Part shown: positions 1 to 64,000 of the stretch, in pieces
How positions within the stretch are numbered: the first letter of the stretch is position 1
Layout: each line of letters begins with the position of its first letter
Origin: Candidatus Vecturithrix sp.
Lineage (GTDB): Bacteria > Moduliflexota > Moduliflexia > Moduliflexales > Moduliflexaceae
DNA length: 64,000 nucleotides
Direction of reading: 5' to 3'
Assembly (NCBI GenBank): GCA_040772385.1
Contig: JAXGYF010000001.1
Coordinates: 5,048,545-5,112,544 of the forward strand
Program-made: the position numbers and the translations under genes
The notes under the pieces: generated by a model
The model's database searches: none
What the model was told of the DNA's origin: nothing
The model's input: the letters and a program-made list of their open reading frames with translations, nothing else

Positions 1-1138
1 AGTCATGATACCGCCGTGATAGCCGTCAATTGCGGCCCGCAATGAGGCCAAATCTTTCGCGCTGCGTTGGCGGTACGGATCAGGATACACATCCGGCGGC
101 ACATCATTGACGATCGTGACAGAGCCTTTTTTGAGATTGAAGTTTTTCTGCCCCTCATTCGACATGCAGATTTCGAGCCAGCTTAACGCCAGTTCCGGAT
201 GCGGCGCGCCTTTGGCGAGTGGAAAGCTATCGGCATGACCAAACCACAGATCTTTGGGAATCGCGGTGGCGCTGAAGTCTTTCTCAGGCTCCATCCCAAT
301 TGCCAGGTAATATCCTAACACCCAGTCGCCCATCCAATACATCGCCGCTTGCCCGTCTTTCAGCAACGCGCCGGCTTCATCCCAGCTTTTGGTGGCATGA
401 AAGGGGTAGAAATAGGGAATCAGAGCTTTATATTTTTCCATGGCATCGCGGAAGGTCGGATCTGTTTTGAAATCGATCATTCCGGTATTGGCCTTTTCAT
501 AAAAATCCGGACCGCCAGCAGCAATCAAACACATATCGTAGGGATATGTGGCCCAGACTTTTTCCCGTGTGCCTAAAGAAATCGGAGCGATATCCGGTTT
601 GGCCTCTTTAATTTTTTTACAGGTTTCAAGCAAGGCATCATAGGTTTCCGGCGGAGTCAGTCCGAGTTCTTCAAACAGCGGTTTGTTGTACCACAACCAG
701 TTTGTACGATGCGCATTAATCGGCACAGAATAGACTTTGCCGTCAAATTTCAGGCTTTTGACCCAGGCCGGGTTAATGCGGCTTTCAAAATTGGTTTTTT
801 CCCAGAGATCGTTGATTTCTTCCAGATAGCCGGCATCAATATAACTTTTCTGCTGGTTGCCCTGATGATCCTGGAAAATATCAGGCGGATTGCCGGATTC
901 AAGATTGCCCATCAGCACCGCCAGCATATTGGCTCCACCGCCGCCAGCCACAGGATTTTCAAGAATATTCACATTCGGATGTTTTTCCTTGAATAGTTTA
1001 AAAAGTTCATCAATCGCTTCCTTCTCGCCGCCTGCCGTCCAATAATGGAAGATGATGAACTCGTCGGCCGCAAATAACTGCACGGCTCCTACACACATAA
1101 TTGCCAAAACAAGTCCGAGAATACCAAGCTTTTTCATT
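1..1138 (-). CDS. ABC transporter extracellular solute-binding protein (family 1, sugar-type); C-terminus runs off the window start
   Basis: Manual minus-strand translation from the ATG at 1136-1138 gives MKKLGILGLVLAIMCVGAVQLFAADE..., a signal peptide followed by SBP-like sequence. It is absent from the ORF track because no stop codon falls inside the window. Confidence 0.7.
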
Positions 1139-1354
1139 GCACTCCCTCCTGTTGTGCAGGTTTTTATACTTGCCTGAGCAGCATAGACGCCTGCCTGTTC
1201 TCGTTATAAAGATAATTTGACGCCGATTCTCTCCGAATGAAGAGCGTTGCATATTCTTGACCAGGGAAGGAAAAGTCTGTCAAGAAAATTTTCATTTAAA
1301 AATTCTCCATTTTCACTTGAAGCTCCTATTTTTCAGAAAGATATTTGCCAGTCA

Positions 1355-1389
1355 AAAAAACCGAGTTTTTTGGAAAAACTCGGTTTTTC
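1355..1389. terminator. Palindromic hairpin AAAAACCGAGTTTTTTGGAAAAACTCGGTTTTT (REP-type-1 family, bidirectional terminator-like)
   Basis: Perfect inverted repeat flanked by A and T runs. It is one member of a family of seven such copies in this window. Confidence 0.6.
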
Positions 1390-1392
1390 GTT

Positions 1393-2562
1393 TTATCTCA
1401 TAAAAAAGGGAAAATCCTCGGCCTGTCCGATCTGTTCCTGCCCACGTTTGCGCTGGATTTCGGTTTTGGCAGCCTTTACGGCATCCGTGCCTTCGAAGAG
1501 TTCGATCCAGTGTGAAAAGCTCACCTCTGCGCCCGGTTGGATTCGGGCGACACGTCTGCCTTCACGTTCTATTCTGCGAGGATTCGGTAAATCCGAACAG
1601 GGATTGAAGCCGGCTACATAGCCATCGCGCATTCCGCTGCAGCGTTTCCAGAGGATCGTATAGGGCAGCGTCGCAACCTGGTAACTGACTTTTGCCGCTA
1701 AATTCTCGGCAGCATTAACGAGCAGTTGGTGCGCAAAGCCGTGTTCATCCGGGCAGCCTTGCAACAGAAAGACTTGCTCAATAAATCCGGGCGTGGGGCC
1801 GGGGAAGGTGTTAAGATTTTGAATTCCGGCGGCGGCAAATTGATCGCGCGGCACAAGTTTATCGTAAGTTCCCAGAAATTGCGAACCTGCTTCCAGAAAA
1901 GGGGGGCCAAAATTGGTGTGATACAGCATTTCATATTCTCCGTCCGCGTCGCCGAGATTCGAGAGCGTATCTTCAATGCGAATCCGCGCGCGCCCTTTTT
2001 CCAGAATCAGTTGTGTGTGCAATACGTAATTGACACCGAAGACGATCTGTTCAGGAACGTCGCCCTCGATCATGAGTGTCTCATCCTGACAGCGCAGCGC
2101 AACCCGACTGGCCGGGGTCCAGCCGACTTTGCCGTGCAGGGGCAAGAAAATACGGTCGGTGTTCCCCATGTTATTGATAATTTCATCATCCCCCATAGCT
2201 CCTGACCATTCGATGCCGCAGCGATTGAGAAATTCGTTAAACCCGTAATGGCATCCACGTCCGCCCATTTCCAGCAGATGGATGTACTGCGGATGCACAA
2301 TTTCCCGTACCGGCGACTGCCAGCCAAGCGGATACGGGCCGAAACGTCCGTCAATAATTCCCATGCCGCGAGTAGGGCATACGCGCAGAGTCAGCAGGCC
2401 GTTGGAAATTTCAATCATTTCGACACCCGTCTGGCGTCCGCCGCTCAGCGTCATTTTACGGCAATAGGCTGTGTTGTCAAAGCCGAATTCAGGCCCCGGA
2501 ATGCAGAAATCAGAGGCTGAAAAAGAGGCATTAGTCTCTGTGATGATCCAAATTTTTTCCAT
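1393..2562 (-). CDS. Conserved protein of unknown function (DUF4432 / aldose-epimerase-like fold, frequently sugar-operon associated)
   Basis: 389-aa ORF co-oriented with the GH4 glycosidase and sugar-binding-protein genes. The family call rests on recall only. Confidence 0.35.
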   Translation of the reverse strand: MEKIWIITETNASFSASDFCIPGPEFGFDNTAYCRKMTLSGGRQTGVEMIEISNGLLTLRVCPTRGMGIIDGRFGPYPLGWQSPVREIVHPQYIHLLEMGGRGCHYGFNEFLNRCGIEWSGAMGDDEIINNMGNTDRIFLPLHGKVGWTPASRVALRCQDETLMIEGDVPEQIVFGVNYVLHTQLILEKGRARIRIEDTLSNLGDADGEYEMLYHTNFGPPFLEAGSQFLGTYDKLVPRDQFAAAGIQNLNTFPGPTPGFIEQVFLLQGCPDEHGFAHQLLVNAAENLAAKVSYQVATLPYTILWKRCSGMRDGYVAGFNPCSDLPNPRRIEREGRRVARIQPGAEVSFSHWIELFEGTDAVKAAKTEIQRKRGQEQIGQAEDFPFFMR

Positions 2563-2575
2563 GATGAATACCCTA

Positions 2576-2610
2576 AAAACTGGGTTTCTTCAAGAAACCC
2601 GGTTTTTTTA
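2576..2610. terminator. REP-type-1 hairpin AAAAACTGGGTTTCTTCAAGAAACCCGGTTTTTTT
   Basis: Inverted repeat with a T-tract, same family as 1355-1389. Confidence 0.6.
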
Positions 2611-2612
2611 TT

Positions 2613-3977
2613 TTAGCGAATATATCCAAGATAGTCCTGTTGATATTCAAGAATCGCGTCTAAGGCGGCCTCGGCTGCGGCCACATGATCAACCACCGGA
2701 TCGACTAATAACGCTTGCAAGGCCAATTCGCGCGAACCGGCCAGCACTGCTTCAACAGTCAAATCGTTCACTGCAACCTGATTATTGAGCAATCCCGCAA
2801 ATCCTCTGGGCAATTTCCCAAGTTTAACGCCGTGTACGCCATCTTTATCAACCGTCGCCGGAACTTCAACGACCATTTCGGATGTTAAATTCTCGATCAA
2901 ACCGTTATTGGGAATATTGACTGCCAGTTCTTCTTGATGAGAATCGGTTAAAATGCCCTCGATAATCGGGATTTCGCGCCAGTATTCAATTTCCAGGGTT
3001 CCCTTGATTCTCGATTCCGGCACTTGCTCCAAACACCATTTTTTGTAAAAGTTGTAGAAATCTAAGATGCCTTTGTGATCAACCACCGAATGCGCCCATT
3101 GGATATATTCGCCCACATGGCTGTCAGTGGTAATCGGCAGCAGTCCGAATTTTTCCAGAATCACCTTAAACAATTCGCGTTCGGCCCAGATATGCTGCCG
3201 ACTGGGAAGCCGTTCACCGCTGCCGCGTGCTGCATCCAGCATCTCTTTCATCGCGCCCAGATTTTCATAAGATTGTTCCGGCAGACGCTCAAAATAGGCC
3301 GGAGCTTTGGCGCGGATTTCAGGATACGCGTCTTTGTCTGTATCTTTATAGATCGCTTCGAGCAGCACGCTGAAATGATTCAATCCGCCAGCCTTGATCT
3401 GAAGATTCTTCCAGGGTGTGTTTAAAATTTTCGGCAAGTGTTCCATTAAAGAAACGACTTCATGACACAAGCCAACGACTTTGAGTTCAGGGAATTTACG
3501 TGAAATTGCCAGACAGATACGGGTCATAGGGTTGCTGAGATTGAACAAATAGGCTTCTGGACAAAGTTTCTGAATGTCGCTGCAAATCTCAAGAATCGGG
3601 GGGATAATTCGCAAAGAATGGAATAATCCGCCAGGGCCGCCGTTTTCGCCGTACACCTGATGAATACCGTATTGCAGCGGGATTTTCCAATCCTGTTCCC
3701 ACAATTCATAACGGTTGCCGATTTCAATGGCAAGAATGCAAAAATCCGCTCCTCGCAGTGCTTCCTGCCGCGAAGTCGTCGCAACCAGGGTATATTGAAG
3801 TTGATTGTCTTCCATATATCGCCGGGCAATCCTCTCAACTTTGCTCAGAGCCTGTGGATTAATATCGTGCAGCACGACTGTACTGCCTTGCAACGCTTTG
3901 TTTTTGAAAATATTACCGACTGAACCAAGTCCAAACATTGCGCTTCCTGCGCCAATCAGAACAATTTTATTGCTCAT
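2613..3977 (-). CDS. Glycoside hydrolase family 4 (NAD+/Mn2+-dependent alpha-glucosidase / alpha-galactosidase / 6-phospho-glycosidase type)
   Basis: N-terminal Rossmann motif MSNKIVLIGAGSAMFG and the GH4 GLCHEV Cys-His motif. Start is placed at the ATG 3977-3975, which has an upstream GGGG/AGAGG RBS; the ORF track gives a longer 4010 start. Confidence 0.85.
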   Translation of the reverse strand: MSNKIVLIGAGSAMFGLGSVGNIFKNKALQGSTVVLHDINPQALSKVERIARRYMEDNQLQYTLVATTSRQEALRGADFCILAIEIGNRYELWEQDWKIPLQYGIHQVYGENGGPGGLFHSLRIIPPILEICSDIQKLCPEAYLFNLSNPMTRICLAISRKFPELKVVGLCHEVVSLMEHLPKILNTPWKNLQIKAGGLNHFSVLLEAIYKDTDKDAYPEIRAKAPAYFERLPEQSYENLGAMKEMLDAARGSGERLPSRQHIWAERELFKVILEKFGLLPITTDSHVGEYIQWAHSVVDHKGILDFYNFYKKWCLEQVPESRIKGTLEIEYWREIPIIEGILTDSHQEELAVNIPNNGLIENLTSEMVVEVPATVDKDGVHGVKLGKLPRGFAGLLNNQVAVNDLTVEAVLAGSRELALQALLVDPVVDHVAAAEAALDAILEYQQDYLGYIR

Positions 3978-4106
3978 GATTTTTCCCCTCTTAGAAAGAT
4001 TGTTAAACACTACAACAGATTTGAAAATAGAATGAATGTCTTTACTATAATACTTTGGGACTGAAATTCATATTAACAAAGCGTGTCGGATAATAGTTCC
4101 CCAAAA

Positions 4107-6521
4107 CTAAATTACGTGTTCGGTACGAGCGATAATATCATCTTGCGTATCCGGCGCTAAGGTCGTGAAAAATGCGGAATATCCGGCGACGCGCACGATC
4201 AGATCGCGGTATTGCTCAGGGTGCTTTTTGGCGTCGAGCAGCGTAGCGCGATCCACAATATTATACTGCACGTGCCAGCCTTTTAAATCAGTGAAAAACG
4301 TGTGCAGCATCGCAATGAGCTTTTTCTTCTCCTGCTCTTGTTTGATGGCGGTCGGCGACAATTTCTGATTCAAGAGCACACCGCCTAAAATCTTGTTGGT
4401 CGGGAGTTTGGCAATTGACTTAAAGACCGCTGTAGGGCCGAGTTCATCGGTGCCTGAAGAGGGCGAACTCCCTTCAGCCAGGGGTTGAAAGGCTTTTCTA
4501 CCGTCTGGCGTAGCCGGGACAACCGCTCCGGATGGCACATTCGCGGAAATACTTGAGGTTCCGGCGTAATACCGACAGCCAATCGGGCCGCGTCCGTAGC
4601 GCGTGGTGTGATATTTTTTAAGCTCATTGATATAATCCATGTAGGCTTCACGCAGCAAAATATCCACATAATTCTCATCATTGCCGAATTTGGGCGCGTA
4701 ATTCAGCAGAATTTGCCGCACTCTTTCCCCTTCAGTTTTTTCAAAATTGGTTTCCAGATGGCGCAGGAGTTCCGCTTTAGAAATTTTCTGTTCCTCAAAT
4801 ACCAGCTTTTTGATGGCTGCCAGAGAATTGCCGAGGTTCGCAATGCCGACTTGTAAGCCGGAGATAAAATCATATTTTGACCCGCCTTCTTTGATGGTTT
4901 TGCCTCTTTTTAAACAATCATCCACAAAAGCCGAACAAAGAATATCAGGCACTTCTTCCTCTAGGATCGTATCCACAGCCGTATCAATCGCCACACCGGC
5001 CCGGGCGTAATATTTAACCTGTTGCTGCCAGGCTCGCAACACATCATCAAAGGACTCGAAGTCAGTTAATTTCCCACGTCCTTTCTTAAAGGTATTGCCA
5101 GACATAGTATCTTTCCCGTCATTCAGGGCTGCGAGCAACACACGCATAAAGTTCAAAAAATGCATCCCGGTGCAGCGATAGCCCCATTTACCAGGTACAG
5201 CCACCTCAATACAGCCGATTGCAGAATAATTATACGCATCTTCTTTGTCAACTCCAAGTTTAAGAAAAGAAGGGATCACAATTTCATCATTGTTAAAGGC
5301 CGGCATTCCAAAGCCTTTTTCAATGACTTGCAGACATTCGAGCATAAACTCGTCGCTGATATGCTTATGATAGCGAATTGAGAGATTCGGCTGTGTTAAT
5401 TTCGTTTCGCCTACTGAGCGCAGAATAAGATAACTAAGTTCATTTACTGCGTCTTCACCAGTAACGGTTTGGCCGCCGATGGTCACGTTTTGATATAACG
5501 GACTTCCCGCGGAAAATCGGGTATGGGACCAGGAGCGAATCTTCAAAAAGGAAAGAAGTTTGATCCAGGTATTTTCTAACAATTCCATGACAAAATCATC
5601 CGTGATTTTTTCCTCCTGTTTATCCTGTTTATAGAAAGGATAGAGATATTGATCCATGCGTCCCAGGGAAACGGAATGGCCGTTACTCTCGATTTGCAGC
5701 ACAAGTTGGATAAAATAAGCCAGTTGCAGGGCCTGGTAAAAATCTTGCGGCGGATACTGTGCAATCTGGCGGCAGTTTTCATGAATTCTGATCAATTCGG
5801 CTTTGCGTTCTGAATTGTTCTCCTGTTCACTCATAGAAAGGGCGAGTGCGGCGTAACGATTGATAAAATCGCACAAAGCGCGTAAGCTGATTTCCACGGC
5901 CTGATAAAACTGCGCTTTTTTGAGATCCGCCCAATCCGTCAGGTCGAGTTGTTTACGTTTAAATTCCACTTTATCCAGATACCCCTGGATGCCGAGTTTC
6001 AGGATTTTTTCAAAATTGACCGCAATATGCCCATCGCCTGAGGTTAAATTGCCTTCAGCGCGGATGATGCCGGCCGCATGGATCTCGCGCAGCGTGTCCG
6101 TCATCAGTTCCCGTCCCTTTTCCAGTGTGGTTTTTCCGTGCCAATAGGCGCAAATCTCTTTTAATTCCTCTTTGGTTTCCTCTGAAAGATAAAAGGCATC
6201 GCCGGGACGTTTGTCAAATTCATCCAGTTCTTTGAGAATCCATTCAACCGCATATTCGGGAAAAATCGGCGCGGCTCTCAATTTTGACGATTGATTGCCC
6301 ACAATCAATTCGCCGCCATCAATAAAAACAGTCATTTCCTGCAAGGTTTTTTCCAGCGCGAACGCACGTCTGAGAATGACCGGTTTCGCCGCGTGCTGCT
6401 GGTAAGCTTCAGTATAAAATCGGGCGCGTTCGGTGCAGACCGTGGGTCTGGCGTTTAACACCTGTTCGCGTAGAGTGTGAATACGTGTTGATAAACCTGG
6501 TTTGGTAGCAATGTGTATCAT
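4107..6521 (-). CDS. Glycyl radical enzyme, pyruvate formate-lyase superfamily, dehydratase/lyase clade (CutC / glycerol-dehydratase / HypD-like Cys-x-Glu active site)
   Basis: 804 aa. The C-terminal glycyl radical motif RVAGYSAFF is present. A single catalytic Cys in GCIEVAVPG, rather than the CC pair of PFL, points to the dehydratase/lyase clade. The cognate activase gene lies just upstream. Confidence 0.9.
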   Translation of the reverse strand: MIHIATKPGLSTRIHTLREQVLNARPTVCTERARFYTEAYQQHAAKPVILRRAFALEKTLQEMTVFIDGGELIVGNQSSKLRAAPIFPEYAVEWILKELDEFDKRPGDAFYLSEETKEELKEICAYWHGKTTLEKGRELMTDTLREIHAAGIIRAEGNLTSGDGHIAVNFEKILKLGIQGYLDKVEFKRKQLDLTDWADLKKAQFYQAVEISLRALCDFINRYAALALSMSEQENNSERKAELIRIHENCRQIAQYPPQDFYQALQLAYFIQLVLQIESNGHSVSLGRMDQYLYPFYKQDKQEEKITDDFVMELLENTWIKLLSFLKIRSWSHTRFSAGSPLYQNVTIGGQTVTGEDAVNELSYLILRSVGETKLTQPNLSIRYHKHISDEFMLECLQVIEKGFGMPAFNNDEIVIPSFLKLGVDKEDAYNYSAIGCIEVAVPGKWGYRCTGMHFLNFMRVLLAALNDGKDTMSGNTFKKGRGKLTDFESFDDVLRAWQQQVKYYARAGVAIDTAVDTILEEEVPDILCSAFVDDCLKRGKTIKEGGSKYDFISGLQVGIANLGNSLAAIKKLVFEEQKISKAELLRHLETNFEKTEGERVRQILLNYAPKFGNDENYVDILLREAYMDYINELKKYHTTRYGRGPIGCRYYAGTSSISANVPSGAVVPATPDGRKAFQPLAEGSSPSSGTDELGPTAVFKSIAKLPTNKILGGVLLNQKLSPTAIKQEQEKKKLIAMLHTFFTDLKGWHVQYNIVDRATLLDAKKHPEQYRDLIVRVAGYSAFFTTLAPDTQDDIIARTEHVI

Positions 6522-6554
6522 AATTATCTTCCCTCAATATTTTCCCCTCATCCC

Positions 6555-6800
6555 TCCCAGGAGCTGACAGGAATAGGTATTTTGTGCTGATGCCTCGTCC
6601 GGCCCAGCCATCAATGGCCGGTCTCAAAGCTGAAGCAGGCTGAAGCCCGCTCCCAAATTCCACAGGACGCTTCGGCGTCCTTCAACGTTGAGACTGGCGA
6701 TTGATCGCCAGGAGACAAGGCACACGAGTTTGCCCCTCACGTGATACCTACCCCTGGCAGCCTCCCAGGAGGCAGGGCTGTTAAGTTCTAAGACCTCACC
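6555..6800. repeat. Repeat family A intergenic element (contains near-palindrome CTGGCGATTGATCGCCAGG and GCTGAAGCAGGCTGAAGCCCGCT)
   Basis: Related copies occur at 20725-20885, 31745-31835, 35925-35965 (partial) and 37120-37215. This copy sits between the GRE-activase and GRE genes. Confidence 0.7.
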
Positions 6801-6816
6801 CCCGGCCCCTCCGAGA

Positions 6817-7710
6817 TTATCCTCCTATCATGACAATAAGCCCCTTGTTTTTGGCGTATTCAACGTAAGATTGTATTTCGTCTTCTGACACTGAGGCGGC
6901 CGGAAGGTCGTAGGTTCGGCCTAACAGTGCGTATTTCTGTCGCCCCAGAGCATGATAGGGGATCAAATGAACTTCGTGAATATTGGTCAACGAGGCAGCA
7001 AAGTCAATAATAGCGCACATTTCAGTTTCGCTATGGTTAAATCCAGGAATGACCGGAATGCGAGCGACAACCGGAACCTGCGCTGTTTCCAACTGCTTGA
7101 AATTCGAGATGATCAGGTCTAATCTCCCTCCGGTTGTAGTCTGAAATTTTTCAGGATCAGTATGTTTCAGGTCTGCCAGAAACAGATCGATATATTGGAG
7201 ATGTCTTTCGATCTGTTGCCAGGGCACGTGCAGACAGGTTTCCACGGCAACATGAATATCTAAGTTTTTGAGCTGCGGCAGTAATTCCGATAATATCTCC
7301 GGTTGGGCAAACGGTTCACCCCCGGAAACGGTCACTCCGCCGCCGCTTTTGCTGTAAAACGGAAGGTCTTTGCTGATTTCTGTCAGGATGTCCGTCACGC
7401 TCTTCTCTTCGCCGATCACCGTAATCGCTTTCGATGGACACACATCGTTAAAGGCGAAAGGCTGTTTGAGATGGTCGCGTTGCAGTCTGACCTGTCCATT
7501 ATCATTTATAAACTCCTGAAACTGTGAATGCTGGACGCATTCGAGACAGCCAATACATTTACGCGGTTCGAACATGAGATCATAGCCAAAAGATTGACTT
7601 TCAGGATTACTGCACCAGGAACAGCGCAAAGGACAGCCCTTGAAAAAGATCACCGTGCGAATGCCTGCGCCGTCATGCGTGGAAAAGCGTTGAATATTAA
7701 AAATCATCAA
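6817..7710 (-). CDS. Glycyl-radical enzyme activating enzyme (radical SAM)
   Basis: The CPLRCSWC CX3CX2C motif lies near the N-terminus, and a Gly-rich SAM motif GGGVTVSGGEP is present. The 297-aa size fits a GRE activase. Confidence 0.9.
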   Translation of the reverse strand: MMIFNIQRFSTHDGAGIRTVIFFKGCPLRCSWCSNPESQSFGYDLMFEPRKCIGCLECVQHSQFQEFINDNGQVRLQRDHLKQPFAFNDVCPSKAITVIGEEKSVTDILTEISKDLPFYSKSGGGVTVSGGEPFAQPEILSELLPQLKNLDIHVAVETCLHVPWQQIERHLQYIDLFLADLKHTDPEKFQTTTGGRLDLIISNFKQLETAQVPVVARIPVIPGFNHSETEMCAIIDFAASLTNIHEVHLIPYHALGRQKYALLGRTYDLPAASVSEDEIQSYVEYAKNKGLIVMIGG

Positions 7711-8122
7711 ATGGGGTACTCCATATATTCATCAATGGTGCTCAAACATTTTTTAGTTACCCCCCTCAATCCCACGCAAGTGAGGGAGACCAATCCCTTT
7801 CCCCGCGCTTATAGGGAGAATAAGAGAAGAGCGCAGCATAAGTTATCTGGGGTATTTTCATTTGAAGATTGAAGTGCTTCATTTAAAAGTCAAGGGATTT
7901 TTGATAAAATTTTCATGCTGATTTTTAGGGATATTTTATTTTACGTAATTTCAAAAAATCTCTGCTTCTGAGAAATCCTTTGTACTTACTGAGAAGAAAT
8001 AAGTTGACACTTGCACGCAGATATTTATGATTGTGTTGAGCAGTGATATGCTATGCATATGACGTATTTTAAGTCAGATTGAAATCAACTTCTATATTCC
8101 AAAGACAGGGAGGATAAGTCAC

Positions 8123-9028
8123 ATGAGAGAATTACTTATTCTGTTCGGGGCCTTGATTGGGTGGATACTTGGCTATGTTTTCCAACTCTATATACCCAAA
8201 AAGAGGAGAGAAAAAGGATTGGATCTCCAAAGGGAACTTGAAGAAGCCAAAGAGACGAATCGCCGCCTTGAAGCCCGACTCAGCCAATATCACAACCTGG
8301 AAGAACAACTCAATACTTGCAAAACCCAACGACAGCAGCAAACTGAAGAACTGGAAAATGTTCGCGCGAAACTCACCTCAGCCGAAGCACAGATTGCAAC
8401 CTTACAACAAGGGATAGCTTCCCTGGAGCAGAGAATTGAAACAGAAACACCAGCCTCTCCGGCAGAAGTCTCGCCGGAGATTAAGACGCAAACGCCTCCA
8501 ATAGAAACCTTTTTGGACATTGGAACGACAATTCCCACAATAGTTGAACGAGAAACTCCGCAAGACGTTGAAGTCGAAACGGTCTCTCCCGAAGTTGAAA
8601 TACATGTCCCTGAGAAAGTTCAATCAGAAACTACACCAGCCGAAACCTCGCAAGCGGTTATAGCAGAAACGTTGTTCGAAGACTCATCACCAGCGACAGA
8701 CGTAGAAATACCTTCAGAAGACATTCACCCGGAAAGCGAATCGAAATTATCGCGTTCAACTCCTGAAAAACCGGATAATCTTCGTAAAATTGAAGGAATT
8801 GGCCCCAAAGTTGCTCAACTCCTGAATGAAGCCGGCATTTTGACTTTCGAACAGCTCGCGCAAACCGAAAGCGACCGTCTACGAACTATTCTGGAAGAGG
8901 CCGGAGGTGTCTTTAAAGCCATGGATCCGGCAAGCTGGCCCGAACAAGCAGGTTTAGCTGCGAAAGGTGATTGGGAAGCGTTGAAAATCCTGCAAGACCA
9001 ACTCGACGGCGGACGCTATAAATCCTGA
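8123..9028 (+). CDS. Membrane-anchored coiled-coil protein with a C-terminal helix-hairpin-helix-like domain
   Basis: An N-terminal TM helix is followed by a long acidic coiled-coil and low-complexity region. The C-terminus carries an HhH-like motif, LRKIEGIGPKVAQLLNEAGILTFEQLA. A GGAGG RBS lies upstream. Confidence 0.5.
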   Translation: MRELLILFGALIGWILGYVFQLYIPKKRREKGLDLQRELEEAKETNRRLEARLSQYHNLEEQLNTCKTQRQQQTEELENVRAKLTSAEAQIATLQQGIASLEQRIETETPASPAEVSPEIKTQTPPIETFLDIGTTIPTIVERETPQDVEVETVSPEVEIHVPEKVQSETTPAETSQAVIAETLFEDSSPATDVEIPSEDIHPESESKLSRSTPEKPDNLRKIEGIGPKVAQLLNEAGILTFEQLAQTESDRLRTILEEAGGVFKAMDPASWPEQAGLAAKGDWEALKILQDQLDGGRYKS

Positions 9029-9165
9029 CATAGCCTCTGGAGACCAACTCTTGTGGTGGTGTCTCCTCATGGTTTTTTTATTTCTAAAGAGTTATAGAGA
9101 AATGAAACAGGTATAAACACAACTTTAACATTGTGAGTGTTGGCGCATAAAAAGGAGGGAATACG

Positions 9166-10167
9166 GTGACTATGAAAAAATTCATCAATGATCCGGCGAA
9201 TTTGACACGGGAACTGTTGGAAGGGTATTGCCTGGCTTACCCTGATAAGGTTGCTCTCAAATCGGAAAAGCTCGTGGTACGAGCAACTCCCAAGCCAGAA
9301 GACAAAGTGGCGATTGTGACGCTCGGCGGGGCCGGCCATGAACCGGCGTTGAGCGGATTTGTCGGTGAAGGTATGCTGGATGTGAGTGTGGTCGGCGATA
9401 TCTTTGCCGCCCCTGGACCGCCCAAAGTACTCGAAGCCCTGCGCATGATGAACCGGCCGGCCGGAGTCTTGCTTGTGGTGCTCAACCATGCCGGCGATGT
9501 GATGAGCGCAAATATGGCGATGCAGATGGCAAAAAAAGAGGGATTGAACGTCAAAATGCTTCTCACGCATGAAGATATTGCGCCGGGCCTTGATGCACCG
9601 GCTGAAGATCGCCGCGGACTTGTCGGGTGCGTTCCGTTGTATAAAATCGCCGGAGCCGCAGCAGAGGCTGGAAGATCCCTGGAAGAAGTTTATGCGTTGG
9701 CCGAACGTTTCAATCAGAATATGGCGACCCTGTCCGTGGCATTAAAAACTGCCACTCATCCGGTTTCAGGCGAATATATCTCCACCCTGGAAGAGCATGA
9801 AATGGAAATCGGCATGGGGCAGCATGGCGAAGGCGGCGGCGGACGTATGAATGTCAAAACAGCAGATGAAACCGCTGAAATCATGCTGGAAAAACTGCTC
9901 AAGGCTATTCAGGCCAGACGCGGCGATCAAGTCTTTGTGATGCTGAACGGCAGCGGCGCAACCACCTTAATGGAGATGTTTATTGTCTATCGTCAGGTCA
10001 AACACCTGCTGGATCAGAAAGGCATTGAAGTGGTTGATGCAATGGTGGATGAATATCTGACCGTGCAGGAAATGGCCGGCTTCCAGATGTTCGTGGCTAA
10101 GATGGATGATGAATTGACAGTGTTGTTACAAGCGCCGTGCAATACCCCTTACTGGGTCGTGCGATAG
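9166..10167 (+). CDS. dhaK: Dihydroxyacetone kinase, DhaK subunit (Dak1 domain)
   Basis: A Dak1-like sequence with a GGGH-containing motif (LGGAGHEPALSGFVGEGMLD). It has a GTG start with a strong AAGGAGGG RBS. Confidence 0.8.
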   Translation: MTMKKFINDPANLTRELLEGYCLAYPDKVALKSEKLVVRATPKPEDKVAIVTLGGAGHEPALSGFVGEGMLDVSVVGDIFAAPGPPKVLEALRMMNRPAGVLLVVLNHAGDVMSANMAMQMAKKEGLNVKMLLTHEDIAPGLDAPAEDRRGLVGCVPLYKIAGAAAEAGRSLEEVYALAERFNQNMATLSVALKTATHPVSGEYISTLEEHEMEIGMGQHGEGGGGRMNVKTADETAEIMLEKLLKAIQARRGDQVFVMLNGSGATTLMEMFIVYRQVKHLLDQKGIEVVDAMVDEYLTVQEMAGFQMFVAKMDDELTVLLQAPCNTPYWVVR

Positions 10168-10198
10168 ACACGGATTTGACTCCGTTCAGAGTTCAGGA

Positions 10199-10232
10199 GA
10201 AAAAACCGGGTTTCTCAAAGAAACCCGGTTTG
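10199..10232. terminator. REP-type-1 hairpin AAAAACCGGGTTTCTCAAAGAAACCCGGTTT
   Basis: Same palindromic family as the other six copies. Confidence 0.6.
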
Positions 10233-10314
10233 TAGAGGTTTGACTTTGCTCAGTGTGCGCGGTCTGTCGAGCGGAGTCGAGACCGGAGTAAGTTCAGATC
10301 TGAAAATCTCTTGC

Positions 10315-11019
10315 TCAAGCAGGTAATCTGGTCAACATATTGAGCACCAGAGTTGCTGAGTTTTGAGCGGCGGTGGTCATGCAGGCGTGGTACATGGCAG
10401 GGCTGGCTTCAGCCGTCACCAGATCGGAGATCGAGCGGATAATCACAAAGGGCGTTTGAAAGAGATAACAGGTTTGGGCAATCGCCGCGCCTTCCATTTC
10501 TACAGCCATGACTTCCGGGAATTTCTGGCGAAGCGCACTAATCTGCTCATGCTGGTGGATAAAGGAATCGCCGGAGATAATCTGTCCCTGATGAATGCTG
10601 ATCTGTGCCTGCTCAGGTAACGAGTCGCACGCCAGCGCGACGAAGGTTTTATCCGGAAAGTAGGCGGCCGGCATCCGCGGAATCTGACCGTATTCATATT
10701 GAAAGATGGTGGCGTCCGCATCGTGATGCCGGACTTCCTTTGAGACCACAATATCTCCAACGCGCAGCACTTCCGGCGGAAATCCGCCGGCCACGCCGGT
10801 ATTGATCACCGCGTCCGGGTGGAATTTATCAATGAGCAAGGTCGCGCCTACGGCCGCATTCACTTTGCCAATCCCGCACAACAGCAAGGCAACCTCGTGT
10901 CCGCCCAGCCGACCGGTGTGATAGTGAAGCGGGCCGTATGCGGTCACGTGCTCTGCTTCCAGTCGGTGTTTCAAGTGCTCTAATTCTTCCGCCATGGCGG
11001 CAATCATTCCGATTTTCAT
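10315..11019 (-). CDS. mtnN: 5'-methylthioadenosine / S-adenosylhomocysteine nucleosidase
   Basis: A 234-aa sequence of the PNP_UDP_1 family. Motifs MKIGMIAAMAEE, GIGKVNAA and AVEMEGAAIAQ are typical of MtnN/Pfs. Confidence 0.8.
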   Translation of the reverse strand: MKIGMIAAMAEELEHLKHRLEAEHVTAYGPLHYHTGRLGGHEVALLLCGIGKVNAAVGATLLIDKFHPDAVINTGVAGGFPPEVLRVGDIVVSKEVRHHDADATIFQYEYGQIPRMPAAYFPDKTFVALACDSLPEQAQISIHQGQIISGDSFIHQHEQISALRQKFPEVMAVEMEGAAIAQTCYLFQTPFVIIRSISDLVTAEASPAMYHACMTTAAQNSATLVLNMLTRLPA

Positions 11020-11035
11020 ATTGTGCTTACTCCTA

Positions 11036-11211
11036 TGAAACTACAAGGATTTCTCATAAGCAAGGATGTGTTATCCCTGGTTATGTGAAATCCCTGTAGT
11101 TTCACCTGCCTGGTGAGCATTCCGCTCATGATAACTCCTTTGAAACTACAAGGATTCCTCATAAGCAAGGATTGTTATCCCTGGTTATGGGAAATCCCTG
11201 TAGTTTCACCC
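11036..11211. repeat. Two tandem copies of repeat family B stem-loop element (CTACAAGGATTTCTCATAAGCAAGGAT...CCCTGGTTATGnGAAATCCCTGTAGTTTCAC)
   Basis: Each 65-70-bp copy is internally palindromic. Further copies lie at 17040-17111 and, partially, at 37008-37045. Confidence 0.7.
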
Positions 11212-11448
11212 TGCCGGGTTAAGCATACGCTCATTGATACTGCTCAAGGAATCAACCTGTCATTCTGCCTAATCGTGTCAACAAGAATGTATGCGAAAAT
11301 TATGACGACGCGCCGTGAAAACTTTCTTGACATGCGATGGCTTTTGTTATTCATCATTCGCAGAAGATGACATCATTTGCTTGGCATGGTATCTGTTTGG
11401 CGATGCCGTGATTTATAATCCTTGTTTCCAAAAGAAGAGGAAAGCATC

Positions 11449-12096
11449 ATGAAAACTGTGATTGATATTGAAGATCTAAAGCGGATGGTCAATGGCGCGA
11501 TTGCCCAAATTCGAGCGCAGCATGCGTACCTGTCGTCCTTAGACGCTGCAATTGGCGACGGAGATCACGGTACGACTATTTTGCGCGGCATGAATAATCT
11601 GGCCAATGTGCTGGAAACCACCTCAGCCAGCGATTTGAAAAGCTTGCTCTCTGAACTTGGCTGGTCTTTTTTGGGCGTTGATGGCGGCGCTTCGGGACCC
11701 TTATTGGGCAGTTTCTTGTTGGGAATGTCAGAAGCGGTTGGTGAACAGATGACACTGGATTGTCAGGCTTTTGCCGCGATGTTCGCCGGCGGATTGGCCT
11801 CGATTCAGCAGCAAACCAGAGCCAAAGCGGGCGATAAAACCTTGCTCGACGCGCTTATTCCGGCTGTTGAAGCCCTGCGCAATGCCGCTGCCGATGGTGA
11901 TCGCATTCTTACAGCTTTGCAAAACGCCGTCAACGCCGCCGAAGCAGGCGCAATCGCCACCAAAGAGATGCAGGCGCGGATGGGCAGGGCTAAAAATCTG
12001 GGAGAACGTGCCATCGGACACCAGGACCCCGGAGCAACCTCAATAGTCTTAATTTTCAAGGGTTTTTTGGAAGGATTGTCACAACCACCACAATGA
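11449..12096 (+). CDS. dhaL: Dihydroxyacetone kinase, DhaL subunit (Dak2, ADP-binding)
   Basis: A Dak2-like sequence with DAAIGDGDHGTT and LGVDGGASGPL motifs. The start is placed at the ATG with a GAGGAAAG RBS; the ORF track gives a longer 11422 start. Confidence 0.8.
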   Translation: MKTVIDIEDLKRMVNGAIAQIRAQHAYLSSLDAAIGDGDHGTTILRGMNNLANVLETTSASDLKSLLSELGWSFLGVDGGASGPLLGSFLLGMSEAVGEQMTLDCQAFAAMFAGGLASIQQQTRAKAGDKTLLDALIPAVEALRNAAADGDRILTALQNAVNAAEAGAIATKEMQARMGRAKNLGERAIGHQDPGATSIVLIFKGFLEGLSQPPQ

Positions 12097-13532
12097 TCAT
12101 CAATTCAAGTTTACGAACAAAGATTTCTTTTGCGGTCGGATTGGTTATTTTTATTGTGCTGGGAACAAGCACCTTTGTTCATATTCAACAGTTAGAACGG
12201 GATTATCTGCAAGCGGTTGAATGGCGCGCTGAAGCTCTGTCGCAGGGGATTCTCAACCAGATTATGAACAACCAGGAATATGATCCGAAGTATTATATTC
12301 ATAATCCCGGCCTGTTAGGCGTGTTTTCGTTGCAATGTATGCAATTATATGAGCGCAATAGAGCGCAGAATGTCGCGCATATCAGTATTATTAATGCGGC
12401 CAACGTCATCGCGGCGCATAACGACAGAAACCTCTGGGACACCCCGATAGAGAATGCTCTGCTCCGTGAGAGTCTTGAGCGGCAGGAATTAGTGACTGTC
12501 CTCGCCGGAAATACCTATCATACCCTTGTGCCGATTGTGTGGAATCGAAATATTTATTTGGGAAGCATTGATATTGGGTTTCCCAAGCAGGTCGTTGACC
12601 GCAAAGCGCGGGAATTGATGATGAATTCGGCGATCTTATTCTGTATTTATTTGATTATGGCGGTTTTTGCCAGTTCGACCCTCATGCATATCATGTTGAG
12701 AAATATCAGTCGTATTCGCCAGGGGATCGAAACGCTGTTTCAGGATCCTACCTATACTCTGCCGCCGGTGAAAGGGGAATTCAATGTGATTGTCGAAAAG
12801 ATTAATGAATTAGTTACTAATGTAGCGGCAATGAAAAAATATGAAGACGAGCTGGAGAAACGGGAACGTATGGCGGTGCTAGGCGAGATGGCCCTGGGCG
12901 TGGCGCATGAGATTAAAAATCCTCTCACCTCAATCAAAGGTTTTACCCAGATGTTGCAGCGCACAGCCCCGGACAATGCCAGAACAGTCAAGTACCTGGA
13001 TTTAATCGACGCGGAACTCAATCGGGTCAATAAGCTGCTGAATGAGCTGCTTGTGTATGGAGGCCGGACGTCATTACAATTCACAGAGGCAGATCTGGAA
13101 CAGATTATTTCGGAATTCATTGATAAATTACACATAAACCATCCCCAAATCCGCGTGAAGAAACGTCTGCAAGGACAAAACTTTCGGGTACGGCTTGATA
13201 AGCACAAAATGATTCAGGTCTTTGATAATCTGCTCAATAACGCGGTTGAGGCCCTGAGCGAGAGAGAGAAGCCAGTGATTGGCATTTTTATGCAGGCGCG
13301 AGAAACAGGCGTGACAATTACTTTTATGGATAATGGCTGCGGCATTCAGACCGCCTATCTTGACAAGGTGCTGCATCCCTTTTTCACCACCAAACCAAAC
13401 GGCTATGGCTTCGGATTGGCGATTTCCTATAAAATCCTTGAACAACACGGCGGTAATTTGCAATTGTTTTCGCGTGAGGCGTGCTATACCAAAATTGTCC
13501 TCACGCTGCCAAAATGTCAGGCCCAAAAATGA
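12093..13532 (+). CDS. Sensor histidine kinase (two N-terminal TM segments, HisKA + HATPase_c)
   Basis: The H-box HEIKNPLTSIKGF is followed by N, G1 and G2 boxes (NLLNNAVEA, DNGCGI, GYGFGLAIS). It overlaps the dhaL stop by 4 nt. Confidence 0.8.
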   Translation: MIINSSLRTKISFAVGLVIFIVLGTSTFVHIQQLERDYLQAVEWRAEALSQGILNQIMNNQEYDPKYYIHNPGLLGVFSLQCMQLYERNRAQNVAHISIINAANVIAAHNDRNLWDTPIENALLRESLERQELVTVLAGNTYHTLVPIVWNRNIYLGSIDIGFPKQVVDRKARELMMNSAILFCIYLIMAVFASSTLMHIMLRNISRIRQGIETLFQDPTYTLPPVKGEFNVIVEKINELVTNVAAMKKYEDELEKRERMAVLGEMALGVAHEIKNPLTSIKGFTQMLQRTAPDNARTVKYLDLIDAELNRVNKLLNELLVYGGRTSLQFTEADLEQIISEFIDKLHINHPQIRVKKRLQGQNFRVRLDKHKMIQVFDNLLNNAVEALSEREKPVIGIFMQARETGVTITFMDNGCGIQTAYLDKVLHPFFTTKPNGYGFGLAISYKILEQHGGNLQLFSREACYTKIVLTLPKCQAQK

Positions 13533-13616
13533 TCCTACGTGAGTTGTGTCATGACACTTCGACTCCGCTCAGTGTCCGGAGCGGGGGTCGAGACATAAAT
13601 CATTCAGGATGTCTAT

Positions 13617-14957
13617 ATGAAATATAAACTGCTGATTACAGATGACGAACAGAGCGTCAGAATTTTCTTAAAAGATCTGTTTCTTGAGGAAGGATTTGAT
13701 GTCTGTGAAGCCAAAGATGGCAAAGAAACCCTTGAGGCCGTCAGAAATGACGCGCCGCATATTATTATTCTTGATCTTAAACTTCCGGATTTGAATGGCC
13801 TGGAGTTGATTTCACAGATCAAAAAAGAGCAGCCGCTTGCCGAAATCATCATTATTACAGCCCTGGGCACAGTCGAAAATGCGGTGAAAGCGATCAAATT
13901 CGGCGCGTATGATTTTATCACCAAGCCTTTTGATATCGAAACGATTCTGATCGTGGTCAAACGCGCGGTGGAATATATCACTGTCAGCCGCGAGAATATT
14001 GCGTTAAAGCAGTTACAAAAAAATAAAATCTATTTTGAGGAATTTATTGGGGAATCCGAAGAGATTCGCACTATTAAAAATCTGATTGTCAAACTCGCGC
14101 ACACGGACGTGCCTATTCTGATTACGGGGGAAACCGGGACAGGGAAAAATATTTTAGCCCAGCAGATTCATTTTACCTTATCGGCCCATGAAACGCCGCT
14201 GGCCTATATCAATTGCCCCGGGATTCCCGATTCGCTGTTTGAATCGGAATTTTTCGGACATGAAAAAGGGGCCTTTACCGGCGCAAATACCCAGAAAAAA
14301 GGACGTATTGAGGAAGCGCGCGACGGCACGTTGATTCTTGATGAAATCTCAGAGCTGCCCCTGAGCATTCAAGCCAAACTCTTAGATTTTCTACAAACCA
14401 GGAATTTTTACCGGGTCGGAAGTAATCACCAGATTTCGCTCAAAACCCGGGTTGTTGCTCTTTCGAATAAAAATCTTCAGGCCGAGATCGAACAAGGACG
14501 ATTTCGAAAAGACTTGTTGTATCGTTTGAATGTGATCCATCTGCACATCCCCCCGCTGCGGGAGAGAACTGAGGACATCATGCTGTTCGTCGAATATTTT
14601 TTGAAAACTTTCCGCAAACGGTATGCCAGGAACATCAGCGGAATTTCGGATTCCTGTCGACAGCTTCTGTTGAATTATCCCTGGCCGGGCAATGTGCGTG
14701 AATTGAAAAATGTGCTGGAACGCGCCTGCATTGTGTGCGAACATCCGATCATTGATGAACATGCCATCATTTTTGAAACCTCGCATCAGCAGTCAGCACC
14801 AAAAGATTTGAAGAACTTGATGAACGCTTATGAAAAACGTCTGCTGATTCAAGCCCTGGCCCGACATAATGGCAACCGGGTGAAAACCTCGGAAGAATTG
14901 CAGATTTCTCTGCGAAATTTGCACTATAAATTGAGTAAGTATCAGATTAGCGGCTAG
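13617..14957 (+). CDS. Sigma-54-dependent response regulator (REC + AAA+ sigma-54 activator + Fis-type HTH), NtrC family
   Basis: A REC domain with a DLKLPD phospho-acceptor region is followed by Walker A GETGTGKN and a GAFTGA-like segment. The C-terminal HTH region matches the NtrC-family layout. Confidence 0.85.
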   Translation: MKYKLLITDDEQSVRIFLKDLFLEEGFDVCEAKDGKETLEAVRNDAPHIIILDLKLPDLNGLELISQIKKEQPLAEIIIITALGTVENAVKAIKFGAYDFITKPFDIETILIVVKRAVEYITVSRENIALKQLQKNKIYFEEFIGESEEIRTIKNLIVKLAHTDVPILITGETGTGKNILAQQIHFTLSAHETPLAYINCPGIPDSLFESEFFGHEKGAFTGANTQKKGRIEEARDGTLILDEISELPLSIQAKLLDFLQTRNFYRVGSNHQISLKTRVVALSNKNLQAEIEQGRFRKDLLYRLNVIHLHIPPLRERTEDIMLFVEYFLKTFRKRYARNISGISDSCRQLLLNYPWPGNVRELKNVLERACIVCEHPIIDEHAIIFETSHQQSAPKDLKNLMNAYEKRLLIQALARHNGNRVKTSEELQISLRNLHYKLSKYQISG

Positions 14958-14990
14958 TGCAAGTTTTTGCACGTCATGGTGCAAGATTTT
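14947..14990 (+). promoter_or_regulatory. Candidate enhancer (UAS) for the sigma-54 regulator: TGCAAG / TTGCAC...GTGCAA half-site palindromes
   Basis: TGCAAGTTTTTGCACGTCATGGTGCAAG lies about 120 bp upstream of the -24/-12 element. This arm pattern is typical of NtrC-family activator sites. Confidence 0.4.
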
Positions 14991-15107
14991 TCGTGATGAT
15001 TTCCAGACAACGAATCTTTCGGAAAAAATCATGTTGCATCCATTTTTCTTGACAATAAGGGGAAATATTCCACATCAATAATCGTTATTTGTGCTACGGA
15101 GTTCCTG

Positions 15108-15123
15108 TTGGCATAATGTTTGC
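15108..15123 (+). promoter_or_regulatory. Sigma-54 (-24/-12) promoter TGGCATAATGTTTGCT upstream of the lactate permease gene
   Basis: GG and GC fall at the canonical spacing of TGGCAC-N5-TTGCW. The site is about 110 bp upstream of the ATG at 15232, and the adjacent gene encodes a sigma-54 activator. Confidence 0.55.
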
Positions 15124-15152
15124 TTTCTGTCATAACGTTGTGTCATAAAACA

Positions 15153-15187
15153 AGAAACCAGGTTTTTTTGAAAAAACCTGGTTTCTC
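15153..15187. repeat. REP-type-1 hairpin AAGAAACCAGGTTTTTTTGAAAAAACCTGGTTTCTC, here in a 5' leader
   Basis: Palindrome of the same family, located between the sigma-54 promoter and the lactate permease start. Confidence 0.55.
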
Positions 15188-15231
15188 CTTTGATTTGTCC
15201 TGCTCACAAGATAAACAAAAAATAAAGGAGG

Positions 15232-16932
15232 ATGGGTATGCCATTAGGAGTTCTTGCAATTATCGCTGCGATCCCCATTGTGTTAGTACTGGTATTGATG
15301 GTAGGGCTGCGTTGGCCTTCGACCAAAGCGATGCCGTTGGCGTGGGTCGTCACTGGGTTACTTGGCATGGTGATCTGGAAAATGTCACCTGGGTTTATTT
15401 TGGCTTCCACTTTAAGTGGGTTTGGGAGTGCAATCAATGTGTTAGTAATTGTTTTTGGCGCGGTGTTGATTTTATACACCTTGCGGGAAAGTGGTGCAAT
15501 GGATACCATCAGTTACGGGTTTCTGCATCTTTCTCGCGATCGCAGAGTTCAGGCGATTATCATTGCATTTATGTTCGGCGCGTTTATCGAAGGCGCGGCC
15601 GGGTTCGGTACTCCTGCGGCGTTGGCTGCGCCGCTGCTCCTCGGACTTGGTTTTCCGGCCATGGCTGCCGTCTGTCTGGCTCTGATCTGCAACTCTGTGC
15701 CTGTAACGTTCGGGGCGGTCGGCACGCCGATCTGGTTCGGCTTGACTCCTATAGAACCCTCGATTGAAGAGGCTATTGCTCAGGGAACGGCCAACGGCTT
15801 TACGACCTTTGACGGGTTTCTAAGAAACGTGTCTGTGTGGTCTGCGCTGATTCATGGGCTTGTTGCAATCGTTCTGCCGTTGTTTCTTGTCTGCTTTATG
15901 ACCCGTTTTTTTGGCAAGAATAAACTCTGGAGCGAAGGTCTGGGGGCCTGGCAATTCTCGCTATTTGCCTCAGTCTCATTTATTATTCCTTATTTTCTCA
16001 TGGCCGTGTTATTTGGTTCTGAATTTCCTTCCTTGATCGGCGGCTTGATCGGATTGGGAATCACCATGACCGGGGCGAAAAAGAAATGGTTTACGCCAAA
16101 GCGGGTCTGGGATTTTGCGGAACGATCGCAATGGGAAAAAGAGTGGGTCGGGGAAGTCGAACCCGGTTCGACAACCATCACGCCCAAAATGAGCCAGTTA
16201 GCCGCCTGGACGCCTTACATTTTGATTGCCATTCTCCTGGTACTCACCCGTGTGAATTTCCTGCCCTTCAAAGCATGGCTGAATACCTGGGGCAAAATCT
16301 CTTTCACTCATATTCTGGGGTATGAAACGGTGAATTTCAGTATGACTCCTCTCTATCTGCCAGGAACAATTCCGTTTACGCTGATCGCGATCATCACAAT
16401 TTTCCTGCATAAAATTCCGGCGGAGAAAGTTAAAATAGCCTGGACACAATCCTTTCAACGATTGAAAAGCCCAACGATTGCATTGTTATTTGCTGTCGCC
16501 ATGGTGGAAATTTTAAAACAATCAGGCGTCAATCCGGCCGGATATAAATCCATGCCATTGACGATGGCGTTGGCAGTGGCGGCCATTGTTGGCAAAACCT
16601 GGCCGTTCTTTGCCGCCTATGTCGGTTCTTTAGGGGCCTTTATTGCCGGCAGCAATACCGTCTCGAATCTGTTGTTTTCAAGTTTTCAATATGGACTGGC
16701 GTCCACCGTGGGCATCAGCCGCGAAATTATCGTGGCCTTACAAGCTGTGGGCGGCGCAATGGGTAATATGATCTGCGTGCACAATGTGGTGGCAGCGTTA
16801 GCAACGGTAGGTCTGGTCGGGATCGAAGGGCTTATCATTCGCCGTACCCTCGTTCCGATGATTTTATACGGCATTCTGGCCGGCACGCTTGGTTTGCTCT
16901 TCTCGTATGTCTTTTTTATTGGAATATTTTAA
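15232..16932 (+). CDS. L-lactate permease (LctP/LldP family)
   Basis: A 566-aa polytopic membrane protein whose N-terminal third (MGMPLGVLAIIAAIPIVLVL... through GFGTPAALAAPLLLGLGF) fits the lactate permease family. The internal ORF at 15120-15767 is an overlapping artefact. Confidence 0.8.
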   Translation: MGMPLGVLAIIAAIPIVLVLVLMVGLRWPSTKAMPLAWVVTGLLGMVIWKMSPGFILASTLSGFGSAINVLVIVFGAVLILYTLRESGAMDTISYGFLHLSRDRRVQAIIIAFMFGAFIEGAAGFGTPAALAAPLLLGLGFPAMAAVCLALICNSVPVTFGAVGTPIWFGLTPIEPSIEEAIAQGTANGFTTFDGFLRNVSVWSALIHGLVAIVLPLFLVCFMTRFFGKNKLWSEGLGAWQFSLFASVSFIIPYFLMAVLFGSEFPSLIGGLIGLGITMTGAKKKWFTPKRVWDFAERSQWEKEWVGEVEPGSTTITPKMSQLAAWTPYILIAILLVLTRVNFLPFKAWLNTWGKISFTHILGYETVNFSMTPLYLPGTIPFTLIAIITIFLHKIPAEKVKIAWTQSFQRLKSPTIALLFAVAMVEILKQSGVNPAGYKSMPLTMALAVAAIVGKTWPFFAAYVGSLGAFIAGSNTVSNLLFSSFQYGLASTVGISREIIVALQAVGGAMGNMICVHNVVAALATVGLVGIEGLIIRRTLVPMILYGILAGTLGLLFSYVFFIGIF

Positions 16933-16946
16933 TGTGATTTTTGGGT

Positions 16947-16978
16947 AAAAACCGAGTTTTTTCAAAAAACTCGGTTTT
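16947..16978. terminator. REP-type-1 hairpin AAAACCGAGTTTTTTCAAAAAACTCGGTTTT
   Basis: Palindrome directly after the lactate permease stop codon. Confidence 0.6.
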
Positions 16979-16989
16979 ATACGTATCAA

Positions 16990-17017
16990 TGACAATTTTA
17001 TTTTATGAGAATTGTCA
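16990..17017. promoter_or_regulatory. Operator-like palindrome TGACAATT-N12-AATTGTCA upstream of etfB
   Basis: Perfect 8-bp inverted arms in the etfB leader, adjacent to a family B repeat. Confidence 0.3.
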
Positions 17018-17039
17018 TGAGTTTACGATCGCCCGACAT

Positions 17040-17111
17040 CATGAAACTACAGGGATTTCACATAAGCACGGATAACACACTCTTGCTTATGAGTGTGATC
17101 CTTGTAGTTTC
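17040..17111. repeat. Repeat family B stem-loop element
   Basis: GAAACTACAGGGATTTCACATAAGCACGGATAACAC...CTTGTAGTTTCAC, ending just before the etfB start codon. Confidence 0.65.
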
Positions 17112-17126
17112 ACAGGAGAAAACTTT

Positions 17127-17930
17127 ATGAAAATAATTGTTCCGATTAAACAAGTTCCGGAAACCAGCAATGTGAAAATGGATGAAACCACCGGAACCAT
17201 GATTCGTGAAGGTGTTGAAAGTATTATCAACCCTCTCGATCTGTATGCAATTGAAATCGGCATCCAACTGCGCGAGGAATATGGCGGATCCCTCACGGCA
17301 ATCTCGATGGGGCCGCCAAGCTGCAAAAAAGCTTTAAAGGAAGCCATTGCCATGGGCTGCGACGACGCGATCCAGATCAGCCATAAAGCCTTTGCCGGCG
17401 CGGATACCTGGGCGACATCCTATGTGCTGTCGGAAACCATTAAACGCCAGATCGGGCAATTCGATCTAATCCTGTGCGGAGAACGGGCGACCGATGGCGA
17501 TACCGGACAGGTTGGCCCCGGAATTGCGTCATTCCTCGATTTGCCGCTCGCCACATATATCAGTAAAATTTATGCGATTGAAAACGGCAGTCATTTTCGC
17601 GTGAATCGCCTGATAGAAGGCGGCTACGAAGTCTTGTCGCTGCCTTTCCCGGCTCTGCTGACCGTCGTCAAAGAAATCAGCTTTCCGCGCCTGCCCACGC
17701 TGCGCGGCAAACAGAAAGCCAAAACCGTGGATATCCCTGTCATCACGCCGGACGTGATTGGGGCAAAACCGGAGTGTATCGGCCTAAATGGGTCGCCCAC
17801 GCAAGTCGTCAAGATTTTTCGCCCGCAAGTGTCCAGACAGGGAGAAAAATACGTGATCAAAGAAGAAGCTGATCTTGAAAACGCCGTCAATAAACTCGTG
17901 GATTTCTTGCAGCAAAAATTATTGATATAG
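17127..17930 (+). CDS. etfB: Electron transfer flavoprotein beta subunit (EtfB / LctB-like)
   Basis: MKIIVPIKQVPET... with a conserved AMP-binding region. It pairs with the etfA gene immediately downstream. Confidence 0.85.
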   Translation: MKIIVPIKQVPETSNVKMDETTGTMIREGVESIINPLDLYAIEIGIQLREEYGGSLTAISMGPPSCKKALKEAIAMGCDDAIQISHKAFAGADTWATSYVLSETIKRQIGQFDLILCGERATDGDTGQVGPGIASFLDLPLATYISKIYAIENGSHFRVNRLIEGGYEVLSLPFPALLTVVKEISFPRLPTLRGKQKAKTVDIPVITPDVIGAKPECIGLNGSPTQVVKIFRPQVSRQGEKYVIKEEADLENAVNKLVDFLQQKLLI

Positions 17931-18123
17931 TCTTTTGTCATGTCTTAAATGACGGGTTCGTACCGCGGACATCCTTGTCCGCAATGCCCGGACAGGGATG
18001 TCCGGGGTACATAACAACCCATCACTGTCAACTTGACAAAATAGCAGATACAATCAGAGCTTATGCAGCTTACTCAGATGAAACCATTCCGGTTACTCTG
18101 CGGACCGTTTATCTGGAAACGCT

Positions 18124-19146
18124 GTGAAACTTCTGGTTTTGAATATGGATTATCAAGGTGTATGGACATTATCAGAACAGAAAAACGGAATGATCCACTC
18201 TGTTTCTTACGAACTGTTGAACCGGGGGAAAGCCCTGGCGAAAAAGCTAGACGTTCCGTTAAGCACGGTGTTATTCGGGCATAATATCGCTGAAAGCGAA
18301 CTTCAGGAAGTGATCTATCGCGGCGCAGACCAGATCTACCTGGTCAATTATCCGATCTTCGCTCATTTTTTAGCTGAACCGTATCAAAAAGCATTGAAAT
18401 TTTTGATCAATCGATTTCGCCCTGAAATTATGATTGCGGCCGCGACAACCACCGGGCGCACGGTGATGCCCTATGTCGCCACGCAGATGTTCGCCGGATT
18501 AACGGCTGACTGCACGCTGCTGGATATTGAAGAAGGTACGCGCAACTTATTGCAGACCCGGCCCGCCATCGGCGGCAATATTTTAGCCACCATTAAAACG
18601 CCAAACGCGCGGCCACAAATGGCGACCGTGCGCCCCCGATCAATGAAACCGGCTGAACGCGACGTCTCGCGCACCGGTAAAATTATTCCGGTCGAACTCC
18701 CTGCCGACTGCCTGCAATCGCGTGTCACCTTTGAAGAATTTGTAGCAGACGCCTCGCTATGCACGCCGCTCCAGGATGCCGACATTATTGTGTCGGGAGG
18801 TCGCGGACTGGCCAAAGGCGAGAATTTTGCCCTCATTCGCAAACTCGCCAGGATGATCGGAGCGGAAATCGGCGCATCTCGTGACGCCGTTGATCGCGGA
18901 TGGATTGAATATCCGCATCAAATCGGTCTCAGCGGCAAAACCGTGTCGCCCAAATTGTATCTGACCTGCGGGATCTCCGGATCAATCCAGCATATTGCCG
19001 GAATGCAGACTTCTGAAACGATTGTCGCGATCAATAAAGATCCGGATGCCCAGATTTTCAAGCTTGCTGATTTTGGGATTGTCGGCGATTTATTCGAAGT
19101 TGTGCCTGCTCTTATTCGCAAACTTGAGGAAAGAACCGTATCATAA
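18124..19146 (+). CDS. etfA: Electron transfer flavoprotein alpha subunit (EtfA / LctC-like)
   Basis: C-terminal FAD-binding signature SGGRGLAKGENF...AEIGASRDAVDRGW...LYLTCGISGSIQHIAGM. The start could instead be the Met at 18145. Confidence 0.85.
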   Translation: MKLLVLNMDYQGVWTLSEQKNGMIHSVSYELLNRGKALAKKLDVPLSTVLFGHNIAESELQEVIYRGADQIYLVNYPIFAHFLAEPYQKALKFLINRFRPEIMIAAATTTGRTVMPYVATQMFAGLTADCTLLDIEEGTRNLLQTRPAIGGNILATIKTPNARPQMATVRPRSMKPAERDVSRTGKIIPVELPADCLQSRVTFEEFVADASLCTPLQDADIIVSGGRGLAKGENFALIRKLARMIGAEIGASRDAVDRGWIEYPHQIGLSGKTVSPKLYLTCGISGSIQHIAGMQTSETIVAINKDPDAQIFKLADFGIVGDLFEVVPALIRKLEERTVS

Positions 19147-19254
19147 AGTACGTAAAGGACTGGAAGTGCTTGAAGTGTAAGATTCCGTTTGACCTGCTTT
19201 CAAGTGTGGCGCGGCAATGCACTTCACTTACTTTCATTCACTTTTCACGCAGTT

Positions 19255-20682
19255 ATGACAAGAGCATATAACACAGTGACTCCGGCAATCGTCGCGGAAT
19301 TGAGGCGGATTGTCGGCGACCGCAATGTGCTGTTCGGCGATCCTGACCAATTAGAAGCGTATGGTCACGACGAAGTGGCTGATCCGCATTATGCCCATGC
19401 GCCTGAAGCGGTCGTAAAACCGGTGACGGCGGAAGAGATTTCCCGAATTATGCAATTAGCCAACCGGGAATTGATTCCGGTCACGCCGCGAGGGGCGGGC
19501 AGCGGACTCTCGTGCGGGGCTGTTCCGATCCATGGGGGCATTGTGCTCTCGGTGGAACGCATGAATAATGTGTTGGAGATCGATCCTGGTAATATGATGA
19601 TTACCGTCGAATCCGGGATTGTGACCAACCAAATCAATACCATCCTGGAAGAATATGGCCTGTTTTATGCCGGGTATCCGATGAGCCTGGAAACCTGCTT
19701 TATCGGTGGTAATGTCGCCGAAAATGCCGGCGGCGGAAAAGCCATTAAATACGGCGTCACCGATCGCTATGTGCATGGCCTGGAAGTCGTGCTGCCAACC
19801 GGCGAGATCATTGAATTAGGGGGAAAGCGGGTTAAGGATGTCACAGGCTATGATCTGCTGCACCTCATGGTGGGGTCTGAGGGCACGCTGGGAATTTTTA
19901 CCAAAGTCACACTGAAACTCCTGCCCCTTCCAAAAGCCAAAGTTGACTTGCTGGTGCTCTTCAAGACCGTCCAGGAGGCCATTGATATGGTGCCGGTTAT
20001 CATGACAGAAACCGGCATTATTCCGACCGCCATCGAATTTATGGATAAATTGTCTGCGCAAACCTCTTGCCAATATCTCAATGAACAATTTGCGTATCAA
20101 GAAGCCGGGGCCATGCTCTTAATCGAGCTGGATGGCACGAATGATGAGATTGTGGAACAGCAATACGAAGTTATTGGCGACACCTGCTTGAAGCGCGGGG
20201 CAATAGAGGTGTATGTGGCAGATAATTACACGACTCAGGAACGGGTTTGGAAAGTTCGCAGAAATATTGCCGAGGCCTTTAAAGTCTATAGCCCGGTGCA
20301 GAGCCTTGAAGATATTGTTGTGCCTTTCGCCCAAATCCCGGACTTAATCAGAGAAATTGATCTGCTCTCAAAGAAATATGGAGTGATTATACCAAGTTAC
20401 GGTCATGCCGGCGATGGCAACCTGCACTCGACCCCGATTAAGCCCCCTGAAATGACGATGGAACAATGGTACGAGATTTTGCCGAGCATTCTGGAAGACC
20501 TCTATATCAGTACCGCCAAATTGGGAGGGACAATCAGCGGCGAACACGGAATCGGGTCAAAACGCAAAGGGTTTATGAAGCTCGTCATGCAGCCGGAGGT
20601 GATTGATGTCATGAAACGGCTGAAGGTCACGTTTGATCCAAACAATGTCTTAAACCCGGGGAAAATTTTCCCTGAGAATTAA
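19255..20682 (+). CDS. FAD-dependent lactate dehydrogenase (GlcD / FAD-linked oxidase family; LctD-like partner of EtfAB)
   Basis: An FAD_binding_4 N-domain (RGAGSGLSCGAVP) precedes an FAD-linked oxidase C-domain. The gene lies downstream of etfBA and upstream of larA. The start is ambiguous between 19189 and 19255. Confidence 0.75.
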   Translation: MTRAYNTVTPAIVAELRRIVGDRNVLFGDPDQLEAYGHDEVADPHYAHAPEAVVKPVTAEEISRIMQLANRELIPVTPRGAGSGLSCGAVPIHGGIVLSVERMNNVLEIDPGNMMITVESGIVTNQINTILEEYGLFYAGYPMSLETCFIGGNVAENAGGGKAIKYGVTDRYVHGLEVVLPTGEIIELGGKRVKDVTGYDLLHLMVGSEGTLGIFTKVTLKLLPLPKAKVDLLVLFKTVQEAIDMVPVIMTETGIIPTAIEFMDKLSAQTSCQYLNEQFAYQEAGAMLLIELDGTNDEIVEQQYEVIGDTCLKRGAIEVYVADNYTTQERVWKVRRNIAEAFKVYSPVQSLEDIVVPFAQIPDLIREIDLLSKKYGVIIPSYGHAGDGNLHSTPIKPPEMTMEQWYEILPSILEDLYISTAKLGGTISGEHGIGSKRKGFMKLVMQPEVIDVMKRLKVTFDPNNVLNPGKIFPEN

Positions 20683-20724
20683 TTGAATCATCTGATGTAC
20701 TCCACCCCGGCCCCTCTCCAAAGG

Positions 20725-20885
20725 AGATCTGACAAGGGTAGGTATTTGATGCTGACGCCTCGTCCGCCCAGCCATTAATGGCCGGTCTCAAGGCCGAAGC
20801 AGGCTGAAGCCCGCTGCTGAATTCCGAAGGGCGCTTCAGCGTCCTTCGGCTTTGAGACTGGCGATTGATCGCCAGGACGGGTCTT
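20725..20885. repeat. Repeat family A intergenic element
   Basis: Near-identical to the 6560-6715 copy: CCTCGTCCGCCCAGCCATTAATGGCCGGTCTCAAGGCCGAAGCAGGCTGAAGCCCGCT...CTGGCGATTGATCGCCAGG. Confidence 0.7.
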
Positions 20886-20923
20886 TTGGGGAGGAGTTGG
20901 AGAGGGGATGCGTAATATGAATT

Positions 20924-22192
20924 ATGAAAGTAGATCTTAAATACGGCAAACAGGGATTGACTGTTGAATTTCCTGATGAACATGTGACCGTAATCGAACC
21001 GGAATTTGTCGCCGGTCTTGCGGATGAAAAATCCGCGTTTTTTGAGGCGTTGCGCCAGCCAATCGGCTCGAAGCCGCTCAAAGATCTGATTAAGCCGGAG
21101 GATACGATTGCAATCGTGTTCTCTGATTTGACGCGGCCGGTTCCGAATACACGGATTATTCCATGGTTATTGGAAGAATTAGCGTTTCATCCCAAAGAAC
21201 GCATCACGCTGATCAACGCTACCGGAATGCACCGGATTAATACGGAAGACGAACTGATCAGCATGCTGACGAAAGATGTGGTACAACAGTACCGGATTAT
21301 CAATCACGTTTCCACAGAGAAGGAAACGCTGACCTCTCTGGGGACAGATTCGTTTGGCGGCCCAATTTATGTCAATTCAGAGTATTATCGCGCCGATGTC
21401 AAAATTTTGACCGGCTTTATTGAACCGCACTTCTTTGCAGGCTTTTCAGGCGGGCCAAAAGCGGTGCTGCCGGGCGTGGCCGGCGCAGAAACCGTCATGT
21501 ACAACCATAACGCGCGCATGATCGGCGATCCAAAGGCCACGTGGGGCATTACCAAAGGAAATCCGCTCTGGGAAGAGATTCATGAAGTCGCTGTCATGAC
21601 CCACCCCACCTTTCTGATCAATGTCACTCTCAATAAAGATCGCGCGATCACCGGGATTTTTGCGGGCGACCTGGATCAAGCTCATGCGCAGGGCGTAGAA
21701 TTCGTCAGAAAAACTGCTATGCAGCCGGTCGAACACGCGTTTGATATTGTAGTCACCACCAATTCCGGTTATCCCTTAGATATTAATCTGTATCAAACCG
21801 TGAAAGGCATGTCTGCGGCCCGAAAAATCGTCAAAAAGGGCGGGAGCATTATCGCGGTGTCCGAATGTTGGGATGGGATTCCGGAACATGGCAACTATAA
21901 GAAAATTTTACATGAAGCGACCTCGCTTCAGAATATCCTGGATACAATTCATGCGCCCGGATACTCGCAATTCGATCAGTGGGAAGCGCAAATCCAGGCC
22001 ATGATTCAGCTCTGGGCCGATGTGTACCTCTATTCTTCGCTGTCTGAAGATGAAGTGAAAAAAACGCATATTACCCCAATTCCGAGCATTGAAGCGTGTG
22101 TTGCAGAATTGCAGCACAAATACGGTCCAAACGCCTTAATTGCCGTCCTGCCCGAAGGCCCGCAAACTATCCCGTATCTGCTTGAGAATTGA
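20924..22192 (+). CDS. larA: Nickel-pincer-dependent lactate racemase (LarA family, DUF2088)
   Basis: A 422-aa LarA-like sequence in the same orientation directly downstream of the EtfAB-LDH genes, matching the A. woodii lctF position. Confidence 0.8.
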   Translation: MKVDLKYGKQGLTVEFPDEHVTVIEPEFVAGLADEKSAFFEALRQPIGSKPLKDLIKPEDTIAIVFSDLTRPVPNTRIIPWLLEELAFHPKERITLINATGMHRINTEDELISMLTKDVVQQYRIINHVSTEKETLTSLGTDSFGGPIYVNSEYYRADVKILTGFIEPHFFAGFSGGPKAVLPGVAGAETVMYNHNARMIGDPKATWGITKGNPLWEEIHEVAVMTHPTFLINVTLNKDRAITGIFAGDLDQAHAQGVEFVRKTAMQPVEHAFDIVVTTNSGYPLDINLYQTVKGMSAARKIVKKGGSIIAVSECWDGIPEHGNYKKILHEATSLQNILDTIHAPGYSQFDQWEAQIQAMIQLWADVYLYSSLSEDEVKKTHITPIPSIEACVAELQHKYGPNALIAVLPEGPQTIPYLLEN

Positions 22193-22198
22193 GAATGA

Positions 22199-22236
22199 CG
22201 AAAAACCGGATTTCTTCAAGAAACCCGGTTTTTTTA
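22199..22236. terminator. REP-type-1 hairpin GAAAAACCGGATTTCTTCAAGAAACCCGGTTTTTTT
   Basis: Palindrome after the larA stop codon. Confidence 0.6.
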
Positions 22237-22368
22237 TAGGCTATTCTCTTATTCTTCACTTTTTCTGCTTGCCAAAAAATGCGCTATCGTATAGGGCGTT
22301 TTCACAACAACGCTTATGGCCTTGTCTGTCGTTCATCATTCTCAAAGAAGGCAGAAGGAGGGGAAAAC

Positions 22369-23523
22369 ATGAAACCTGTTGTCAGAGTATGCCTCAGTGT
22401 TTTGGTATGTTGGGGGTTAATCGTCAATACGGCCCATGCGGAAGATTCATCACGCAAATTGGGAGTGGACAAACGCCATGTGCTTGCCCAAGACATCCAA
22501 TTTTCGCCTTCAAATGAGGTGTTTCACTGGAAAATGGTGACACCCTGGTCAAGAGAGCTGCTTTTCTATGATATTGCCGCGCACTTCTGCGACAGCGTGC
22601 GTCTGGCTTCGGCCGGTCGTTTGGATATTCGGCCATTTTCAGCTGACGAGTTAGTCCCTGCCATGCAAACGTTCGATGCGGTCAGCCAGGGAATTGTCGA
22701 AGTCGGGCATGATTTTCCGGGCTACTGGAAGGAGAAAAATGAAGCCTTTGTAGCCTTTGCCTCTGTGCCTTTTGGGCTGGATGCCGAGGGGTATAACATC
22801 TGGCTCTATGAAAAAGGCGGACTTGAAATGCTGCAAGAGCTGTACGGCCGCTTCAATCTGTACGCCTTGCCCGGAGGGCAGGTCGGACAGGAAATGGGGC
22901 TGTTTTCCAACAAACGCGCCACGAAAATGGAAGATTTCGCCGGGATGCGCGTACGCACGGTTGGCTGGTATATGGAGATTCTTCACACCCTGGGCGCACT
23001 GGTCAGCCCGCTGCCCGGCGGCCAGGTCTATCTGGCCCTGGAACGCAACATGATTGACGCGGCAGAATTTTCGTCCCCGGCGATGAATTATGCCATGCGA
23101 TTTGACGCCGTGACAAAGTACAGCTTGCAGCCCGGCGTACACCAGCCGGGACTGCAGTGCAATCTCTTTTTCAACCAGGAGGCCTGGGACACGCTGCCGG
23201 AAGACCTGAAATGGATCGTAGATATTGCCGCGCGCGAAACCCAGCTTTGGAGCTACACCTGGGTCAATAACCTGAATGCCGAAGCCATTCGCAGATTTCA
23301 AGAACATATTGAAATCGTCATGATGGATCAAGCCACGCTGATTTCATTTCGAAAAATAACAAAACAGTACCTCGACGATTTGAAACAGCAAGATCCGGAT
23401 GTCAAGAAGGTGCTGGATTCTCAGGAAGCATTTCTCGAAGAGTATGCAGTGTGGCGCAACGCCAGAAGCGGCGCAGCCCCCTGGCCGTATAAAACCTATA
23501 TCTCCGGCAGAACCACAGAATAA
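22369..23523 (+). CDS. TRAP transporter substrate-binding protein (DctP family), orphan with no DctQM permease genes adjacent
   Basis: Signal peptide MKPVVRVCLSVLVCWGLIVNTAHA followed by a DctP-like fold. The ATG at 22369 has a GAAGGAGGGG RBS; the ORF track gives a longer 22279 start. Confidence 0.65.
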   Translation: MKPVVRVCLSVLVCWGLIVNTAHAEDSSRKLGVDKRHVLAQDIQFSPSNEVFHWKMVTPWSRELLFYDIAAHFCDSVRLASAGRLDIRPFSADELVPAMQTFDAVSQGIVEVGHDFPGYWKEKNEAFVAFASVPFGLDAEGYNIWLYEKGGLEMLQELYGRFNLYALPGGQVGQEMGLFSNKRATKMEDFAGMRVRTVGWYMEILHTLGALVSPLPGGQVYLALERNMIDAAEFSSPAMNYAMRFDAVTKYSLQPGVHQPGLQCNLFFNQEAWDTLPEDLKWIVDIAARETQLWSYTWVNNLNAEAIRRFQEHIEIVMMDQATLISFRKITKQYLDDLKQQDPDVKKVLDSQEAFLEEYAVWRNARSGAAPWPYKTYISGRTTE

Positions 23524-23705
23524 GCCGTTCGTCGTTCGCGCTTGAGCGCGTTCTTCCGCCTGAAGGCGGAACTACAAACGGAATAGGCCGTTCGTCGTTC
23601 GCGCTTGAGCGCGTTCTTCCGCCTGAAGGCGGAACTACAAACGGAATAGGCCGTTCGTCGTTCGCGCTTCAGCACGTTCTTCCGCCTGAAGGCGGAACGA
23701 CGAGC
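23523..23705. repeat. Three head-to-tail copies of a ~61-bp double-hairpin unit (repeat family C: GTTCGCGCTTGAGCGCGTTCTTCCGCCTGAAGGCGGAAC)
   Basis: Direct tandem repeats with no unique spacers. Each unit has two GC-rich stem-loops. They lie between the convergent TRAP-binding-protein and DeoR genes, and a fourth copy is at 29495-29560. Confidence 0.8.
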
Positions 23706-23714
23706 GTTGTGGTC

Positions 23715-24542
23715 TTAGGCCATTTGTACCTCTATCCCCAGCCTTTGCAGCGTCGCCTGGGCTTCTTCAGATAGCTCGTTATCGGTGATGACCATGTCAA
23801 AATCCTGCAAATCGGCAAAATAGGCCACCTTGACTTTGCCGAATTTGGTGGAGTCAACCACAAGAATTTTCGTTTTTGCCGATTGCAGTACGGCTTTTTT
23901 GGTGTCAATCTCATACGGATTCGCGCAGGTCACGCCTAAGGTCTCGCTGACGCCGGCTGCAGAAATAAAGGCTTTATCCGCTCGAATTTTTCGGATTAAA
24001 TTGATCCCGTCCGAACTTTCGAACATGAGGGTATTTTCGTGGAAATAGCCTCCGGCAAAAATCGGACGACAGTTCTTTTTGCGGTAAATATCCACTAAAA
24101 TGTTAAGCGCGTAACACAAGATAGTGACCGGGAAATCTTCGCGGATAAATTGGGAAATATTTTCTGTCGTTGAGCCGACATCAAGAATAATCGTATCATT
24201 TGGTTCAATCAGGGCGGCCGCTTTTTTCGCGATCTTGACTTTTTCTCGGGTGCGTTTGGTTTCTTCATTAGAGATAAAATATTTATCTTCATCCTCTTCA
24301 GATCCGTTCTCACTTTTTAGAATCGCTCCTCCAGAGATGAGTTCGATAATGTTGTCATCCGATAGCAGCGACAAATCTCGACGGATCGTCATTTCAGACA
24401 CGGCAAACTGTCTGGTGAGTTCTTTAATGCTCACCGCATTTTTCATTTTTAACAGATTAATAATCTGCTTAATCCTCTGGTTTTTATCGAATTGGTGCAC
24501 AGATTTTTTTACACAGGTGTTCATAAGTAACGACATTATCAA
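23715..24542 (-). CDS. DeoR/GlpR-family transcriptional regulator
   Basis: An N-terminal HTH with ...VSIKELTRQFAVSEMTIRRDL is followed by a DeoR C-terminal sugar-phosphate-binding domain. It is divergent from the ABC transporter operon. Confidence 0.8.
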   Translation of the reverse strand: MIMSLLMNTCVKKSVHQFDKNQRIKQIINLLKMKNAVSIKELTRQFAVSEMTIRRDLSLLSDDNIIELISGGAILKSENGSEEDEDKYFISNEETKRTREKVKIAKKAAALIEPNDTIILDVGSTTENISQFIREDFPVTILCYALNILVDIYRKKNCRPIFAGGYFHENTLMFESSDGINLIRKIRADKAFISAAGVSETLGVTCANPYEIDTKKAVLQSAKTKILVVDSTKFGKVKVAYFADLQDFDMVITDNELSEEAQATLQRLGIEVQMA

Positions 24543-24803
24543 AATCGTTGATATAATCTCGACGGAAATTGTTACATATTTACCATGTTAAATCTAACAA
24601 AGAGACTTGTCAAGAAGTTAATAGATCTTTCCCCTGATAGAAGGAAAAATTTCATCAAATAAAAGGGAATGTAAAAAATATTTCTCAACAAGAATTCTTC
24701 TTGACATAGATAAATTCATTTCTTATGGTGTTAAAGGATTATCAAGAACTGTGACGATAATCTCAAACCAATCATTTTAACCTTAAAGAAAGGAGTCACC
24801 ATT

Positions 24804-25763
24804 ATGCAGAAAAAATTAGGGATAATCAGTGTATTCATGGTCTTGACTGTCACTCTTTTAGGTCTTGAAGGCGCGCTTGCCCAGGAAAAAATTTTGCTGG
24901 GCTTTTCACATGTCGCCATGAACTGCCCGTATTACCTGGCGATGGAACAGGCGGCAAAGGATACGGCGGCGGCTCGCGGCGCAGACATTATTGTATTGAA
25001 TGCGGAAGAAGATATTTCGAAACAAATCGCTGACATTAACAGTCTTTTTGTGAAGGGGATCAAAGGGTTGATCGTGAATTCCACGACAGAATACGGAACG
25101 ATGCCTGTGATTAAAATTGCGAATGGGATGGGGATTCCGGTTGTGGCAATTGATCGCCCGTTGTATGGCGATTATCTGGCGTATGTGGGAATCGATCAGT
25201 GGAAAGCCGGAGAATTACAAGGGGAATATATCACGAAAGAACTTTTGCCCGATGGCGGCAATATTGTGCTGATTATCGGCGACCCCGGATGCCCGGCCTC
25301 AATCGGTCGCGGAAACGGCATGAAGAGCATCCTGGATAAACCTGAAAACGCTGGTAAATATAAAATCCTGGCAACCTATAAAGCCAGTTACAACATGATG
25401 CTGGGGATGCAGAAGATGGAAGAAGCGATCGCGGCGTTTAAGGATGAAATTGATCTTGTGTATTGCGCGAATGATTCGATGGCCTTAGGGGCATTGGAAG
25501 CATTGCGTCAGGCTAAAATGACAGATGTGCTGGTATGTGGAGTTGATGGCCAGAAAGAAGCGTATGAAGAGATCCTTAAAGGCGACCAATATAAATCAAC
25601 CGTGATTAATAATCCGACGGAGATTACCATAAAAGCCGTCAATCTGTTGATAGATTATCTTGAAAAAGGCGAAGAACCAGCAGAACGCGATGTCATTACC
25701 GGAACAATTCTCGTGACGCCTGAGAATGTGAAAGAATACTACGATCAGAATTCGGTGTTCTAA
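24804..25763 (+). CDS. Sugar ABC transporter periplasmic binding protein (RbsB / Peripla_BP_4 family)
   Basis: A signal peptide precedes a ribose-binding-protein-like sequence. It is the first gene of a binding-protein, permease, ATPase, permease operon. Confidence 0.85.
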   Translation: MQKKLGIISVFMVLTVTLLGLEGALAQEKILLGFSHVAMNCPYYLAMEQAAKDTAAARGADIIVLNAEEDISKQIADINSLFVKGIKGLIVNSTTEYGTMPVIKIANGMGIPVVAIDRPLYGDYLAYVGIDQWKAGELQGEYITKELLPDGGNIVLIIGDPGCPASIGRGNGMKSILDKPENAGKYKILATYKASYNMMLGMQKMEEAIAAFKDEIDLVYCANDSMALGALEALRQAKMTDVLVCGVDGQKEAYEEILKGDQYKSTVINNPTEITIKAVNLLIDYLEKGEEPAERDVITGTILVTPENVKEYYDQNSVF

Positions 25764-25778
25764 GCGTATTGGCTTTCA

Positions 25779-25900
25779 TGAGAGAACCCGTTTAAGCTTT
25801 AGTAACTACTTCGCGTTGACGCAAAGGCTCCTTTGCGCTCCTGTTTCAGTTGTATACTTATTTACGAAATCATGTAGTAGTTACTTAAACGGGTTCTCTT
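25779..25900. other. Long intercistronic inverted repeat (~28-bp arms AGAGAACCCGTTTAAGCTTTAGTAACTACT / AGTAGTTACTTAAACGGGTTCTCT around a ~60-bp loop)
   Basis: A perfect long hairpin between the binding-protein and permease genes. It probably acts as an mRNA-stabilising or attenuating stem-loop. Confidence 0.6.
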
Positions 25901-25957
25901 TTCATTTTCGGTTGTTCTGCTTCTCACTTAGAAGTCTTGTAATCATGGGAGACGCCT

Positions 25958-26965
25958 ATGTCGCACAAAATCATTCCCATAATATCGAATTACGGCTTAT
26001 TTTTCATTTTACTTCTACTGATTATCTTTTCATCAATTCTGTCGCCGCTCTTTTTCTCGTACCTGAACATTACGAATTTACTCATCCAATCGAGCTTTAC
26101 CGGAATTTTGGCTATTGGAATGACATTTGTGATTCTCACCGCCGGCATCGATCTGTCCGTCGGAGCGATTGTCGGATTTTCTTCGATTCTGTTTGCGTCG
26201 TTGTTACATGGGGCGATCTTTACCTTCATGCCGGATACGATTTTTATATATGAGGGCGCTCCGAAATTAACCCCGGTCTTCCCCATGCCGTTCAATTTTG
26301 TGTTTGTGCTGTGTATTGGCGTATTGATTGGTTTTCTCAGCGGCTTGATGTCATATAAATTGGGCATCCATTCTTTTATTATCACCCTGGCGGTCATGAT
26401 TTTTACACGAGGATTGGCGATTTCTTACACTCACGGTCAACCGCTGTTTGGCATGCCTGAGTATATCAATTTTCTGGCGTATGGACAATTTCTGCGTATT
26501 CCGATGCCAGTGATTGTCTGGATTATTGCGTCGCTTTTTTCCTTTTTGCTCTTGAAGTACACACGTTTTGGGCGGGGAATTTATGCGGTCGGCGGCGGAG
26601 AGGAAGCCGCGCGGTTATCCGGGATCAATCCGGGACTGTACCGTATCTTTCCTTTCATGGCTTCGGGGTTTTTTGCAGCCCTGGTGGGTGTCATGATGTC
26701 GGGACGCATGGCCTGTGGGGACCCTAAAATTGCTGAAGGATGGGAATTAGATGCGATTGCGGCGGTGGTGATTGGCGGCACCAGTCTGTTTGGCGGCAGA
26801 GGCGGGATTGGAGAAACGGTGGTCGGCGTGCTGATCATGGGCTTGATTATTAATATGATGAATTTATTGGAAATTTCCGCCTATCCCCAACAAATGGTCA
26901 AGGGCGTCATTATCATTCTGGCCCTCGCCTCGCAAAATTTTATGATGAAGAGGAGCTATACATGA
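25958..26965 (+). CDS. Sugar ABC transporter permease (RbsC/BPD_transp_2 family)
   Basis: A polytopic membrane protein with a GIDLSVGAIVG motif. Confidence 0.85.
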   Translation: MSHKIIPIISNYGLFFILLLLIIFSSILSPLFFSYLNITNLLIQSSFTGILAIGMTFVILTAGIDLSVGAIVGFSSILFASLLHGAIFTFMPDTIFIYEGAPKLTPVFPMPFNFVFVLCIGVLIGFLSGLMSYKLGIHSFIITLAVMIFTRGLAISYTHGQPLFGMPEYINFLAYGQFLRIPMPVIVWIIASLFSFLLLKYTRFGRGIYAVGGGEEAARLSGINPGLYRIFPFMASGFFAALVGVMMSGRMACGDPKIAEGWELDAIAAVVIGGTSLFGGRGGIGETVVGVLIMGLIINMMNLLEISAYPQQMVKGVIIILALASQNFMMKRSYT

Positions 26966-28488
26966 GCCAACCGGGAGAATCCGAAACCTTATTATTAGAA
27001 GTGAAAAACATCGAAAAGACGTATCCGGGCGTGCGTGCGCTGGATAATGTGAATTTTGATGTGCGCCGCGGAGAAGTTCACTGCCTGGCTGGCGAAAACG
27101 GGGCCGGAAAATCCACGTTGATCGAAATTATCGGCGGCACGCATAAAGCGGATCAGGGCGCAATTTTACTTAATGGCGTTCCTGTCGAGTTTGCCAGCCC
27201 GAAGCATGCTCAGGAACATGGGATTGCTGTCTTACATCAGGAATTACCGGTGCTTCCCTATCTGACAGTCGCAGAAAATATTTTCCTCGCCCGGCAGCCG
27301 CGAACGAAATTGAAAACCGTGAATTATGCCGAGATGAACCGGCAGGCCAAACAGTGGTTGGATATGATCGCCGCTGATATTCATCCAAAAACCCTGTTAG
27401 GAAAGCTGCCAGTGGCAAAACAACAGATCGTGAGCATTGCTAAAGCTCTTTCCCTTGAAGCAAAGGTCATTATTCTAGATGAACCCTCGGCTGTGTTGAC
27501 CAATGTGGAACTGAAACGATTATTTGAAATTATTCAGGACTTAAAAAAAGAAGATCGCGGCATCGTGTATATTTCCCATCGTCTGGAAGAAATCTTCGAA
27601 ATCGGCGATCGTGTTACGGTGTTACGCAATGGGGGGCTGGTTGGGACCAAAGATATACGCGAGACCACCAAAGAATTGTTGATCAAAATGATGGTGGGCA
27701 AAGACATTGCTGAAAATGAATGGCTGGCGCATGAGACGGTGGTCAAATCTCGATTGCAGAAGAGTTTTTCCGTCAAAGGACTGACGCGCCAGGGCGTGCT
27801 TCAAAATATTTCTTTTGACGTGCATGCCGGAGAAATTCTCGGTATTTTCGGACTGGTCGGGTCAGGCCGAACGGAATTGGCCCGTGCGATTATCGGAGCA
27901 GACCCGCTTGACGCCGGGGAAATCTTTGTACAGCAGAAAAAGGTTCAGATTCGTTCCCCGAAAGAAGCCATTCGATCCGGAATTTGCCTGGCACCCGAAG
28001 ATCGCAAATCGCAAGGCTTATTGTTAGGAAAATCAGTGCAAGAAAATATCACGCTGCCCAATTTGAAAAAACTTAAAGGCATATTCATGCTGAGTTATAA
28101 CAAAATCACGGCATACGCCACTGACTTTGTCCGTAAACTGAATGTCGCCACTCCCTCAGTTCATCAAAAAGTCCGCTTGTTAAGCGGGGGCAACCAACAA
28201 AAAGTCGTTCTGGCCAAATGGCTTGGCATGAATTCACAGGTCTTTATTTTTGACGAACCCACCAGGGGCATTGATGTTGGCGCAAAAGAGGAAATTCGCA
28301 CTTTGATCCGGCAATTAGCGCAAGAAGGAAAGGCGATTATCCTGATCTCCTCGGAATTGCCTGAAATCATGAGTATGGGGGATCGGATCATCGTGATGCA
28401 CAAAGGCGCGGTTACCGGAGAGTTGTTGCGCGAACACGCGACCAAAGAAAAATTACTTGCCTATTCGATGGGGGTGACGCCAGCATGA
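26962..28488 (+). CDS. Sugar ABC transporter ATP-binding protein with duplicated nucleotide-binding domains (RbsA-like)
   Basis: Two Walker A motifs (GENGAGKST and GLVGSGRTE) and two ABC signatures (LSGGNQQK and one in the N-terminal domain). Confidence 0.9.
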   Translation: MSQPGESETLLLEVKNIEKTYPGVRALDNVNFDVRRGEVHCLAGENGAGKSTLIEIIGGTHKADQGAILLNGVPVEFASPKHAQEHGIAVLHQELPVLPYLTVAENIFLARQPRTKLKTVNYAEMNRQAKQWLDMIAADIHPKTLLGKLPVAKQQIVSIAKALSLEAKVIILDEPSAVLTNVELKRLFEIIQDLKKEDRGIVYISHRLEEIFEIGDRVTVLRNGGLVGTKDIRETTKELLIKMMVGKDIAENEWLAHETVVKSRLQKSFSVKGLTRQGVLQNISFDVHAGEILGIFGLVGSGRTELARAIIGADPLDAGEIFVQQKKVQIRSPKEAIRSGICLAPEDRKSQGLLLGKSVQENITLPNLKKLKGIFMLSYNKITAYATDFVRKLNVATPSVHQKVRLLSGGNQQKVVLAKWLGMNSQVFIFDEPTRGIDVGAKEEIRTLIRQLAQEGKAIILISSELPEIMSMGDRIIVMHKGAVTGELLREHATKEKLLAYSMGVTPA

Positions 28489-29486
28489 AGCACGCACGTA
28501 CCAGTCAGAAAAGTTATCGGCTTAGCTCTGTAAAAACCGCGCTCGGCCCTTATGTGGTGCTGATGCTCTTGATCATCATCGCCTCGATTCTTGCGCCCGG
28601 ATTTTTAACAGTGCAAAATGTGTTGAATTTACTCAGAAGTTTTTCCTTTCTCGGATTTATCAGTATTGGTATGACCTTTGTGATCCTCTCGGCCGGCATT
28701 GATTTATCCGTCGCTTCGGTTCTTGCGCTGTGTGGGGTCGTAACCGCTCTCCTCCAGCATTGGGGCATCTATTTAGGCTATACCGACGAGCTTTCCTTTA
28801 TCTATCCTGTGCCCTTGATTTTTTTTACTGTGCTCGTCATCGGCGCGGCGCTCGGCTTTATAAACGGACTGGTTATCGCAAAATTGAAAATTGCTGATTT
28901 TGCGGCGACTTTGGGTATGATGGTCTTTGCCAGAGGATTGGCATTTGCTATCAGCGGGGGGCGGACGATCTTTGGCGTGAGTGAAGCAACGCTCTTTATG
29001 GGACGGGGCACAATCGGAAACATCCCCTTTGTCGCACTTTTGTGGATTGCGGCGATTCTGATCAGCGGGTTTGTCCTGAAATACACAATTTTCGGAAAAA
29101 ACCTCTATGCCAGCGGAGAAAATCCTGAAGCAGCCAGACTGTCAGGAATCAATCCTGATTTTTATAAAATCGCAGTCTATACGATCTCCGGATTTTTGGC
29201 CGCCCTGGCCGGAATCTGCATGACCGGACGTTTGAACGTCGGCGAACCCCGAGTCGCACAGGGCTGGGAATTGGATGCGATTGCAGCGGTCGTGATTGGC
29301 GGCACATCTTTTGCCGGAGGAGAGGGAGGAATCGTCAAAACCATTGTCGGCGTTATGATTATCGCCTTGATCCGAAACATCCTGAGTTTACTCGGTATTC
29401 TGCCGGAACCTCAGCAGATGATCATGGGTGTTGTGTTGTTAGGGGCTGTGATCCTCCAACACTGGAGCGCCAAAAGAGAGGTATAA
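28485..29486 (+). CDS. Sugar ABC transporter permease (second RbsC-like subunit)
   Basis: Paralog of the 25958-26965 permease, with GIDLSVASVLA and GWELDAIAAVVIGGTS motifs. Confidence 0.85.
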   Translation: MKHARTSQKSYRLSSVKTALGPYVVLMLLIIIASILAPGFLTVQNVLNLLRSFSFLGFISIGMTFVILSAGIDLSVASVLALCGVVTALLQHWGIYLGYTDELSFIYPVPLIFFTVLVIGAALGFINGLVIAKLKIADFAATLGMMVFARGLAFAISGGRTIFGVSEATLFMGRGTIGNIPFVALLWIAAILISGFVLKYTIFGKNLYASGENPEAARLSGINPDFYKIAVYTISGFLAALAGICMTGRLNVGEPRVAQGWELDAIAAVVIGGTSFAGGEGGIVKTIVGVMIIALIRNILSLLGILPEPQQMIMGVVLLGAVILQHWSAKREV

Positions 29487-29494
29487 TATGAACT

Positions 29495-29560
29495 TCTATG
29501 CTCGTAGTTCGCGCTTTAGCGCGTTCTTCCGCCTGAAGGCGGAACTACGAACTCATCTAC
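29495..29560. repeat. Single copy of the repeat family C double-hairpin element
   Basis: CGTAGTTCGCGCTTTAGCGCGTTCTTCCGCCTGAAGGCGGAACTACG. Confidence 0.7.
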
Positions 29561-29587
29561 GCTAACTTACCAGGAACTCTATTCATT

Positions 29588-30355
29588 ATGAACACATACG
29601 ACACACAGAAAAGATTTACAGAAAAAGTGGCCATTATTACCGGAGCCGGACTGGGGATGGGACGCCAGACAGCGTTGGATATGGCAGCAGAAGGGGCTAA
29701 CATTGCTGCGGTTGATATTCTTGAAGACCATATTGGCTCGCTACAGCAAGAGATCGAAACAGGCGGCGGGCAATGCCTTGCCATCCGCTGTGATATTGCC
29801 GACCGGCAGCAAGTGGAGGCGATGGTCAAAAAAACCTTCAAAACTTTCGGGCGGATTGATATTCTGATTAACAACGCCGGGTTGCTGATTCCGGGTACAA
29901 TTGAGGAAACCACGGATGAATTGATTGATAAAACCCTGGCTATTAATGTCAAAGGCGTGTTATATGCCATCCGGGCCGTGACGCCGATTATGAAAGCCCA
30001 GAAATATGGCCGAATCGTGAATGTTGCTTCCATCACAGGGAAACGGGGAGATAACTCTACGATCTTTGTCTATGGCGCATCCAAAGGTGCGGTGATCTCG
30101 CTTACCCGTTCGACCGCCAGACAACTAGGGCCTTTTGGCATTACCTGCAACGCCATCGCGCCCCATGCTGTCATGACAGAGATGATGAAATATTGGGATG
30201 AAGACAAAAAAGCGCGCATGGCGGAATCCATCCCGCTCAAACGCCTGGGCACCGTCGCAGATATGTCCAATCTGATGAGGTTTCTGGCGTCCGATGAAGC
30301 CTCGTTTATTACCGGAGAAACGATAAATATTAACGGCGGTTATTATATGGATTGA
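29588..30355 (+). CDS. Short-chain dehydrogenase/reductase (SDR) family oxidoreductase
   Basis: TGAGLGMG cofactor-binding motif, NNAG, and the catalytic YGASK Tyr-x3-Lys. The protein is 255 aa. Confidence 0.85.
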   Translation: MNTYDTQKRFTEKVAIITGAGLGMGRQTALDMAAEGANIAAVDILEDHIGSLQQEIETGGGQCLAIRCDIADRQQVEAMVKKTFKTFGRIDILINNAGLLIPGTIEETTDELIDKTLAINVKGVLYAIRAVTPIMKAQKYGRIVNVASITGKRGDNSTIFVYGASKGAVISLTRSTARQLGPFGITCNAIAPHAVMTEMMKYWDEDKKARMAESIPLKRLGTVADMSNLMRFLASDEASFITGETININGGYYMD

Positions 30356-30401
30356 CAAATTTATGTTGTTCTTGATAGTGGTGAATTGTAGAAAAAACCG
30401 A

Positions 30402-30427
30402 GTTTTTTCAAAAAACTCGGTTTTTAA
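30402..30427. terminator. REP-type-1 hairpin AAAAACCGAGTTTTTTCAAAAAACTCGGTTTTT
   Basis: Palindrome after the SDR gene. Confidence 0.6.
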
Positions 30428-30457
30428 GAGAATACGCAACATCTACAAGGAGGAACT

Positions 30458-30769
30458 ATGGCAGAGAAAAATACAGAGGCATTAGGAATGATCGAAACGC
30501 GAGGGTTCGCCGCTATGGTGGAAGCTGCTGATGCAATGGTGAAAGCGGCAAAGGTGGACCTGGTGGGCTATGAAAAAATCGGCGGCGGCTATGTGACGGC
30601 TATTATCAGAGGCGATGTCGCGGCTGTGAGAGCCGCTGTTGACGCAGGAGCCCGCGCGGCCGAACGTGTCGGAGAAATCGTATCCACCCATGTTATTCCC
30701 CGGCCTCACGGTAATGTGGATTGTGCGCTGCCGCTTGGCCGCAAGCCTGAAGAAGGGAAAGAGTTATGA
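30458..30769 (+). CDS. BMC shell protein, BMC-H (PduA/EutM-like hexamer)
   Basis: Canonical BMC domain: [58 protein letters not shown]. Confidence 0.9.
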
Positions 30770-31398
30770 ATATTGACGTAAGAACCTATATTTTTTTAGA
30801 TTCATTGCAATTACAAATGGCCTCGTTTCTTGCGACGATTTCACGCGGCTATTATCCGGTGGCGGATCAGGCCTGCTGCATCATTGAAATCGCTCCTGGC
30901 ATTGAAATTAACCGCTTAACGGATATTGCCTTAAAAGCGACCAATGTTGCGCCCGGCTTGCAGGTGGTCGAACGCGCCTTTGGACTGCTGGAAGTTCATT
31001 CGGATGAACAAGGCGATGCGCGTCAGGCCGGCGAAGCTATTTTGCAAGAAATCGGGAAAACCGAAGCCGATCGTCTCAAACCGCGCATTTTGACCAGCCA
31101 ATTGATTCGCCATGTTACCGATCATCACGCTCAATTGATTAACCGGACGCGCTATGGCAACATGGTGCTGCGCGGCGACACCTTATATATTCTGGAAGTC
31201 GAACCCGCTGGCTACGCGTATTACGCCGCGAATGAAGCAGAAAAGGCGTCGCATATCAACATTATCAATGTCCAGGGGTTCGGAAAATACGGTCGTGTGT
31301 ATATTGCCGGTGACGAGGCTGAGGTGATTGAAAGTCAGACAATCGTCGAGGCTCGTTTAGAGGGCCTGACAGGTCGAACAGTTTCATCTTCTGATTAA
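30766..31398 (+). CDS. Probable tandem-BMC-domain shell protein (BMC-T)
   Basis: A 210-aa protein with two BMC-like halves ([22 protein letters not shown]... and [31 protein letters not shown]...). The call rests on manual pattern matching alone. Confidence 0.55.
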
Positions 31399-31409
31399 CA
31401 AGTGAGGAT

Positions 31410-31715
31410 ATGAACATGGCAGAACAACAGACAGATGCTTTAGGCATGATTGAGACCCGCGGATTTGCGGCCATGGTGGAAGCCGCTGATGCAATGGTCA
31501 AGGCCGCAAAAGTCGAACTGATTGGATATGAACAGATTGGCGGCGGTTATGTGACCGCCATCGTGCGCGGTGATGTGGCGGCCGTACGCGCTGCCGTTGA
31601 CGCTGGTGCGCGCGCGGCAGAACGGATCGGCGAAATCGTCTCAACGCATGTTATTCCACGGCCCCATACAAATGTGGACAACGCCCTGCCGCTCGGGCGC
31701 CAGGCGCAAGAATAA
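31410..31715 (+). CDS. BMC shell protein, BMC-H (second paralog)
   Basis: Near-identical core to the 30458 gene: [58 protein letters not shown]. Confidence 0.9.
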
Positions 31716-31744
31716 CAAGGCTTAAGCCTTGACATCAATGTCAA

Positions 31745-31835
31745 GGCTCAAAGCAAAAGCAGGCTAAAGCCAGCTAGAGTGCGCTTTAGCGTACTTCAGC
31801 TTTGAGCCTGGCGATTGATCGCCAGGCTTAAGTCT
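31745..31835. repeat. Repeat family A element (partial) plus a CTTAAGCCTTGACATCAATGTCAAGGCTCAAAG hairpin, inside the BMC operon
   Basis: Contains AAGCAGGCTAAAGCCAGCT...CTGGCGATTGATCGCCAGGC. Confidence 0.6.
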
Positions 31836-31847
31836 GAAAGGAAAACC

Positions 31848-32153
31848 ATGGTACTGGCACGTGTCGTAGGGACGGTCGTCTCAACGCATAAAAGCAAAAA
31901 AATTGAAGGGATCACATTTTTACTCCTGGAACACCTGGACCCATCTACCATGCAAGGGAAAAATAGTTACATCGTGGCCATGGATGCGGTTGGAGCAGGA
32001 ACAGGGGAAGTCGTGTTTTACGTTAGCGGGAGCAGCGCACGCATGACGCCCGTCACTGAAGGAAAACCGGCGGACGCCTCAATTATCGCTATTGTTGATA
32101 GCATTGAAAAAGACGGGCAGTATGTGTATCAGAAAGCCAGGGAGGAGCGATGA
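31848..32153 (+). CDS. BMC vertex protein, BMC-P (EutN/CcmL family), paralog 1
   Basis: MVLARVVGTVVSTHK... is typical of EutN_CcmL. Start is placed at the ATG with an AAGGAAAACC RBS. Confidence 0.85.
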   Translation: MVLARVVGTVVSTHKSKKIEGITFLLLEHLDPSTMQGKNSYIVAMDAVGAGTGEVVFYVSGSSARMTPVTEGKPADASIIAIVDSIEKDGQYVYQKAREER

Positions 32154-32437
32154 TTCTTGCAATGGTTGTGGGGACAGTTGTCAGCCGTGAACGCGCTGAT
32201 GGTCTCGAGGCCCCTACCTATCTCTTAGTCGAACGCTGCGATCAGCAAGGAACCGGCAAACGCGATTTTCTGGTCGCTCTGGATTTAATTGGGGCCGGAT
32301 ACGGGGAAGTTGTGCTCCTGAGTCAGGGCAGTGCGGCCCGTCAAACACCGACTACCGATGATCGCCCGATTGATGCAGCCATCGTCGGCCTTGTTGATCT
32401 GATCGATCAAGAAAACAAGGTACTCTACCGGAAATAG
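32150..32437 (+). CDS. BMC vertex protein, BMC-P, paralog 2
   Basis: MILAMVVGTVVSRER...ALDLIGAGYGEVVLLSQGSAAR. Confidence 0.85.
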   Translation: MILAMVVGTVVSRERADGLEAPTYLLVERCDQQGTGKRDFLVALDLIGAGYGEVVLLSQGSAARQTPTTDDRPIDAAIVGLVDLIDQENKVLYRK

Positions 32438-32490
32438 GCGTACCACACGCAGGAATGAACATTTCATTTATGTAGGAGAAGAAAAGGATT

Positions 32491-33912
32491 GTGGAAACGC
32501 TTGAACAAAATATTCGCGTTTTAGTTGAACAAGTCTTACAAGAGATCCATCCGCACAGTGTGCAATCCGAACCACCCTCTGAAAGCGGAATTGGGGTGTT
32601 TGCAGACATCAACAGCGCCATTGCTGCGGCTCGTATTGCCCACAACGAGTTGATGAAGCTGACGCTGGAAACCCGAAAAGCTCTCATTCAGAACATGCGA
32701 CAGACCATTCTGGATCACAATGAAGTGCTCTCAAAAAAGGCGGTCGAAGAAACAGGGCTGGGACGTTGGCAAAATAAACTCGCCAAGCACGAATTGGTCG
32801 CCCTGAAAACTCCGGGCGTGGAAGATCTGGAGCCGGTGTCATATACCGATGATCACGGCCTGACCCTGGTTGAACGCGCGCCTTATGGCGTCATCGGCGC
32901 GATTACGCCCAGTACGAACCCTTCTTCGAGCATTGTGAATAACAGCATCGGGATGATTGCGGCCGGAAATGCGGTCGTCTTCAATCCTCATCCTGCCGCC
33001 AAAACGATTTCAGCCATGACTATCTCTCTGCTAAACGAGGCGATTGTTCGGGCTGGCGGACCGCGTAACCTCCTTACGGCGATTGCAGCGCCAACTATTG
33101 AATCAGCGCAAGCCCTGATGAAACATCCCTATGTTGATTTGTTAGTGGTGACAGGCGGACCGGCGGTGGTGCGCGTGGCGATGAACAGCGGCAAAAAAGT
33201 CATTGCCGCGGGGCCGGGGAATCCGCCCTGCGTGGTGGATGAAACCGCAGATATCGAGAAAGCCGGCAAAGATATTGTGGATGGGGCCAGTTTCGACAAT
33301 AACATTGTGTGTATCTGTGAAAAAGAAGTATTGGTCGTAGCCTCGGTTGCCGACCGCTTAAAAACCGTGATGAAAATGCACGGCGCGTATGAACTGAATG
33401 AAGAGCAGATCGCGCAGATCACGAAATTAGTGATTGCTGAGCCTGGCGGTCCGGGCAGAGAAGGTGTTCCAAATAAAAAATATGTTGGCAAAACCCCAGA
33501 ATATATTGCAAAAGAGATCGGATTAAAGATTCCTGAGTCTATAAAACTCCTGCTGTGTGAAGTCGGACGCGAACATCCGCTGGTCTGGACCGAACAACTC
33601 ATGCCCGTCTTACCGCTTGTCCGCATGAGAAGCGTTGATGACGCCATTGAGTTAGCGGTTGAGTGCGAACATGGATTCCGGCATACCGCAATCATGCACT
33701 CCCTGAACATTAAAAAACTCTCGAGAATGGCGCGGATGATGAATTGTTCAATCTTTGTCAAAAACGGTCCCTGTTATGCAGGTCTGGGGCATGGCGGGGC
33801 TGGATTTACCTCGTTTACCATTGCCAGCCCCACGGGCGAAGGCTTAACCCGCGCTCGCACCTTTACGCGCGAACGACGCTGTACGCTGGTTGATTATTTT
33901 CGAATTGTCTGA
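32491..33912 (+). CDS. CoA-acylating aldehyde dehydrogenase (PduP/EutE-like) with an N-terminal encapsulation-peptide-like amphipathic helix
   Basis: The N-terminus LEQNIRVLVEQVLQEI is followed by an ALDH fold with a catalytic Cys in NNIVCICEKEV. Its position among shell genes supports the call. Confidence 0.85.
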   Translation: METLEQNIRVLVEQVLQEIHPHSVQSEPPSESGIGVFADINSAIAAARIAHNELMKLTLETRKALIQNMRQTILDHNEVLSKKAVEETGLGRWQNKLAKHELVALKTPGVEDLEPVSYTDDHGLTLVERAPYGVIGAITPSTNPSSSIVNNSIGMIAAGNAVVFNPHPAAKTISAMTISLLNEAIVRAGGPRNLLTAIAAPTIESAQALMKHPYVDLLVVTGGPAVVRVAMNSGKKVIAAGPGNPPCVVDETADIEKAGKDIVDGASFDNNIVCICEKEVLVVASVADRLKTVMKMHGAYELNEEQIAQITKLVIAEPGGPGREGVPNKKYVGKTPEYIAKEIGLKIPESIKLLLCEVGREHPLVWTEQLMPVLPLVRMRSVDDAIELAVECEHGFRHTAIMHSLNIKKLSRMARMMNCSIFVKNGPCYAGLGHGGAGFTSFTIASPTGEGLTRARTFTRERRCTLVDYFRIV

Positions 33913-33974
33913 ATAGAACACAGATTAGACTGATTGATCAGTCTCATCAGTCCAATCAGTGTTCTATTCCCCCT

Positions 33975-34253
33975 ATGAAATTAGGAAAAGTGATCGGACG
34001 AGTGGTCTGCACTCAAAAGTTAGAATATTTTGACGGCCTGAAATTGCTGCTGGTGCAGCCGCTCGATGAACAGCAGCGCGCCGCCGGCGATGCCCTGGTT
34101 GCGGTTGATACGGTTCAAGCCGGCGAGCAGGATCTGGTATTTTATGAAACCAGCAAAGAAGCCGGCTGGGCTTTGCCGGCATGGTACACCCCGGCTGATG
34201 CTGCCATTATGGGTATTATCGATCACCTGGAAGCAGGAGGAACGCCGTCATGA
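33975..34253 (+). CDS. BMC vertex protein, BMC-P, paralog 3
   Basis: MKLGKVIGRVVCTQK...AVDTVQAGEQDLVFY. Confidence 0.85.
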   Translation: MKLGKVIGRVVCTQKLEYFDGLKLLLVQPLDEQQRAAGDALVAVDTVQAGEQDLVFYETSKEAGWALPAWYTPADAAIMGIIDHLEAGGTPS

Positions 34254-34519
34254 TCCTGGGAAAAGTCGTTGGCAATGTGGTATCAACCGTCAAATGTCCT
34301 GATTATGATGGGTATAAATTACTGATTGTCCAGCCTGTTGATCCTGCCGGAGCGCCCAGCGGCAAGTCTCTGCTGGCGGTGGATGCCGCGCAGGCCGGCA
34401 TTGGGGATACGGTGCTGGTGATTGATGAAGGCGGCTCTGGCAGAGCCGTTTTGGAGGCTTCTGACAAACGCACGATCCGCACTGTCATTGCTGGCATTGT
34501 GGATGAAGTGTCTGTTTGA
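34250..34519 (+). CDS. BMC vertex protein, BMC-P, paralog 4
   Basis: MILGKVVGNVVSTVK...AVDAAQAGIGDTVLV. Confidence 0.85.
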   Translation: MILGKVVGNVVSTVKCPDYDGYKLLIVQPVDPAGAPSGKSLLAVDAAQAGIGDTVLVIDEGGSGRAVLEASDKRTIRTVIAGIVDEVSV

Positions 34520-35142
34520 ATATCATGGCAGAACAATCTCTTGAAAAACTTGTTGAAAATATTGTCAGAGAAATGTTGACCCGACAGGCGTCAGCCTCCT
34601 CTGATCCTGCGTCGTCTCAAGCAGAGGTGTCCCAGGCCAAAACGGTGAACGAGAAAGACCAGGTGCGGCGCGTGGCGATTGGCTCGGATCATGGTGGATT
34701 TGAGGCCAAAGAAACGCTGAAGATCTATTTACAGGGCCTGGGGTATCAGATCATGGATGTGGGCACGTATTCCAAAGAGAGCGTTGATTACCCTGATATT
34801 GCCGTGAAAGTCGCCCGGAAAGTTACCAGCGGCGATTGTGAGCGCGGCATTATGATTGACGGCGCGGGCATCGGATCGTCCATGGTGTGCAACAAAGTGT
34901 GCGGCATCCGCGCGGCCTTGTGTTATGATCTGCGCACGGTGGTCAACAGCCGGGAACATAACAACGCCAATGTCTTAACCTTAGGCGGCCCGCTGCACAG
35001 CGCGGATCAATTGTGCGAAATGGCAAAGGTCTGGCTGGAAACCAGATTTGGCGGAGGAAGACACTGGCCCAGAATCAATAAGATGATGGCTATTGAACGA
35101 AGGGAACGCCCTTACGAGGAACGAAAACATGGATCAGAATGA
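34516..35142 (+). CDS. rpiB: Ribose-5-phosphate isomerase B (RpiB/LacAB family) with a ~60-aa N-terminal extension (amphipathic helix plus Ser/Ala-rich linker)
   Basis: Core [14 protein letters not shown]...[26 protein letters not shown] matches RpiB. The extension [28 protein letters not shown] looks like an encapsulation peptide. Confidence 0.8.
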
Positions 35143-35917
35143 ACTCATTGAAAAAATTACCAAAGAAGTGATGCAACGTTTACAGGCCGAACTCAGCCGG
35201 CAGGGGATGGGAACCGCCGTGCCGGCGGCCGGCGGCGTTCAGCTTTCAGCGGCTGAACTGGCAAAATATATTGATCACACCCTCTTAAAACCGGATGCCC
35301 TGCAAGGTGCGATTGATAAGGTTTGTGAAGAGGCGATTCAATATAAATTCAAATCCGTCTGCGTCAATTCAACCTGGGTGCCTTATGTGGCGAAAAAGCT
35401 GCAACGTACCGGCGTGCTGGTGTGCTCGGTGGTCGGATTTCCATTGGGCGCGATGGAGAGCCGCGCGAAAGCTTTTGAGACGCGTCAGGCGATTGAAAAC
35501 GGCGCGCGGGAGATTGACATGGTCATCAATGTCGGCGCGTTAAAATCCGGAGATTTGAAAACCGTGGAAGAAGACATTCGCGCCGTGCGGCGGGCTACGC
35601 GCGGCACCACCATTCTGAAAGTGATTCTTGAAACCTGCCTGTTGAAGGATGAGGGAAAAGTGATTGCCTGCGAGCTTGCCAAAAAAGTCGGCGCAGATTT
35701 TGTGAAAACCAGTACCGGATTTGCCGGCGGCGGTGCGACCGTGGAAGATGTGACCTTAATGCGGCGGGTTGTCGGCCCGAATATCGGCGTCAAAGCCAGC
35801 GGCGGTGTGCGCGACTACGAGACAGCTATTGCCATGATTGCCGCCGGCGCGACCCGGCTCGGCACGTCGTCCGGCGTCGCCATTGTCACCGGCGCACAGG
35901 GGAAAGGCGCGTATTAA
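35129..35917 (+). CDS. deoC: Deoxyribose-phosphate aldolase (DERA) with an N-terminal encapsulation-peptide-like extension
   Basis: The DeoC core ([25 protein letters not shown], Schiff-base Lys in DFVKTSTGF) is preceded by [19 protein letters not shown]. Start is placed at the ATG with a GAGGAA RBS; the ORF track gives a longer 35093 start. Confidence 0.85.
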
Positions 35918-36021
35918 GGGCGTATTAAGTCCGCCCAGCCATCAATCGCCAGGAGACCGGGTACACGAGGTTGTCCTTCAAGTTATCCCTCCCCCTGTCA
36001 GCGCAGGGAGTTTATGTCCCT

Positions 36022-37008
36022 TTATTTATCGAGCGGACTCTTGACCGCGAGTGCGCCTGTTTGCATGACATGCGTGTAGATCATGGTGGTTGATACCTCT
36101 TCATGTCCGAGTAACTCCTGGACGATATGGATGTCATAGCCGTCTTCCAGCAGATGCGTGGCAAAACTGTGGCGGAACGCATGGCAGGTGACGCGTTTGG
36201 AAAGACCTGCGGCGCGGGCAGCCTGTTTGACAGCGCGCTGGAATCCTTCCCCGCTGGCATGATCGCGATAGGCCTTTCCGGATTGGGGATCGGTCGAAAG
36301 GGTTGCTGAGGGAAATACGTATTGCCAGATCCAGGCGGTTTCGGCGTGAGGATATTTTCGGGCCAGAGCAAAGGGCAAAGGCGTCCTGCCATGGCCAGCT
36401 TTCAGGTCATCTTCATGTAAGCGTTTGACCCTGGCAAGGTGATGCTGCAAAGGTTCTTGTAACACATCCGGCAGCATAGTGCGTCGGTCTTTCATCCCTT
36501 TACCGGAGCGGACGGTGATCTCACGCCGGGCAAAATCGAGGTCCTTGATGCGTAAGCACAGACATTCCATCATACGCAAACCGCTGCCATACAGCACCTG
36601 AGCCATGAGTTGATAGGTGCTTGAAAGCTGGTTGAGCACCCGTTGCACCTCTTCTCTGGTCAAGACGGTCGGAATATAGCTGGACTCTTTGGCTCGCTGA
36701 ACATGAATTTTGCCGGGCAGATCGATATTCAGGACTTTGCGATAGAGCAGAATGAGCGCGCAGAGCGCCTGACGCTGGGTCGTCGCCGTGACATGGCGTT
36801 TTACAGCTAAATGAGTGAGAAAGGCCTCGATCTCTGTTGTCCTCATCGTTGCCGGATGACGATAGCCATGAAAGCGTAGATATTGACGAATCCAGTCGAG
36901 ATACACTTCCTCCGTCCGCGGCGAATAGTGCTTGAAACGTATGGTTTTCCGGACTTGATCCAGCAGTTTGTTCAGTTCATCTGTTGATAACGTTCGTGTG
37001 CGATTCAT
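36022..37008 (-). CDS. intI: Integron integrase (IntI, tyrosine recombinase with the integron-specific additional domain)
   Basis: The IntI-specific insertion [24 protein letters not shown] aligns, by recall, to IntI1 [20 protein letters not shown]. Catalytic motifs [39 protein letters not shown] and a C-terminal AVKSPLD are present. Confidence 0.85.
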
Positions 37009-37215
37009 AAGAAACTACAAGGATTTCTCATAAGAAAAGGATTTCATTCAATCGTTCCAGAATCACAACAACGAATTCGTTCGTTTCTCAATTTGTTGTT
37101 GTGCTGGACAAGATTTCCTGGTGATCAATCGCCAGTCTCACAGCGGAAGGACGCTGAAGCGCCCTCCGGAATTCAGCAACGGGTTTCAACCTGCTTCAGC
37201 TTTGAGATCGGTCAT
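37008..37215. repeat. Inter-intI spacer with a partial family B repeat (37008-37045), hairpin CACAACAACGAATTCGTTCG...GTTGTTGTG, and a family A repeat (37120-37215)
   Basis: Direct sequence comparison with the other copies of families A and B. Confidence 0.6.
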
Positions 37216-37269
37216 TGGGTTGGATAGGCTTCCAGTAAGAAATTCTTGGCATTTCCTGACATCCACCAG

Positions 37270-38253
37270 TCAGCCTCTCCCATCCAGCGGACTTTTTATT
37301 TGTTGTCCGATCTTGTTCAACACATGCGAATAGATCATTGTGGTTTCCACATCCTTATGGCCTAACAGTTCCTGGACTGTTCGGATATCATAGCCGTCTT
37401 CCAGGAGATGCGTGGCAAAGCTGTGGCGCAGGGTACGACAATCGGCCGGTTTTGTGACCCCGGCAATATTTGCTGCTTCCTTGACCGCGCGTTGGAGCGT
37501 TGACTCATCGAGATGATGTCGCCGGGTTATGCCTGAGCGGGGATCCGCAGAGAGCTTACTGGCCGGGAAGACATATTGCCAGTTCCAATTTTTGTTGTCC
37601 GATTGATATTGCTGGGCCAGAATTGGCGGCAGGTAGACCGTGCCGCAGCCTTGCTTCAGATCGTATTCATGCAAAGCTCTGTCATAGCTCAGTTGCAACT
37701 TGATCAGCGGTTCCAGGCTGTGAGGCAGCACGGTGACATGATCTTCGTGTCCCTCGATGGTTCGTACCTGAATCTGGCTCTGCTTGAAATTCAGGTCATT
37801 CACGCGAAGTCGGAGACATTCCAGTACCTGGAGCCCGGCGCCATAGAGGAGGCGAATTGGAAGCTGATAGGCCGGAACGACCGCATTCAGGATGCGGTAC
37901 ACCTCATCTTTGGAGAGGATGTTTGGGAGATGCTGAGGGCATTTAGCGTACAAACGGTTGAGGTGTTCGGCGGTCTCTTCCATCTGAAGCACCTCGCGAT
38001 ACAAAAAACTCAGGGCACTCAGGGCTTGATTTTGGGTTGAGGCAGCCACGCCATCGTTGGCGGCCAGGTGAGTTAGAAAGGTCTTCACTTCTGCCACGCC
38101 CATATTTTGCGGATGCCGCTTCTCATGAAACAGAATAAAGCGTCGAATCCACTGAATGTAGGTCTTTTCGGTCCGTTTGGCGTACTCCAGCGTTTGGAGG
38201 AGATCGCTGACCTGATCAAGCAATTTTTTTTGCTGAGGCGGGTGGAGTGCCAT
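37270..38253 (-). CDS. intI: Integron integrase (second IntI paralog, tandem with the first)
   Basis: Carries the same additional domain ([25 protein letters not shown]) and catalytic region ([37 protein letters not shown]...IKSPLDG). The ORF track extends to 38322; the Met at 38253 gives a typical IntI length. Confidence 0.8.
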
Positions 38254-38473
38254 GGTATTCTTTCCCCCTACATCAAGGTTCTTTAGTAGAATTTCACCAG
38301 GACATGCCTTTTTGCTTGACAAAAATTGAAAAAACCCGAAGATTTTTTTACACCTGCATAACTACAAGAACAGAGGAATACGTAAGAATTTTCAGTGGAG
38401 ATGTTTTTGTCAAGTATTTTCTTCCGGGAAACTCTCTTTTCGTGTATGAACGCGAGGGGGGGGCATCAGAGTG

Positions 38474-38849
38474 TATGAAAACCCGATCGACATTGAAGCG
38501 AGGGCAACGAGGCACGCTCAAACTGGCTCAGCACTATGGCGACCAGTTATTATATGTGCGGTACCGGTATGATCCGGTTCGGAAGAAACGTTTAAAAACC
38601 GTTGAACTGATTATTGAGGAAACTGATTGGGAGCCTGCTGAACAGTTTGCGCCGGATCAGATTGTTGGGGTTCAGGTTGCCATGGAAGAGACCGCTCTTC
38701 AGAAAGCGATTAGAAAGGCCGGAGGGGTCTGGAACCGACGTCGGAAAGTGTGGGAGGTTCGATACGATCGAGTGTGTGAGTTAGATTTGGAAACTCGAAT
38801 GGTTGCCGAAGTTGAAGAGATGTATGCAGCGGTGCAGGGGGTTGAGTAG
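38474..38849 (+). CDS. Hypothetical protein, first ORF downstream of the intI upstream region (possible cassette)
   Basis: An ORF with no recognisable domains. The start at the MKTRSTLKRGQRG Met is inferred, and the track ORF begins earlier at 38247. Confidence 0.3.
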
Positions 38850-38924
38850 GCTGCGGCGGATGCACTGTTGTTTTTTCTAGGCGACACAAGTTTCGTCTCA
38901 GAAACAAGACGAGAGAGAGGTTCT

Positions 38925-39100
38925 GAAATGTTTCGTATATACGAAACAAGTTTATTATATGCGAAACATGTTGCGTATATAATAAACCGGAGCACATGGC
39001 TGGCGGAAAAGTTTCGTATATACGTAACTTTTTTTGTGTCGTATATACGTAACAAATTTCGTATATACGTAACATGTTACGTATATACGAAACGGTTTCG
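38925..39100. repeat. Array of ~6 copies of a perfect 16-bp palindrome TTTCGTATATACGAAA (variants GTTACGTATATACGTAAC, TGTCGTATATACGTAAC) within ~180 bp
   Basis: Copies at about 38931, 38962 (degenerate), 39011, 39037, 39056 and 39077, with irregular 5-15-bp spacing, lying immediately left of the IS91-like element end. Confidence 0.8.
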
Positions 39101-39266
39101 GCCGCAAGTACGCAGCCTAATTCCTGTTGAACAAAGCCGCAGGGCGGCAGAAGAGTTTCGTGCTCCTCCCCACCATTTTTCTCTTGCCATGATCTGAACA
39201 GGTGTCATCCTCCTCCATGATGTATTCATCCTGCGTATGAACCTCATTCATCATGGAGGAGATACG

Positions 39267-40133
39267 ATGACCGCTCTGAGACACCGTTTCATTGAAGACC
39301 TGCAATTGCAGGGGAAGTCCGACCGGACGCAACAGGCCTACGTCCGCGCCGTGCGGATGCTGGCCGACCACTTCCACACCCCGCCGGATCAGCTCACCGA
39401 CGAGCAGATTCGGCAGTATTTCCTGTACGTCAAGAACACTCGACACTGGTCGTTTTCGACCATGAAACAGGCCCTGTGCGCTATCAAGACCTTGTATACG
39501 CAGACGCTGCACCGGGACTGGGGCATTCTGGACGTGATTCGTCCGCCGACATCGCAGACGCTGCCCGATGTCCTGACCCACGACGAGGTGCAGCGGCTGC
39601 TTCAGGCGGTGCGTCTGCCGCACTATCGGCTGTGCTTGACCACGATCTACTCGTGCGGATTACGCCTGACCGAAGGCGCCCAACTCCGGGTCACGGACAT
39701 TGACAGTGCCCGGATGCTCGTGCATGTGCGCCACGGGAAAGGGGACAAAGACCGCTATGTGCCGTTACCCCAACGTACCCTGGAGCTGCTGCGCCAGTAT
39801 TGGCTGACGCACCGCCATCCGGTGTGGCTGTTTCCGGCTGGCGGCGCTGGGCCGGTGCAGCGCCAGCCTGCTTCCGCCCCTCTCTCCGTCAGCACGCTGC
39901 AAAAAGCCTGTCGTCTCGCGAAGCAGGAGGCCGGGATCACCAAAACCGTCTCGGTCCACAGTCTGCGCCATGCCTATGCCACCCATCTGCTGGAAGCCGG
40001 CGTGAGCCTGCGCATGATTCAAGCCTATCTCGGACATACCTCTCCCCAGACCACGGCTCGTTACACGCATCTGACCTCCCAGGCGCAGACCAGCGCGGGC
40101 GTCGTCATTGACACCCTGATGCAGGATCTCTAA
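39267..40133 (+). CDS. Tyrosine recombinase (phage-integrase family) encoded upstream of the IS91-family transposase
   Basis: C-terminal catalytic region HSLRHAYATHLLEAGVSLRMIQAYLGHTSPQTTARYTHL. Such upstream recombinase genes occur in a subset of IS91-family members. Confidence 0.8.
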   Translation: MTALRHRFIEDLQLQGKSDRTQQAYVRAVRMLADHFHTPPDQLTDEQIRQYFLYVKNTRHWSFSTMKQALCAIKTLYTQTLHRDWGILDVIRPPTSQTLPDVLTHDEVQRLLQAVRLPHYRLCLTTIYSCGLRLTEGAQLRVTDIDSARMLVHVRHGKGDKDRYVPLPQRTLELLRQYWLTHRHPVWLFPAGGAGPVQRQPASAPLSVSTLQKACRLAKQEAGITKTVSVHSLRHAYATHLLEAGVSLRMIQAYLGHTSPQTTARYTHLTSQAQTSAGVVIDTLMQDL

Positions 40134-40154
40134 GCCCCTCATCGGAGGCCCGAG

Positions 40155-41291
40155 ATGCTGGAATTGGCTGACATCTTCCAGGCCTACGGTCCCGCGTATG
40201 AGGCGAAATACGGCGACCGCATGCCGCCCAGCCATCACGACGCGCTGTGGGACATCGCCCACTGCCGCACGCCCCTGATGGGGGGCGAGGTGTTCTGGTG
40301 TGCCCAGTGCCAGGACTTTGTCTACAGTTATCATTCCTGCGGCAACCGCCATTGTCCCAAATGCGGCGGTGACCGGGCCGACGCCTGGCGCGACGCCCAA
40401 CTCAAGAAGCTGCTCCCCGTGCCGTATTTTCTCGTGACGTTCACTCTGCCCCATTCCCTCAACGCCATCGCCCGTTCCCATCAACACGTGATCGATGACC
40501 TGCTCTTCAAAACGTCCGCGGATGCACTCCACACGCTCGCCTTGAATCCGGAGTGGCTCGGCGGCACGATTGGCATGGTGGGCGTCCTCCACACCTGGGA
40601 TCGGGCGATGGGCTATCACGTGCATGTCCATTATCTTGTGCCGGCCGGGGGGATCGATCCGGGCACCGGGGCCTGGATCCCCTCCCATCCGAAATTTCTC
40701 GTGCCCGCCTCGGCCCTGCGCGAGGTCTTCCGGGCCAAATTTCGCGACGCCCTGTACGCCGCCGATTCAGCCCTCTTCGCCCAGGTCCCGCCGGAGACCT
40801 GGAGCAAACAGTGGGTCGTGCACTGCAAGGCCGTCGGAGACGGACGCACGGCCCTGAAATACCTGGCCCCCTACGTCGCCCGCGTGGCCCTCTCGAATCG
40901 GCGACTGGTGACACTCGATGAGGGACAGGTCACGTTCCGCTATAAGCCCCACACGAGGCCCTGGACGACCATGACGCTCGACGTGATGAGCTTCATGCAG
41001 CGCTTCTTACAACACGTCCTGCCCAAAGGCTTCCAGAAAATCCGGTACACCGGCTTCCTGCACCCCAACGCCCGCACCATGTTCACGGCCCTACAAGCGC
41101 AGCTCGTCGCAGAGGCCGCCTCCGAGCGTCTGCCAGAGGTGCTGGCCGCCACGTTCGGCCTGGAGATCGGCAACGGGACGCCCAACGACGACCCGCCTGA
41201 CGACCCCCCGCGCGGTTGTCCGCACTGCGGTGGTCCGCTGGCCTTCGTCGGTCGCTTCCCTCGCGCCCCCCATCGACGAGGTCCTCCATGA
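40155..41291 (+). CDS. IS91-family transposase (N-terminal Zn-binding domain plus Y2 HUH transposase domain)
   Basis: CxxC...CxxC zinc-binding region (WCAQCQD...CGNRHCPKCG), an HUH-like HVHVHYLVP, and the catalytic Tyr region KYLAPYVARVALSNRRL. Confidence 0.8.
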   Translation: MLELADIFQAYGPAYEAKYGDRMPPSHHDALWDIAHCRTPLMGGEVFWCAQCQDFVYSYHSCGNRHCPKCGGDRADAWRDAQLKKLLPVPYFLVTFTLPHSLNAIARSHQHVIDDLLFKTSADALHTLALNPEWLGGTIGMVGVLHTWDRAMGYHVHVHYLVPAGGIDPGTGAWIPSHPKFLVPASALREVFRAKFRDALYAADSALFAQVPPETWSKQWVVHCKAVGDGRTALKYLAPYVARVALSNRRLVTLDEGQVTFRYKPHTRPWTTMTLDVMSFMQRFLQHVLPKGFQKIRYTGFLHPNARTMFTALQAQLVAEAASERLPEVLAATFGLEIGNGTPNDDPPDDPPRGCPHCGGPLAFVGRFPRAPHRRGPP

Positions 41292-41708
41292 CACGACGAA
41301 TACAACAGCGGACGATTGCCCCACCACGACGGGTTCGGAAAGTCTCCATTTTTCGGCGCACCGTCCCCGTCTGCCCATCGCCCAATGATCGCCTCATCTC
41401 TGTCCGATCACCAGGTGTTCACGGCCTCAACCTTCCATCATGGAGGTACTTGTCGCGAACAACGAAGAGGCATCTTCCCCCATCTGTGCCCCGCACACCG
41501 TCTCCACACTCACGTCATTTCGGAGCAAAATCCAAATAAGACCTTCTGAGAATTTTTTCCTTGACATGATGGGAAATCGCCCCCATATAACGAGGGGTGG
41601 GCTTGTTCAACAGAGATTATGTGCCGGATACTCGTCACATGAATCTTTAATCCGTTAGAACCTCCTTATAATAAGAGAAATTTACTCAATAAATCATAAG
41701 ATTATGTT

Positions 41709-44114
41709 ATGAATATACCACCAAGATTACAACATAGAATTGTTGATTTTCTTATATCTCTTCCGAGTATTCATGATAATAATAGTCAACGATCATTAAT
41801 CTACCAAGCCGGTCTAGATACAGAGTTACAAGGTCAGATTTCATTTGATAAACCAGCTATGCAGTTTGCCCTCTTCCTTGTGTCAACCTTAATAAAATAT
41901 GGTAAACTTAGTGATGGGCGATACGCTATTGAAGCTATTTTGGAGGCAGCAAAGAATTTTGTAGGACAAGATAGGAAAATATATTGTGAAACATTGATAA
42001 ATGAACTGCATGATTATACAATTGAAAAAGCTGATACACCATTATCAGATGATATCCCATTTTTAAAAAAGAGAAATTCTATAGTAGATGCTAAATACGA
42101 TCCCAAATTAGTCACAGAAATAAGGATAACTCCACCTGACTTGACTAATCAACAACAGTTACAAAATACTGGTGATAATTCTTTTGAGATAGATGCTTTT
42201 AAATCAAAGCTCTTAGATTATGAATTGAGTCAGTTAGGCTTACCTTCCTTGATTTTCCATCGGAACAATTTAGAAAGTGAGGGATTGCAGCTTATTCGTG
42301 AGGGTATTCTGCCTGTCATTTTGATTCAAGGTCTCCCTGGCTATGGAAAGACTGTATTGCTTGGTGAACTTGCCAAAAAGATTGGCCATGAATTTCAATA
42401 TACTTTGGTGTTAAATTTTTCTGGTCCAGCTTCTATAGAACCTTCTTATGTCATCGAAGAAATAAATACATTTCTCAATAAACTTGGCCGTGGTATTGAT
42501 ACAGAAATACTCAGAAAACAGAGTACTCAACGCTCTCTTCAAATTCTTATTCCTCAGATGATGGATCTACATCTTCTTCTACTTTTAGACGCAGTAGATG
42601 GTGTACCTCCTGGACAAATTGAAACATTTTTGCAATTCTTAACGGCAACCCCTAAAAATCGACTCATTATGACCGCTCGTTATAGAATCGTAAATAGGTC
42701 GAATGCTCATATATTACATGTGCCTCCATTATCGAACAAAGAAACTGCCGATTTTGTTGAACAGTATACTAAATCAATGAAGATCGGGGTTAATATAAAG
42801 GATTTATTGGAAAAACTCCCCAACAACATTAAAGAACATCCTCAAGCATTAAGCATGATTTTAGCAAATTTAGTTGATATTCCATTTGAACTTTTAGTAA
42901 TGCAAAGCTTCCATGACGATACATTAATCCTTCAACAGTTGGCTAAAAACATCCTTCTTGCTATAGATAAGGAAGTGTTGACTTGTTTAGTATTTATGAT
43001 AGTATTAGATGATCTTGACTTTATGGATACCCTTAAAATTTTAGAAATAAATCCTCCTAAAGGTCTGGTGAATTCTATTAATCTGTTATTGGAAAAGTCT
43101 TTGATTTATCGCCATGAAAATTCTTATCGTGTGCCTTCAATTATACATGAAGGGGTATTAAATTTAATTCCTGATATTGCAGAGACTATTCTAAATCAAA
43201 TAGGTTATATCTTAGAATTAAAAATCAACAGAATGCATTTACAAAGGGTATCAGATCATTTTGATAATCTTATTCCCATAGTTGTTACTATTATTCATCA
43301 TTTTTATCAAATGCGATCTTATGAATGGGTAACTAAACTTGTTATTGATGAATTCTTAGAATTTATCAATATGCGGGGTTTTTGGAAAGAATATTGGCTC
43401 ATTTTACGAATATCTTTTGATGCTGCAAAAAGAATAAACCAATTAAATATCTTTTCCAAAATAGGGTTTAGGATTGCTCGTAAATCTTTACAAATCCACG
43501 ATATTGATACTGGGAGTCAGGTATTAAGTGATGTGGAACGAGTTATTGGTGTTGATGGTAATACAATGGAGCATGCAGAATTTTGGAGTCATAAAGCTCT
43601 TTTCACCGAATTAACTGGATATACGGAGAATGCCAAAGAAGAACTACTGAAAAGTCTCCAAATTCGAGAATCGCTCTATGATGCTGAAGGTATTGCTGTT
43701 ATCCAAAAACTTTTAGGTAATATTCATTTGCGTTTAAAAGAATCAGATATAGCACGTCAATATTATGAGTCAGCATTGATATCTATCAATGAAAATACTT
43801 CCCAATTCAAACATATTATCGAAGTGGAAACGAGTCTCGCTTTGTGTGATCTGATAGATAATAAATTGGAATCGGCTGAATCCACACTTAGAAAAGTTAT
43901 TCAAAATTGTAAGAGTAAAGGCTATTTAGCTGGACTATCAAGAGCTTACTACAATTTGGCTTTAGTACTTGATCGTCAAAAACGTGTTGCTGAAGCTTTT
44001 TATTATGCTGAAATTGCTTCTAAGGAAGCTTTAAAAACAGATAAAGATATTATACTCGGTTCAGGAATACTTATGTGGCGATTAAAAAATTTAAAAGGAA
44101 CCTCTTGTAAATAA
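41709..44114 (+). CDS. STAND-class NTPase (NB-ARC-like P-loop) with an N-terminal alpha-helical adaptor/effector-associated-like domain and C-terminal TPR-like repeats
   Basis: Walker A LIQGLPGYGKTVLLGELAKK, Walker B HLLLLLDAVDG, a helical C-terminal half with TPR-like periodicity, and a 100-aa N-terminal helical domain. AT-rich at ~36% GC. Confidence 0.65.
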   Translation: MNIPPRLQHRIVDFLISLPSIHDNNSQRSLIYQAGLDTELQGQISFDKPAMQFALFLVSTLIKYGKLSDGRYAIEAILEAAKNFVGQDRKIYCETLINELHDYTIEKADTPLSDDIPFLKKRNSIVDAKYDPKLVTEIRITPPDLTNQQQLQNTGDNSFEIDAFKSKLLDYELSQLGLPSLIFHRNNLESEGLQLIREGILPVILIQGLPGYGKTVLLGELAKKIGHEFQYTLVLNFSGPASIEPSYVIEEINTFLNKLGRGIDTEILRKQSTQRSLQILIPQMMDLHLLLLLDAVDGVPPGQIETFLQFLTATPKNRLIMTARYRIVNRSNAHILHVPPLSNKETADFVEQYTKSMKIGVNIKDLLEKLPNNIKEHPQALSMILANLVDIPFELLVMQSFHDDTLILQQLAKNILLAIDKEVLTCLVFMIVLDDLDFMDTLKILEINPPKGLVNSINLLLEKSLIYRHENSYRVPSIIHEGVLNLIPDIAETILNQIGYILELKINRMHLQRVSDHFDNLIPIVVTIIHHFYQMRSYEWVTKLVIDEFLEFINMRGFWKEYWLILRISFDAAKRINQLNIFSKIGFRIARKSLQIHDIDTGSQVLSDVERVIGVDGNTMEHAEFWSHKALFTELTGYTENAKEELLKSLQIRESLYDAEGIAVIQKLLGNIHLRLKESDIARQYYESALISINENTSQFKHIIEVETSLALCDLIDNKLESAESTLRKVIQNCKSKGYLAGLSRAYYNLALVLDRQKRVAEAFYYAEIASKEALKTDKDIILGSGILMWRLKNLKGTSCK

Positions 44115-44123
44115 GGAGTATGT

Positions 44124-44342
44124 ATGTGGTTTCAAGAAAGTAGTGAGATTATCACTCGATTATTCAGTTTATCAATTTTGTACTATGAGGCTAGTGGTGA
44201 CGCTAATTGTAATTGGCGAGAATTGGACAAGCAACTCACAATAGAAAAAGAATTTCTTTTATCAAATGGTCATGATTTGATAGGAATAGATGCTATTTTT
44301 GAAGAAGTCAACATGATTATTGGGTTTATCCTAAGTAAATAA
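44124..44342 (+). CDS. Small hypothetical protein (72 aa) immediately downstream of the STAND NTPase
   Basis: An ORF tightly coupled to the STAND gene, starting 10 nt after its stop with a GGAG RBS. Confidence 0.35.
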   Translation: MWFQESSEIITRLFSLSILYYEASGDANCNWRELDKQLTIEKEFLLSNGHDLIGIDAIFEEVNMIIGFILSK

Positions 44343-44449
44343 ACTATAGCATTATTCATTCCCGTTGATCGTAACCCTGACAGGGTTCCAAACCCTGTCA
44401 GGGTTGTAAATGATCAATGTCGATGCATAATGCTATATTACGCTGAGAT

Positions 44450-46405
44450 ATGTGGAAAGAAGAGACGATAAATAAGCTTAAAATTCTTTTAGATGTTGCG
44501 AGAAGGGAGGTTCCTTATTATACAAGTATATTACCTCCAGTATCCATTCAATTACCGGATGATATTTTTGGTTACCTTAAAAATTTTCCTCTCCTTTCTC
44601 GTCAAATTTTGCAAACTCAAAAAGCACTATTATGTTCTTCACATGGAGATATATCTTCTTGGCGCAAAATACGAACCACAGGGACTACAGGTGAACCGGT
44701 AGAAGTTATTTTAAATAAAGAGACTTGGACACTTGAAAGTGAGTTGTTTGCCTCACATATAGATCGTTATTTACAACGCCTTGATTGGCATCAAAAAAAG
44801 ATATTTTATTTAAATCTACATCCTAGTGCAAGCTCCCGAACTCTTCCTTCTAAATGGCATGATGAAGCACAAATGATAAAATGGAATCTAATTCGAATTT
44901 GGCAATTATCTGATGAAAAATTTATGAATTCCATTGAATGCCTTAATGAAAGTATTATTACTACCATGGCTTCTGTCGTAGAACTCATTTGCTCTCGCAT
45001 ATTAAAATCAGGCATCATAAACAAAATTCATCCTTCCCTTATTGTTTTATCAGGAGAAACTATCCTTCCAGAGACAAGAATGCTTATAAACGAGGTGTTT
45101 AAATGTCCTGTTACCTCTCTCTATACAATGGCTGAGGTTGGAATTATTGGATCAGAACAAATAGATCCAAATGTTTATCAAGTAGAAGAATCTGCTGTAA
45201 TAGTAGAAATTGTTGACGAAAACGGTAATCGAGTTCCTCAAGGAATTGAAGGAGAGATTATTATTACCCCTTTAAACAATGTGGTAATGCCACTTATTCG
45301 GTATCGTACTGGAGATCGGGGTTATTGGGTTGACATTGATTCGTCTCCTCCAATTTTTAGATTAGTTGAGGCTCGCCGTTCCTATCACTTGATTACAGAA
45401 AATAATGCTTCGATGAACGTTGTTAGATTTACAAAGATGTTAGCTTCTCTCAATGTTGATCGTTATCGGATGGATCAGAAACAGGATGGGACTGTTATTT
45501 TCTCTTATTATTCTCAAAAGAGCGCATTTAGTGAAATGGACTATTCCCTTGTTAAATCAGTAATTCGTGGTGCCTTTGGTCCTGAAGTCAGGATAGAGTT
45601 TTATCAGGTTGAAGATCGTAACACTCTTAGTCAAGCTCCAGATCAGATTCAACCATCACGAGAATATATTACTTCTCCTAACGCGGAACCATTAGACCCG
45701 AGTTTAGTAAAATTAGCTTCTTGGCTTCGTCAACAATTATTTGATGAGATCCAGATAGATGCCGCTATTCTTACGGGCTCTGCCCTTGATCATAGGACAA
45801 CAACTCGTTTTAGCGATATTGACTTAGTAGTTTTAGTTCAGAATAATCCAATGGACTCTTATTGGATTAAGGTATCACGTAACCTTATATCTCATATTCC
45901 ACAGCTTTCCATAAATTTTGACTATATACGTGGTCTTTCATATCGCTCACCATTGCTTGCTTGTCGTTTATTATGTGAACAAATCCCAGTAATTGGTAAA
46001 GTAGATGAATATATTCTGCCATGGCCTAAACTGGAAAATTTACGACTTCAAGGATTATATTGGTCTCAAGATACTATCGGAACACTTTGGTTAAGGCTTG
46101 TAAATTTAAAAGTATTAAGTATGGATCCAATACGTGAGGCATGGATAGCTACAAAGCTTATTCTGGAGGCTCTTCGTTACCGTTATCTTGTTCGAAGTGA
46201 GCACGAGACATCATCTGTTTGCATATTAAATAAGCTAGAGAAAGATATTGAAATTCCGGATTTATGGAAAAGAGACTTATTTGACATGTTTAATGTTGCA
46301 AGAGAACATCTCCCTCCACCTCTCATTAATAGTAATATAGTTGAACATTATTTACAATTAGCTTTGTCATATATTCGTTTTATTCAGATTGACTTAATGC
46401 GATGA
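44450..46405 (+). CDS. Fusion protein: PaaK/F390-synthetase-like adenylate-forming enzyme (N-terminal ~430 aa) plus minimal Pol-beta-type nucleotidyltransferase domain (possibly followed by a HEPN-like helical region)
   Basis: ANL motifs IRTTGTTGEPVEV and IRYRTGDRGYW. A C-terminal GSALDHRTTTRFSDIDLVVLV minimal nucleotidyltransferase signature. The tail carries an RYLVRSEH R-x(4-6)-H-like motif. Confidence 0.6.
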   Translation: MWKEETINKLKILLDVARREVPYYTSILPPVSIQLPDDIFGYLKNFPLLSRQILQTQKALLCSSHGDISSWRKIRTTGTTGEPVEVILNKETWTLESELFASHIDRYLQRLDWHQKKIFYLNLHPSASSRTLPSKWHDEAQMIKWNLIRIWQLSDEKFMNSIECLNESIITTMASVVELICSRILKSGIINKIHPSLIVLSGETILPETRMLINEVFKCPVTSLYTMAEVGIIGSEQIDPNVYQVEESAVIVEIVDENGNRVPQGIEGEIIITPLNNVVMPLIRYRTGDRGYWVDIDSSPPIFRLVEARRSYHLITENNASMNVVRFTKMLASLNVDRYRMDQKQDGTVIFSYYSQKSAFSEMDYSLVKSVIRGAFGPEVRIEFYQVEDRNTLSQAPDQIQPSREYITSPNAEPLDPSLVKLASWLRQQLFDEIQIDAAILTGSALDHRTTTRFSDIDLVVLVQNNPMDSYWIKVSRNLISHIPQLSINFDYIRGLSYRSPLLACRLLCEQIPVIGKVDEYILPWPKLENLRLQGLYWSQDTIGTLWLRLVNLKVLSMDPIREAWIATKLILEALRYRYLVRSEHETSSVCILNKLEKDIEIPDLWKRDLFDMFNVAREHLPPPLINSNIVEHYLQLALSYIRFIQIDLMR

Positions 46406-46422
46406 GGTAAAGCAGAGAAAGG

Positions 46423-46534
46423 TTCTAACGATCTGCTTGCACCGGAGCGCAAAGGGCGGGCGGAAAAATGGGTTGCTGAATGTCGGGCTTGGGTGCCGCC
46501 CGCCCTTTCCGCCCGGTGAAGCAGGGCGTTCGGC
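46423..46534 (+). other. attC-like cassette recombination site (~110 bp): TTCTAAC ... GGGCGGGCGG ... CCGCCCGCCC ... GCAGGGCGTTCGGCG
   Basis: An imperfect inverted repeat with an RYYYAAC-like 5' end and a GTTCGGC 3' end. It sits immediately after the stop of the 44450-46405 gene. The same architecture recurs at 55512-55621, 59898-60008 and 61102-61215, and the 3' end alone matches at 63986-63992. Confidence 0.55.
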
Positions 46535-46564
46535 GTGTACGCTTTGTAGAAAAGGAACAAATCT

Positions 46565-47389
46565 ATGGATGCTAATAATGAAAAAATACAAGGCGAAGTT
46601 AAATGGTATGATCCTCATAAAGGATATGGGGTGCTTGTTGATGATAATCAAAATGAATATTTTATTCACCATACAAATCTAAGCTTTGAACAAAAACAAC
46701 TATTTGCCTTTGAGCGAGTCGCATTTCTCTTAAAACCACGACAACATGGTAAAGAAGGTCTTGAAGCATATGAGATAGATATACTCCCTCCATCCCCTGT
46801 CGAAGAAAACGATGAGCACTCGATTCGGGTTCAGGATATTCTACGCAAAATGCAAGGGTGGTTTAGAATGCGTGCTTCATTTCAACGAGAATATGCTGAA
46901 CAAAAAGCTAAATGGAATGTTTGGGATGATATGGCTGATGAATATATCGAATTTCAAGAACCATTGATACATATTCAGAATACATTTAATTTAGAAATGA
47001 TTCCTGCCCATCCTGACATAATCGCTAAAGCCTTTACTCCTGGGAATGATATGCCAGTTGGGGCGTTTACACGAGCAGTAGATATTGATGATTATGAAAG
47101 ACGTAGAGGAGTTTACGCCTGTATGGGAAATGATGAATTGATTCTTATTGTTCATGCGTTCTATAAAAGTCGTAAGACTCGCATAGATTGCTGGAGGGCT
47201 AAAATATTTCGTCGCAGAGATGGAAAGATTATCTCAATGCCTGATAAAGGAACATACACAGGACATTTCAAAAGAAATATCTGGAGAGAGCGGTTTGATT
47301 ATTTTTTACAGGATATTCAGCATATGATGGCAATAGCGACACGAAACAGAATGAGTACAAACGATATGGATATAAATGATCTTTTTTAA
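46565..47389 (+). CDS. Cold-shock-domain protein with a C-terminal extension of unknown function (274 aa)
   Basis: The N-terminal GEVKWYDPHKGYGVLVDDNQNEYFIHHTNL matches CspA-type RNP1/RNP2 motifs. The remaining ~200 aa are unassigned. Confidence 0.6.
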   Translation: MDANNEKIQGEVKWYDPHKGYGVLVDDNQNEYFIHHTNLSFEQKQLFAFERVAFLLKPRQHGKEGLEAYEIDILPPSPVEENDEHSIRVQDILRKMQGWFRMRASFQREYAEQKAKWNVWDDMADEYIEFQEPLIHIQNTFNLEMIPAHPDIIAKAFTPGNDMPVGAFTRAVDIDDYERRRGVYACMGNDELILIVHAFYKSRKTRIDCWRAKIFRRRDGKIISMPDKGTYTGHFKRNIWRERFDYFLQDIQHMMAIATRNRMSTNDMDINDLF

Positions 47390-47556
47390 GAATTTTGAAT
47401 TATGGATACTGCTCGCTTTATTATACGATGCAAAATATGTCCACCTGTGCAAAGCTAAATTTATAAAAATTTATAGACAAAGATCATCTGGGTATGAGAA
47501 TACGGTTGAGACGGGAAAATTGTCAAGAAGAATCCTAACGCCAGAGGAGGTCTCTC

Positions 47557-49088
47557 ATGAACGCCTATAAAATTCGTATCAATATTGAAATCACGCCAAC
47601 CACCGACACACCACATTCCTGCCCTACTCACCGTGACGATGGGGGGCTTGAGGTCGTCATTCCAGAAACGGAGGCGAGCAGCATCGATCTCTGTGAGCGA
47701 CGCCTTCTGGAGACCAGCCATCCGGCGATTCGTGACGCCCTGGCCCGCCATTTGAGTGCCTTGTCAAAAAAAAAGCCTTGGCCCACGGAACTGACACAAT
47801 GATTCGTGACAAGGCGTATCCATATTGGGTTGATGGGGAAGTTGGTCGCTTCGAATTTACGACCCATCAGGTGTGTGATGGCGAGCGGACGCTGTATGAC
47901 ACCGCCTCCGAGTTCTTTCCTCAACGAGGACGATGGGAATGGTACAAGACAAGCGGGTTCAAAGAAGTGGCCTATATCCATGGTGTGACGGAAGCCTCCT
48001 ACCGGAAAACCAGTCGGTGGCTCAATCGTGTGCGCGATCAGTCGGAGCGCGAGGGCACCCCGGCGCGCAGTCTTCAAGCCCAGGCGGAAGGGGAAGGCAT
48101 CAGACTGTGAGAGACGCTTGACCGCAAAGCGAGTCAAATTTTGGCGATCTCTCATGTCTCCGAGTCCAATGGCCGAATGAGTGTGCCGGACGTCCTGCCC
48201 CCGTCCTCGTCGCCAACGATCCCCCAGGTTCGAGTGGACGCGGCGATTGAGAGGTGTCAGCACCGCATGAAGACGCCTCAGAACCTCTGGAGCAATCCAG
48301 TGCCTTACGAAATGCCGGAACTGACCGTGAACCTGTCGGTGGATGATGTAGGCGTGAAACGGCAAAAGGCTGAACGGGGCTCGTCAGCGCCCCCTCCATC
48401 TCCCCCTGGTCAAGGGAACAAGACACGCACGTATGCTCACACGACCGTGGTGCATCTTGAGCGACAAGGACAGACCTATGTGCTGGCAGGCCATGGCATG
48501 ACCGCTGTCTTTCGCGTGGTGCTGGCATTTTTACTCTCAAATAATCTGAAGGCGTGCCATCTTCAATTTTTTACCGATGGGTATGGGGTGTTACATGAGG
48601 CCATTCGTCGCAGCTTTTCGTGGTGTTCGACGATGGTCATTGTGGTGGATTGGTATCATGTTCTCAGGAAGTGCCAGGTGCAACTCAGTCTGGCGTTCAC
48701 AGGGCGAGAGCGTCGCAATGCCGTCTTGAAGGAGGTATTGCCTCTCTTGTGGCATGGACTGGTTGATCACGCCATTCGCGTTCTCACCTCACTCGATATG
48801 AAGCAGGTCAAAGATCCCAACGCTCTCGCCAGATTAGTCGGCTATTTTGAGCGTAATCGTGCGCATATCCCCTGTTATGCCGTCAGGAAAGAACTTGGCT
48901 TACGAAATTCCAGTCAGATTGGCGAAAAAATGAATGACTTGCTGGTGTCAGAGCGTCAAAAGCATCACGGGATGAGTTGGTCGATTGCCGGCTCTGTTGG
49001 CCTGGCAGCTCTTGCTGCCCTGGGAAGGAACAAGGAATATGCCCAATGGTTTGACGAAGGGGATATTCCGTTTAAGCTTGTCGCATAG
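47557..49088 (+). pseudogene. IS transposase remnant split over three reading frames (47557-47802, 47778-48110, 48141-49088); family uncertain, possibly ISKra4/ISAzo13-like
   Basis: Three consecutive ORFs in different frames, GC-rich at ~58% within an AT-rich array. The family assignment is from recall and is weak. Confidence 0.4.
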
Positions 49089-49091
49089 GCA

Positions 49092-49281
49092 TACAGGAGC
49101 TTTGCACAGGTGGAAATTTATCTTTGTGAAGCAACTTACGGAGAAATTCTTGAAGAAGGAAAAGATGGATTAATTGCTCTTCGTGAGAATCAAAAATTAT
49201 TCATATTAGGCAAGCCTGGTTCGGGTAAAACCACTTTTCTCAAATATATCGTGATAGAGGCAATTGATAACTTACCATTCG
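49092..49281 (+). pseudogene. N-terminal fragment of a NACHT/STAND NTPase gene (Walker A FILGKPGSGKTTFLKYI), truncated on both sides by IS insertions
   Basis: Manual translation gives ...EILEEGKDGLIALRENQKLFILGKPGSGKTTFLKYIVIEAIDNLPFA, stopping at the IS1634-like element boundary. Confidence 0.55.
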
Positions 49282-51300
49282 CTTAATAAAATCTAATAAT
49301 GGTGAATTTCAAGATTTTGATACAAAACATCATCCAATCCTAATCTGTTCAAGATCTCTTTTTGGAGTTCTGATAGAGGCGTAAGATGACGGATTATGTG
49401 ATCCTTCAGATGAATAATTGTCAGGGTAATCCCCTCAAATGCCTTCAGCAACCGTTCGCTGGTCGGCCTGTTAGTGGTCTTTCGTATATTCTCAGGATGC
49501 AATCCTGGGAAAGCCTTCTTTTCCCGCTCTAATGAACGTCTTACAACAAACTCGATACGCGTTAACGTTCGAACTCCCAATGTCAATAAGTGGTTTAAGC
49601 CTTTGACTTGATCCGGTTCCGTCACATACATCGGAGCAATATTCAAACGGTTTTTGAGACGATCGAAGAGCCGTTCAATTCGACATTCTTGCCGGTATAA
49701 TCGTACCGCATCTTCCAAACATCACCTGTCACCGGACGTATCAGTCACGTAGGCTCTCCACCCGAACGGCTCCTTGACGTGCTCAATCTTCGCGGCATCC
49801 CGGGTAACAGCCGTGATGTGATAGCGAATGCTTTCGACCACCTCTTGTTGACGATTCGCCCCTCCTCGGCCTCGGCCCCTGTATTTCGTTGTACGCTCAA
49901 CTTCGCGTTCATACTCAACACGAAGCAGACCGTCAACCCGATGCTGCTTCTCAATCGCCTCAATGGCAGCCTTCAAACTCTGCTCATCGGTTATCTGTTT
50001 TTTCCCTCGGCCACGCGGCGGGGTAAGGGCATACAGTTTCTGCTCGGCCTGGTCCAAACGGGTATCGAACCCACGTTCCTGCTGCCCGGCATGATTGAAG
50101 GACTTGACGACCAACACCCGTTCAGTCCATTCAAGCGTCTGGCCGTTGACCACCCCGGAGCACCGACGTTCAACCTCATACCCTGCGGCCACGATGGCCT
50201 CTTCACCGTTGGCATCTGTGACCACCACAGGTTGAAGGGCTTTCTCCTTTTCCAGGGCAATACCGTCTCGAACCCACTCTGCCATCACTTCCGGCGTCTT
50301 CCCGGTTTGAGGCAGAGGGCAAAGATAATGACCGCCCAGCCCTTTAATATGCAAACGCGTCTCAATGGCACTGAGCTTGCAATCGCCAACATAGAGAACG
50401 CCCTGTCTCTCAAGGACGGCATGAATGCGATTAATCACCGGAACATATAAGCCGTCATCCGCACGCTCGCCTGACACGACATCGGTCGCTAGCGGCATAC
50501 CAAGCGGATCAAGTGCCCCTGTCATGAGCTTGATGTGAGGTAAACTCGGGTCGTCTTTACTATGACCGAATTGAAAAAGACCTCCCTCCCTCACCTCATG
50601 GTAGCCCGAAACCGTCGTCGCGTCACACCTAACGACATCCGTTTCTAAATCATAGGCACGGATGCTCTTCTGATTTAGCTCGGCCTCGATCGGTTCCCAA
50701 TACGACGGCTTGCTCAAGTTCTTCAGCAAAATACCCAGGCGGTCATCCGTAAAATCAAGCTCCCTGACAGTTTGGCCACTCACCGTGCTCAACGTCTGCT
50801 CCAGGTTCTTCACATACTGCCTGACGACGACTTTTCGATGATCGCCCTCAGAAAGAATATAGGCTAACCAGATCACCGCTGTCCAGCCCCAGCTTAATTC
50901 ACGCTGTTTCCAATGGACCGGAATATGGTTGTCGAGAACCTCAGGTAAGCCCATCTGAACCAGCACTCCAATGATTAACACAATATCATCGACCCGCTCT
51001 GAGCGAATCTCGAAGTCTTTTCTTGACTCAACGTGCTCTTTTGTTAACATACGCCTCTATACCTCCTGTGATTTTTTTCTATCATCGCCTCACAGAGGGG
51101 CATATTGCGCAAATTAAATTTTACCTGTCAAAATAAAGCGAATGATGAGTGATAATAATATTGATAAGAAGTTAACTCAAATTCCTATTTTTGTGCCTTT
51201 AAGAAGCTTTGCTGAGTCAGGCTTATCCCTATTTGAATTCATTGTTCGCCAGTTTAAAATTTGTAATTTCCCTGATGCTGGCCCTTTTATTGAAACGATC
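49282..51300 (-). mobile_element. IS1634/IS4-like insertion sequence inserted in the NACHT gene; its transposase reading frame carries an in-frame TGA
   Basis: ORFs 49722-51050 and 49293-49718 are in the same frame, separated by the TGA at 49722-49724. Together they give a ~585-aa DDE transposase-like protein (C-terminal ...GWRAYVTD and ...YRQECRIERLFDRLK). The element boundaries are approximate. Confidence 0.55.
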
Positions 51301-52274
51301 TTGAGAAAAAGAGGTAATTTTAAGCTAACACCTCAGGTTTTCGCTCGACTGAAAGAGAACAATTTACCTAAGAAATATCTGAGTAAATTAAAAAATTTGG
51401 AAAATAAAGAATTCTCTACTGAAGAAGAGCTTTTTACTAATGTCCAAACATTTGTAGATGATAATAAAATTTTTGAAGAATATAAGGCATTATTTTTGCG
51501 ATACGCAAAAAACGAAAAGTGGAAAACTATTATTTTATGTGATGGATTAGATGAAGTTCCTAAAAAAGAAGACAAACGACAGAAAATTATTCAAGAATTA
51601 ATTGATTTCAGTAATGAATTTGAGGAAAGTCAGTTTGTTATCACATGTCGTATTGCTGCCTCAGAATATCATTTTGAAGGTTTTACCTATGTTGAAATTG
51701 CAGATTTTGATGAAAAACAAATTGCCTCTTTTATTAGGAATTGGTTTATGAATAGTTCTTCATTGGCGAACAATTTTCTCGAAGAGTTTGGGAAAATTGG
51801 TAATGAACGACTTCGTGATCTTGCTAGAACCCCTCTGATTCTTACACTTTTATGTATTTCTTATGAGAACACTCTTGAACTACCAATTCGACGCTCAGAA
51901 ATTTATAAAGAGGCTCTTGATGCATTATTGGTGAGATGGAGTGCTACTCGGGGAATTAAACGAGATGAAATATATAACCATTTATCTCTTGGCAGAAAAC
52001 AACAAATGTTTGCCCGTATTGCTGCGGAGACTTTCCAAAAGAGTCAGTATCTCATTAAACAAGAAGTTCTGGAAGAAAAAATTATTAAGTATTTAAGAAA
52101 TTTACCGCAAGTAAGTATGGATGAAGAGATTAATGGAACAGCAATTCTTAAAGCTATTGAATCCCAACATGGGATTTTTGTTGAGAGAGCCCAGGGCATT
52201 TACTCATTTTCTCATCTAACCTTTCAAGAATATTATGCCGCAAAATATATTTATGAACACCTTGATAAAGATAT
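51142..52274 (+). pseudogene. C-terminal fragment of the NACHT NTPase gene (Walker B ILCDGLDEV, TCR sensor, TPLILTLLC), truncated at its 3' side by IS91-family copy 2
   Basis: The 51142-52341 ORF lacks a Walker A motif. Its last residues (...LNKAAGRQKSFASLPTIFLLP) are encoded by the IS91-like left end. Confidence 0.6.
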
Positions 52275-52415
52275 GTTGAACAAAGCCGCAGGGCGGCAGA
52301 AGAGTTTCGCGTCCCTCCCCACCATTTTTCTCTTGCCATGATCTGAGGCGGTGTCATCCTGCTCCATGATGTATTCATGAGATCTCTGAACCTCTTTCAT
52401 CATGGAGGCCCTCCT

Positions 52416-53282
52416 ATGACCGCTCTCAGACACCGATTCATCGAAGACCTGCAGTTGCAAGGCACGTCTGACCGGACGCAACAGGCGTACGTCCGCGCGG
52501 TGCGGATGCTCGCCGAACACTTTCACACCCCGCCGGATCAGCTCACGGACGAGCAGATTCGGCAGTATGTCCTGTACGTCAAAAACACCCGACACTGGTC
52601 GTGTTCGACCATGAAACAGGCCCTCTGCGCCATCAAAACCTTCTACACCCAGACCGTACACCGGGAGTGGGGTCTGCTGGACGTGATTCGCCCGCCAAAA
52701 TCGCAGACCCTGCCCGATGTCCTGACCCACGACGAGGCGCAACGACTGCTTCAGGCGGTGCGCCTGCCGCACTACCGGCTGTGCTTGACGACCATCTACT
52801 CGTGTGGCTTGCGCCTGACTGAAGGCGCCCAGCTCCGGGTGACAGACATCGACAGCGCCCGGATGCTCGTGCATGTCCGCCGCGGCAAAGGGGACAAAGA
52901 CCGGTATGTGCCCCTCCCACAGCGCACCCTGGAACTCCTGCGCCAGTATTGGCTCACGCACCGCCATCCAATCTGGCTCTTTCCGGCCGGTGGGGCCGGC
53001 CCGGTGCAGCGTCACCCCGCCTCGACGCCCATCTCCGTGAGCACGCTGCAAAAAGCCTGTCGCCTCGCGAAGCAGGAGGCGGGCATCACCACACGGGTGT
53101 CGGTCCACAGTCTGCGCCATGCCTACGCCACCCATCTGCTGGAAGCCGGGGTCAGCCTGCGGATGATTCAAGCGTATTTGGGACATACGTCGCCCCAAAT
53201 CACGGCCCGTTACACCCATCTCACCTCCCAGGCCCAGACCAGCGCGGGCGCCGTCATTGACGAGCTGATGCAGGATCTGTAA
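52416..53282 (+). CDS. Tyrosine recombinase of IS91-family copy 2
   Basis: Paralog of the 39267-40133 gene. Confidence 0.8.
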   Translation: MTALRHRFIEDLQLQGTSDRTQQAYVRAVRMLAEHFHTPPDQLTDEQIRQYVLYVKNTRHWSCSTMKQALCAIKTFYTQTVHREWGLLDVIRPPKSQTLPDVLTHDEAQRLLQAVRLPHYRLCLTTIYSCGLRLTEGAQLRVTDIDSARMLVHVRRGKGDKDRYVPLPQRTLELLRQYWLTHRHPIWLFPAGGAGPVQRHPASTPISVSTLQKACRLAKQEAGITTRVSVHSLRHAYATHLLEAGVSLRMIQAYLGHTSPQITARYTHLTSQAQTSAGAVIDELMQDL

Positions 53283-53309
53283 CCCTCCACACATCTTAGG
53301 AGGCAACGG

Positions 53310-54446
53310 ATGCTGGAATTGGCCGACATCTTTCAGGAATATGGCCCTGCGTATGAGGCGACGTACGGCGACCGCATGCTGCCCAGCCACCGGGATGCGC
53401 TGTGGGATATCGCCCACTGCCGCACGCCTCTGATGGGGGGCGAGGTGTTCTGGTGCGAGCACTGCCAGGATGTTGTGTACAGCTACCACTCCTGCGGCAA
53501 CCGCCATTGTCCGAAATGCGGCGGCGACCGGGCCGATGCCTGGCGCGACGCCCAACTCAAGAAGCTGCTGCCCGTCCCCTATTTTCTCGTGACCGTCACC
53601 TTGCCCCATGCCCTGAATCCGATGGCGCGATCGCACCAGCAGCTCGTCTATGATCTGCTGTTCAAAACATCGGCGGACGCGCTCCAGACCCTGGCCCTGA
53701 ATCCAGAGTGGCTCGGCGGCACGATTGGCCTGGTGGGCGTCTTACACACCTGGGATCGGGCGATGGGGTATCACGTGCATGTCCACTATCTTGTCCCAGC
53801 CGGCGGGATCGATCCGGACACCGGAGCATGGATGCCGTCGCATCCGAAATTCTTGGTCCCCGCTTCGGCCCTGCGGGAGGTCTTCCGGGCGAAATTCCGC
53901 GACGCTCTGCACGCCGCCGATCCGGCCCTCTTCGCGCAGGTCCCACCCGAGACCTGGAGCAAACAGTGGGTGGTGCACGGCAAGGCCGTCGGAGACGGAC
54001 GCACCGCCCTGACATATCTGGCCCCCTACATTGCCCGCGTCGCCCTGTCCAATCGGAGACTGGTCGCCCTGGAAGCCGGGCACGTCACGTTCCGCTATAC
54101 GCCGCGCACGAAGCCCTGGAGGACCATGACGCTCGACGTCATGCGCTTCATGCAGCGCTTCTTACAGCATGTGTTGCCCAAAGGCTTCCCAAAAATCCGG
54201 TATACCGGCTTCCTGCACCCCAACGCCCGGACCACGCTGGCGGCCCTCCAGGAGCAGCTCGCCACAGAGGCCGCTGACGAACGCCTGCCAGCGGCGTTGG
54301 CGGCCACCTTCGGTCTGCAGATTGGCGCCAGCGCGTCCGACGACGCCCCCCCTGACGAGACGCCACGCTGTTGTCCGCACTGCGGCGGGCCGCTGGCCTT
54401 CATCGGCCGCTTCCCGCGATCCCCTCATCGCCGAGGTCCCCCATGA
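53310..54446 (+). CDS. IS91-family transposase, copy 2
   Basis: Paralog of the 40155-41291 gene. Confidence 0.8.
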   Translation: MLELADIFQEYGPAYEATYGDRMLPSHRDALWDIAHCRTPLMGGEVFWCEHCQDVVYSYHSCGNRHCPKCGGDRADAWRDAQLKKLLPVPYFLVTVTLPHALNPMARSHQQLVYDLLFKTSADALQTLALNPEWLGGTIGLVGVLHTWDRAMGYHVHVHYLVPAGGIDPDTGAWMPSHPKFLVPASALREVFRAKFRDALHAADPALFAQVPPETWSKQWVVHGKAVGDGRTALTYLAPYIARVALSNRRLVALEAGHVTFRYTPRTKPWRTMTLDVMRFMQRFLQHVLPKGFPKIRYTGFLHPNARTTLAALQEQLATEAADERLPAALAATFGLQIGASASDDAPPDETPRCCPHCGGPLAFIGRFPRSPHRRGPP

Positions 54447-54829
54447 CACCACGAGCCCGACACCTCACCGTCATCTTCCCACAACCGGTTCGGAAAATCC
54501 TCTTTTTCCGGCGCATCGTCCTCGTCTGCCCATCGCCCGGAAATCGCCTCATGGCGGTGCGAATACACCATACTCACGGCCTCGATATTCCCTTCTGGCG
54601 GCACTCGCCGCGCGCATGCAAGGGGCACATTCCGCCATTCCCGAGGATTTTTCAGCCTCCACAGCCTGGTCATTTCGGAGCAAAATCCAAAGAACACATT
54701 CTCCATATTTTTTCCTTGACATGTCGGCAGATCGCCCCCATACAAAGAGGGGTGGGCTTGTTCAACAGAGATTATGTGCCGGATTCTCGTCACATGAATC
54801 TTTAATCCGTTAGCAGGGAAAAGGTGAGA

Positions 54830-55060
54830 AGGAAGACGAGCACGCACGACACATGCAACACAAACGTCGCGAAACAAAAAACTTGACACCCGAAGATCGA
54901 AGAGAGAACATGTAAGCAAGAGACAACGACACAAAGAAACACCCAATACACAAACAGGCAAGCAAGAAACACACAAGGAAGGAAGAAACAAACAAACAAG
55001 TAAGTAAGTAAGCAAGCAAGAAAGCAACCAACAAACAAACAAGCAACAAGCAACAAGAGA
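54830..55060. repeat. AC-rich low-complexity / microsatellite-like tract (CAAACAAG, AAGCAAGC, AAGTAAGT units)
   Basis: About 230 bp of strand-asymmetric A+C-rich simple sequence, immediately right of IS91-family copy 2 and upstream of hicB. Confidence 0.7.
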
Positions 55061-55069
55061 GGAGAACGA

Positions 55070-55273
55070 ATGAAATTACGAATTCTACTTGAGCCAAGTG
55101 ATGAAGGAGGCTATACGGTCATTGTGCCCGCTCTTCCTGGATGTATCAGCGAAGGAGATAGCCGAGAAGAGGCGTTGAGAAATATTCAGGAAGCGATCAC
55201 CTTATATCTTGAACCGATCGAAGATGATCTGGACTTTATGCCACAGGCTGAACTCTTGGAGCTTGCCGTATGA
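55070..55273 (+). CDS. hicB: HicB-family antitoxin (UPF0150)
   Basis: MKLRILLEPSDEGGYTVIVPALPGCISEGDSREEALRNIQEAITLYLE. Confidence 0.8.
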   Translation: MKLRILLEPSDEGGYTVIVPALPGCISEGDSREEALRNIQEAITLYLEPIEDDLDFMPQAELLELAV

Positions 55274-55497
55274 GTAAAGTACCGAGTGTGAATTATGAGC
55301 AAGTGATTCGGGCGTTGCGTCGAGATGGATGGGTCGTTGTTCGGCAGCATGGCAGCCATATTCGCCTACAAAAACAATTACCCGCAGAAACGTTAAAATT
55401 AACAGTTCCGGCTCACCGCCCGATTAAACGAACGACCTTAGCGCATATTTTGAAACAAGCCAGATTATCGGTGGAACGGTTCAAGAAGCTCTTATAA
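55270..55497 (+). CDS. hicA: HicA-family mRNA interferase toxin (YcfA-like)
   Basis: ...VIRALRRDGWVVVRQHGSHIRL..., overlapping the hicB stop by 4 nt. Confidence 0.8.
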   Translation: MSKVPSVNYEQVIRALRRDGWVVVRQHGSHIRLQKQLPAETLKLTVPAHRPIKRTTLAHILKQARLSVERFKKLL

Positions 55498-55511
55498 TGA
55501 GCGAAGAGCAG

Positions 55512-55621
55512 ATCTAACAATGGCTTGCAGGTGACGCGGGAAGGCGGGCGGAAAAATTGGTTGCTATCATTCAAGCTTAGTTGCGCCCGCCTTCCCGCGC
55601 CCCTGAAGCGGGGCGTTCGAT
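55512..55621 (+). other. attC-like site (ATCTAAC ... GACGCGGGAAGGCGGGCGG ... GCCCGCCTTCCCGCG ... GGGGCGTTCGAT)
   Basis: A perfect RYYYAAC 5' core and the cognate GTTCGAT at the 3' end. Nested inverted repeats. It begins 15 nt after the hicA stop. Confidence 0.6.
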
Positions 55622-55778
55622 TTCCCCATGTATAGTTCAAGCCAAATCGTCATCATTATAAAATCATATCGGCATGACAAACAAAGTTGACAAATTTCTT
55701 GATGCCTGTATAGTGAAATTAATTTGTTTGCTGATAATGCAAAAATGAATCAGGTGGCATATAGGTGAATGTAAGAAT

Positions 55779-56087
55779 ATGAATATACTACAACAAATAC
55801 CTTGGCTTGAGATAGGGCTATATTTTAGCATGATAATGGGTATGGCCGCCAAATATCTCTATGATGAACTTAGTTTAGTCAAAAGAAAAAAGTTCAGGTT
55901 CCGTAAGTGGCAATTTCTTCGACCTATTATCATTTCTCCAATTGTGTTTGGGGTAATTTATGGTCTTACTGATGAGACTACTTCTCCTATACTCCTATTC
56001 ATGTTTTCTTTTCAAAATGGTTTCTTTTGGCAAACAATTTTAAATAAACCTGAAACAAGAGATTCAAGTAACTTTGATGCTTTCTAA
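55779..56087 (+). CDS. Small integral membrane protein (3 predicted TM helices)
   Basis: Hydrophobic segments LEIGLYFSMIMGMAAKYLY, IISPIVFGVIYGL and ILLFMFSFQNGFFW. It overlaps the start of the next gene. Confidence 0.45.
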   Translation: MNILQQIPWLEIGLYFSMIMGMAAKYLYDELSLVKRKKFRFRKWQFLRPIIISPIVFGVIYGLTDETTSPILLFMFSFQNGFFWQTILNKPETRDSSNFDAF

Positions 56088-56109
56088 AACTTCTATGAGG
56101 GTGAATACA

Positions 56110-56988
56110 ATGCCAATAATTCCAATACCTTATCATTTCAGTACAACAATCACACAAAAGGATCTATTCATTAACCGGAAAAATGATATTGGTAAAATTG
56201 TTCGAGCATTATCTGGATTTCAGATGAACAACATTTCTGTCATTGGCGAAAGGAAAATAGGAAAATCTTCGTTGCTTTATTATATTTCGAAGTATGAAGA
56301 ATTGCCAGATATAAAGACAGTATTCTTCGATTTTCAAAATAAAGCTGAAGCAAAGATTTTTTATGAACAAATTTGCTCAGAACAAATTACGGATTCTTCA
56401 CAAAAAATAGCGTATTTTCTTGATGAACTTGAATCCGCCTCAAGCTTCGGAGAAACTTTTTTTAAAAAGTTACGCTCTGTTGCCAATAAACCTAATATTG
56501 CGTTAGTTACAGCATCAAGAGCCCCACTATCTACAATTTGTCCCGAGTTTTCTGATGATTCCTCTCCCTTTTATAATATTTTTGTTCCACAAAGTTTAAC
56601 GAATTTTTCTAAGGAGGATACTATCGAACTAATAACAGAAACACCAAAAAGAGTGGGATTGAAACTAAAGCCCGAACAATTTTTTACTCATGACGAAATT
56701 AGATTAATTGTTAAACTCTCAAATTGCCACCCATGGAAGATTCAACTCTACAGCTACTATTTCTTTGAAGCAAAAGTCAACAATATCATCGAAAAAAATG
56801 AAGTTAAGCTGCAAATTAGAGAGGCTTTAAAAATGCAAAGTGGGCAAAAAGAATTGCTGCCCGTCTTAAATTCAGATATTGATATTAGAGAAGTTCTGTC
56901 TACAGATGTTAGCCCTTTGATAAAAAATCTTTTCCAGTTTTTGATCGAAATAGCAACTGAATATGCCACGAAAAAATATATCGGCTAA
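56110..56988 (+). CDS. P-loop ATPase of the Arch_ATPase / AAA-like family
   Basis: FINRKNDIGKIVRAL...VIGERKIGKSSLLYYI (Walker A) and IAYFLDELE (Walker B). The start could be the upstream Met at 56074. Confidence 0.5.
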   Translation: MPIIPIPYHFSTTITQKDLFINRKNDIGKIVRALSGFQMNNISVIGERKIGKSSLLYYISKYEELPDIKTVFFDFQNKAEAKIFYEQICSEQITDSSQKIAYFLDELESASSFGETFFKKLRSVANKPNIALVTASRAPLSTICPEFSDDSSPFYNIFVPQSLTNFSKEDTIELITETPKRVGLKLKPEQFFTHDEIRLIVKLSNCHPWKIQLYSYYFFEAKVNNIIEKNEVKLQIREALKMQSGQKELLPVLNSDIDIREVLSTDVSPLIKNLFQFLIEIATEYATKKYIG

Positions 56989-57022
56989 ACTTCCTTATAT
57001 GTTAAACATATTCAATCCATAA

Positions 57023-57233
57023 TTGTGATGTGAAGGCACATCGTGGAGTGTTTTGGTGAAAGCACTCCATAAAAATTGAAAAAGGATGTACTGCAATCAC
57101 ATCGTAGCCTATTATGATCCTGTTTTTTCGTAATATGGCGTTTTTTCAGATAAGCTGCTGATACGCCGACTCTACGAAGTGCTTGCACGAATGTAGTAAA
57201 TCATCCTAAGCTACGATGTGCCTTCACATCACA
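57023..57233. repeat. MITE-like ~210-bp element bounded by perfect 20-bp terminal inverted repeats GTGATGTGAAGGCACATCGT / ACGATGTGCCTTCACATCAC
   Basis: A perfect 20-bp inverted repeat at 57023-57042 and 57214-57233. A third partial copy, CACATCGTAGC, lies inside. Confidence 0.55.
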
Positions 57234-57254
57234 CATAATAATATTCATATAATT

Positions 57255-58835
57255 ATGATCTCGTTAAATAAAGTACTAGAGCTTCTTGGAATTATCAAGC
57301 AATTGCGTTCATGTGAAACATTAGCGGAAATTGCTAAACAAGAGGATAATTTACAGAAAGCAAGTGTAGGGTTACTATTCAAGAAAGAACTAAATACATT
57401 ACGAAAGATTGTTGCCGATATTAACAAGTTTTTGACAGTCAGCAACAAGATTGAGAAGCATGAGCTATTAGAAGAAATAGTTGCTTTAATCGAAGGAACT
57501 GAATATTATCTAAACCCTAAGTTGGCTGGTGTAATTTATGGACTGATTTATCTTGTAATTTTTGTTGTATTGGCTAGTATAACTATAACTCCATTTCAAG
57601 CGATTATTATCGTTTTTTCATTAGGAGTTTTATCCTATTTTTCGATGGGATTCATTTATACGCTTTACATATTCCCCTTCTATAATAAAAGCTTATCTTT
57701 GATCTTGAAGGAAGAAGAATTACTTATTGCTTCTTTAAATATCAAACACATCCCGAACAATTATATAGTAGGACCTCCTATTCGGCCTGGAAAACATAAT
57801 CTGTTCGTTGGGAGGGAGTTAATTTTTAGGAGGATTTTGGGGTTATTAGAGAATCAATTTGATAAACCATCTATTATTCTACACGGGCAACGAAGAATGG
57901 GCAAAACCTCAATACTATATCACATAGAAGACTATTTCAAAAACTCCTCTACTAAATTTAATATTATCACAATATTGGCCGATATGCAATCTGTTACGCA
58001 AGTCAAAAATGTAGGTGAGTTTCTTTATAATGTCTGTCGAATAATTCGAAATACAGTAAGTAAATATGGAGTAATGGTAGAACTCCCCACTGTTGAATCT
58101 TTTGAAAAACGACCGTTTCTTAGATTTGACGAGTTTTTGGATGAATTAACTAAGCTCATATCTCCGTATAGTTACATCTTTTTAATGTTAGATGAATTCG
58201 AGGAAATAGAGTATAAAATAAAGCAAGGTATCTTTCAAAAAAATCTGCTGGAAGAATTTCGAAGTATAATGCAACATCGAGAAAAGCTGTTCCTAATTTT
58301 TTCAGGTTCACATGCTTTGAATGAGATGTGCAAAGATTTTTGGTCTCCATTTTTCCACATAGCAGAGCCTATTAAAATAGGGTATTTATCTGACGAAGCT
58401 GCAACAAGACTGATAACCACTCCATGGGAGAATTTTCCCATTAGCTATGAGTTAGCCGCAGTGAAGGAAATTATGCGAATTACCGGCAATCAACCGATGC
58501 TAATTCAGGTTATTTGTCGTACACTCATAGATCAAATGAATGAACAGTTGGATTCACAACAAATTCTTCCATATAAGTTTCCAAAACTTAGAATCCAAAA
58601 TGTACATGAGGCGATTGGGCAAAGTCTGACTGGAAGTTATTATTTTGAGGCAATGTGGAACAGTTTGGAGAAATCAGAGCAAATGCTATTAACAAATATG
58701 GCAAGAGGGAAGGAAGAGACATCTCAGAATATTGACGATGATGTAGTACATTCGCTTCAAAAAAAGGAATTGCTGACCAATGATAATAAATACAGAATTC
58801 CCTTGTTGCATGATTGGATTCGAGAGAATAAATAG
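57255..58835 (+). CDS. Membrane-anchored P-loop ATPase (N-terminal TM helices plus Arch_ATPase/AAA-like domain)
   Basis: LFVGRELIFRRILGLLE...ILHGQRRMGKTSILYHI (Walker A), IFLMLDEFEE (Walker B), and TM helices at about residues 90-150. Confidence 0.5.
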   Translation: MISLNKVLELLGIIKQLRSCETLAEIAKQEDNLQKASVGLLFKKELNTLRKIVADINKFLTVSNKIEKHELLEEIVALIEGTEYYLNPKLAGVIYGLIYLVIFVVLASITITPFQAIIIVFSLGVLSYFSMGFIYTLYIFPFYNKSLSLILKEEELLIASLNIKHIPNNYIVGPPIRPGKHNLFVGRELIFRRILGLLENQFDKPSIILHGQRRMGKTSILYHIEDYFKNSSTKFNIITILADMQSVTQVKNVGEFLYNVCRIIRNTVSKYGVMVELPTVESFEKRPFLRFDEFLDELTKLISPYSYIFLMLDEFEEIEYKIKQGIFQKNLLEEFRSIMQHREKLFLIFSGSHALNEMCKDFWSPFFHIAEPIKIGYLSDEAATRLITTPWENFPISYELAAVKEIMRITGNQPMLIQVICRTLIDQMNEQLDSQQILPYKFPKLRIQNVHEAIGQSLTGSYYFEAMWNSLEKSEQMLLTNMARGKEETSQNIDDDVVHSLQKKELLTNDNKYRIPLLHDWIRENK

Positions 58836-58853
58836 ATAATCATAGACTAAGAA

Positions 58854-58995
58854 ATCGAACAAAGCAATGCACGTGACTTCGGCCCGCTGTCGCCAATTTC
58901 CGCATACGCCTCTCGCATAACAGTTTGGTGGCAGCATCAAATGCGTTGCCCGTCGTGAGGAGCGGGCCAAAGCCACGTGATTGCAGGCGTTAGGC
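58854..58995 (+). other. attC-like site of a second type (ATCGAAC ... CACGTGACTTCGGCCCGCT ... AGCGGGCCAAAGCCACGTG ... GCGTTAGGC)
   Basis: It ends in a perfect GTTRRRY core, GTTAGGC, with an 18-bp inverted repeat inside. It starts 19 nt after the stop of the 539-aa gene. Confidence 0.5.
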
Positions 58996-59052
58996 CAGTC
59001 AAATGGACTGTAATGAAATAATCGCAAGAAAAAGAGATGAGCTACGAGTACC

Positions 59053-59430
59053 TTGAAAAGAGACAACAATATCATGCATAAGTACACATCACGCTCAGCA
59101 ATACAACATCGTGCCATTCAGGCATGTCTCTTCTCGCTTTTTCTTGGCGTGGTCACAGGACTTGTCGTGGGCGGTATCATGATGTCGATTGCTTGGGAAC
59201 ATAATCCTCAAGGAGAGTTTCATGGATATGGAACGATTCATTGGGGACATTGGTTCTTACTTGGGTTTTTATGGTTCATTCCCACCTGTGTTGTGGCCAC
59301 CCTGCTGTATGCATGTTTTGCTGTAGGAACTGTGTTTGTTATCTCACGTGGTCGAAGGGGTTTTTCGTACCTGTGTGAGGAATCACAACATCAAGAACAT
59401 GAGAAGAAAAGAAAACTTGACGGGATATAA
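59053..59430 (+). CDS. Small integral membrane protein (cassette ORF)
   Basis: Three hydrophobic helices; GC about 42%. Confidence 0.4.
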   Translation: MKRDNNIMHKYTSRSAIQHRAIQACLFSLFLGVVTGLVVGGIMMSIAWEHNPQGEFHGYGTIHWGHWFLLGFLWFIPTCVVATLLYACFAVGTVFVISRGRRGFSYLCEESQHQEHEKKRKLDGI

Positions 59431-59515
59431 ATGTTGCTATATGCATCGGTTCTTGGGCGATAAAGGCGTAGAACATCCCTAAAAATGGCGGTGTACGCGT
59501 ACACAAAAAGAGGCT

Positions 59516-59875
59516 ATGGCAACCTATAAAGACCAACTTCTCAAGGCATTATCCGAAAGTGGGTGGGAACAACTTGAGGTGAACGAGGAGGGGATCGACT
59601 GGTGGGGCGATGAAATGTGGAAGATGCGATCAATTCGAGAACAGTGGGGGATGGAACTCTATCTCACATTTCTTGTTGATCCTCTCTGGGAGGGACCACG
59701 AAAAAAGAGCCAAGGGATTTGGGCAATTCTGGCAACATCCGAATTCCCGACCGATTGGCGGCAACCTCATGGCAAAATTGCGACACTCTCTATGGCAAAA
59801 CGAAAATTTGGACCAAAACTAAACGCATTTATTCGTGATATTCATGCCTACAGGATTGCACAACAGAGGGTATAA
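59516..59875 (+). CDS. Hypothetical protein (cassette ORF)
   Basis: An ORF with an AGAGG RBS that ends 22 nt before an attC-like site. Confidence 0.4.
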   Translation: MATYKDQLLKALSESGWEQLEVNEEGIDWWGDEMWKMRSIREQWGMELYLTFLVDPLWEGPRKKSQGIWAILATSEFPTDWRQPHGKIATLSMAKRKFGPKLNAFIRDIHAYRIAQQRV

Positions 59876-59897
59876 GCATTTTAGAATCAAAGGGTTG

Positions 59898-60008
59898 GCC
59901 TAACACTCGCTTGCAGGGGACGCACAACAGCGGGCGGGGAAAATGGGTTGCCAGATGTCAAGCGCGGCTGCGCCCGCTGTTGTGCGCCCCTGAAGCGGGG
60001 CGTTCGGC
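59898..60008 (+). other. attC-like site (GCCTAAC ... CGCACAACAGCGGGCGG ... GCGCCCGCTGTTGTGCG ... GGGGCGTTCGGC)
   Basis: A perfect RYYYAAC and a GTTCGGC end, with the same architecture and length as 55512-55621. Confidence 0.6.
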
Positions 60009-60044
60009 GTCTTTTATAGCAACGTCAAATAACATAGGTAACAT

Positions 60045-61094
60045 ATGAGAATATTTGGCATTGACGATGATGGAACATTCAAAGAATATGGAGAAATACC
60101 ATTCCAACAGGAACATACAGAAGCTCTACTTGAGAGTTGGTTAGAAGCCAATCCCCAAAATATTCTTGAAGACGGTAATTTGCTCATTATTGGGCGACAA
60201 GTGACCACAAATTTAGGTAGTGTCATTGATTTGCTCGGTATTGACCGACAAGGCGATCTCGTCGTCCTTGAATTAAAACGGGATCGAACCCCGCGAGAAA
60301 CGCTTGCGCAAGTTTTAGAGTATGCCTCTTTTGTAGAAGAACTCGGAGCTGAACAATTAGAAACCATTCTACGAAACTATCTCAACGACGAATCTATCAG
60401 TTTAGCCGAATACCATCAACAGTATTTCACCATTGCCCCAGAAGAAGCGGTCGTCTTGAACAATGATCAGCGATTAGTCATTGTCGGTCAGCGTATCACC
60501 GAAGACATCCTGCAAACAGCCCTATTTTTACGGAAAAAAGGCCTACGTGTCACCTGTTTAGAATTCTCATTTTTCAAAACAGCCGAAGGGCTGAAACTTC
60601 TCTCATATGATATTGTGGTTGGCAGAGAGACTTACAACGTCAAACAAATTGCGTCAGGAGCCTTACCAATCATCTCACGGGAGGCATTTCTGGCCTCTTT
60701 AGATGATACCGGACGAGAGGTCTTTCAAACGATTTTAACCTATGCTGATGAGGAAGCCTTACCCATTCATTGGGGGAGTAAGGGATTTTCGCTCAATGTT
60801 GATAAGCATGGGATGCATGTGGCTATTTGCTTTGGCTATCCTCCGCATTCCGTCTATAAACAATCATTATATACAGCGCTTGTTGGACGAGGCGGGTTAC
60901 TCAGTAAACTCACTATCCCTGAAGAACAGATCACGCAATTATGGCAAAAAGCGGAATCTACCGGGTTATTTCAACGTGCTGGAAAAGAATTAAAATGTGT
61001 ACTTGACAAAGAGTTCTCACACGAGCAAATCAAGGTCATCGTAGCATGGCTGAAAGATGTTGTCGCAATGGTTCAACAATATGAGACGAAGTGA
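60045..61094 (+). CDS. PD-(D/E)xK nuclease-superfamily protein (NucS/DUF91-like N-terminal domain) with a C-terminal extension
   Basis: GSVIDLLGIDRQGDLVVLELKRDRTPRETLAQVLEYASF contains the D...E-L-K catalytic triad typical of restriction-endonuclease-like folds. Confidence 0.5.
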   Translation: MRIFGIDDDGTFKEYGEIPFQQEHTEALLESWLEANPQNILEDGNLLIIGRQVTTNLGSVIDLLGIDRQGDLVVLELKRDRTPRETLAQVLEYASFVEELGAEQLETILRNYLNDESISLAEYHQQYFTIAPEEAVVLNNDQRLVIVGQRITEDILQTALFLRKKGLRVTCLEFSFFKTAEGLKLLSYDIVVGRETYNVKQIASGALPIISREAFLASLDDTGREVFQTILTYADEEALPIHWGSKGFSLNVDKHGMHVAICFGYPPHSVYKQSLYTALVGRGGLLSKLTIPEEQITQLWQKAESTGLFQRAGKELKCVLDKEFSHEQIKVIVAWLKDVVAMVQQYETK

Positions 61095-61101
61095 TAAGAA
61101 C

Positions 61102-61215
61102 GCCGAACAAGGCGTTTGCAGCGGACTCCGGGAAGGCGGGCGGAAAAATTGGTTGCTCTTTCCCGAAGTTTGGTTGCGCCCGCCTTCCCGAAGCCGCTGA
61201 AACGCGGTCATTAGT
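61102..61215 (+). other. attC-like site (GCCGAAC ... GCGTTTGCAGCGGACTCCGGGAAGGCGGGCGG ... CCGCCCGCCTTCCCGAAGCCGCTGAAACGC), 3' core degenerate or disrupted
   Basis: The 5' half is typical of the family. A 3' GTTCGGC-like core is not found, and the sequence runs into the GC-rich block. Confidence 0.45.
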
Positions 61216-61995
61216 GTGCCAAGCGAAGCTTGGTGTATCTTGCAGGGTGCAAGTCCCTGCCGGGACCCACCCGTAGCGAGTGTTGCGTCATGGGCGGACA
61301 TGAGAGTGGTGATGGTATGCAGGTCTTTGAGGCACGGAAGGGGACACCCGGACACAGACGACTCCTGAAACCTCAAGACCTCTCATGGAACACGCATGAC
61401 GAAGCGTCCACAGCGAATCGTGCAGGCCGTAGGGGAGACCGTGACTCCCTGAACGTTGACATCGCTCCGAACTCGCTCTTTCAGTCGTCGAGGGAGGTCA
61501 CGCAGACCGACGACTCTCTCAAGCATCCGTGAGGAGAGCATGGCCACCGCTGAGGCGACCCGTGAGTGCAAGGATGTGGCGGGCTGGCGGAGTTCACTGG
61601 AAACGGTGGCATGGATGAAGAGATACAGACAAGCACGTGGGAAGCCCCGGAGATTGTCTCACATTCCAACGTGAGAACAGACGTGGAGTCCCCTCACCGG
61701 GAAAGCGTCTGCTCCGAGGTGGCGGATGCCCTCGTCGTACTCCGAGGAGGAGAAAGACCGCTCCATGGGAAAGGGGGGCACGGGAGGACGTAGCCGTACA
61801 GGAAACGTCTGCCGGACATGCAGGGTCGGAGACCAGGAGCCAACCTCACTGCGGGGAAGAGCACATCAGGAAATGAAGTGACTTGTCTGACACGGAAGCG
61901 AGTCCAACCGAGGAGCCTTGTGAGGGAACACTTCACGCAGGGATCTGTGCGGGGGGAGCCGGGTGACCGGCTTTCCTACCGCGTCGCCCTCTTTT
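61216..61995 (+). other. GC-rich (~58%) ~780-bp segment without a credible ORF, wedged after an attC-like site; candidate ORF-less group II (class C-attC-like) intron or other structured RNA / foreign fragment
   Basis: Only short overlapping ORFs on both strands. The 5' end begins GTGTGCC..., and a GNRA-capped hairpin GAGCCGGGUGACCGGCUUUC lies near the 3' end. The composition is discordant with the flanking ~38% GC cassettes. Confidence 0.3.
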
Positions 61996-62038
61996 AGGAT
62001 ATTAACATGGATTTAAGAATCAGGAGATCGAGATAATC

Positions 62039-63457
62039 ATGAGTAAGCTTTTGAGAGTATGGATGTACATCAAAACAAGGAAACTGAGATCGGTTGTCAT
62101 TCTTTTCTTTCTGTGTATTCTTTTCGGCTCGACGTACTTCTCTTTCGAATATGGATACATGTTTCACCCTCCAACAGCCAGGATTCCTCTTGGAAGCCAT
62201 TTTCCAGATCTGCCTCCCGATGAACGGCATCATTACCTTGAGTTTTTCGTTGATCATGACGAGCCCTCTAGGGGGACATTTATGGGATTTTTTCGGCTCA
62301 GTCCGAATTTTCAAAAAGGCTCGGAAGTGATTTTCTATCTCACAGACGGTCAGCAGGAAAAGGTTGGCCTTTCACCATGGGACGAATATTTTGAAGGAAA
62401 ACTTGAAGGGCTCTCTTACGTCACCATCTGCCGACGAGGGCATTATCCGATATTGTTTCCTGAGGTGTTCGATGCCGAGGGAAAGCCAGATTTGAAGGAG
62501 GCACTTCAGCTCTATGGAACATCCCAACAAATTGAAGACATTGAAACTGTGCGCTTGGCGATGCTTGCCAAAGGACTCATTCCTCCTCATGGAAAAATTA
62601 TGCTCTACGGAACCTCTGGAGGAGGGATTCTTATCGAGCAATATCTCGCGAAATATGGGAGAAACGTCTCACGCGCTTTGATCGAAGCCTCATACGGTGG
62701 CGATGTCTTCAGAAAACGAAAAGGCTCATATGACGACTGGCTCCTAGACAGGATGGCAACGCACTCTCCAGAGACATTGGCAAAACTCACTGAAATCGTT
62801 GAGTCGGGAGATGTGGATCGAACACAATTTTCCTTCCTGCTTCAGCGGCCATGTTATTTTTCGTTTCAAGGTGAACAATTCGTTCTGGACCTCATTGACG
62901 ATGTGCACTCCGGAGGAAAATGGGCATACTGGAAAGCGTTATGTCATCCTGGCTACAATTTCACGGTTGTTGATTTCATGATGCAGCTTCCCATTGAATT
63001 GGCCGTGAAGGTCAGATGCTATGAAATACTGGGAGAACGTATTGTTGAATACCGGAAGAGGACGTCGAAGCGAATCAATTTGATGTATGAATGGGCACAG
63101 CATACGATTTCTGATTTCATCACGGCGAGGGAAATGGGAGCAATCAGCGCTGTGAATCTTGGAATTGAGGGGCAGCGACAGGCGTTCACAGGGGAAATTG
63201 TCTTCATGGCCGCCGATGGCGACCACGTGTTCCCAAGTGAAGCCGTTCAATTGTCCGCCATGGAATACCCGACATCCCGTTTCGCCCTTTTTCATGATAC
63301 TCACATCTTTGGAGTGGAGGACAACCAACAGTATTATCGTGATGTCCGCCGAACGTTCTTCGAGCATGGACTACACTCACCTGAATTCGACACGGTGATG
63401 TCTGATGGACGTCAATTGAACAGGGAAGAGAGTCGAACACATGATGGCAGCTCTTAA
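62039..63457 (+). CDS. Alpha/beta-hydrolase-fold protein with N-terminal TM/signal anchor (GxSxG nucleophile elbow GTSGG)
   Basis: IMLYGTSGGGILIEQY and an N-terminal hydrophobic segment VVILFFLCILFGSTYF. Confidence 0.45.
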   Translation: MSKLLRVWMYIKTRKLRSVVILFFLCILFGSTYFSFEYGYMFHPPTARIPLGSHFPDLPPDERHHYLEFFVDHDEPSRGTFMGFFRLSPNFQKGSEVIFYLTDGQQEKVGLSPWDEYFEGKLEGLSYVTICRRGHYPILFPEVFDAEGKPDLKEALQLYGTSQQIEDIETVRLAMLAKGLIPPHGKIMLYGTSGGGILIEQYLAKYGRNVSRALIEASYGGDVFRKRKGSYDDWLLDRMATHSPETLAKLTEIVESGDVDRTQFSFLLQRPCYFSFQGEQFVLDLIDDVHSGGKWAYWKALCHPGYNFTVVDFMMQLPIELAVKVRCYEILGERIVEYRKRTSKRINLMYEWAQHTISDFITAREMGAISAVNLGIEGQRQAFTGEIVFMAADGDHVFPSEAVQLSAMEYPTSRFALFHDTHIFGVEDNQQYYRDVRRTFFEHGLHSPEFDTVMSDGRQLNREESRTHDGSS

Positions 63458-63513
63458 CGACCGTTGGCATGGGCTGGAGTCAGCCTTGTTTTCAACACCG
63501 AGTATGAAAAGTC

Positions 63514-63735
63514 ATGTGTCGTGATAAAACCATTCAGTACGAGATCTTTGAACAAATGGCACACAACTCAACGAAGTTGAATCTCCCTGAAGAAGATGAG
63601 AGGAAAGACTTGATAGACACGAAAAAGAAGAAAGACATGCTCATGGGTGATCCCCAGAGTTATTCCGGGAATCATGGAAAATGGAACGAATTTATCATCA
63701 GTTGGAGGATGTCACTGAAACAAACGTTAAGTTGA
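63514..63735 (+). CDS. Small hypothetical protein (cassette ORF)
   Basis: ORF only. Confidence 0.25.
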   Translation: MCRDKTIQYEIFEQMAHNSTKLNLPEEDERKDLIDTKKKKDMLMGDPQSYSGNHGKWNEFIISWRMSLKQTLS

Positions 63736-63899
63736 ATCGAGAAGCATGGGATCTGTGGTGGAACCAGGAACAACAAGAATGTGATTCAATACCGTAAAAG
63801 CTGGGAACAGGAGAGGATGAACACTTAAATGTTGGTATTTAAAAAGAATTGGGGGCTAACAATGGCTTGGAGGACGATTTCAAGCCCGCTGGCGTCAAT

Positions 63900-63992
63900 T
63901 CACGAAATGAGCATGTCTTAAGGCTCAGAGGAATTTCAGGCGTGGTCGGCGTCGGTCAGGGCGGGCTTCAAACGCCTCAAGCCGGGCGTTCG
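63900..63992 (+). other. Probable attC-like site at the window edge (…CAGGGCGGGCTTCAAACGCCTCAAGCCGGGCGTTCGGCG)
   Basis: Shares the GGGCGTTCGGCG 3' end and the GGGCGGGC motif of the other sites. Its 5' boundary is unclear. Confidence 0.4.
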
Positions 63993-64000
63993 GCGTAAAA

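Follow-up and report, generated by a model that had tools for sequence, protein, structure and literature searches.

A candidate membrane-associated two-STAND conflict module carried as an integron cassette in Candidatus Vecturithrix sp.

An integron cassette of Candidatus Vecturithrix sp. encodes two paralogous ATPases, one soluble (A) and one anchored in the membrane (B), preceded by a gene for a small membrane protein (tm102). A and B are a co-inherited, self-contained pair, and the one in this cassette is a reduced copy of a widespread module of filamentous bacteria that carries no name. Other copies of the module have protease, TIR and pore-forming partners of the kind typical of anti-phage suicide systems. 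From comparison of sequences, we consider the cassette to be probably, though with some reserve, a minimal membrane-associated two-STAND conflict module and a candidate for abortive infection. The genome that hosts it is probably that of a filamentous Moduliflexota bacterium (Candidatus Vecturithrix-like).

Results

A three-gene cassette bounded by attC sites

The window, by which we mean the whole 64,000-nt stretch of DNA analysed, contains the following features:

36022–37008 and 37270–38322, reverse strand: two intI genes (TIGR02249)
55508–55620, forward strand: upstream attC, left boundary of the cassette (R'' ATCTAAC ... R' GTTCGAT)
55687–55714, forward strand: promoter-like site TTGACA-16-TATAGT, 65 nt 5' of the first gene
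55779–56087, forward strand: tm102, small membrane protein of 102 aa (ORF, homologs, codon-position GC)
56110–56988, forward strand: A, soluble STAND/Arch_ATPase-like ATPase of 292 aa without an effector domain (304 aa from an alternative TTG start at 56074)
57018–57239, no strand: MITE-like element of 210 nt (57024–57233) with inverted repeats and its CATAAT duplication
57255–58835, forward strand: B, membrane-anchored STAND/Arch_ATPase-like ATPase of 526 aa (ORF with MITE-derived codons removed)
58846–58988, forward strand: downstream attC, right boundary of the cassette, ending in GTTAGGC

The cassette spans 55.6–59.0 kb (3.4 kb, or about 3.1 kb without the MITE-like element) and holds three ORFs, called before start correction at 55779–56087 (102 aa), 56074–56988 (304 aa) and 57216–58835 (539 aa). 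The first-pass annotation had placed attC-like sites on both sides of this gene set, and folding of the bottom strand agreed: the upstream attC adopts an imperfect hairpin fold interrupted by bulged bases (–31.4 kcal/mol, z –4.75), and the hairpin of the downstream attC is long and likewise imperfect (–32.4 kcal/mol, z –3.46). The upstream site is one of four attC copies forming a family whose stems show compensatory changes, and other attC copies in the window lie at 46.4, 59.9 and 61.1 kb. The sites were identified by aligning the members of the repeat family and folding them, and a strict stem-score scan recovered one of them. Both integron integrase genes lie upstream of the cassette, and their products scored 440 and 406 bits against TIGR02249 (cut-off 265). 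Hairpins with extrahelical bases, R''/R' cores and an array beside intI identify the segment as an integron cassette. A usual cassette carries one promoterless ORF in about 0.5–1 kb; the present one departs from this form in its three ORFs, its length and its promoter-like site, all still compatible with cassette status. The promoter-like site matches the consensus at 11 of 12 positions and has the top score in the region, and we read it as a consensus match only, since the number of such sites does not exceed that in shuffled sequences.

The same array contains a neighbouring HicAB cassette, an EAD8-NACHT-TPR protein, a NACHT fragment and a NucS-like protein, and cassettes nearby are interrupted by IS copies. 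The GC content of the cassette is 32–38%, against 45–55% in the housekeeping part of the window. An Rfam search of the whole window returned no family at gathering score.

Two related STAND ATPases separated by a MITE-like element

The most likely start of A is ATG 56110 (292 aa, P0098), because a GAGG lies 8 nt upstream and the closest homolog has the equivalent start. A would then begin 22 nt after the tm102 stop without overlap, where the first reading had the 102-aa gene translationally coupled to a 304-aa protein. The start of B also required correction: the 539-aa ORF begins at 57216 within the right repeat of the MITE-like element, and its first 13 codons are derived from the element. 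With the element removed, an in-frame TAA lies 11 codons upstream of ATG 57255, so that native B has 526 aa, and this protein is identical to database entry P0001. Instead of the N-terminal multi-TM region that had been assigned to the 539-aa form, B has about 85 soluble helical residues and a two-helix hydrophobic hairpin at about aa 88–140, followed from about aa 175 by the ATPase with its helical and winged-helix part.

The MITE-like element that the first reading had seen between the two ATPase genes has perfect 21-nt terminal inverted repeats (57024–57044 and 57213–57233) flanked by a 6-bp direct duplication, CATAAT (57018–57023 and 57234–57239), and it is short and non-coding, in keeping with the structure of a MITE. 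The element, whose length together with the duplication is 216 bp and whose copies can be recognised by TGTGATGTGAAGGCACATCGT, is present in a single copy within the 64-kb window. Its insertion point was the former 50-nt A–B spacer, where it disrupted no coding sequence and left the three frames intact; its arrival would be later than that of the cassette. The left end forms a terminator-like hairpin followed by a T-run, which might stop transcription before B.

A and B share 23% identity over 215 aa (E 2e-6). That both are P-loop ATPases, as had been stated, is upheld. Their Pfam matches are weak and spread over AAA_14, AAA_22, nSTAND2, AAA_35 and ATPase_2 (Arch_ATPase). A passes nSTAND2 marginally (25.9 against a cut-off of 24 bits; some relatives reach 58 bits) and scores 14.8 bits against ATPase_2 (PF01637), below the gathering threshold of 33.2; B was not among the matches to PF01637. 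Relatives match ATPase_2 at E values up to 0.001, and the fold is STAND/ORC-like, the nearest structures being the archaeal ATPase_2 members 2qen and 2fna and ORC/Cdc6. The resemblance to PF01637 is real and lies below formal membership. The common signature reported earlier, FxGRE...G-x-RR-x-GKTS...hhhhDE, is approximate: B reads LFVGRE...GQRRMGKTS...MLDEFEE, but A reads LFINRK...GERKIGKSS...FLDELE.

The Walker A lysine is K52 in A (292-aa numbering) and K217 in B, and the Walker B residues of B are D313/E314. Of the A proteins, 72 of 76 retain Walker A, as do 43 of 46 among the B proteins, and the Walker B DE is conserved in 98% of B proteins. Both window proteins thus contain the GxxxxGK[ST] and hhhhD[DE] motifs of STAND NTPases sensu Leipe et al. 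2004, and, as in that class, the NTPase core is followed by helical and winged-helix domains with a conserved G-x-P-like motif. A Pfam search for a C-terminal repeat sensor (TPR, WD40 or LRR) found none, and A and B end soon after the winged-helix region.

A and B are inherited together in diverse bacteria

A and B belong together, as shown by their adjacency in two reciprocal searches and by flanks that are not conserved. Among metagenome loci fetched with A alone, 35 of the 44 having room for a second gene contained a B homolog, detected by phmmer with the 526-aa protein of the window at E values down to 5e-68. Conversely, 57 of 62 B-anchored genome loci had an adjacent A, located upstream in 56, the median distance between the genes being 117 nt. 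Adjacency therefore amounts to 80–92% of independent loci in both search directions, and the co-occurrence analysis bears out the pairing suggested by the first reading. The largest flank family was found in 7 of 80 loci and was confined to one clade, and the alternative named at first reading, housekeeping ATPases in a conserved genomic context, is not borne out. At least 580 confirmed B loci are present in GTDB species representatives. The pair has been found in Chloroflexota, Cyanobacteria, Beggiatoaceae, Myxococcota, Acidobacteriota and others, with a patchy distribution concentrated in filamentous and multicellular bacteria; one canonical example lies in Nostoc carneum (AP018180.1, 49.5–66.7 kb, L131). 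A scan of 2.9 million viral contigs with the B profile gave no relatives.

The window copy is a short form of the pair

Two or more TM helices precede the P-loop in 64 of 97 B homologs; others carry TIR, CHAT or GAF domains, and some B proteins carry HTH_IclR. Close relatives of A (about 300–360 aa) bear TM helices at the C-terminus, or else a conserved gene for a 2-TM protein comes after them. At the locus of the closest A homolog (L003), the following gene, cut by the contig end, had no match to P0029, which served as a test for a GAF-fused B.

Canonical A partners measure 350–470 aa or more against 292 aa here, and canonical B proteins have 5–10 TM helices against two here. The window copy, having neither an effector domain on A nor most of the TM region of B, may be degenerate or differently wired. 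It could in the first case be a decaying, non-functional remnant in which A has lost its effector, B has lost most of its TM region and the MITE has uncoupled B from the operon. The terminator-like hairpin in the A–B spacer and the IS-disrupted cassettes nearby agree with such decay, but we regard it as unlikely, given three intact ORFs with all conserved ATPase motifs and a MITE lying outside coding sequence. Moreover, a short-N-terminus B with 54% identity (P0002) and a 291-aa A homolog with 48% identity (P0099) come from other metagenomes, which argues that the short forms are maintained lineages.

Effector-type domains point to a role in conflict

Among 53 A partners, the domain census recorded Trypsin_2 in 7, Trypsin in 6, EAD7 in 5, Peptidase_C14 in 4, TIR_2 in 3, Metallophos in 3 and CHAT in 2, as well as HTH_24 in 6 and HTH_3 in 3. 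Trypco1 was found among the genes directly upstream of A in 6 of 28 cases, and in canonical A–B loci it lies 5' of a trypsin–A fusion. The domains fused to A, the upstream Trypco1/Pepco genes and the caspase genes beside tm102 homologs (below) support a conflict function. The earlier reading of a membrane-associated defence or abortive-infection integron cassette is, as a prediction, strengthened by these effector-type domains together with the conservation of the pair and the attC/intI context. The PADLOC check proposed at first reading yielded no match to a known defence system: no defence model in PADLOC-DB v2 or NCBIfam (June 2026) covers the window proteins or canonical A–B pairs, and the weak matches seen for either were to the P-loop only (PDC-S01, PDC-S27, mad8 and DS41_1). 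In the literature we found no experimental evidence on the A–B pair, and a named 'transmembrane STAND' pair receives a passing mention only.

The same ATPases could instead serve membrane signalling or protein quality control outside any conflict, with B sensing the state of the envelope and A relaying it. An ATPase core that is a generic AAA+/ORC-like switch, the HTH domains on some A and B proteins and the lack of a defence-library match are compatible with this alternative. Against it, the domains fused to A form a typical conflict set (trypsin, caspase, TIR, CHAT and EAD7) with Trypco1 as neighbour, the distribution is patchy, the flanks are not conserved and the integron cassette that carries the present copy has a foreign GC content. 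We consider it distinctly improbable next to the conflict reading.

The small membrane protein belongs to a large TM family

The tm102 ORF is without annotation in the source genome. An ORF of such length has a chance probability of about 0.001, its codon-position GC agrees with that of gene A, and it has 542 homolog representatives, with a top identity of 63%. In the family alignment, tm102 is a short three-segment form of a large TM family with the motifs PW.E..LY..M..GM.AKY, KP..VSPIVFG and FSFQNGFFWQT. It matches the conserved module at the C-terminus of the family's proteins, to which full-length members add two N-terminal helices, and it starts 7 residues past their conserved (I/V)x(K/R)G loop. 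Of the three TM segments previously assigned to the 102-aa protein, one is clear and the two others are weaker. Homologs of tm102 are located 0–2 nt 3' of caspase-domain genes, the usual coupling in the family, and some are fused to CHAT-like or TIR-like domains.

Two candidate independent short forms, P0150 and P0162, were rejected, being cut by a transposase or a frameshift. Identity of tm102 with EACC1 (Kaur 2020) was likewise rejected, as EACC1 is a single TM helix with alpha+beta extensions, and the middle '2-TM plus Ig-like' protein of a short-A subfamily was rejected as a counterpart of tm102 on its differing architecture.

When all ORFs of the 160 A/B loci were searched by phmmer with tm102, none matched. 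With homologs in 0 of 160 loci, its position in the cassette is the one argument that places tm102 in the module. The cassette might also be read as an addiction (toxin–antitoxin-like) module that stabilises the array, with tm102 as a membrane toxin restrained by the ATPases. Toxin–antitoxin cassettes are frequent in chromosomal integron arrays and HicAB is the neighbouring cassette, and the correspondence of tm102 to the C-terminal module of longer proteins, minus their two N-terminal helices, also favours this explanation. We hold it to be highly unlikely, because A–B pairs at other loci lack tm102 and are found outside integrons, and because the toxicity of tm102 is an assumption only. That A, B and tm102 share the cassette by chance is extremely unlikely: it is refuted for A and B by their adjacency in both directions and could apply solely to tm102, which is linked to A or B at no other locus among the 160.

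Discussion

To our knowledge, nearly all known STAND/NLR-type immune ATPases are soluble and consist of a single protein. If the cassette is a minimal two-STAND conflict module, its action may be pictured from the full-size versions, where A bears the domain for killing or signalling (trypsin, caspase, TIR, CHAT or EAD7) and a small pore-forming substrate gene (Trypco1/Pepco) often stands before A. B would reside in the membrane as sensor or as anchor. A trigger, for example a phage attacking the envelope, might lead to ATP-dependent co-assembly of B and A, ATP-dependent assembly being the behaviour of other STAND proteins, and thereby release the effector. Since A has no enzymatic effector here and tm102 stands in the position of Trypco1/Pepco, the likely effector is tm102, possibly together with the B hairpin, and the expected result would be a damaged membrane and an abortive infection. 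This division of sensor and killer roles among the proteins is inferred.

A more specific proposal, tentative and on balance unlikely, is that A–B constitutes a heteromeric, membrane-embedded STAND 'resistosome' in which the polytopic TM-STAND senses envelope attack and recruits the soluble effector-STAND, while tm102 acts as a 'pre-cleaved' pore former gated by the ATPase pair and not by proteolysis. Full-length family members might, on this proposal, be cleaved at the (I/V)x(K/R)G loop.

What is new is the pair of a soluble and a membrane-embedded STAND protein, absent from the defence libraries searched (PADLOC-DB v2 and NCBIfam). The window cassette is the smallest A–B version seen and has no enzymatic effector, and so offers a practical construct with which phage resistance, the cooperation of two STAND proteins at the membrane and the FSFQNGFFWQT family as a cell-killing effector could be addressed.

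The nSTAND2 two-gene system (Kaur, Iyer, Burroughs and Aravind, eLife 2021, PMC8195603, Fig. 6C) is a mobile operon of two STAND cores with a predicted hetero-oligomer, in which one STAND has eroded NTP-binding motifs and a HEPN or GT4 fusion, and it is mostly gammaproteobacterial. Two adjacent STAND genes in a conserved operon are common to both systems. In contrast to the nSTAND2 system, A and B both keep Walker A and B and one of them is membrane-embedded; their effectors are proteases, TIR or TM proteins, neither HEPN nor GT4 appeared in the A/B domain census, and the pair occurs in bacteria of filamentous or multicellular habit.

Evans et al. (bioRxiv 10.1101/2025.11.14.688446) demonstrated that Pepco (Trypco1/2) is a pore activated by a protease, and they name 'transmembrane STAND ATPases' as one of the kinds of sensor linked to Pepco proteases. 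Canonical A–B loci resemble Pepco/EACC1 modules with Avs or STAND sensors in their order of a small pore-forming gene followed by an effector-bearing STAND, and tm102 homologs, like EACC1, are paired with caspase genes. The architectures differ, as tm102 is a helical 3-TM protein, Pepco a beta barrel and EACC1 a single TM helix. The window cassette also contains no protease, so the arrangement of a protease-gated pore, an effector gene adjoining the protease that cleaves it, is not found in it, and the tested Pepco/EACC1 systems use single Avs proteins instead of a soluble and membrane STAND pair.

Unlike Avs, A–B consists of two genes without a C-terminal TPR-like sensor domain and has no PADLOC Avs match. 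The archaeal PF01637 proteins PAB2304 (2qen) and SSO1545 (2fna) are single, soluble and of a function that is not known, whereas the window proteins form a pair and fall below the Pfam cut-off.

As in 'Mobile Integrons Encode Phage Defense Systems' (bioRxiv 10.1101/2024.07.02.601719), a candidate defence cassette is bounded by attC sites and lies downstream of intI. Compared with such defence cassettes of integrons, the present one, for which a defence role is predicted, is unusually large (3.4 kb, with three genes, a promoter-like site and a MITE) and belongs to a chromosomal array whose host is not a proteobacterium. It would also extend the idea of integrons as stores of defence genes to a Moduliflexota-like chromosomal array.

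A soluble and a membrane-anchored STAND-like ATPase form a conserved pair

A1, an alignment of homologs of the small soluble STAND/Arch_ATPase-like ATPase (A), was used as the only profile to fetch 80 metagenome loci. When the window's 526-aa membrane-anchored STAND/Arch_ATPase-like ATPase (B) was queried against the neighbouring ORFs of these loci, strong relatives were found with E values down to 5e-68, and a B-type gene adjoined A in 35 of the 44 loci with enough sequence (on the downstream side in 24, upstream in 11). The reverse search of species-representative genomes with A3, a profile of B homologs, returned at least 580 confirmed loci. Among the best 62 B loci with room for a neighbour, 57 had an adjacent A-type gene, which lay upstream in 56 (median gap, 117 nt). 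The co-occurrence that the first-pass annotation had named as a check was therefore found in both directions. The B loci were distributed over Anaerolineae and other Chloroflexota, Nostocales, Oscillatoriales, Microcystis, Beggiatoaceae, Myxococcota, Acidobacteriota, Omnitrophota, Aminicenantes and Planctomycetales. No conserved flanking genes were detected (the commonest flank family occurred in 7 of 80 loci, in one clade), and no relatives were present among 2.9 million viral contigs. Housekeeping ATPases in a conserved genomic context, which the first-pass annotation had set against its own proposal, were not what we found. Walker A and Walker B motifs are kept in both families, and these data show that a soluble and a membrane STAND-like protein, both with intact ATP sites, are inherited together.

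Typical B proteins have 750–1000 aa, with ~70 soluble residues followed by 5–10 GxxxG-rich TM helices, a linker and a C-terminal ATPase. Two or more TM helices precede the P-loop in 64 of 97 B homologs, and others carry TIR, CHAT or GAF domains in place of the helices; no Pfam family was found for the TM part. Domains carried by the 53 A partners included Trypsin_2 (7), Trypsin (6), EAD7 (5), Peptidase_C14 (4), TIR_2 (3), Metallophos (3) and CHAT (2), together with HTH domains. Effector domains of conflict type are borne by A in other pair members, and the window copy lies in a cassette. Trypco1 is encoded by 6 of 28 genes immediately upstream of A. Evans et al. (bioRxiv 10.1101/2025.11.14.688446) equated Trypco1 with Pepco, showed Pepco to be a protease-activated pore and named 'transmembrane STAND ATPases' among Pepco-associated sensors.

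Among the nearer relatives of window A (~300–360 aa), some carry one or two TM helices at the C-terminus, some contain a DUF4062 domain, and for others the next gene encodes a conserved 2-TM protein whose ectodomain is beta-rich. The latter (alignment A6; 220–260 aa, two TM helices around a ~110-aa beta-rich ectodomain) is the product of the gene immediately following a short A-type ATPase, whether or not B is present, at L006, L007, L016, L017, L022, L024, L026, L028, L032, L041, L049 and L076.

Gene models of the cassette

All three ORFs reported by the first-pass annotation are present (55779–56087, 56074–56988 and 57216–58835), and two starts were corrected.

Features of the integron and cassette
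36022–37008, − strand, tyrosine recombinase/integron integrase gene 1 (TIGR02249)
37270–38322, − strand, tyrosine recombinase/integron integrase gene 2 (TIGR02249)
55508–55620, folded as bottom strand, left attC, long imperfect hairpin with bulged bases
65 nt upstream of the first cassette gene, promoter-like TTGACA-16-TATAGT
55779–56087, + strand, tm102, small membrane protein, 102 aa
56110–56988, + strand, A, corrected start, 292 aa
57255–58835, + strand, B, corrected start (ATG 57255), 526 aa
58846–58988, folded as bottom strand, right attC, long imperfect hairpin with bulged bases

The A start at 56110 is supported by GAGG 8 nt upstream and by alignment of MTKLNIPYHF with MPIIPIPYHF, the beginning of the closest A homolog. 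A therefore most likely begins 22 nt past the stop of tm102 and, unlike the 304-aa ATPase of the first-pass annotation, does not overlap it. The longer B start (57216, 539 aa) falls within the right inverted repeat of an inserted element. In the sequence without the element and one copy of the duplication, the frame of ATG 57255 is closed by a TAA 11 codons upstream and offers no other start codon after that stop, so native B has 526 aa. The database proteins P0001 (B, 526 aa) and P0098 (A, 292 aa), which are encoded on a 7.29-Mb NCBI contig, are identical to the window products. The element, described earlier as MITE-like, is ORF-free and spans 210 nt. Its terminal inverted repeats match perfectly over 21 nt, and a 6-bp duplication (CATAAT) accompanies them; it lies inside an A–B spacer that was 50 nt before insertion, and by sequence fits a MITE, with a single copy within the window.

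Hydropathy and modelling of B gave ~85 soluble helical residues, a two-helix hydrophobic hairpin (~residues 88–140) and the ATPase; this single hairpin replaces the N-terminal multi-TM region previously assigned. One of the three TM segments claimed for tm102 is strongly hydrophobic, and the other two are weaker. The P-loop nature of both large proteins was supported by weak yet consistent matches to AAA_14, AAA_22, nSTAND2, AAA_35, ATPase_2 and nSTAND1, and A and B share 23% identity across 215 residues (E 2e-6). The cassette region is AT-rich (32–38% GC, compared with 45–55% in the housekeeping part).

The tm102 family

The source genome has no annotation for tm102, and all four start variants searched were absent from the protein collection. 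Its sequence makes it very likely a real gene: an ORF of this length arises by chance in DNA of the same composition with P ~0.001, and its codon-position GC matches that of gene A. Homologs comprise 542 representatives, the best 63% identical. Most have ~150 aa: two additional TM helices at the N-terminus lead through a loop, (I/V)x(K/R)G, into the tm102 module, whose motif FSFQNGFFWQT is nearly invariant. Fusions to CHAT-like or TIR-like domains also occur. Where context was available, the homologs start 0–2 nt downstream of genes whose products have a caspase (Peptidase_C14) domain at the C-terminus and are often WD40-caspases. No tm102 homolog occurred in the 160 A/B loci, which limits the tm102–pair link to this cassette; its assignment to the pair rests on tight spacing and on the position held by Trypco1 elsewhere.

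The family of ~150-aa tm102-like proteins is large and has no Pfam assignment (L165, L167–L172 and L176; P0148–P0331). With its genes translationally coupled to the 3' end of caspase-ending genes, it appears to be one more family of protease-coupled membrane effectors beside Pepco and EACC1.

The integron array

The two integrases scored 440 and 406 bits against the TIGR02249 integron-integrase model (cut-off 265 bits). IntI shares a 90% cluster with an integron integrase from Candidatus Vecturithrix sp. (Moduliflexota), which suggests a filamentous KSB3-type host. The tandem intI genes share a 107-nt stretch at 79% identity (repeat D14); such a side-by-side pair is unusual for one integron. 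Downstream, + strand copies of a ~113-nt repeat family at 46.4, 55.5, 59.9 and 61.1 kb have R''(..AAC)/R'(GTT..) ends and compensatory stem changes. The attC-like sites noted at first pass on both sides of the gene set proved to be bottom-strand hairpins of attC type, and no further attC lies between them, making the three genes a single 3.4-kb cassette.

Other elements were observed in the array. A palindromic unit of ~20–25 nt (TTTCGTATATACGAAAC-like) is present six times at 38928–39098, in the interval from the integrase genes to the first IS copy; the array may bind a protein at or close to attI. A 2.5-kb element with genes for a tyrosine recombinase and an IS91-family Y2 transposase (Zn_Tnp_IS91 + Y2_Tnp) is inserted among the cassettes in two ~88% identical copies, at 39125–41658, directly after the presumed attI region, and at 52274–54813, adjoining a NACHT (EruA-like) fragment (51142–52341). 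An AT-rich cassette at 41709–44114 encodes an 801-aa EAD8-NACHT/NB-ARC-TPR protein, a second STAND-type conflict protein of the array; the next ORF (44450–46405) has AMP-ligase-like and Polbeta nucleotidyltransferase parts. The second IS copy is separated from the hicB start by 240 nt of A/C-rich, low-complexity sequence, (CAAA/CAAG/GAAA)n, which is strongly strand-skewed (54820–55060). At 61.1 kb, the attC copy terminates in ...GCGGTCATTAG instead of the usual GTT... end. Past it lies ~0.8 kb of DNA at 58% GC with no long ORF (61096–62030 region), where no Rfam family, group II introns included, reached threshold; the 472-aa ORF 3' of this stretch (62039–63457) had no Pfam or NCBIfam match.

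In the housekeeping part, a 37-nt palindrome (AAAAACCGGGTTTCTTCAAGAAACCCGGTTTTT-like) is present seven times, at the ends of genes (1356–30429), and a 63-nt GC-rich hairpin repeat occurs three times in tandem (23515–23703). Both look like REP- or terminator-like host-genome elements.

Discussion

We consider it reasonably probable, from sequence and gene context, that the cassette acts in abortive cell death. B would serve as a sensor or anchor in the membrane, and ATP-dependent co-assembly of A and B would release an effector. For this reduced copy, tm102 may play that role, possibly together with the B hairpin, and the resulting cell death would abort infection. A decaying remnant, with the reduced window copy and interrupted spacer set beside ATP sites kept intact, is unlikely; a membrane switch with no conflict role, to be weighed against the conflict-type domains on A, is slightly more so. 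An addiction module is improbable, and chance juxtaposition of the genes, refuted for A and B, is scarcely credible.

PADLOC v2 and NCBIfam (June 2026) held no model covering the window proteins or the canonical pairs, and literature searches for such pairs yielded only the passing mention of 'transmembrane STAND ATPases' in Evans et al.; on these grounds we place the pair outside named systems. In the nSTAND2 two-gene system, one of the two STANDs is inactive and carries a HEPN or GT4 fusion (Kaur et al. 2021, PMC8195603), whereas both A and B keep their Walker motifs, which sets the pair apart. On comparative evidence, we rate the A–B pair as a candidate STAND-based conflict system, with two-STAND precedents.

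Follow-up and report, generated by a model that had tools for sequence, protein, structure and literature searches.

The window (the whole 64,000-nt stretch of DNA analysed here) carries a chromosomal integron. Two tandem integrase genes are located on the minus strand and are followed by an array of plus-strand reading frames separated by attC sites. The attC of one cassette is interrupted by a 772-nt block, which is the subject of this study. The features of the integron that bear on it are the following.

36022-37008, minus strand: integron integrase (TIGR02249)
37270-38322, minus strand: integron integrase (TIGR02249)
about 46430, 55510, 59900, 61102 and 63856: related attC sites, in the array to the right of the intI genes
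60045-61094, plus strand: ORF of the upstream cassette, 349 aa, with a weak NucS_C-like match; the intron targets the attC of this cassette
61102-61213, plus strand: attC of the upstream cassette
61102-61108, plus strand: R'' of this attC, GCCGAAC
61126-61145 and 61174-61193, plus strand: arms of the imperfect palindrome of this attC
61210-61213, plus strand: ATTA, first 4 nt of the R' core; 5' exon of the intron, IBS1 position
61214-61985, plus strand: ORF-less class-C-type group II intron, as assigned below, 772 nt, 60.4% G+C
61986-61988, plus strand: GCC, start of the 3' exon
62039-63457, plus strand: ORF of the downstream cassette, 472 aa, without a match to any family
63856-63996: attC after the downstream cassette

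The two integrases match TIGR02249 with scores of 440 and 406 bits. Their genes have in common a 107-nt stretch that is 79% alike, and the presence of two paralogues on one platform is unusual. An 18-bp perfect palindrome, GTTTCGTATATACGAAAC, occurs six times at 38926-39100, with spacings of 20-25 nt, in the stretch from the 5' end of intI to the first IS-like unit; the copies could form an operator array or belong to attI. Two GC-rich (~63%) units, 39125-41658 and 52274-54813, are inserted in the cassette array. They are 87-89% identical and each encodes a tyrosine recombinase and an IS91-family Y2 transposase. An A/C-rich low-complexity repeat (AAAC/AAGC/AAGT units, 54925-55046) is found at the right-hand end of the second of these IS-like units. 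Several cassettes of 32-38% G+C (41709-44114, 51142-52341, 56074-56988 and 57216-58835) encode STAND/NACHT-type NTPases, one of them with the arrangement EAD8-NACHT-TPR, and are candidate defence or signalling genes.

The interrupted attC site

The attC of the upstream cassette was delimited by alignment with four other attCs of the array, with which it aligns through …CCGCTGAAACGCGG. The block begins beyond the palindrome, 4 nt into the R' core (ATTA/GTGTGCC, the slash marking the junction). This is the loss of the 3' core of the attC at 61102 that the first-pass annotation of this DNA had noticed at the start of the block. On the other side the core is restored as ATTA/GCC, in agreement with the 3' junctions of the family described below. 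The reconstructed empty site, …GGTC ATTA/GCC CTC…, is the split R' core, and precise exon ligation here would read …GGTCATTA/GCCCTC…. In the GTT of the window R' core the conserved G is now A. Several miRNA-like Rfam matches at 61113-61204 were rejected, being merely the attC palindrome.

A 1.4-kb Logan contig (L001) is identical to the window in the upstream gene, the attC and the intron 5' end. An exact-protein look-up returned only this contig for the upstream cassette protein and no record for the downstream one. Since the sole Logan match is identical to the window, no empty site was recovered. The only sample in which this sequence turned up is SRR27584552.

The adjacent kilobases have a G+C content of 0.43-0.45 and the more distant cassettes one of 0.32-0.38. 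The contrast between the intron and the AT-richer cassettes is accounted for by a mobile element importing its own composition. The first-pass annotation, which had described a block of 58% GC in an array of ~38% GC, was right about the GC-rich block; its value for the array fits the distant cassettes only. Its limits for the block, 61216-61995, are replaced by a start at 61214 and an end at 61985, the latter because of the family 3' consensus CCUACCRCGWC. It had also reported no ORF longer than 80 codons. Two longer ones overlap the intron, a TTG-initiated ORF of 100 codons at 61230-61532 on the plus strand and an antisense ORF of 119 codons at 61017-61376 on the minus strand, neither with a family match. 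A Pfam search of the three forward frames of 61214-61985 gave zero matches.

Anatomy and relatives of the intron

The helices of the domains were taken from an RNAalifold consensus of 27 relatives, from which the window was left out, and threaded onto the window sequence. The parts of the intron, all on the plus strand, are as follows.

61214-61218: 5' terminal GUGUG (GUGYG consensus), in register with 60+ relatives
61219-61640: domain I, closing helix 61219-61223 / 61636-61640
61264-61265: site of a 12-nt deletion; the conserved domain I hairpin AAGGNUUAGCCANCC is lost (RF02005 positions ~12-38)
61299-61387: expanded variable domain I hairpin, stem CAUGAGAG/CUCUCAUG
61329-61357: relocated module GAGGCACGGAAGGGGACACCCGGACACAG, inside the expanded domain I hairpin
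61492-61508: EBS1-equivalent hairpin loop, GGGAGGUCACG in the window (UCAC at 61498-61501), GGGUUUUAACG in the family
about 61641-61723: domain II, helix 61641-61654 / 61711-61723
about 61727-61780: domain III, helices 61727-61733 / 61774-61780 and 61740-61751 / 61757-61769
61765-61881: remnant of the reading frame of the intron-encoded protein (IEP), ATG + 38 codons, MGKGG…TSLRGRAHQEMK and stop
61781-61910: compact domain IV, conserved structure and a short cap hairpin
61866-61872 / 61884-61890: domain IV cap hairpin, in the place of the ~1.3-kb IEP ORF of the relatives
61913-61945: domain V, GAGCCUUGUGAGGGAACACUUCACGCAGGGAUC, 33 nt, AGC triad at 61914-61916, 2-nt bulge
61949-61982: domain VI, GUGA tetraloop at 61963-61966, bulged branch-point A at 61978

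Domains V and VI are the best preserved. All 13 consensus pairs of domain V are retained in the window, 4 of them through compensatory changes, as are all 14 pairs of domain VI. The bulged branch-point adenosine, 61978, is 6-8 nt away from the 3' end, as expected of a group II domain VI. In a local Rfam search the segment 61911-61984 matched RF00029, the model of group II domains V and VI, with 37.5 bits and an E-value of 1.9e-5. This is 2.5 bits under the gathering score of 40, and at gathering thresholds nothing in the whole window passes; domains V and VI of the relatives L027, L044 and L045 score 42.5-43.7 bits with the same model. The first-pass annotation had proposed a covariance-model search, and its call of an intron was weak because no convincing domain V had been seen; that domain has since been located. 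Its other structural observations, the GTGTGCC start close to the group II GUGYG consensus and a GNRA hairpin near the 3' end, correspond to the GUGUG in register with the relatives and to the GUGA-capped hairpin at 61958-61971.

The models of the upstream domains behave differently. RF02005 (group-II-D1D4-6), which we take to be a class C model, and the other D1-D4 models gave no match to the window copy at E<=10, a 456-nt search included. Relatives score 79-125 bits with RF02005, and since they have been shown to match, the miss by the window copy is informative. It is attributed to the deletion of the 12-nt hairpin and an 85-nt expansion, with both of which the failure coincides. The minimum free energy of the single sequence is no better than that of shuffles (z = -1.05), which is uninformative for a sequence so rich in GC. 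In its 5' layout of GUGUG, hairpin and then AGGGUGNNAGUCCC, the terminator-targeting class C intron O.i.I1 is presumably similar to the family, a likeness to be taken as a lead only.

Homology connects the whole block to introns elsewhere. In blastn searches against plasmids, domains V-VI of the window align with the 3' ends of annotated ltrA introns, and the 5' 90 nt match a truncated intron directly after an attC in Catenovulum. Altogether, 61214-61985 is homologous to >100 intron loci elsewhere; the block has not come about by chance. When a collection with one genome for each species was scanned with a motif taken from the intron 5' end, 43 loci were returned. Six of these are ~2.0-kb introns that encode proteins of 440-508 aa and score 102-125 bits with RF02005. 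The proteins match TIGR04416, the group II RT/maturase equivalog, with 347 bits; they consist of RVT_1 and GIIM, have no endonuclease domain and end about 25 aa past the maturase domain. The window aligns with the ~2.0-kb introns in five collinear blocks (query positions 1-85, 188-258, 355-434, 524-655 and 660-773). About 1.3 kb, which comprises the ORF, is absent from the window between element positions ~650 and ~680.

The window intron is devoid of an RT/maturase gene. Domain IV contains only the 38-codon remnant, which is homologous to the IEP N-termini (MGKDL…TSLRG…), and tblastn with the IEPs of six relatives found no other IEP-like sequence in the 64 kb. The domain V-VI structure, the homology to RT-encoding introns and the insertion inside the R' core bear out the suggestion of the first-pass annotation that the block is a class C group II intron of the kind that targets attC.

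Several members of the family are unusual in other ways. The first intron nucleotide is variable, with GCGCG, UCGCG, CCGCG, CAGCG and UUGCG as 5' ends, which is unusual among group II introns. There is also a GAGCC…GGGAUC subtype of domain V, in which the middle G of the AGC triad faces an A (G·A) in place of the U (G·U), again unusual for group II introns.

The ORF-less lineage and its target

The ORF-less architecture of the window was found in two genome-scan loci, L010 (a Desulfosarcina MAG) and L027 (Ca. Desulfatibia). Metagenomes were scanned for the junction pattern of IEP codons ~30-38, then 10-40 nt, then CGGAAGCGAGT, and 69 loci with this architecture were obtained. Complete elements of 620-830 nt and 50-60% G+C make up 28 of the 69. 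Each stands after (c)GTTA, and their flanks are all different. In all 28 a short hairpin stands in the place of the ORF, and the sequence of this hairpin varies while its pairing is retained; 7 of the 7 pairs of this domain IV cap hairpin covary across the family.

Calculated from 19 sequences, the RNAalifold consensus of domains IV, V and VI contains 65 pairs, and double changes occur at 25 of these. The proportion of paired cells in this region is 97.8%, as compared with 87.2% after column shuffling and 32-42% when the partners are slid, and not one of 500 shuffles attains any of the observed measures. In many ORF-less relatives an in-frame stop occupies codon 20 of the remnant, the nucleotide sequence and structure of which are nevertheless retained. 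Because stops in the remnant are tolerated and the pairing covaries, conservation acts at the RNA level. If the DIVa region of other group II introns is a guide, the part of domain IV that is retained, its start with the first ~38 codons, is presumably bound by the IEP.

The loci L058 and L111 are 99.9% identical and have unrelated flanks, and the same is true of several pairs at 95%. Such near-identical ORF-less copies in unrelated surroundings point to recent movement. The lineage is presumably mobilised by the RT of full-length relatives acting in trans. Decay by internal deletion also occurs in the family, since L045 (915-1597) is an independent deletion derivative, in which some of domains I-III and the greater part of the ORF are gone and ~300 nt of the IEP 3' end are kept. 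This family of ORF-less introns is widespread and has apparently not been described yet.

Nearly all copies of the family are preceded by the cGTTA of an attC R' core. EBS1 of the family is the domain I loop GGGUUUUAACG, which pairs with the exon end (C)GUUA. The two sides covary, EBS1 (U/G/C)AAC changing together with exon GUU(A/C/G), as in L103 (GAAC/GUUC) and L071 (CAAC/GUUG), and this covariation fixes the 5' junction.

The introns are also oriented in a preferred way. In the window the intron and the cassette ORFs are on the plus strand and the intI genes on the minus strand. Of the 50 decisive cases in the family, 42 have flanking ORFs that run in the direction of the intron and 8 have them opposite (binomial p ~1e-6), a count that uses the longest flanking reading frames and thus crude ORF calls. 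In L010, all six neighbouring ORFs run with the intron. The IEPs of the full-length relatives are at most 43% identical to plasmid-borne IEPs in PLSDB, DNA similarity to a full-length member is confined to two environmental plasmids, and scans of viral contigs gave no family matches. Cassette co-orientation, the low identity to PLSDB proteins and the mere two similar environmental plasmids mark this family as a distinct attC-targeting lineage.

Some family introns are placed in direct tandem or immediately behind the domains V-VI of another copy (L103 36-1059, L044 3261-3335 and the upstream flank of L033), as if a further intron could use the 3' end of a resident one as its target. In three metagenome loci (L061, L075 and L098; Ga03152xx metagenomes) the ORF-less intron is 97.5-100% identical and 5' and 3' flanks occur in mixed combinations. 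These could be due to cassette-shuffling recombination between intron copies or be assembly chimeras.

State of the window copy and comparison with known introns

It is very probable that the element in the window is an ORF-less, class-C-type, attC-inserted group II intron of a protein-less lineage and that this copy is most likely a non-mobile relic which splices poorly or not at all. The more comprehensive reading is that of an undescribed, actively mobile, MITE-like non-autonomous family, which occupies the top strand of attC R' in the sedentary integrons of sediment bacteria and of which the window copy is a decayed member. All parts of this reading taken jointly are put forward tentatively, at slightly less than even confidence.

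The window copy is at most 71% identical to any relative. It keeps 169 of 196 consensus pairs (86%), most relatives keeping 91-97%, and 34 of its pairs are kept through compensatory double changes. These figures, together with the intact pairing of domains V and VI, show that its lineage evolved under structural constraint. The deleted 12-nt hairpin, with its loop UAGCC, is present in 27 of 27 aligned ORF-less relatives and in the RF02005 consensus; it is also present in 23 of 25 aligned genome-scan loci, the other two of which diverge from the family at this place. Only two of four positions can pair between the window EBS1, UCAC, and the 5' exon, AUUA, and the EBS1 loop has been remodelled (GGUC/GACC stem) so that it is able to fold on itself. 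A 29-nt GAAA-hairpin module, which has its place in domain II in 12 relatives (for instance at intron nt 382-409 of L093), is absent from domain II of the window and is located inside domain I instead, with GACA as its loop. The shift looks like an internal translocation or a template switch. The deletion junction of the window, GTCCCTGCCGGGACCCACCCGTA, has no match in JGI metagenomes or viral contigs.

Judged from its sequence, the window copy is most likely a relic, a reading that we favour with reasonable though not strong confidence. It rests on the hairpin deletion, the EBS1 mismatch, the relocated module and the lack of a copy with the same junction and of an IEP in the 64 kb. The competing reading, in which the copy still works as a non-autonomous intron that splices out of the cassette transcript and is open to mobilisation by an IEP from another part of the genome, its lesions being tolerated or compensated, agrees with the fully paired domains V and VI, the 34 compensatory changes among the 86% of pairs kept and the canonical GUGUG 5' end. 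Other members also tolerate insertions around the missing hairpin, and the ORF-less family is demonstrably active elsewhere. A working intron would, however, have to do without a hairpin possessed by every relative aligned through the region and by the RF02005 consensus. Its EBS1 is not complementary to the 5' exon at a position where the family covaries, its deletion junction recurs neither in JGI metagenomes nor in viral contigs, and the 64-kb window supplies no IEP, all of which makes continued activity unlikely. The word 'remnant' of the first-pass annotation is to be qualified: the block looks like a damaged copy of a group II intron, and yet it is not a random one, being a member of a conserved ORF-less lineage.

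The block might have arisen on the spot, from a full-length intron that inserted here and lost its ORF by internal deletion, rather than having been ORF-less on arrival. L045, with ~300 nt of the IEP 3' end, is a precedent for independent deletion, and the 3' end of the ORF (CATCAGG…) is longer in the window than in L010 and L027, by about 26 nt. This origin is nonetheless improbable: the alignment with the ORF-less relatives is continuous over the junction (query positions 524-775, 73-76% identity), the 5' junction lies within 1-3 nt of theirs, and the cap hairpin is at the same place. Still further from the evidence are the readings that deny an intron. The overlapping ORFs of 100 and 119 codons are what could be said for a protein-gene fragment from a GC-rich donor, which the first-pass annotation had named as the alternative to an intron, or for a cassette with an unrecognised small ORF. 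No sign of such a fragment was found: none of the forward frames has a Pfam match, the similarity to the IEPs seen by tblastn ends with the 38-codon remnant, and the homologues carry stops and indels that are not multiples of three while their base pairing is conserved, so that this origin is hardly conceivable. An unrelated structured RNA, for instance a cassette sRNA or regulatory RNA resembling an intron only at its ends, would be in keeping with the lack of an Rfam family at gathering score in the window. It is contradicted by collinear homology to bona fide introns in five blocks over the whole element and is given next to no weight.

With the copy regarded as an intron relic, a sequence of events can be proposed. 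Introns of the family would insert right after the attC stem-loop, past the GTTA of the R' core, by means of a 4-5-nt EBS1-IBS1 pairing, and would use the strand that is transcribed together with the cassettes. Splicing and movement would depend on an RT supplied in trans by full-length relatives. The window copy would have entered between the cassettes 60045-61094 and 62039-63457, splitting the R' core, and would later have lost the domain I hairpin and the EBS1/IBS1 complementarity and undergone internal rearrangement. What persists is most likely a relic that forms a structured GC-rich spacer in the cassette transcript.

The ORF-less introns of Thermosynechococcus elongatus, reportedly a system with homing-type targeting in a different host, offer a parallel. 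They likewise coexist with ORF-containing relatives and have proliferated to multiple sites, a spread that implies trans action of an IEP (Mohr et al. 2010, PMC2882425). The family described here differs in that its target is an integron DNA stem-loop and in that the ORF-less form occurs across many environmental metagenomes. C.te.I1 of Clostridium tetani (PMC4424553, PMC3919590) is, like the window element, a bacterial group II intron without an IEP, but it is located in a gene and self-splices robustly, whereas the window element occupies a recombination site between genes and seems to be impaired.

The closest likeness is to the group IIC-attC introns, S.ma.I2 of Serratia marcescens and its relatives (Léon et al. 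2010, PMC3001079). These have in common with the present family a class-C-type ribozyme, an RT/maturase without an endonuclease domain (here in the relatives), insertion into attC after the stem-loop and inside the 7-bp core, and a very short EBS1-IBS1 pairing. The window element differs from them in that it has no IEP and occupies the top strand at R', in the same direction as the cassette genes. The published IIC-attC introns use the bottom strand and run against the cassettes (PMC3001079, PMC7923331). This orientation has been stated to hold always for attC-targeting introns (PMC3001079), and a single exception in the same orientation was remarked on in Shewanella algae (PMC9229058). As far as they are described in a later paper, the terminator-targeting class C introns B.h.I1 and O.i.I1 (Robart et al. 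2007, cited in PMC4424553) are likewise inserted directly 3' of a stem-loop, in the direction of transcription. By that description, their stem-loop is a Rho-independent terminator and not an attC, and the ribozyme of the present family, about 650 nt without the ORF, is larger.

For annotation, the 772-nt GC-rich 'gap' is an intron, probably a dead one, and neither a cassette nor a gene fragment. With a strong bias to the transcribed attC strand, the >100 related loci challenge the published rule that attC-targeting introns are always opposite to the cassettes. If the reading is true, RT-based surveys undercount bacterial group II introns, and the family would represent a minimal system from nature in which a ribozyme is directed to attC with an IEP in trans. 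As a MITE-like parasite of full-length class C introns it would have kept only its ribozyme and that start of domain IV to which the IEP binds, and would be spliced from cassette transcripts. It would also provide a route by which introns inactivate or fuse cassette boundaries in chromosomal integrons, and introns may in this way mediate the fusion or shuffling of cassettes. At the locus itself, if the split attC is unusable by the integrase, the cassettes 60045-61094 and 62039-63457 would act as one unit.
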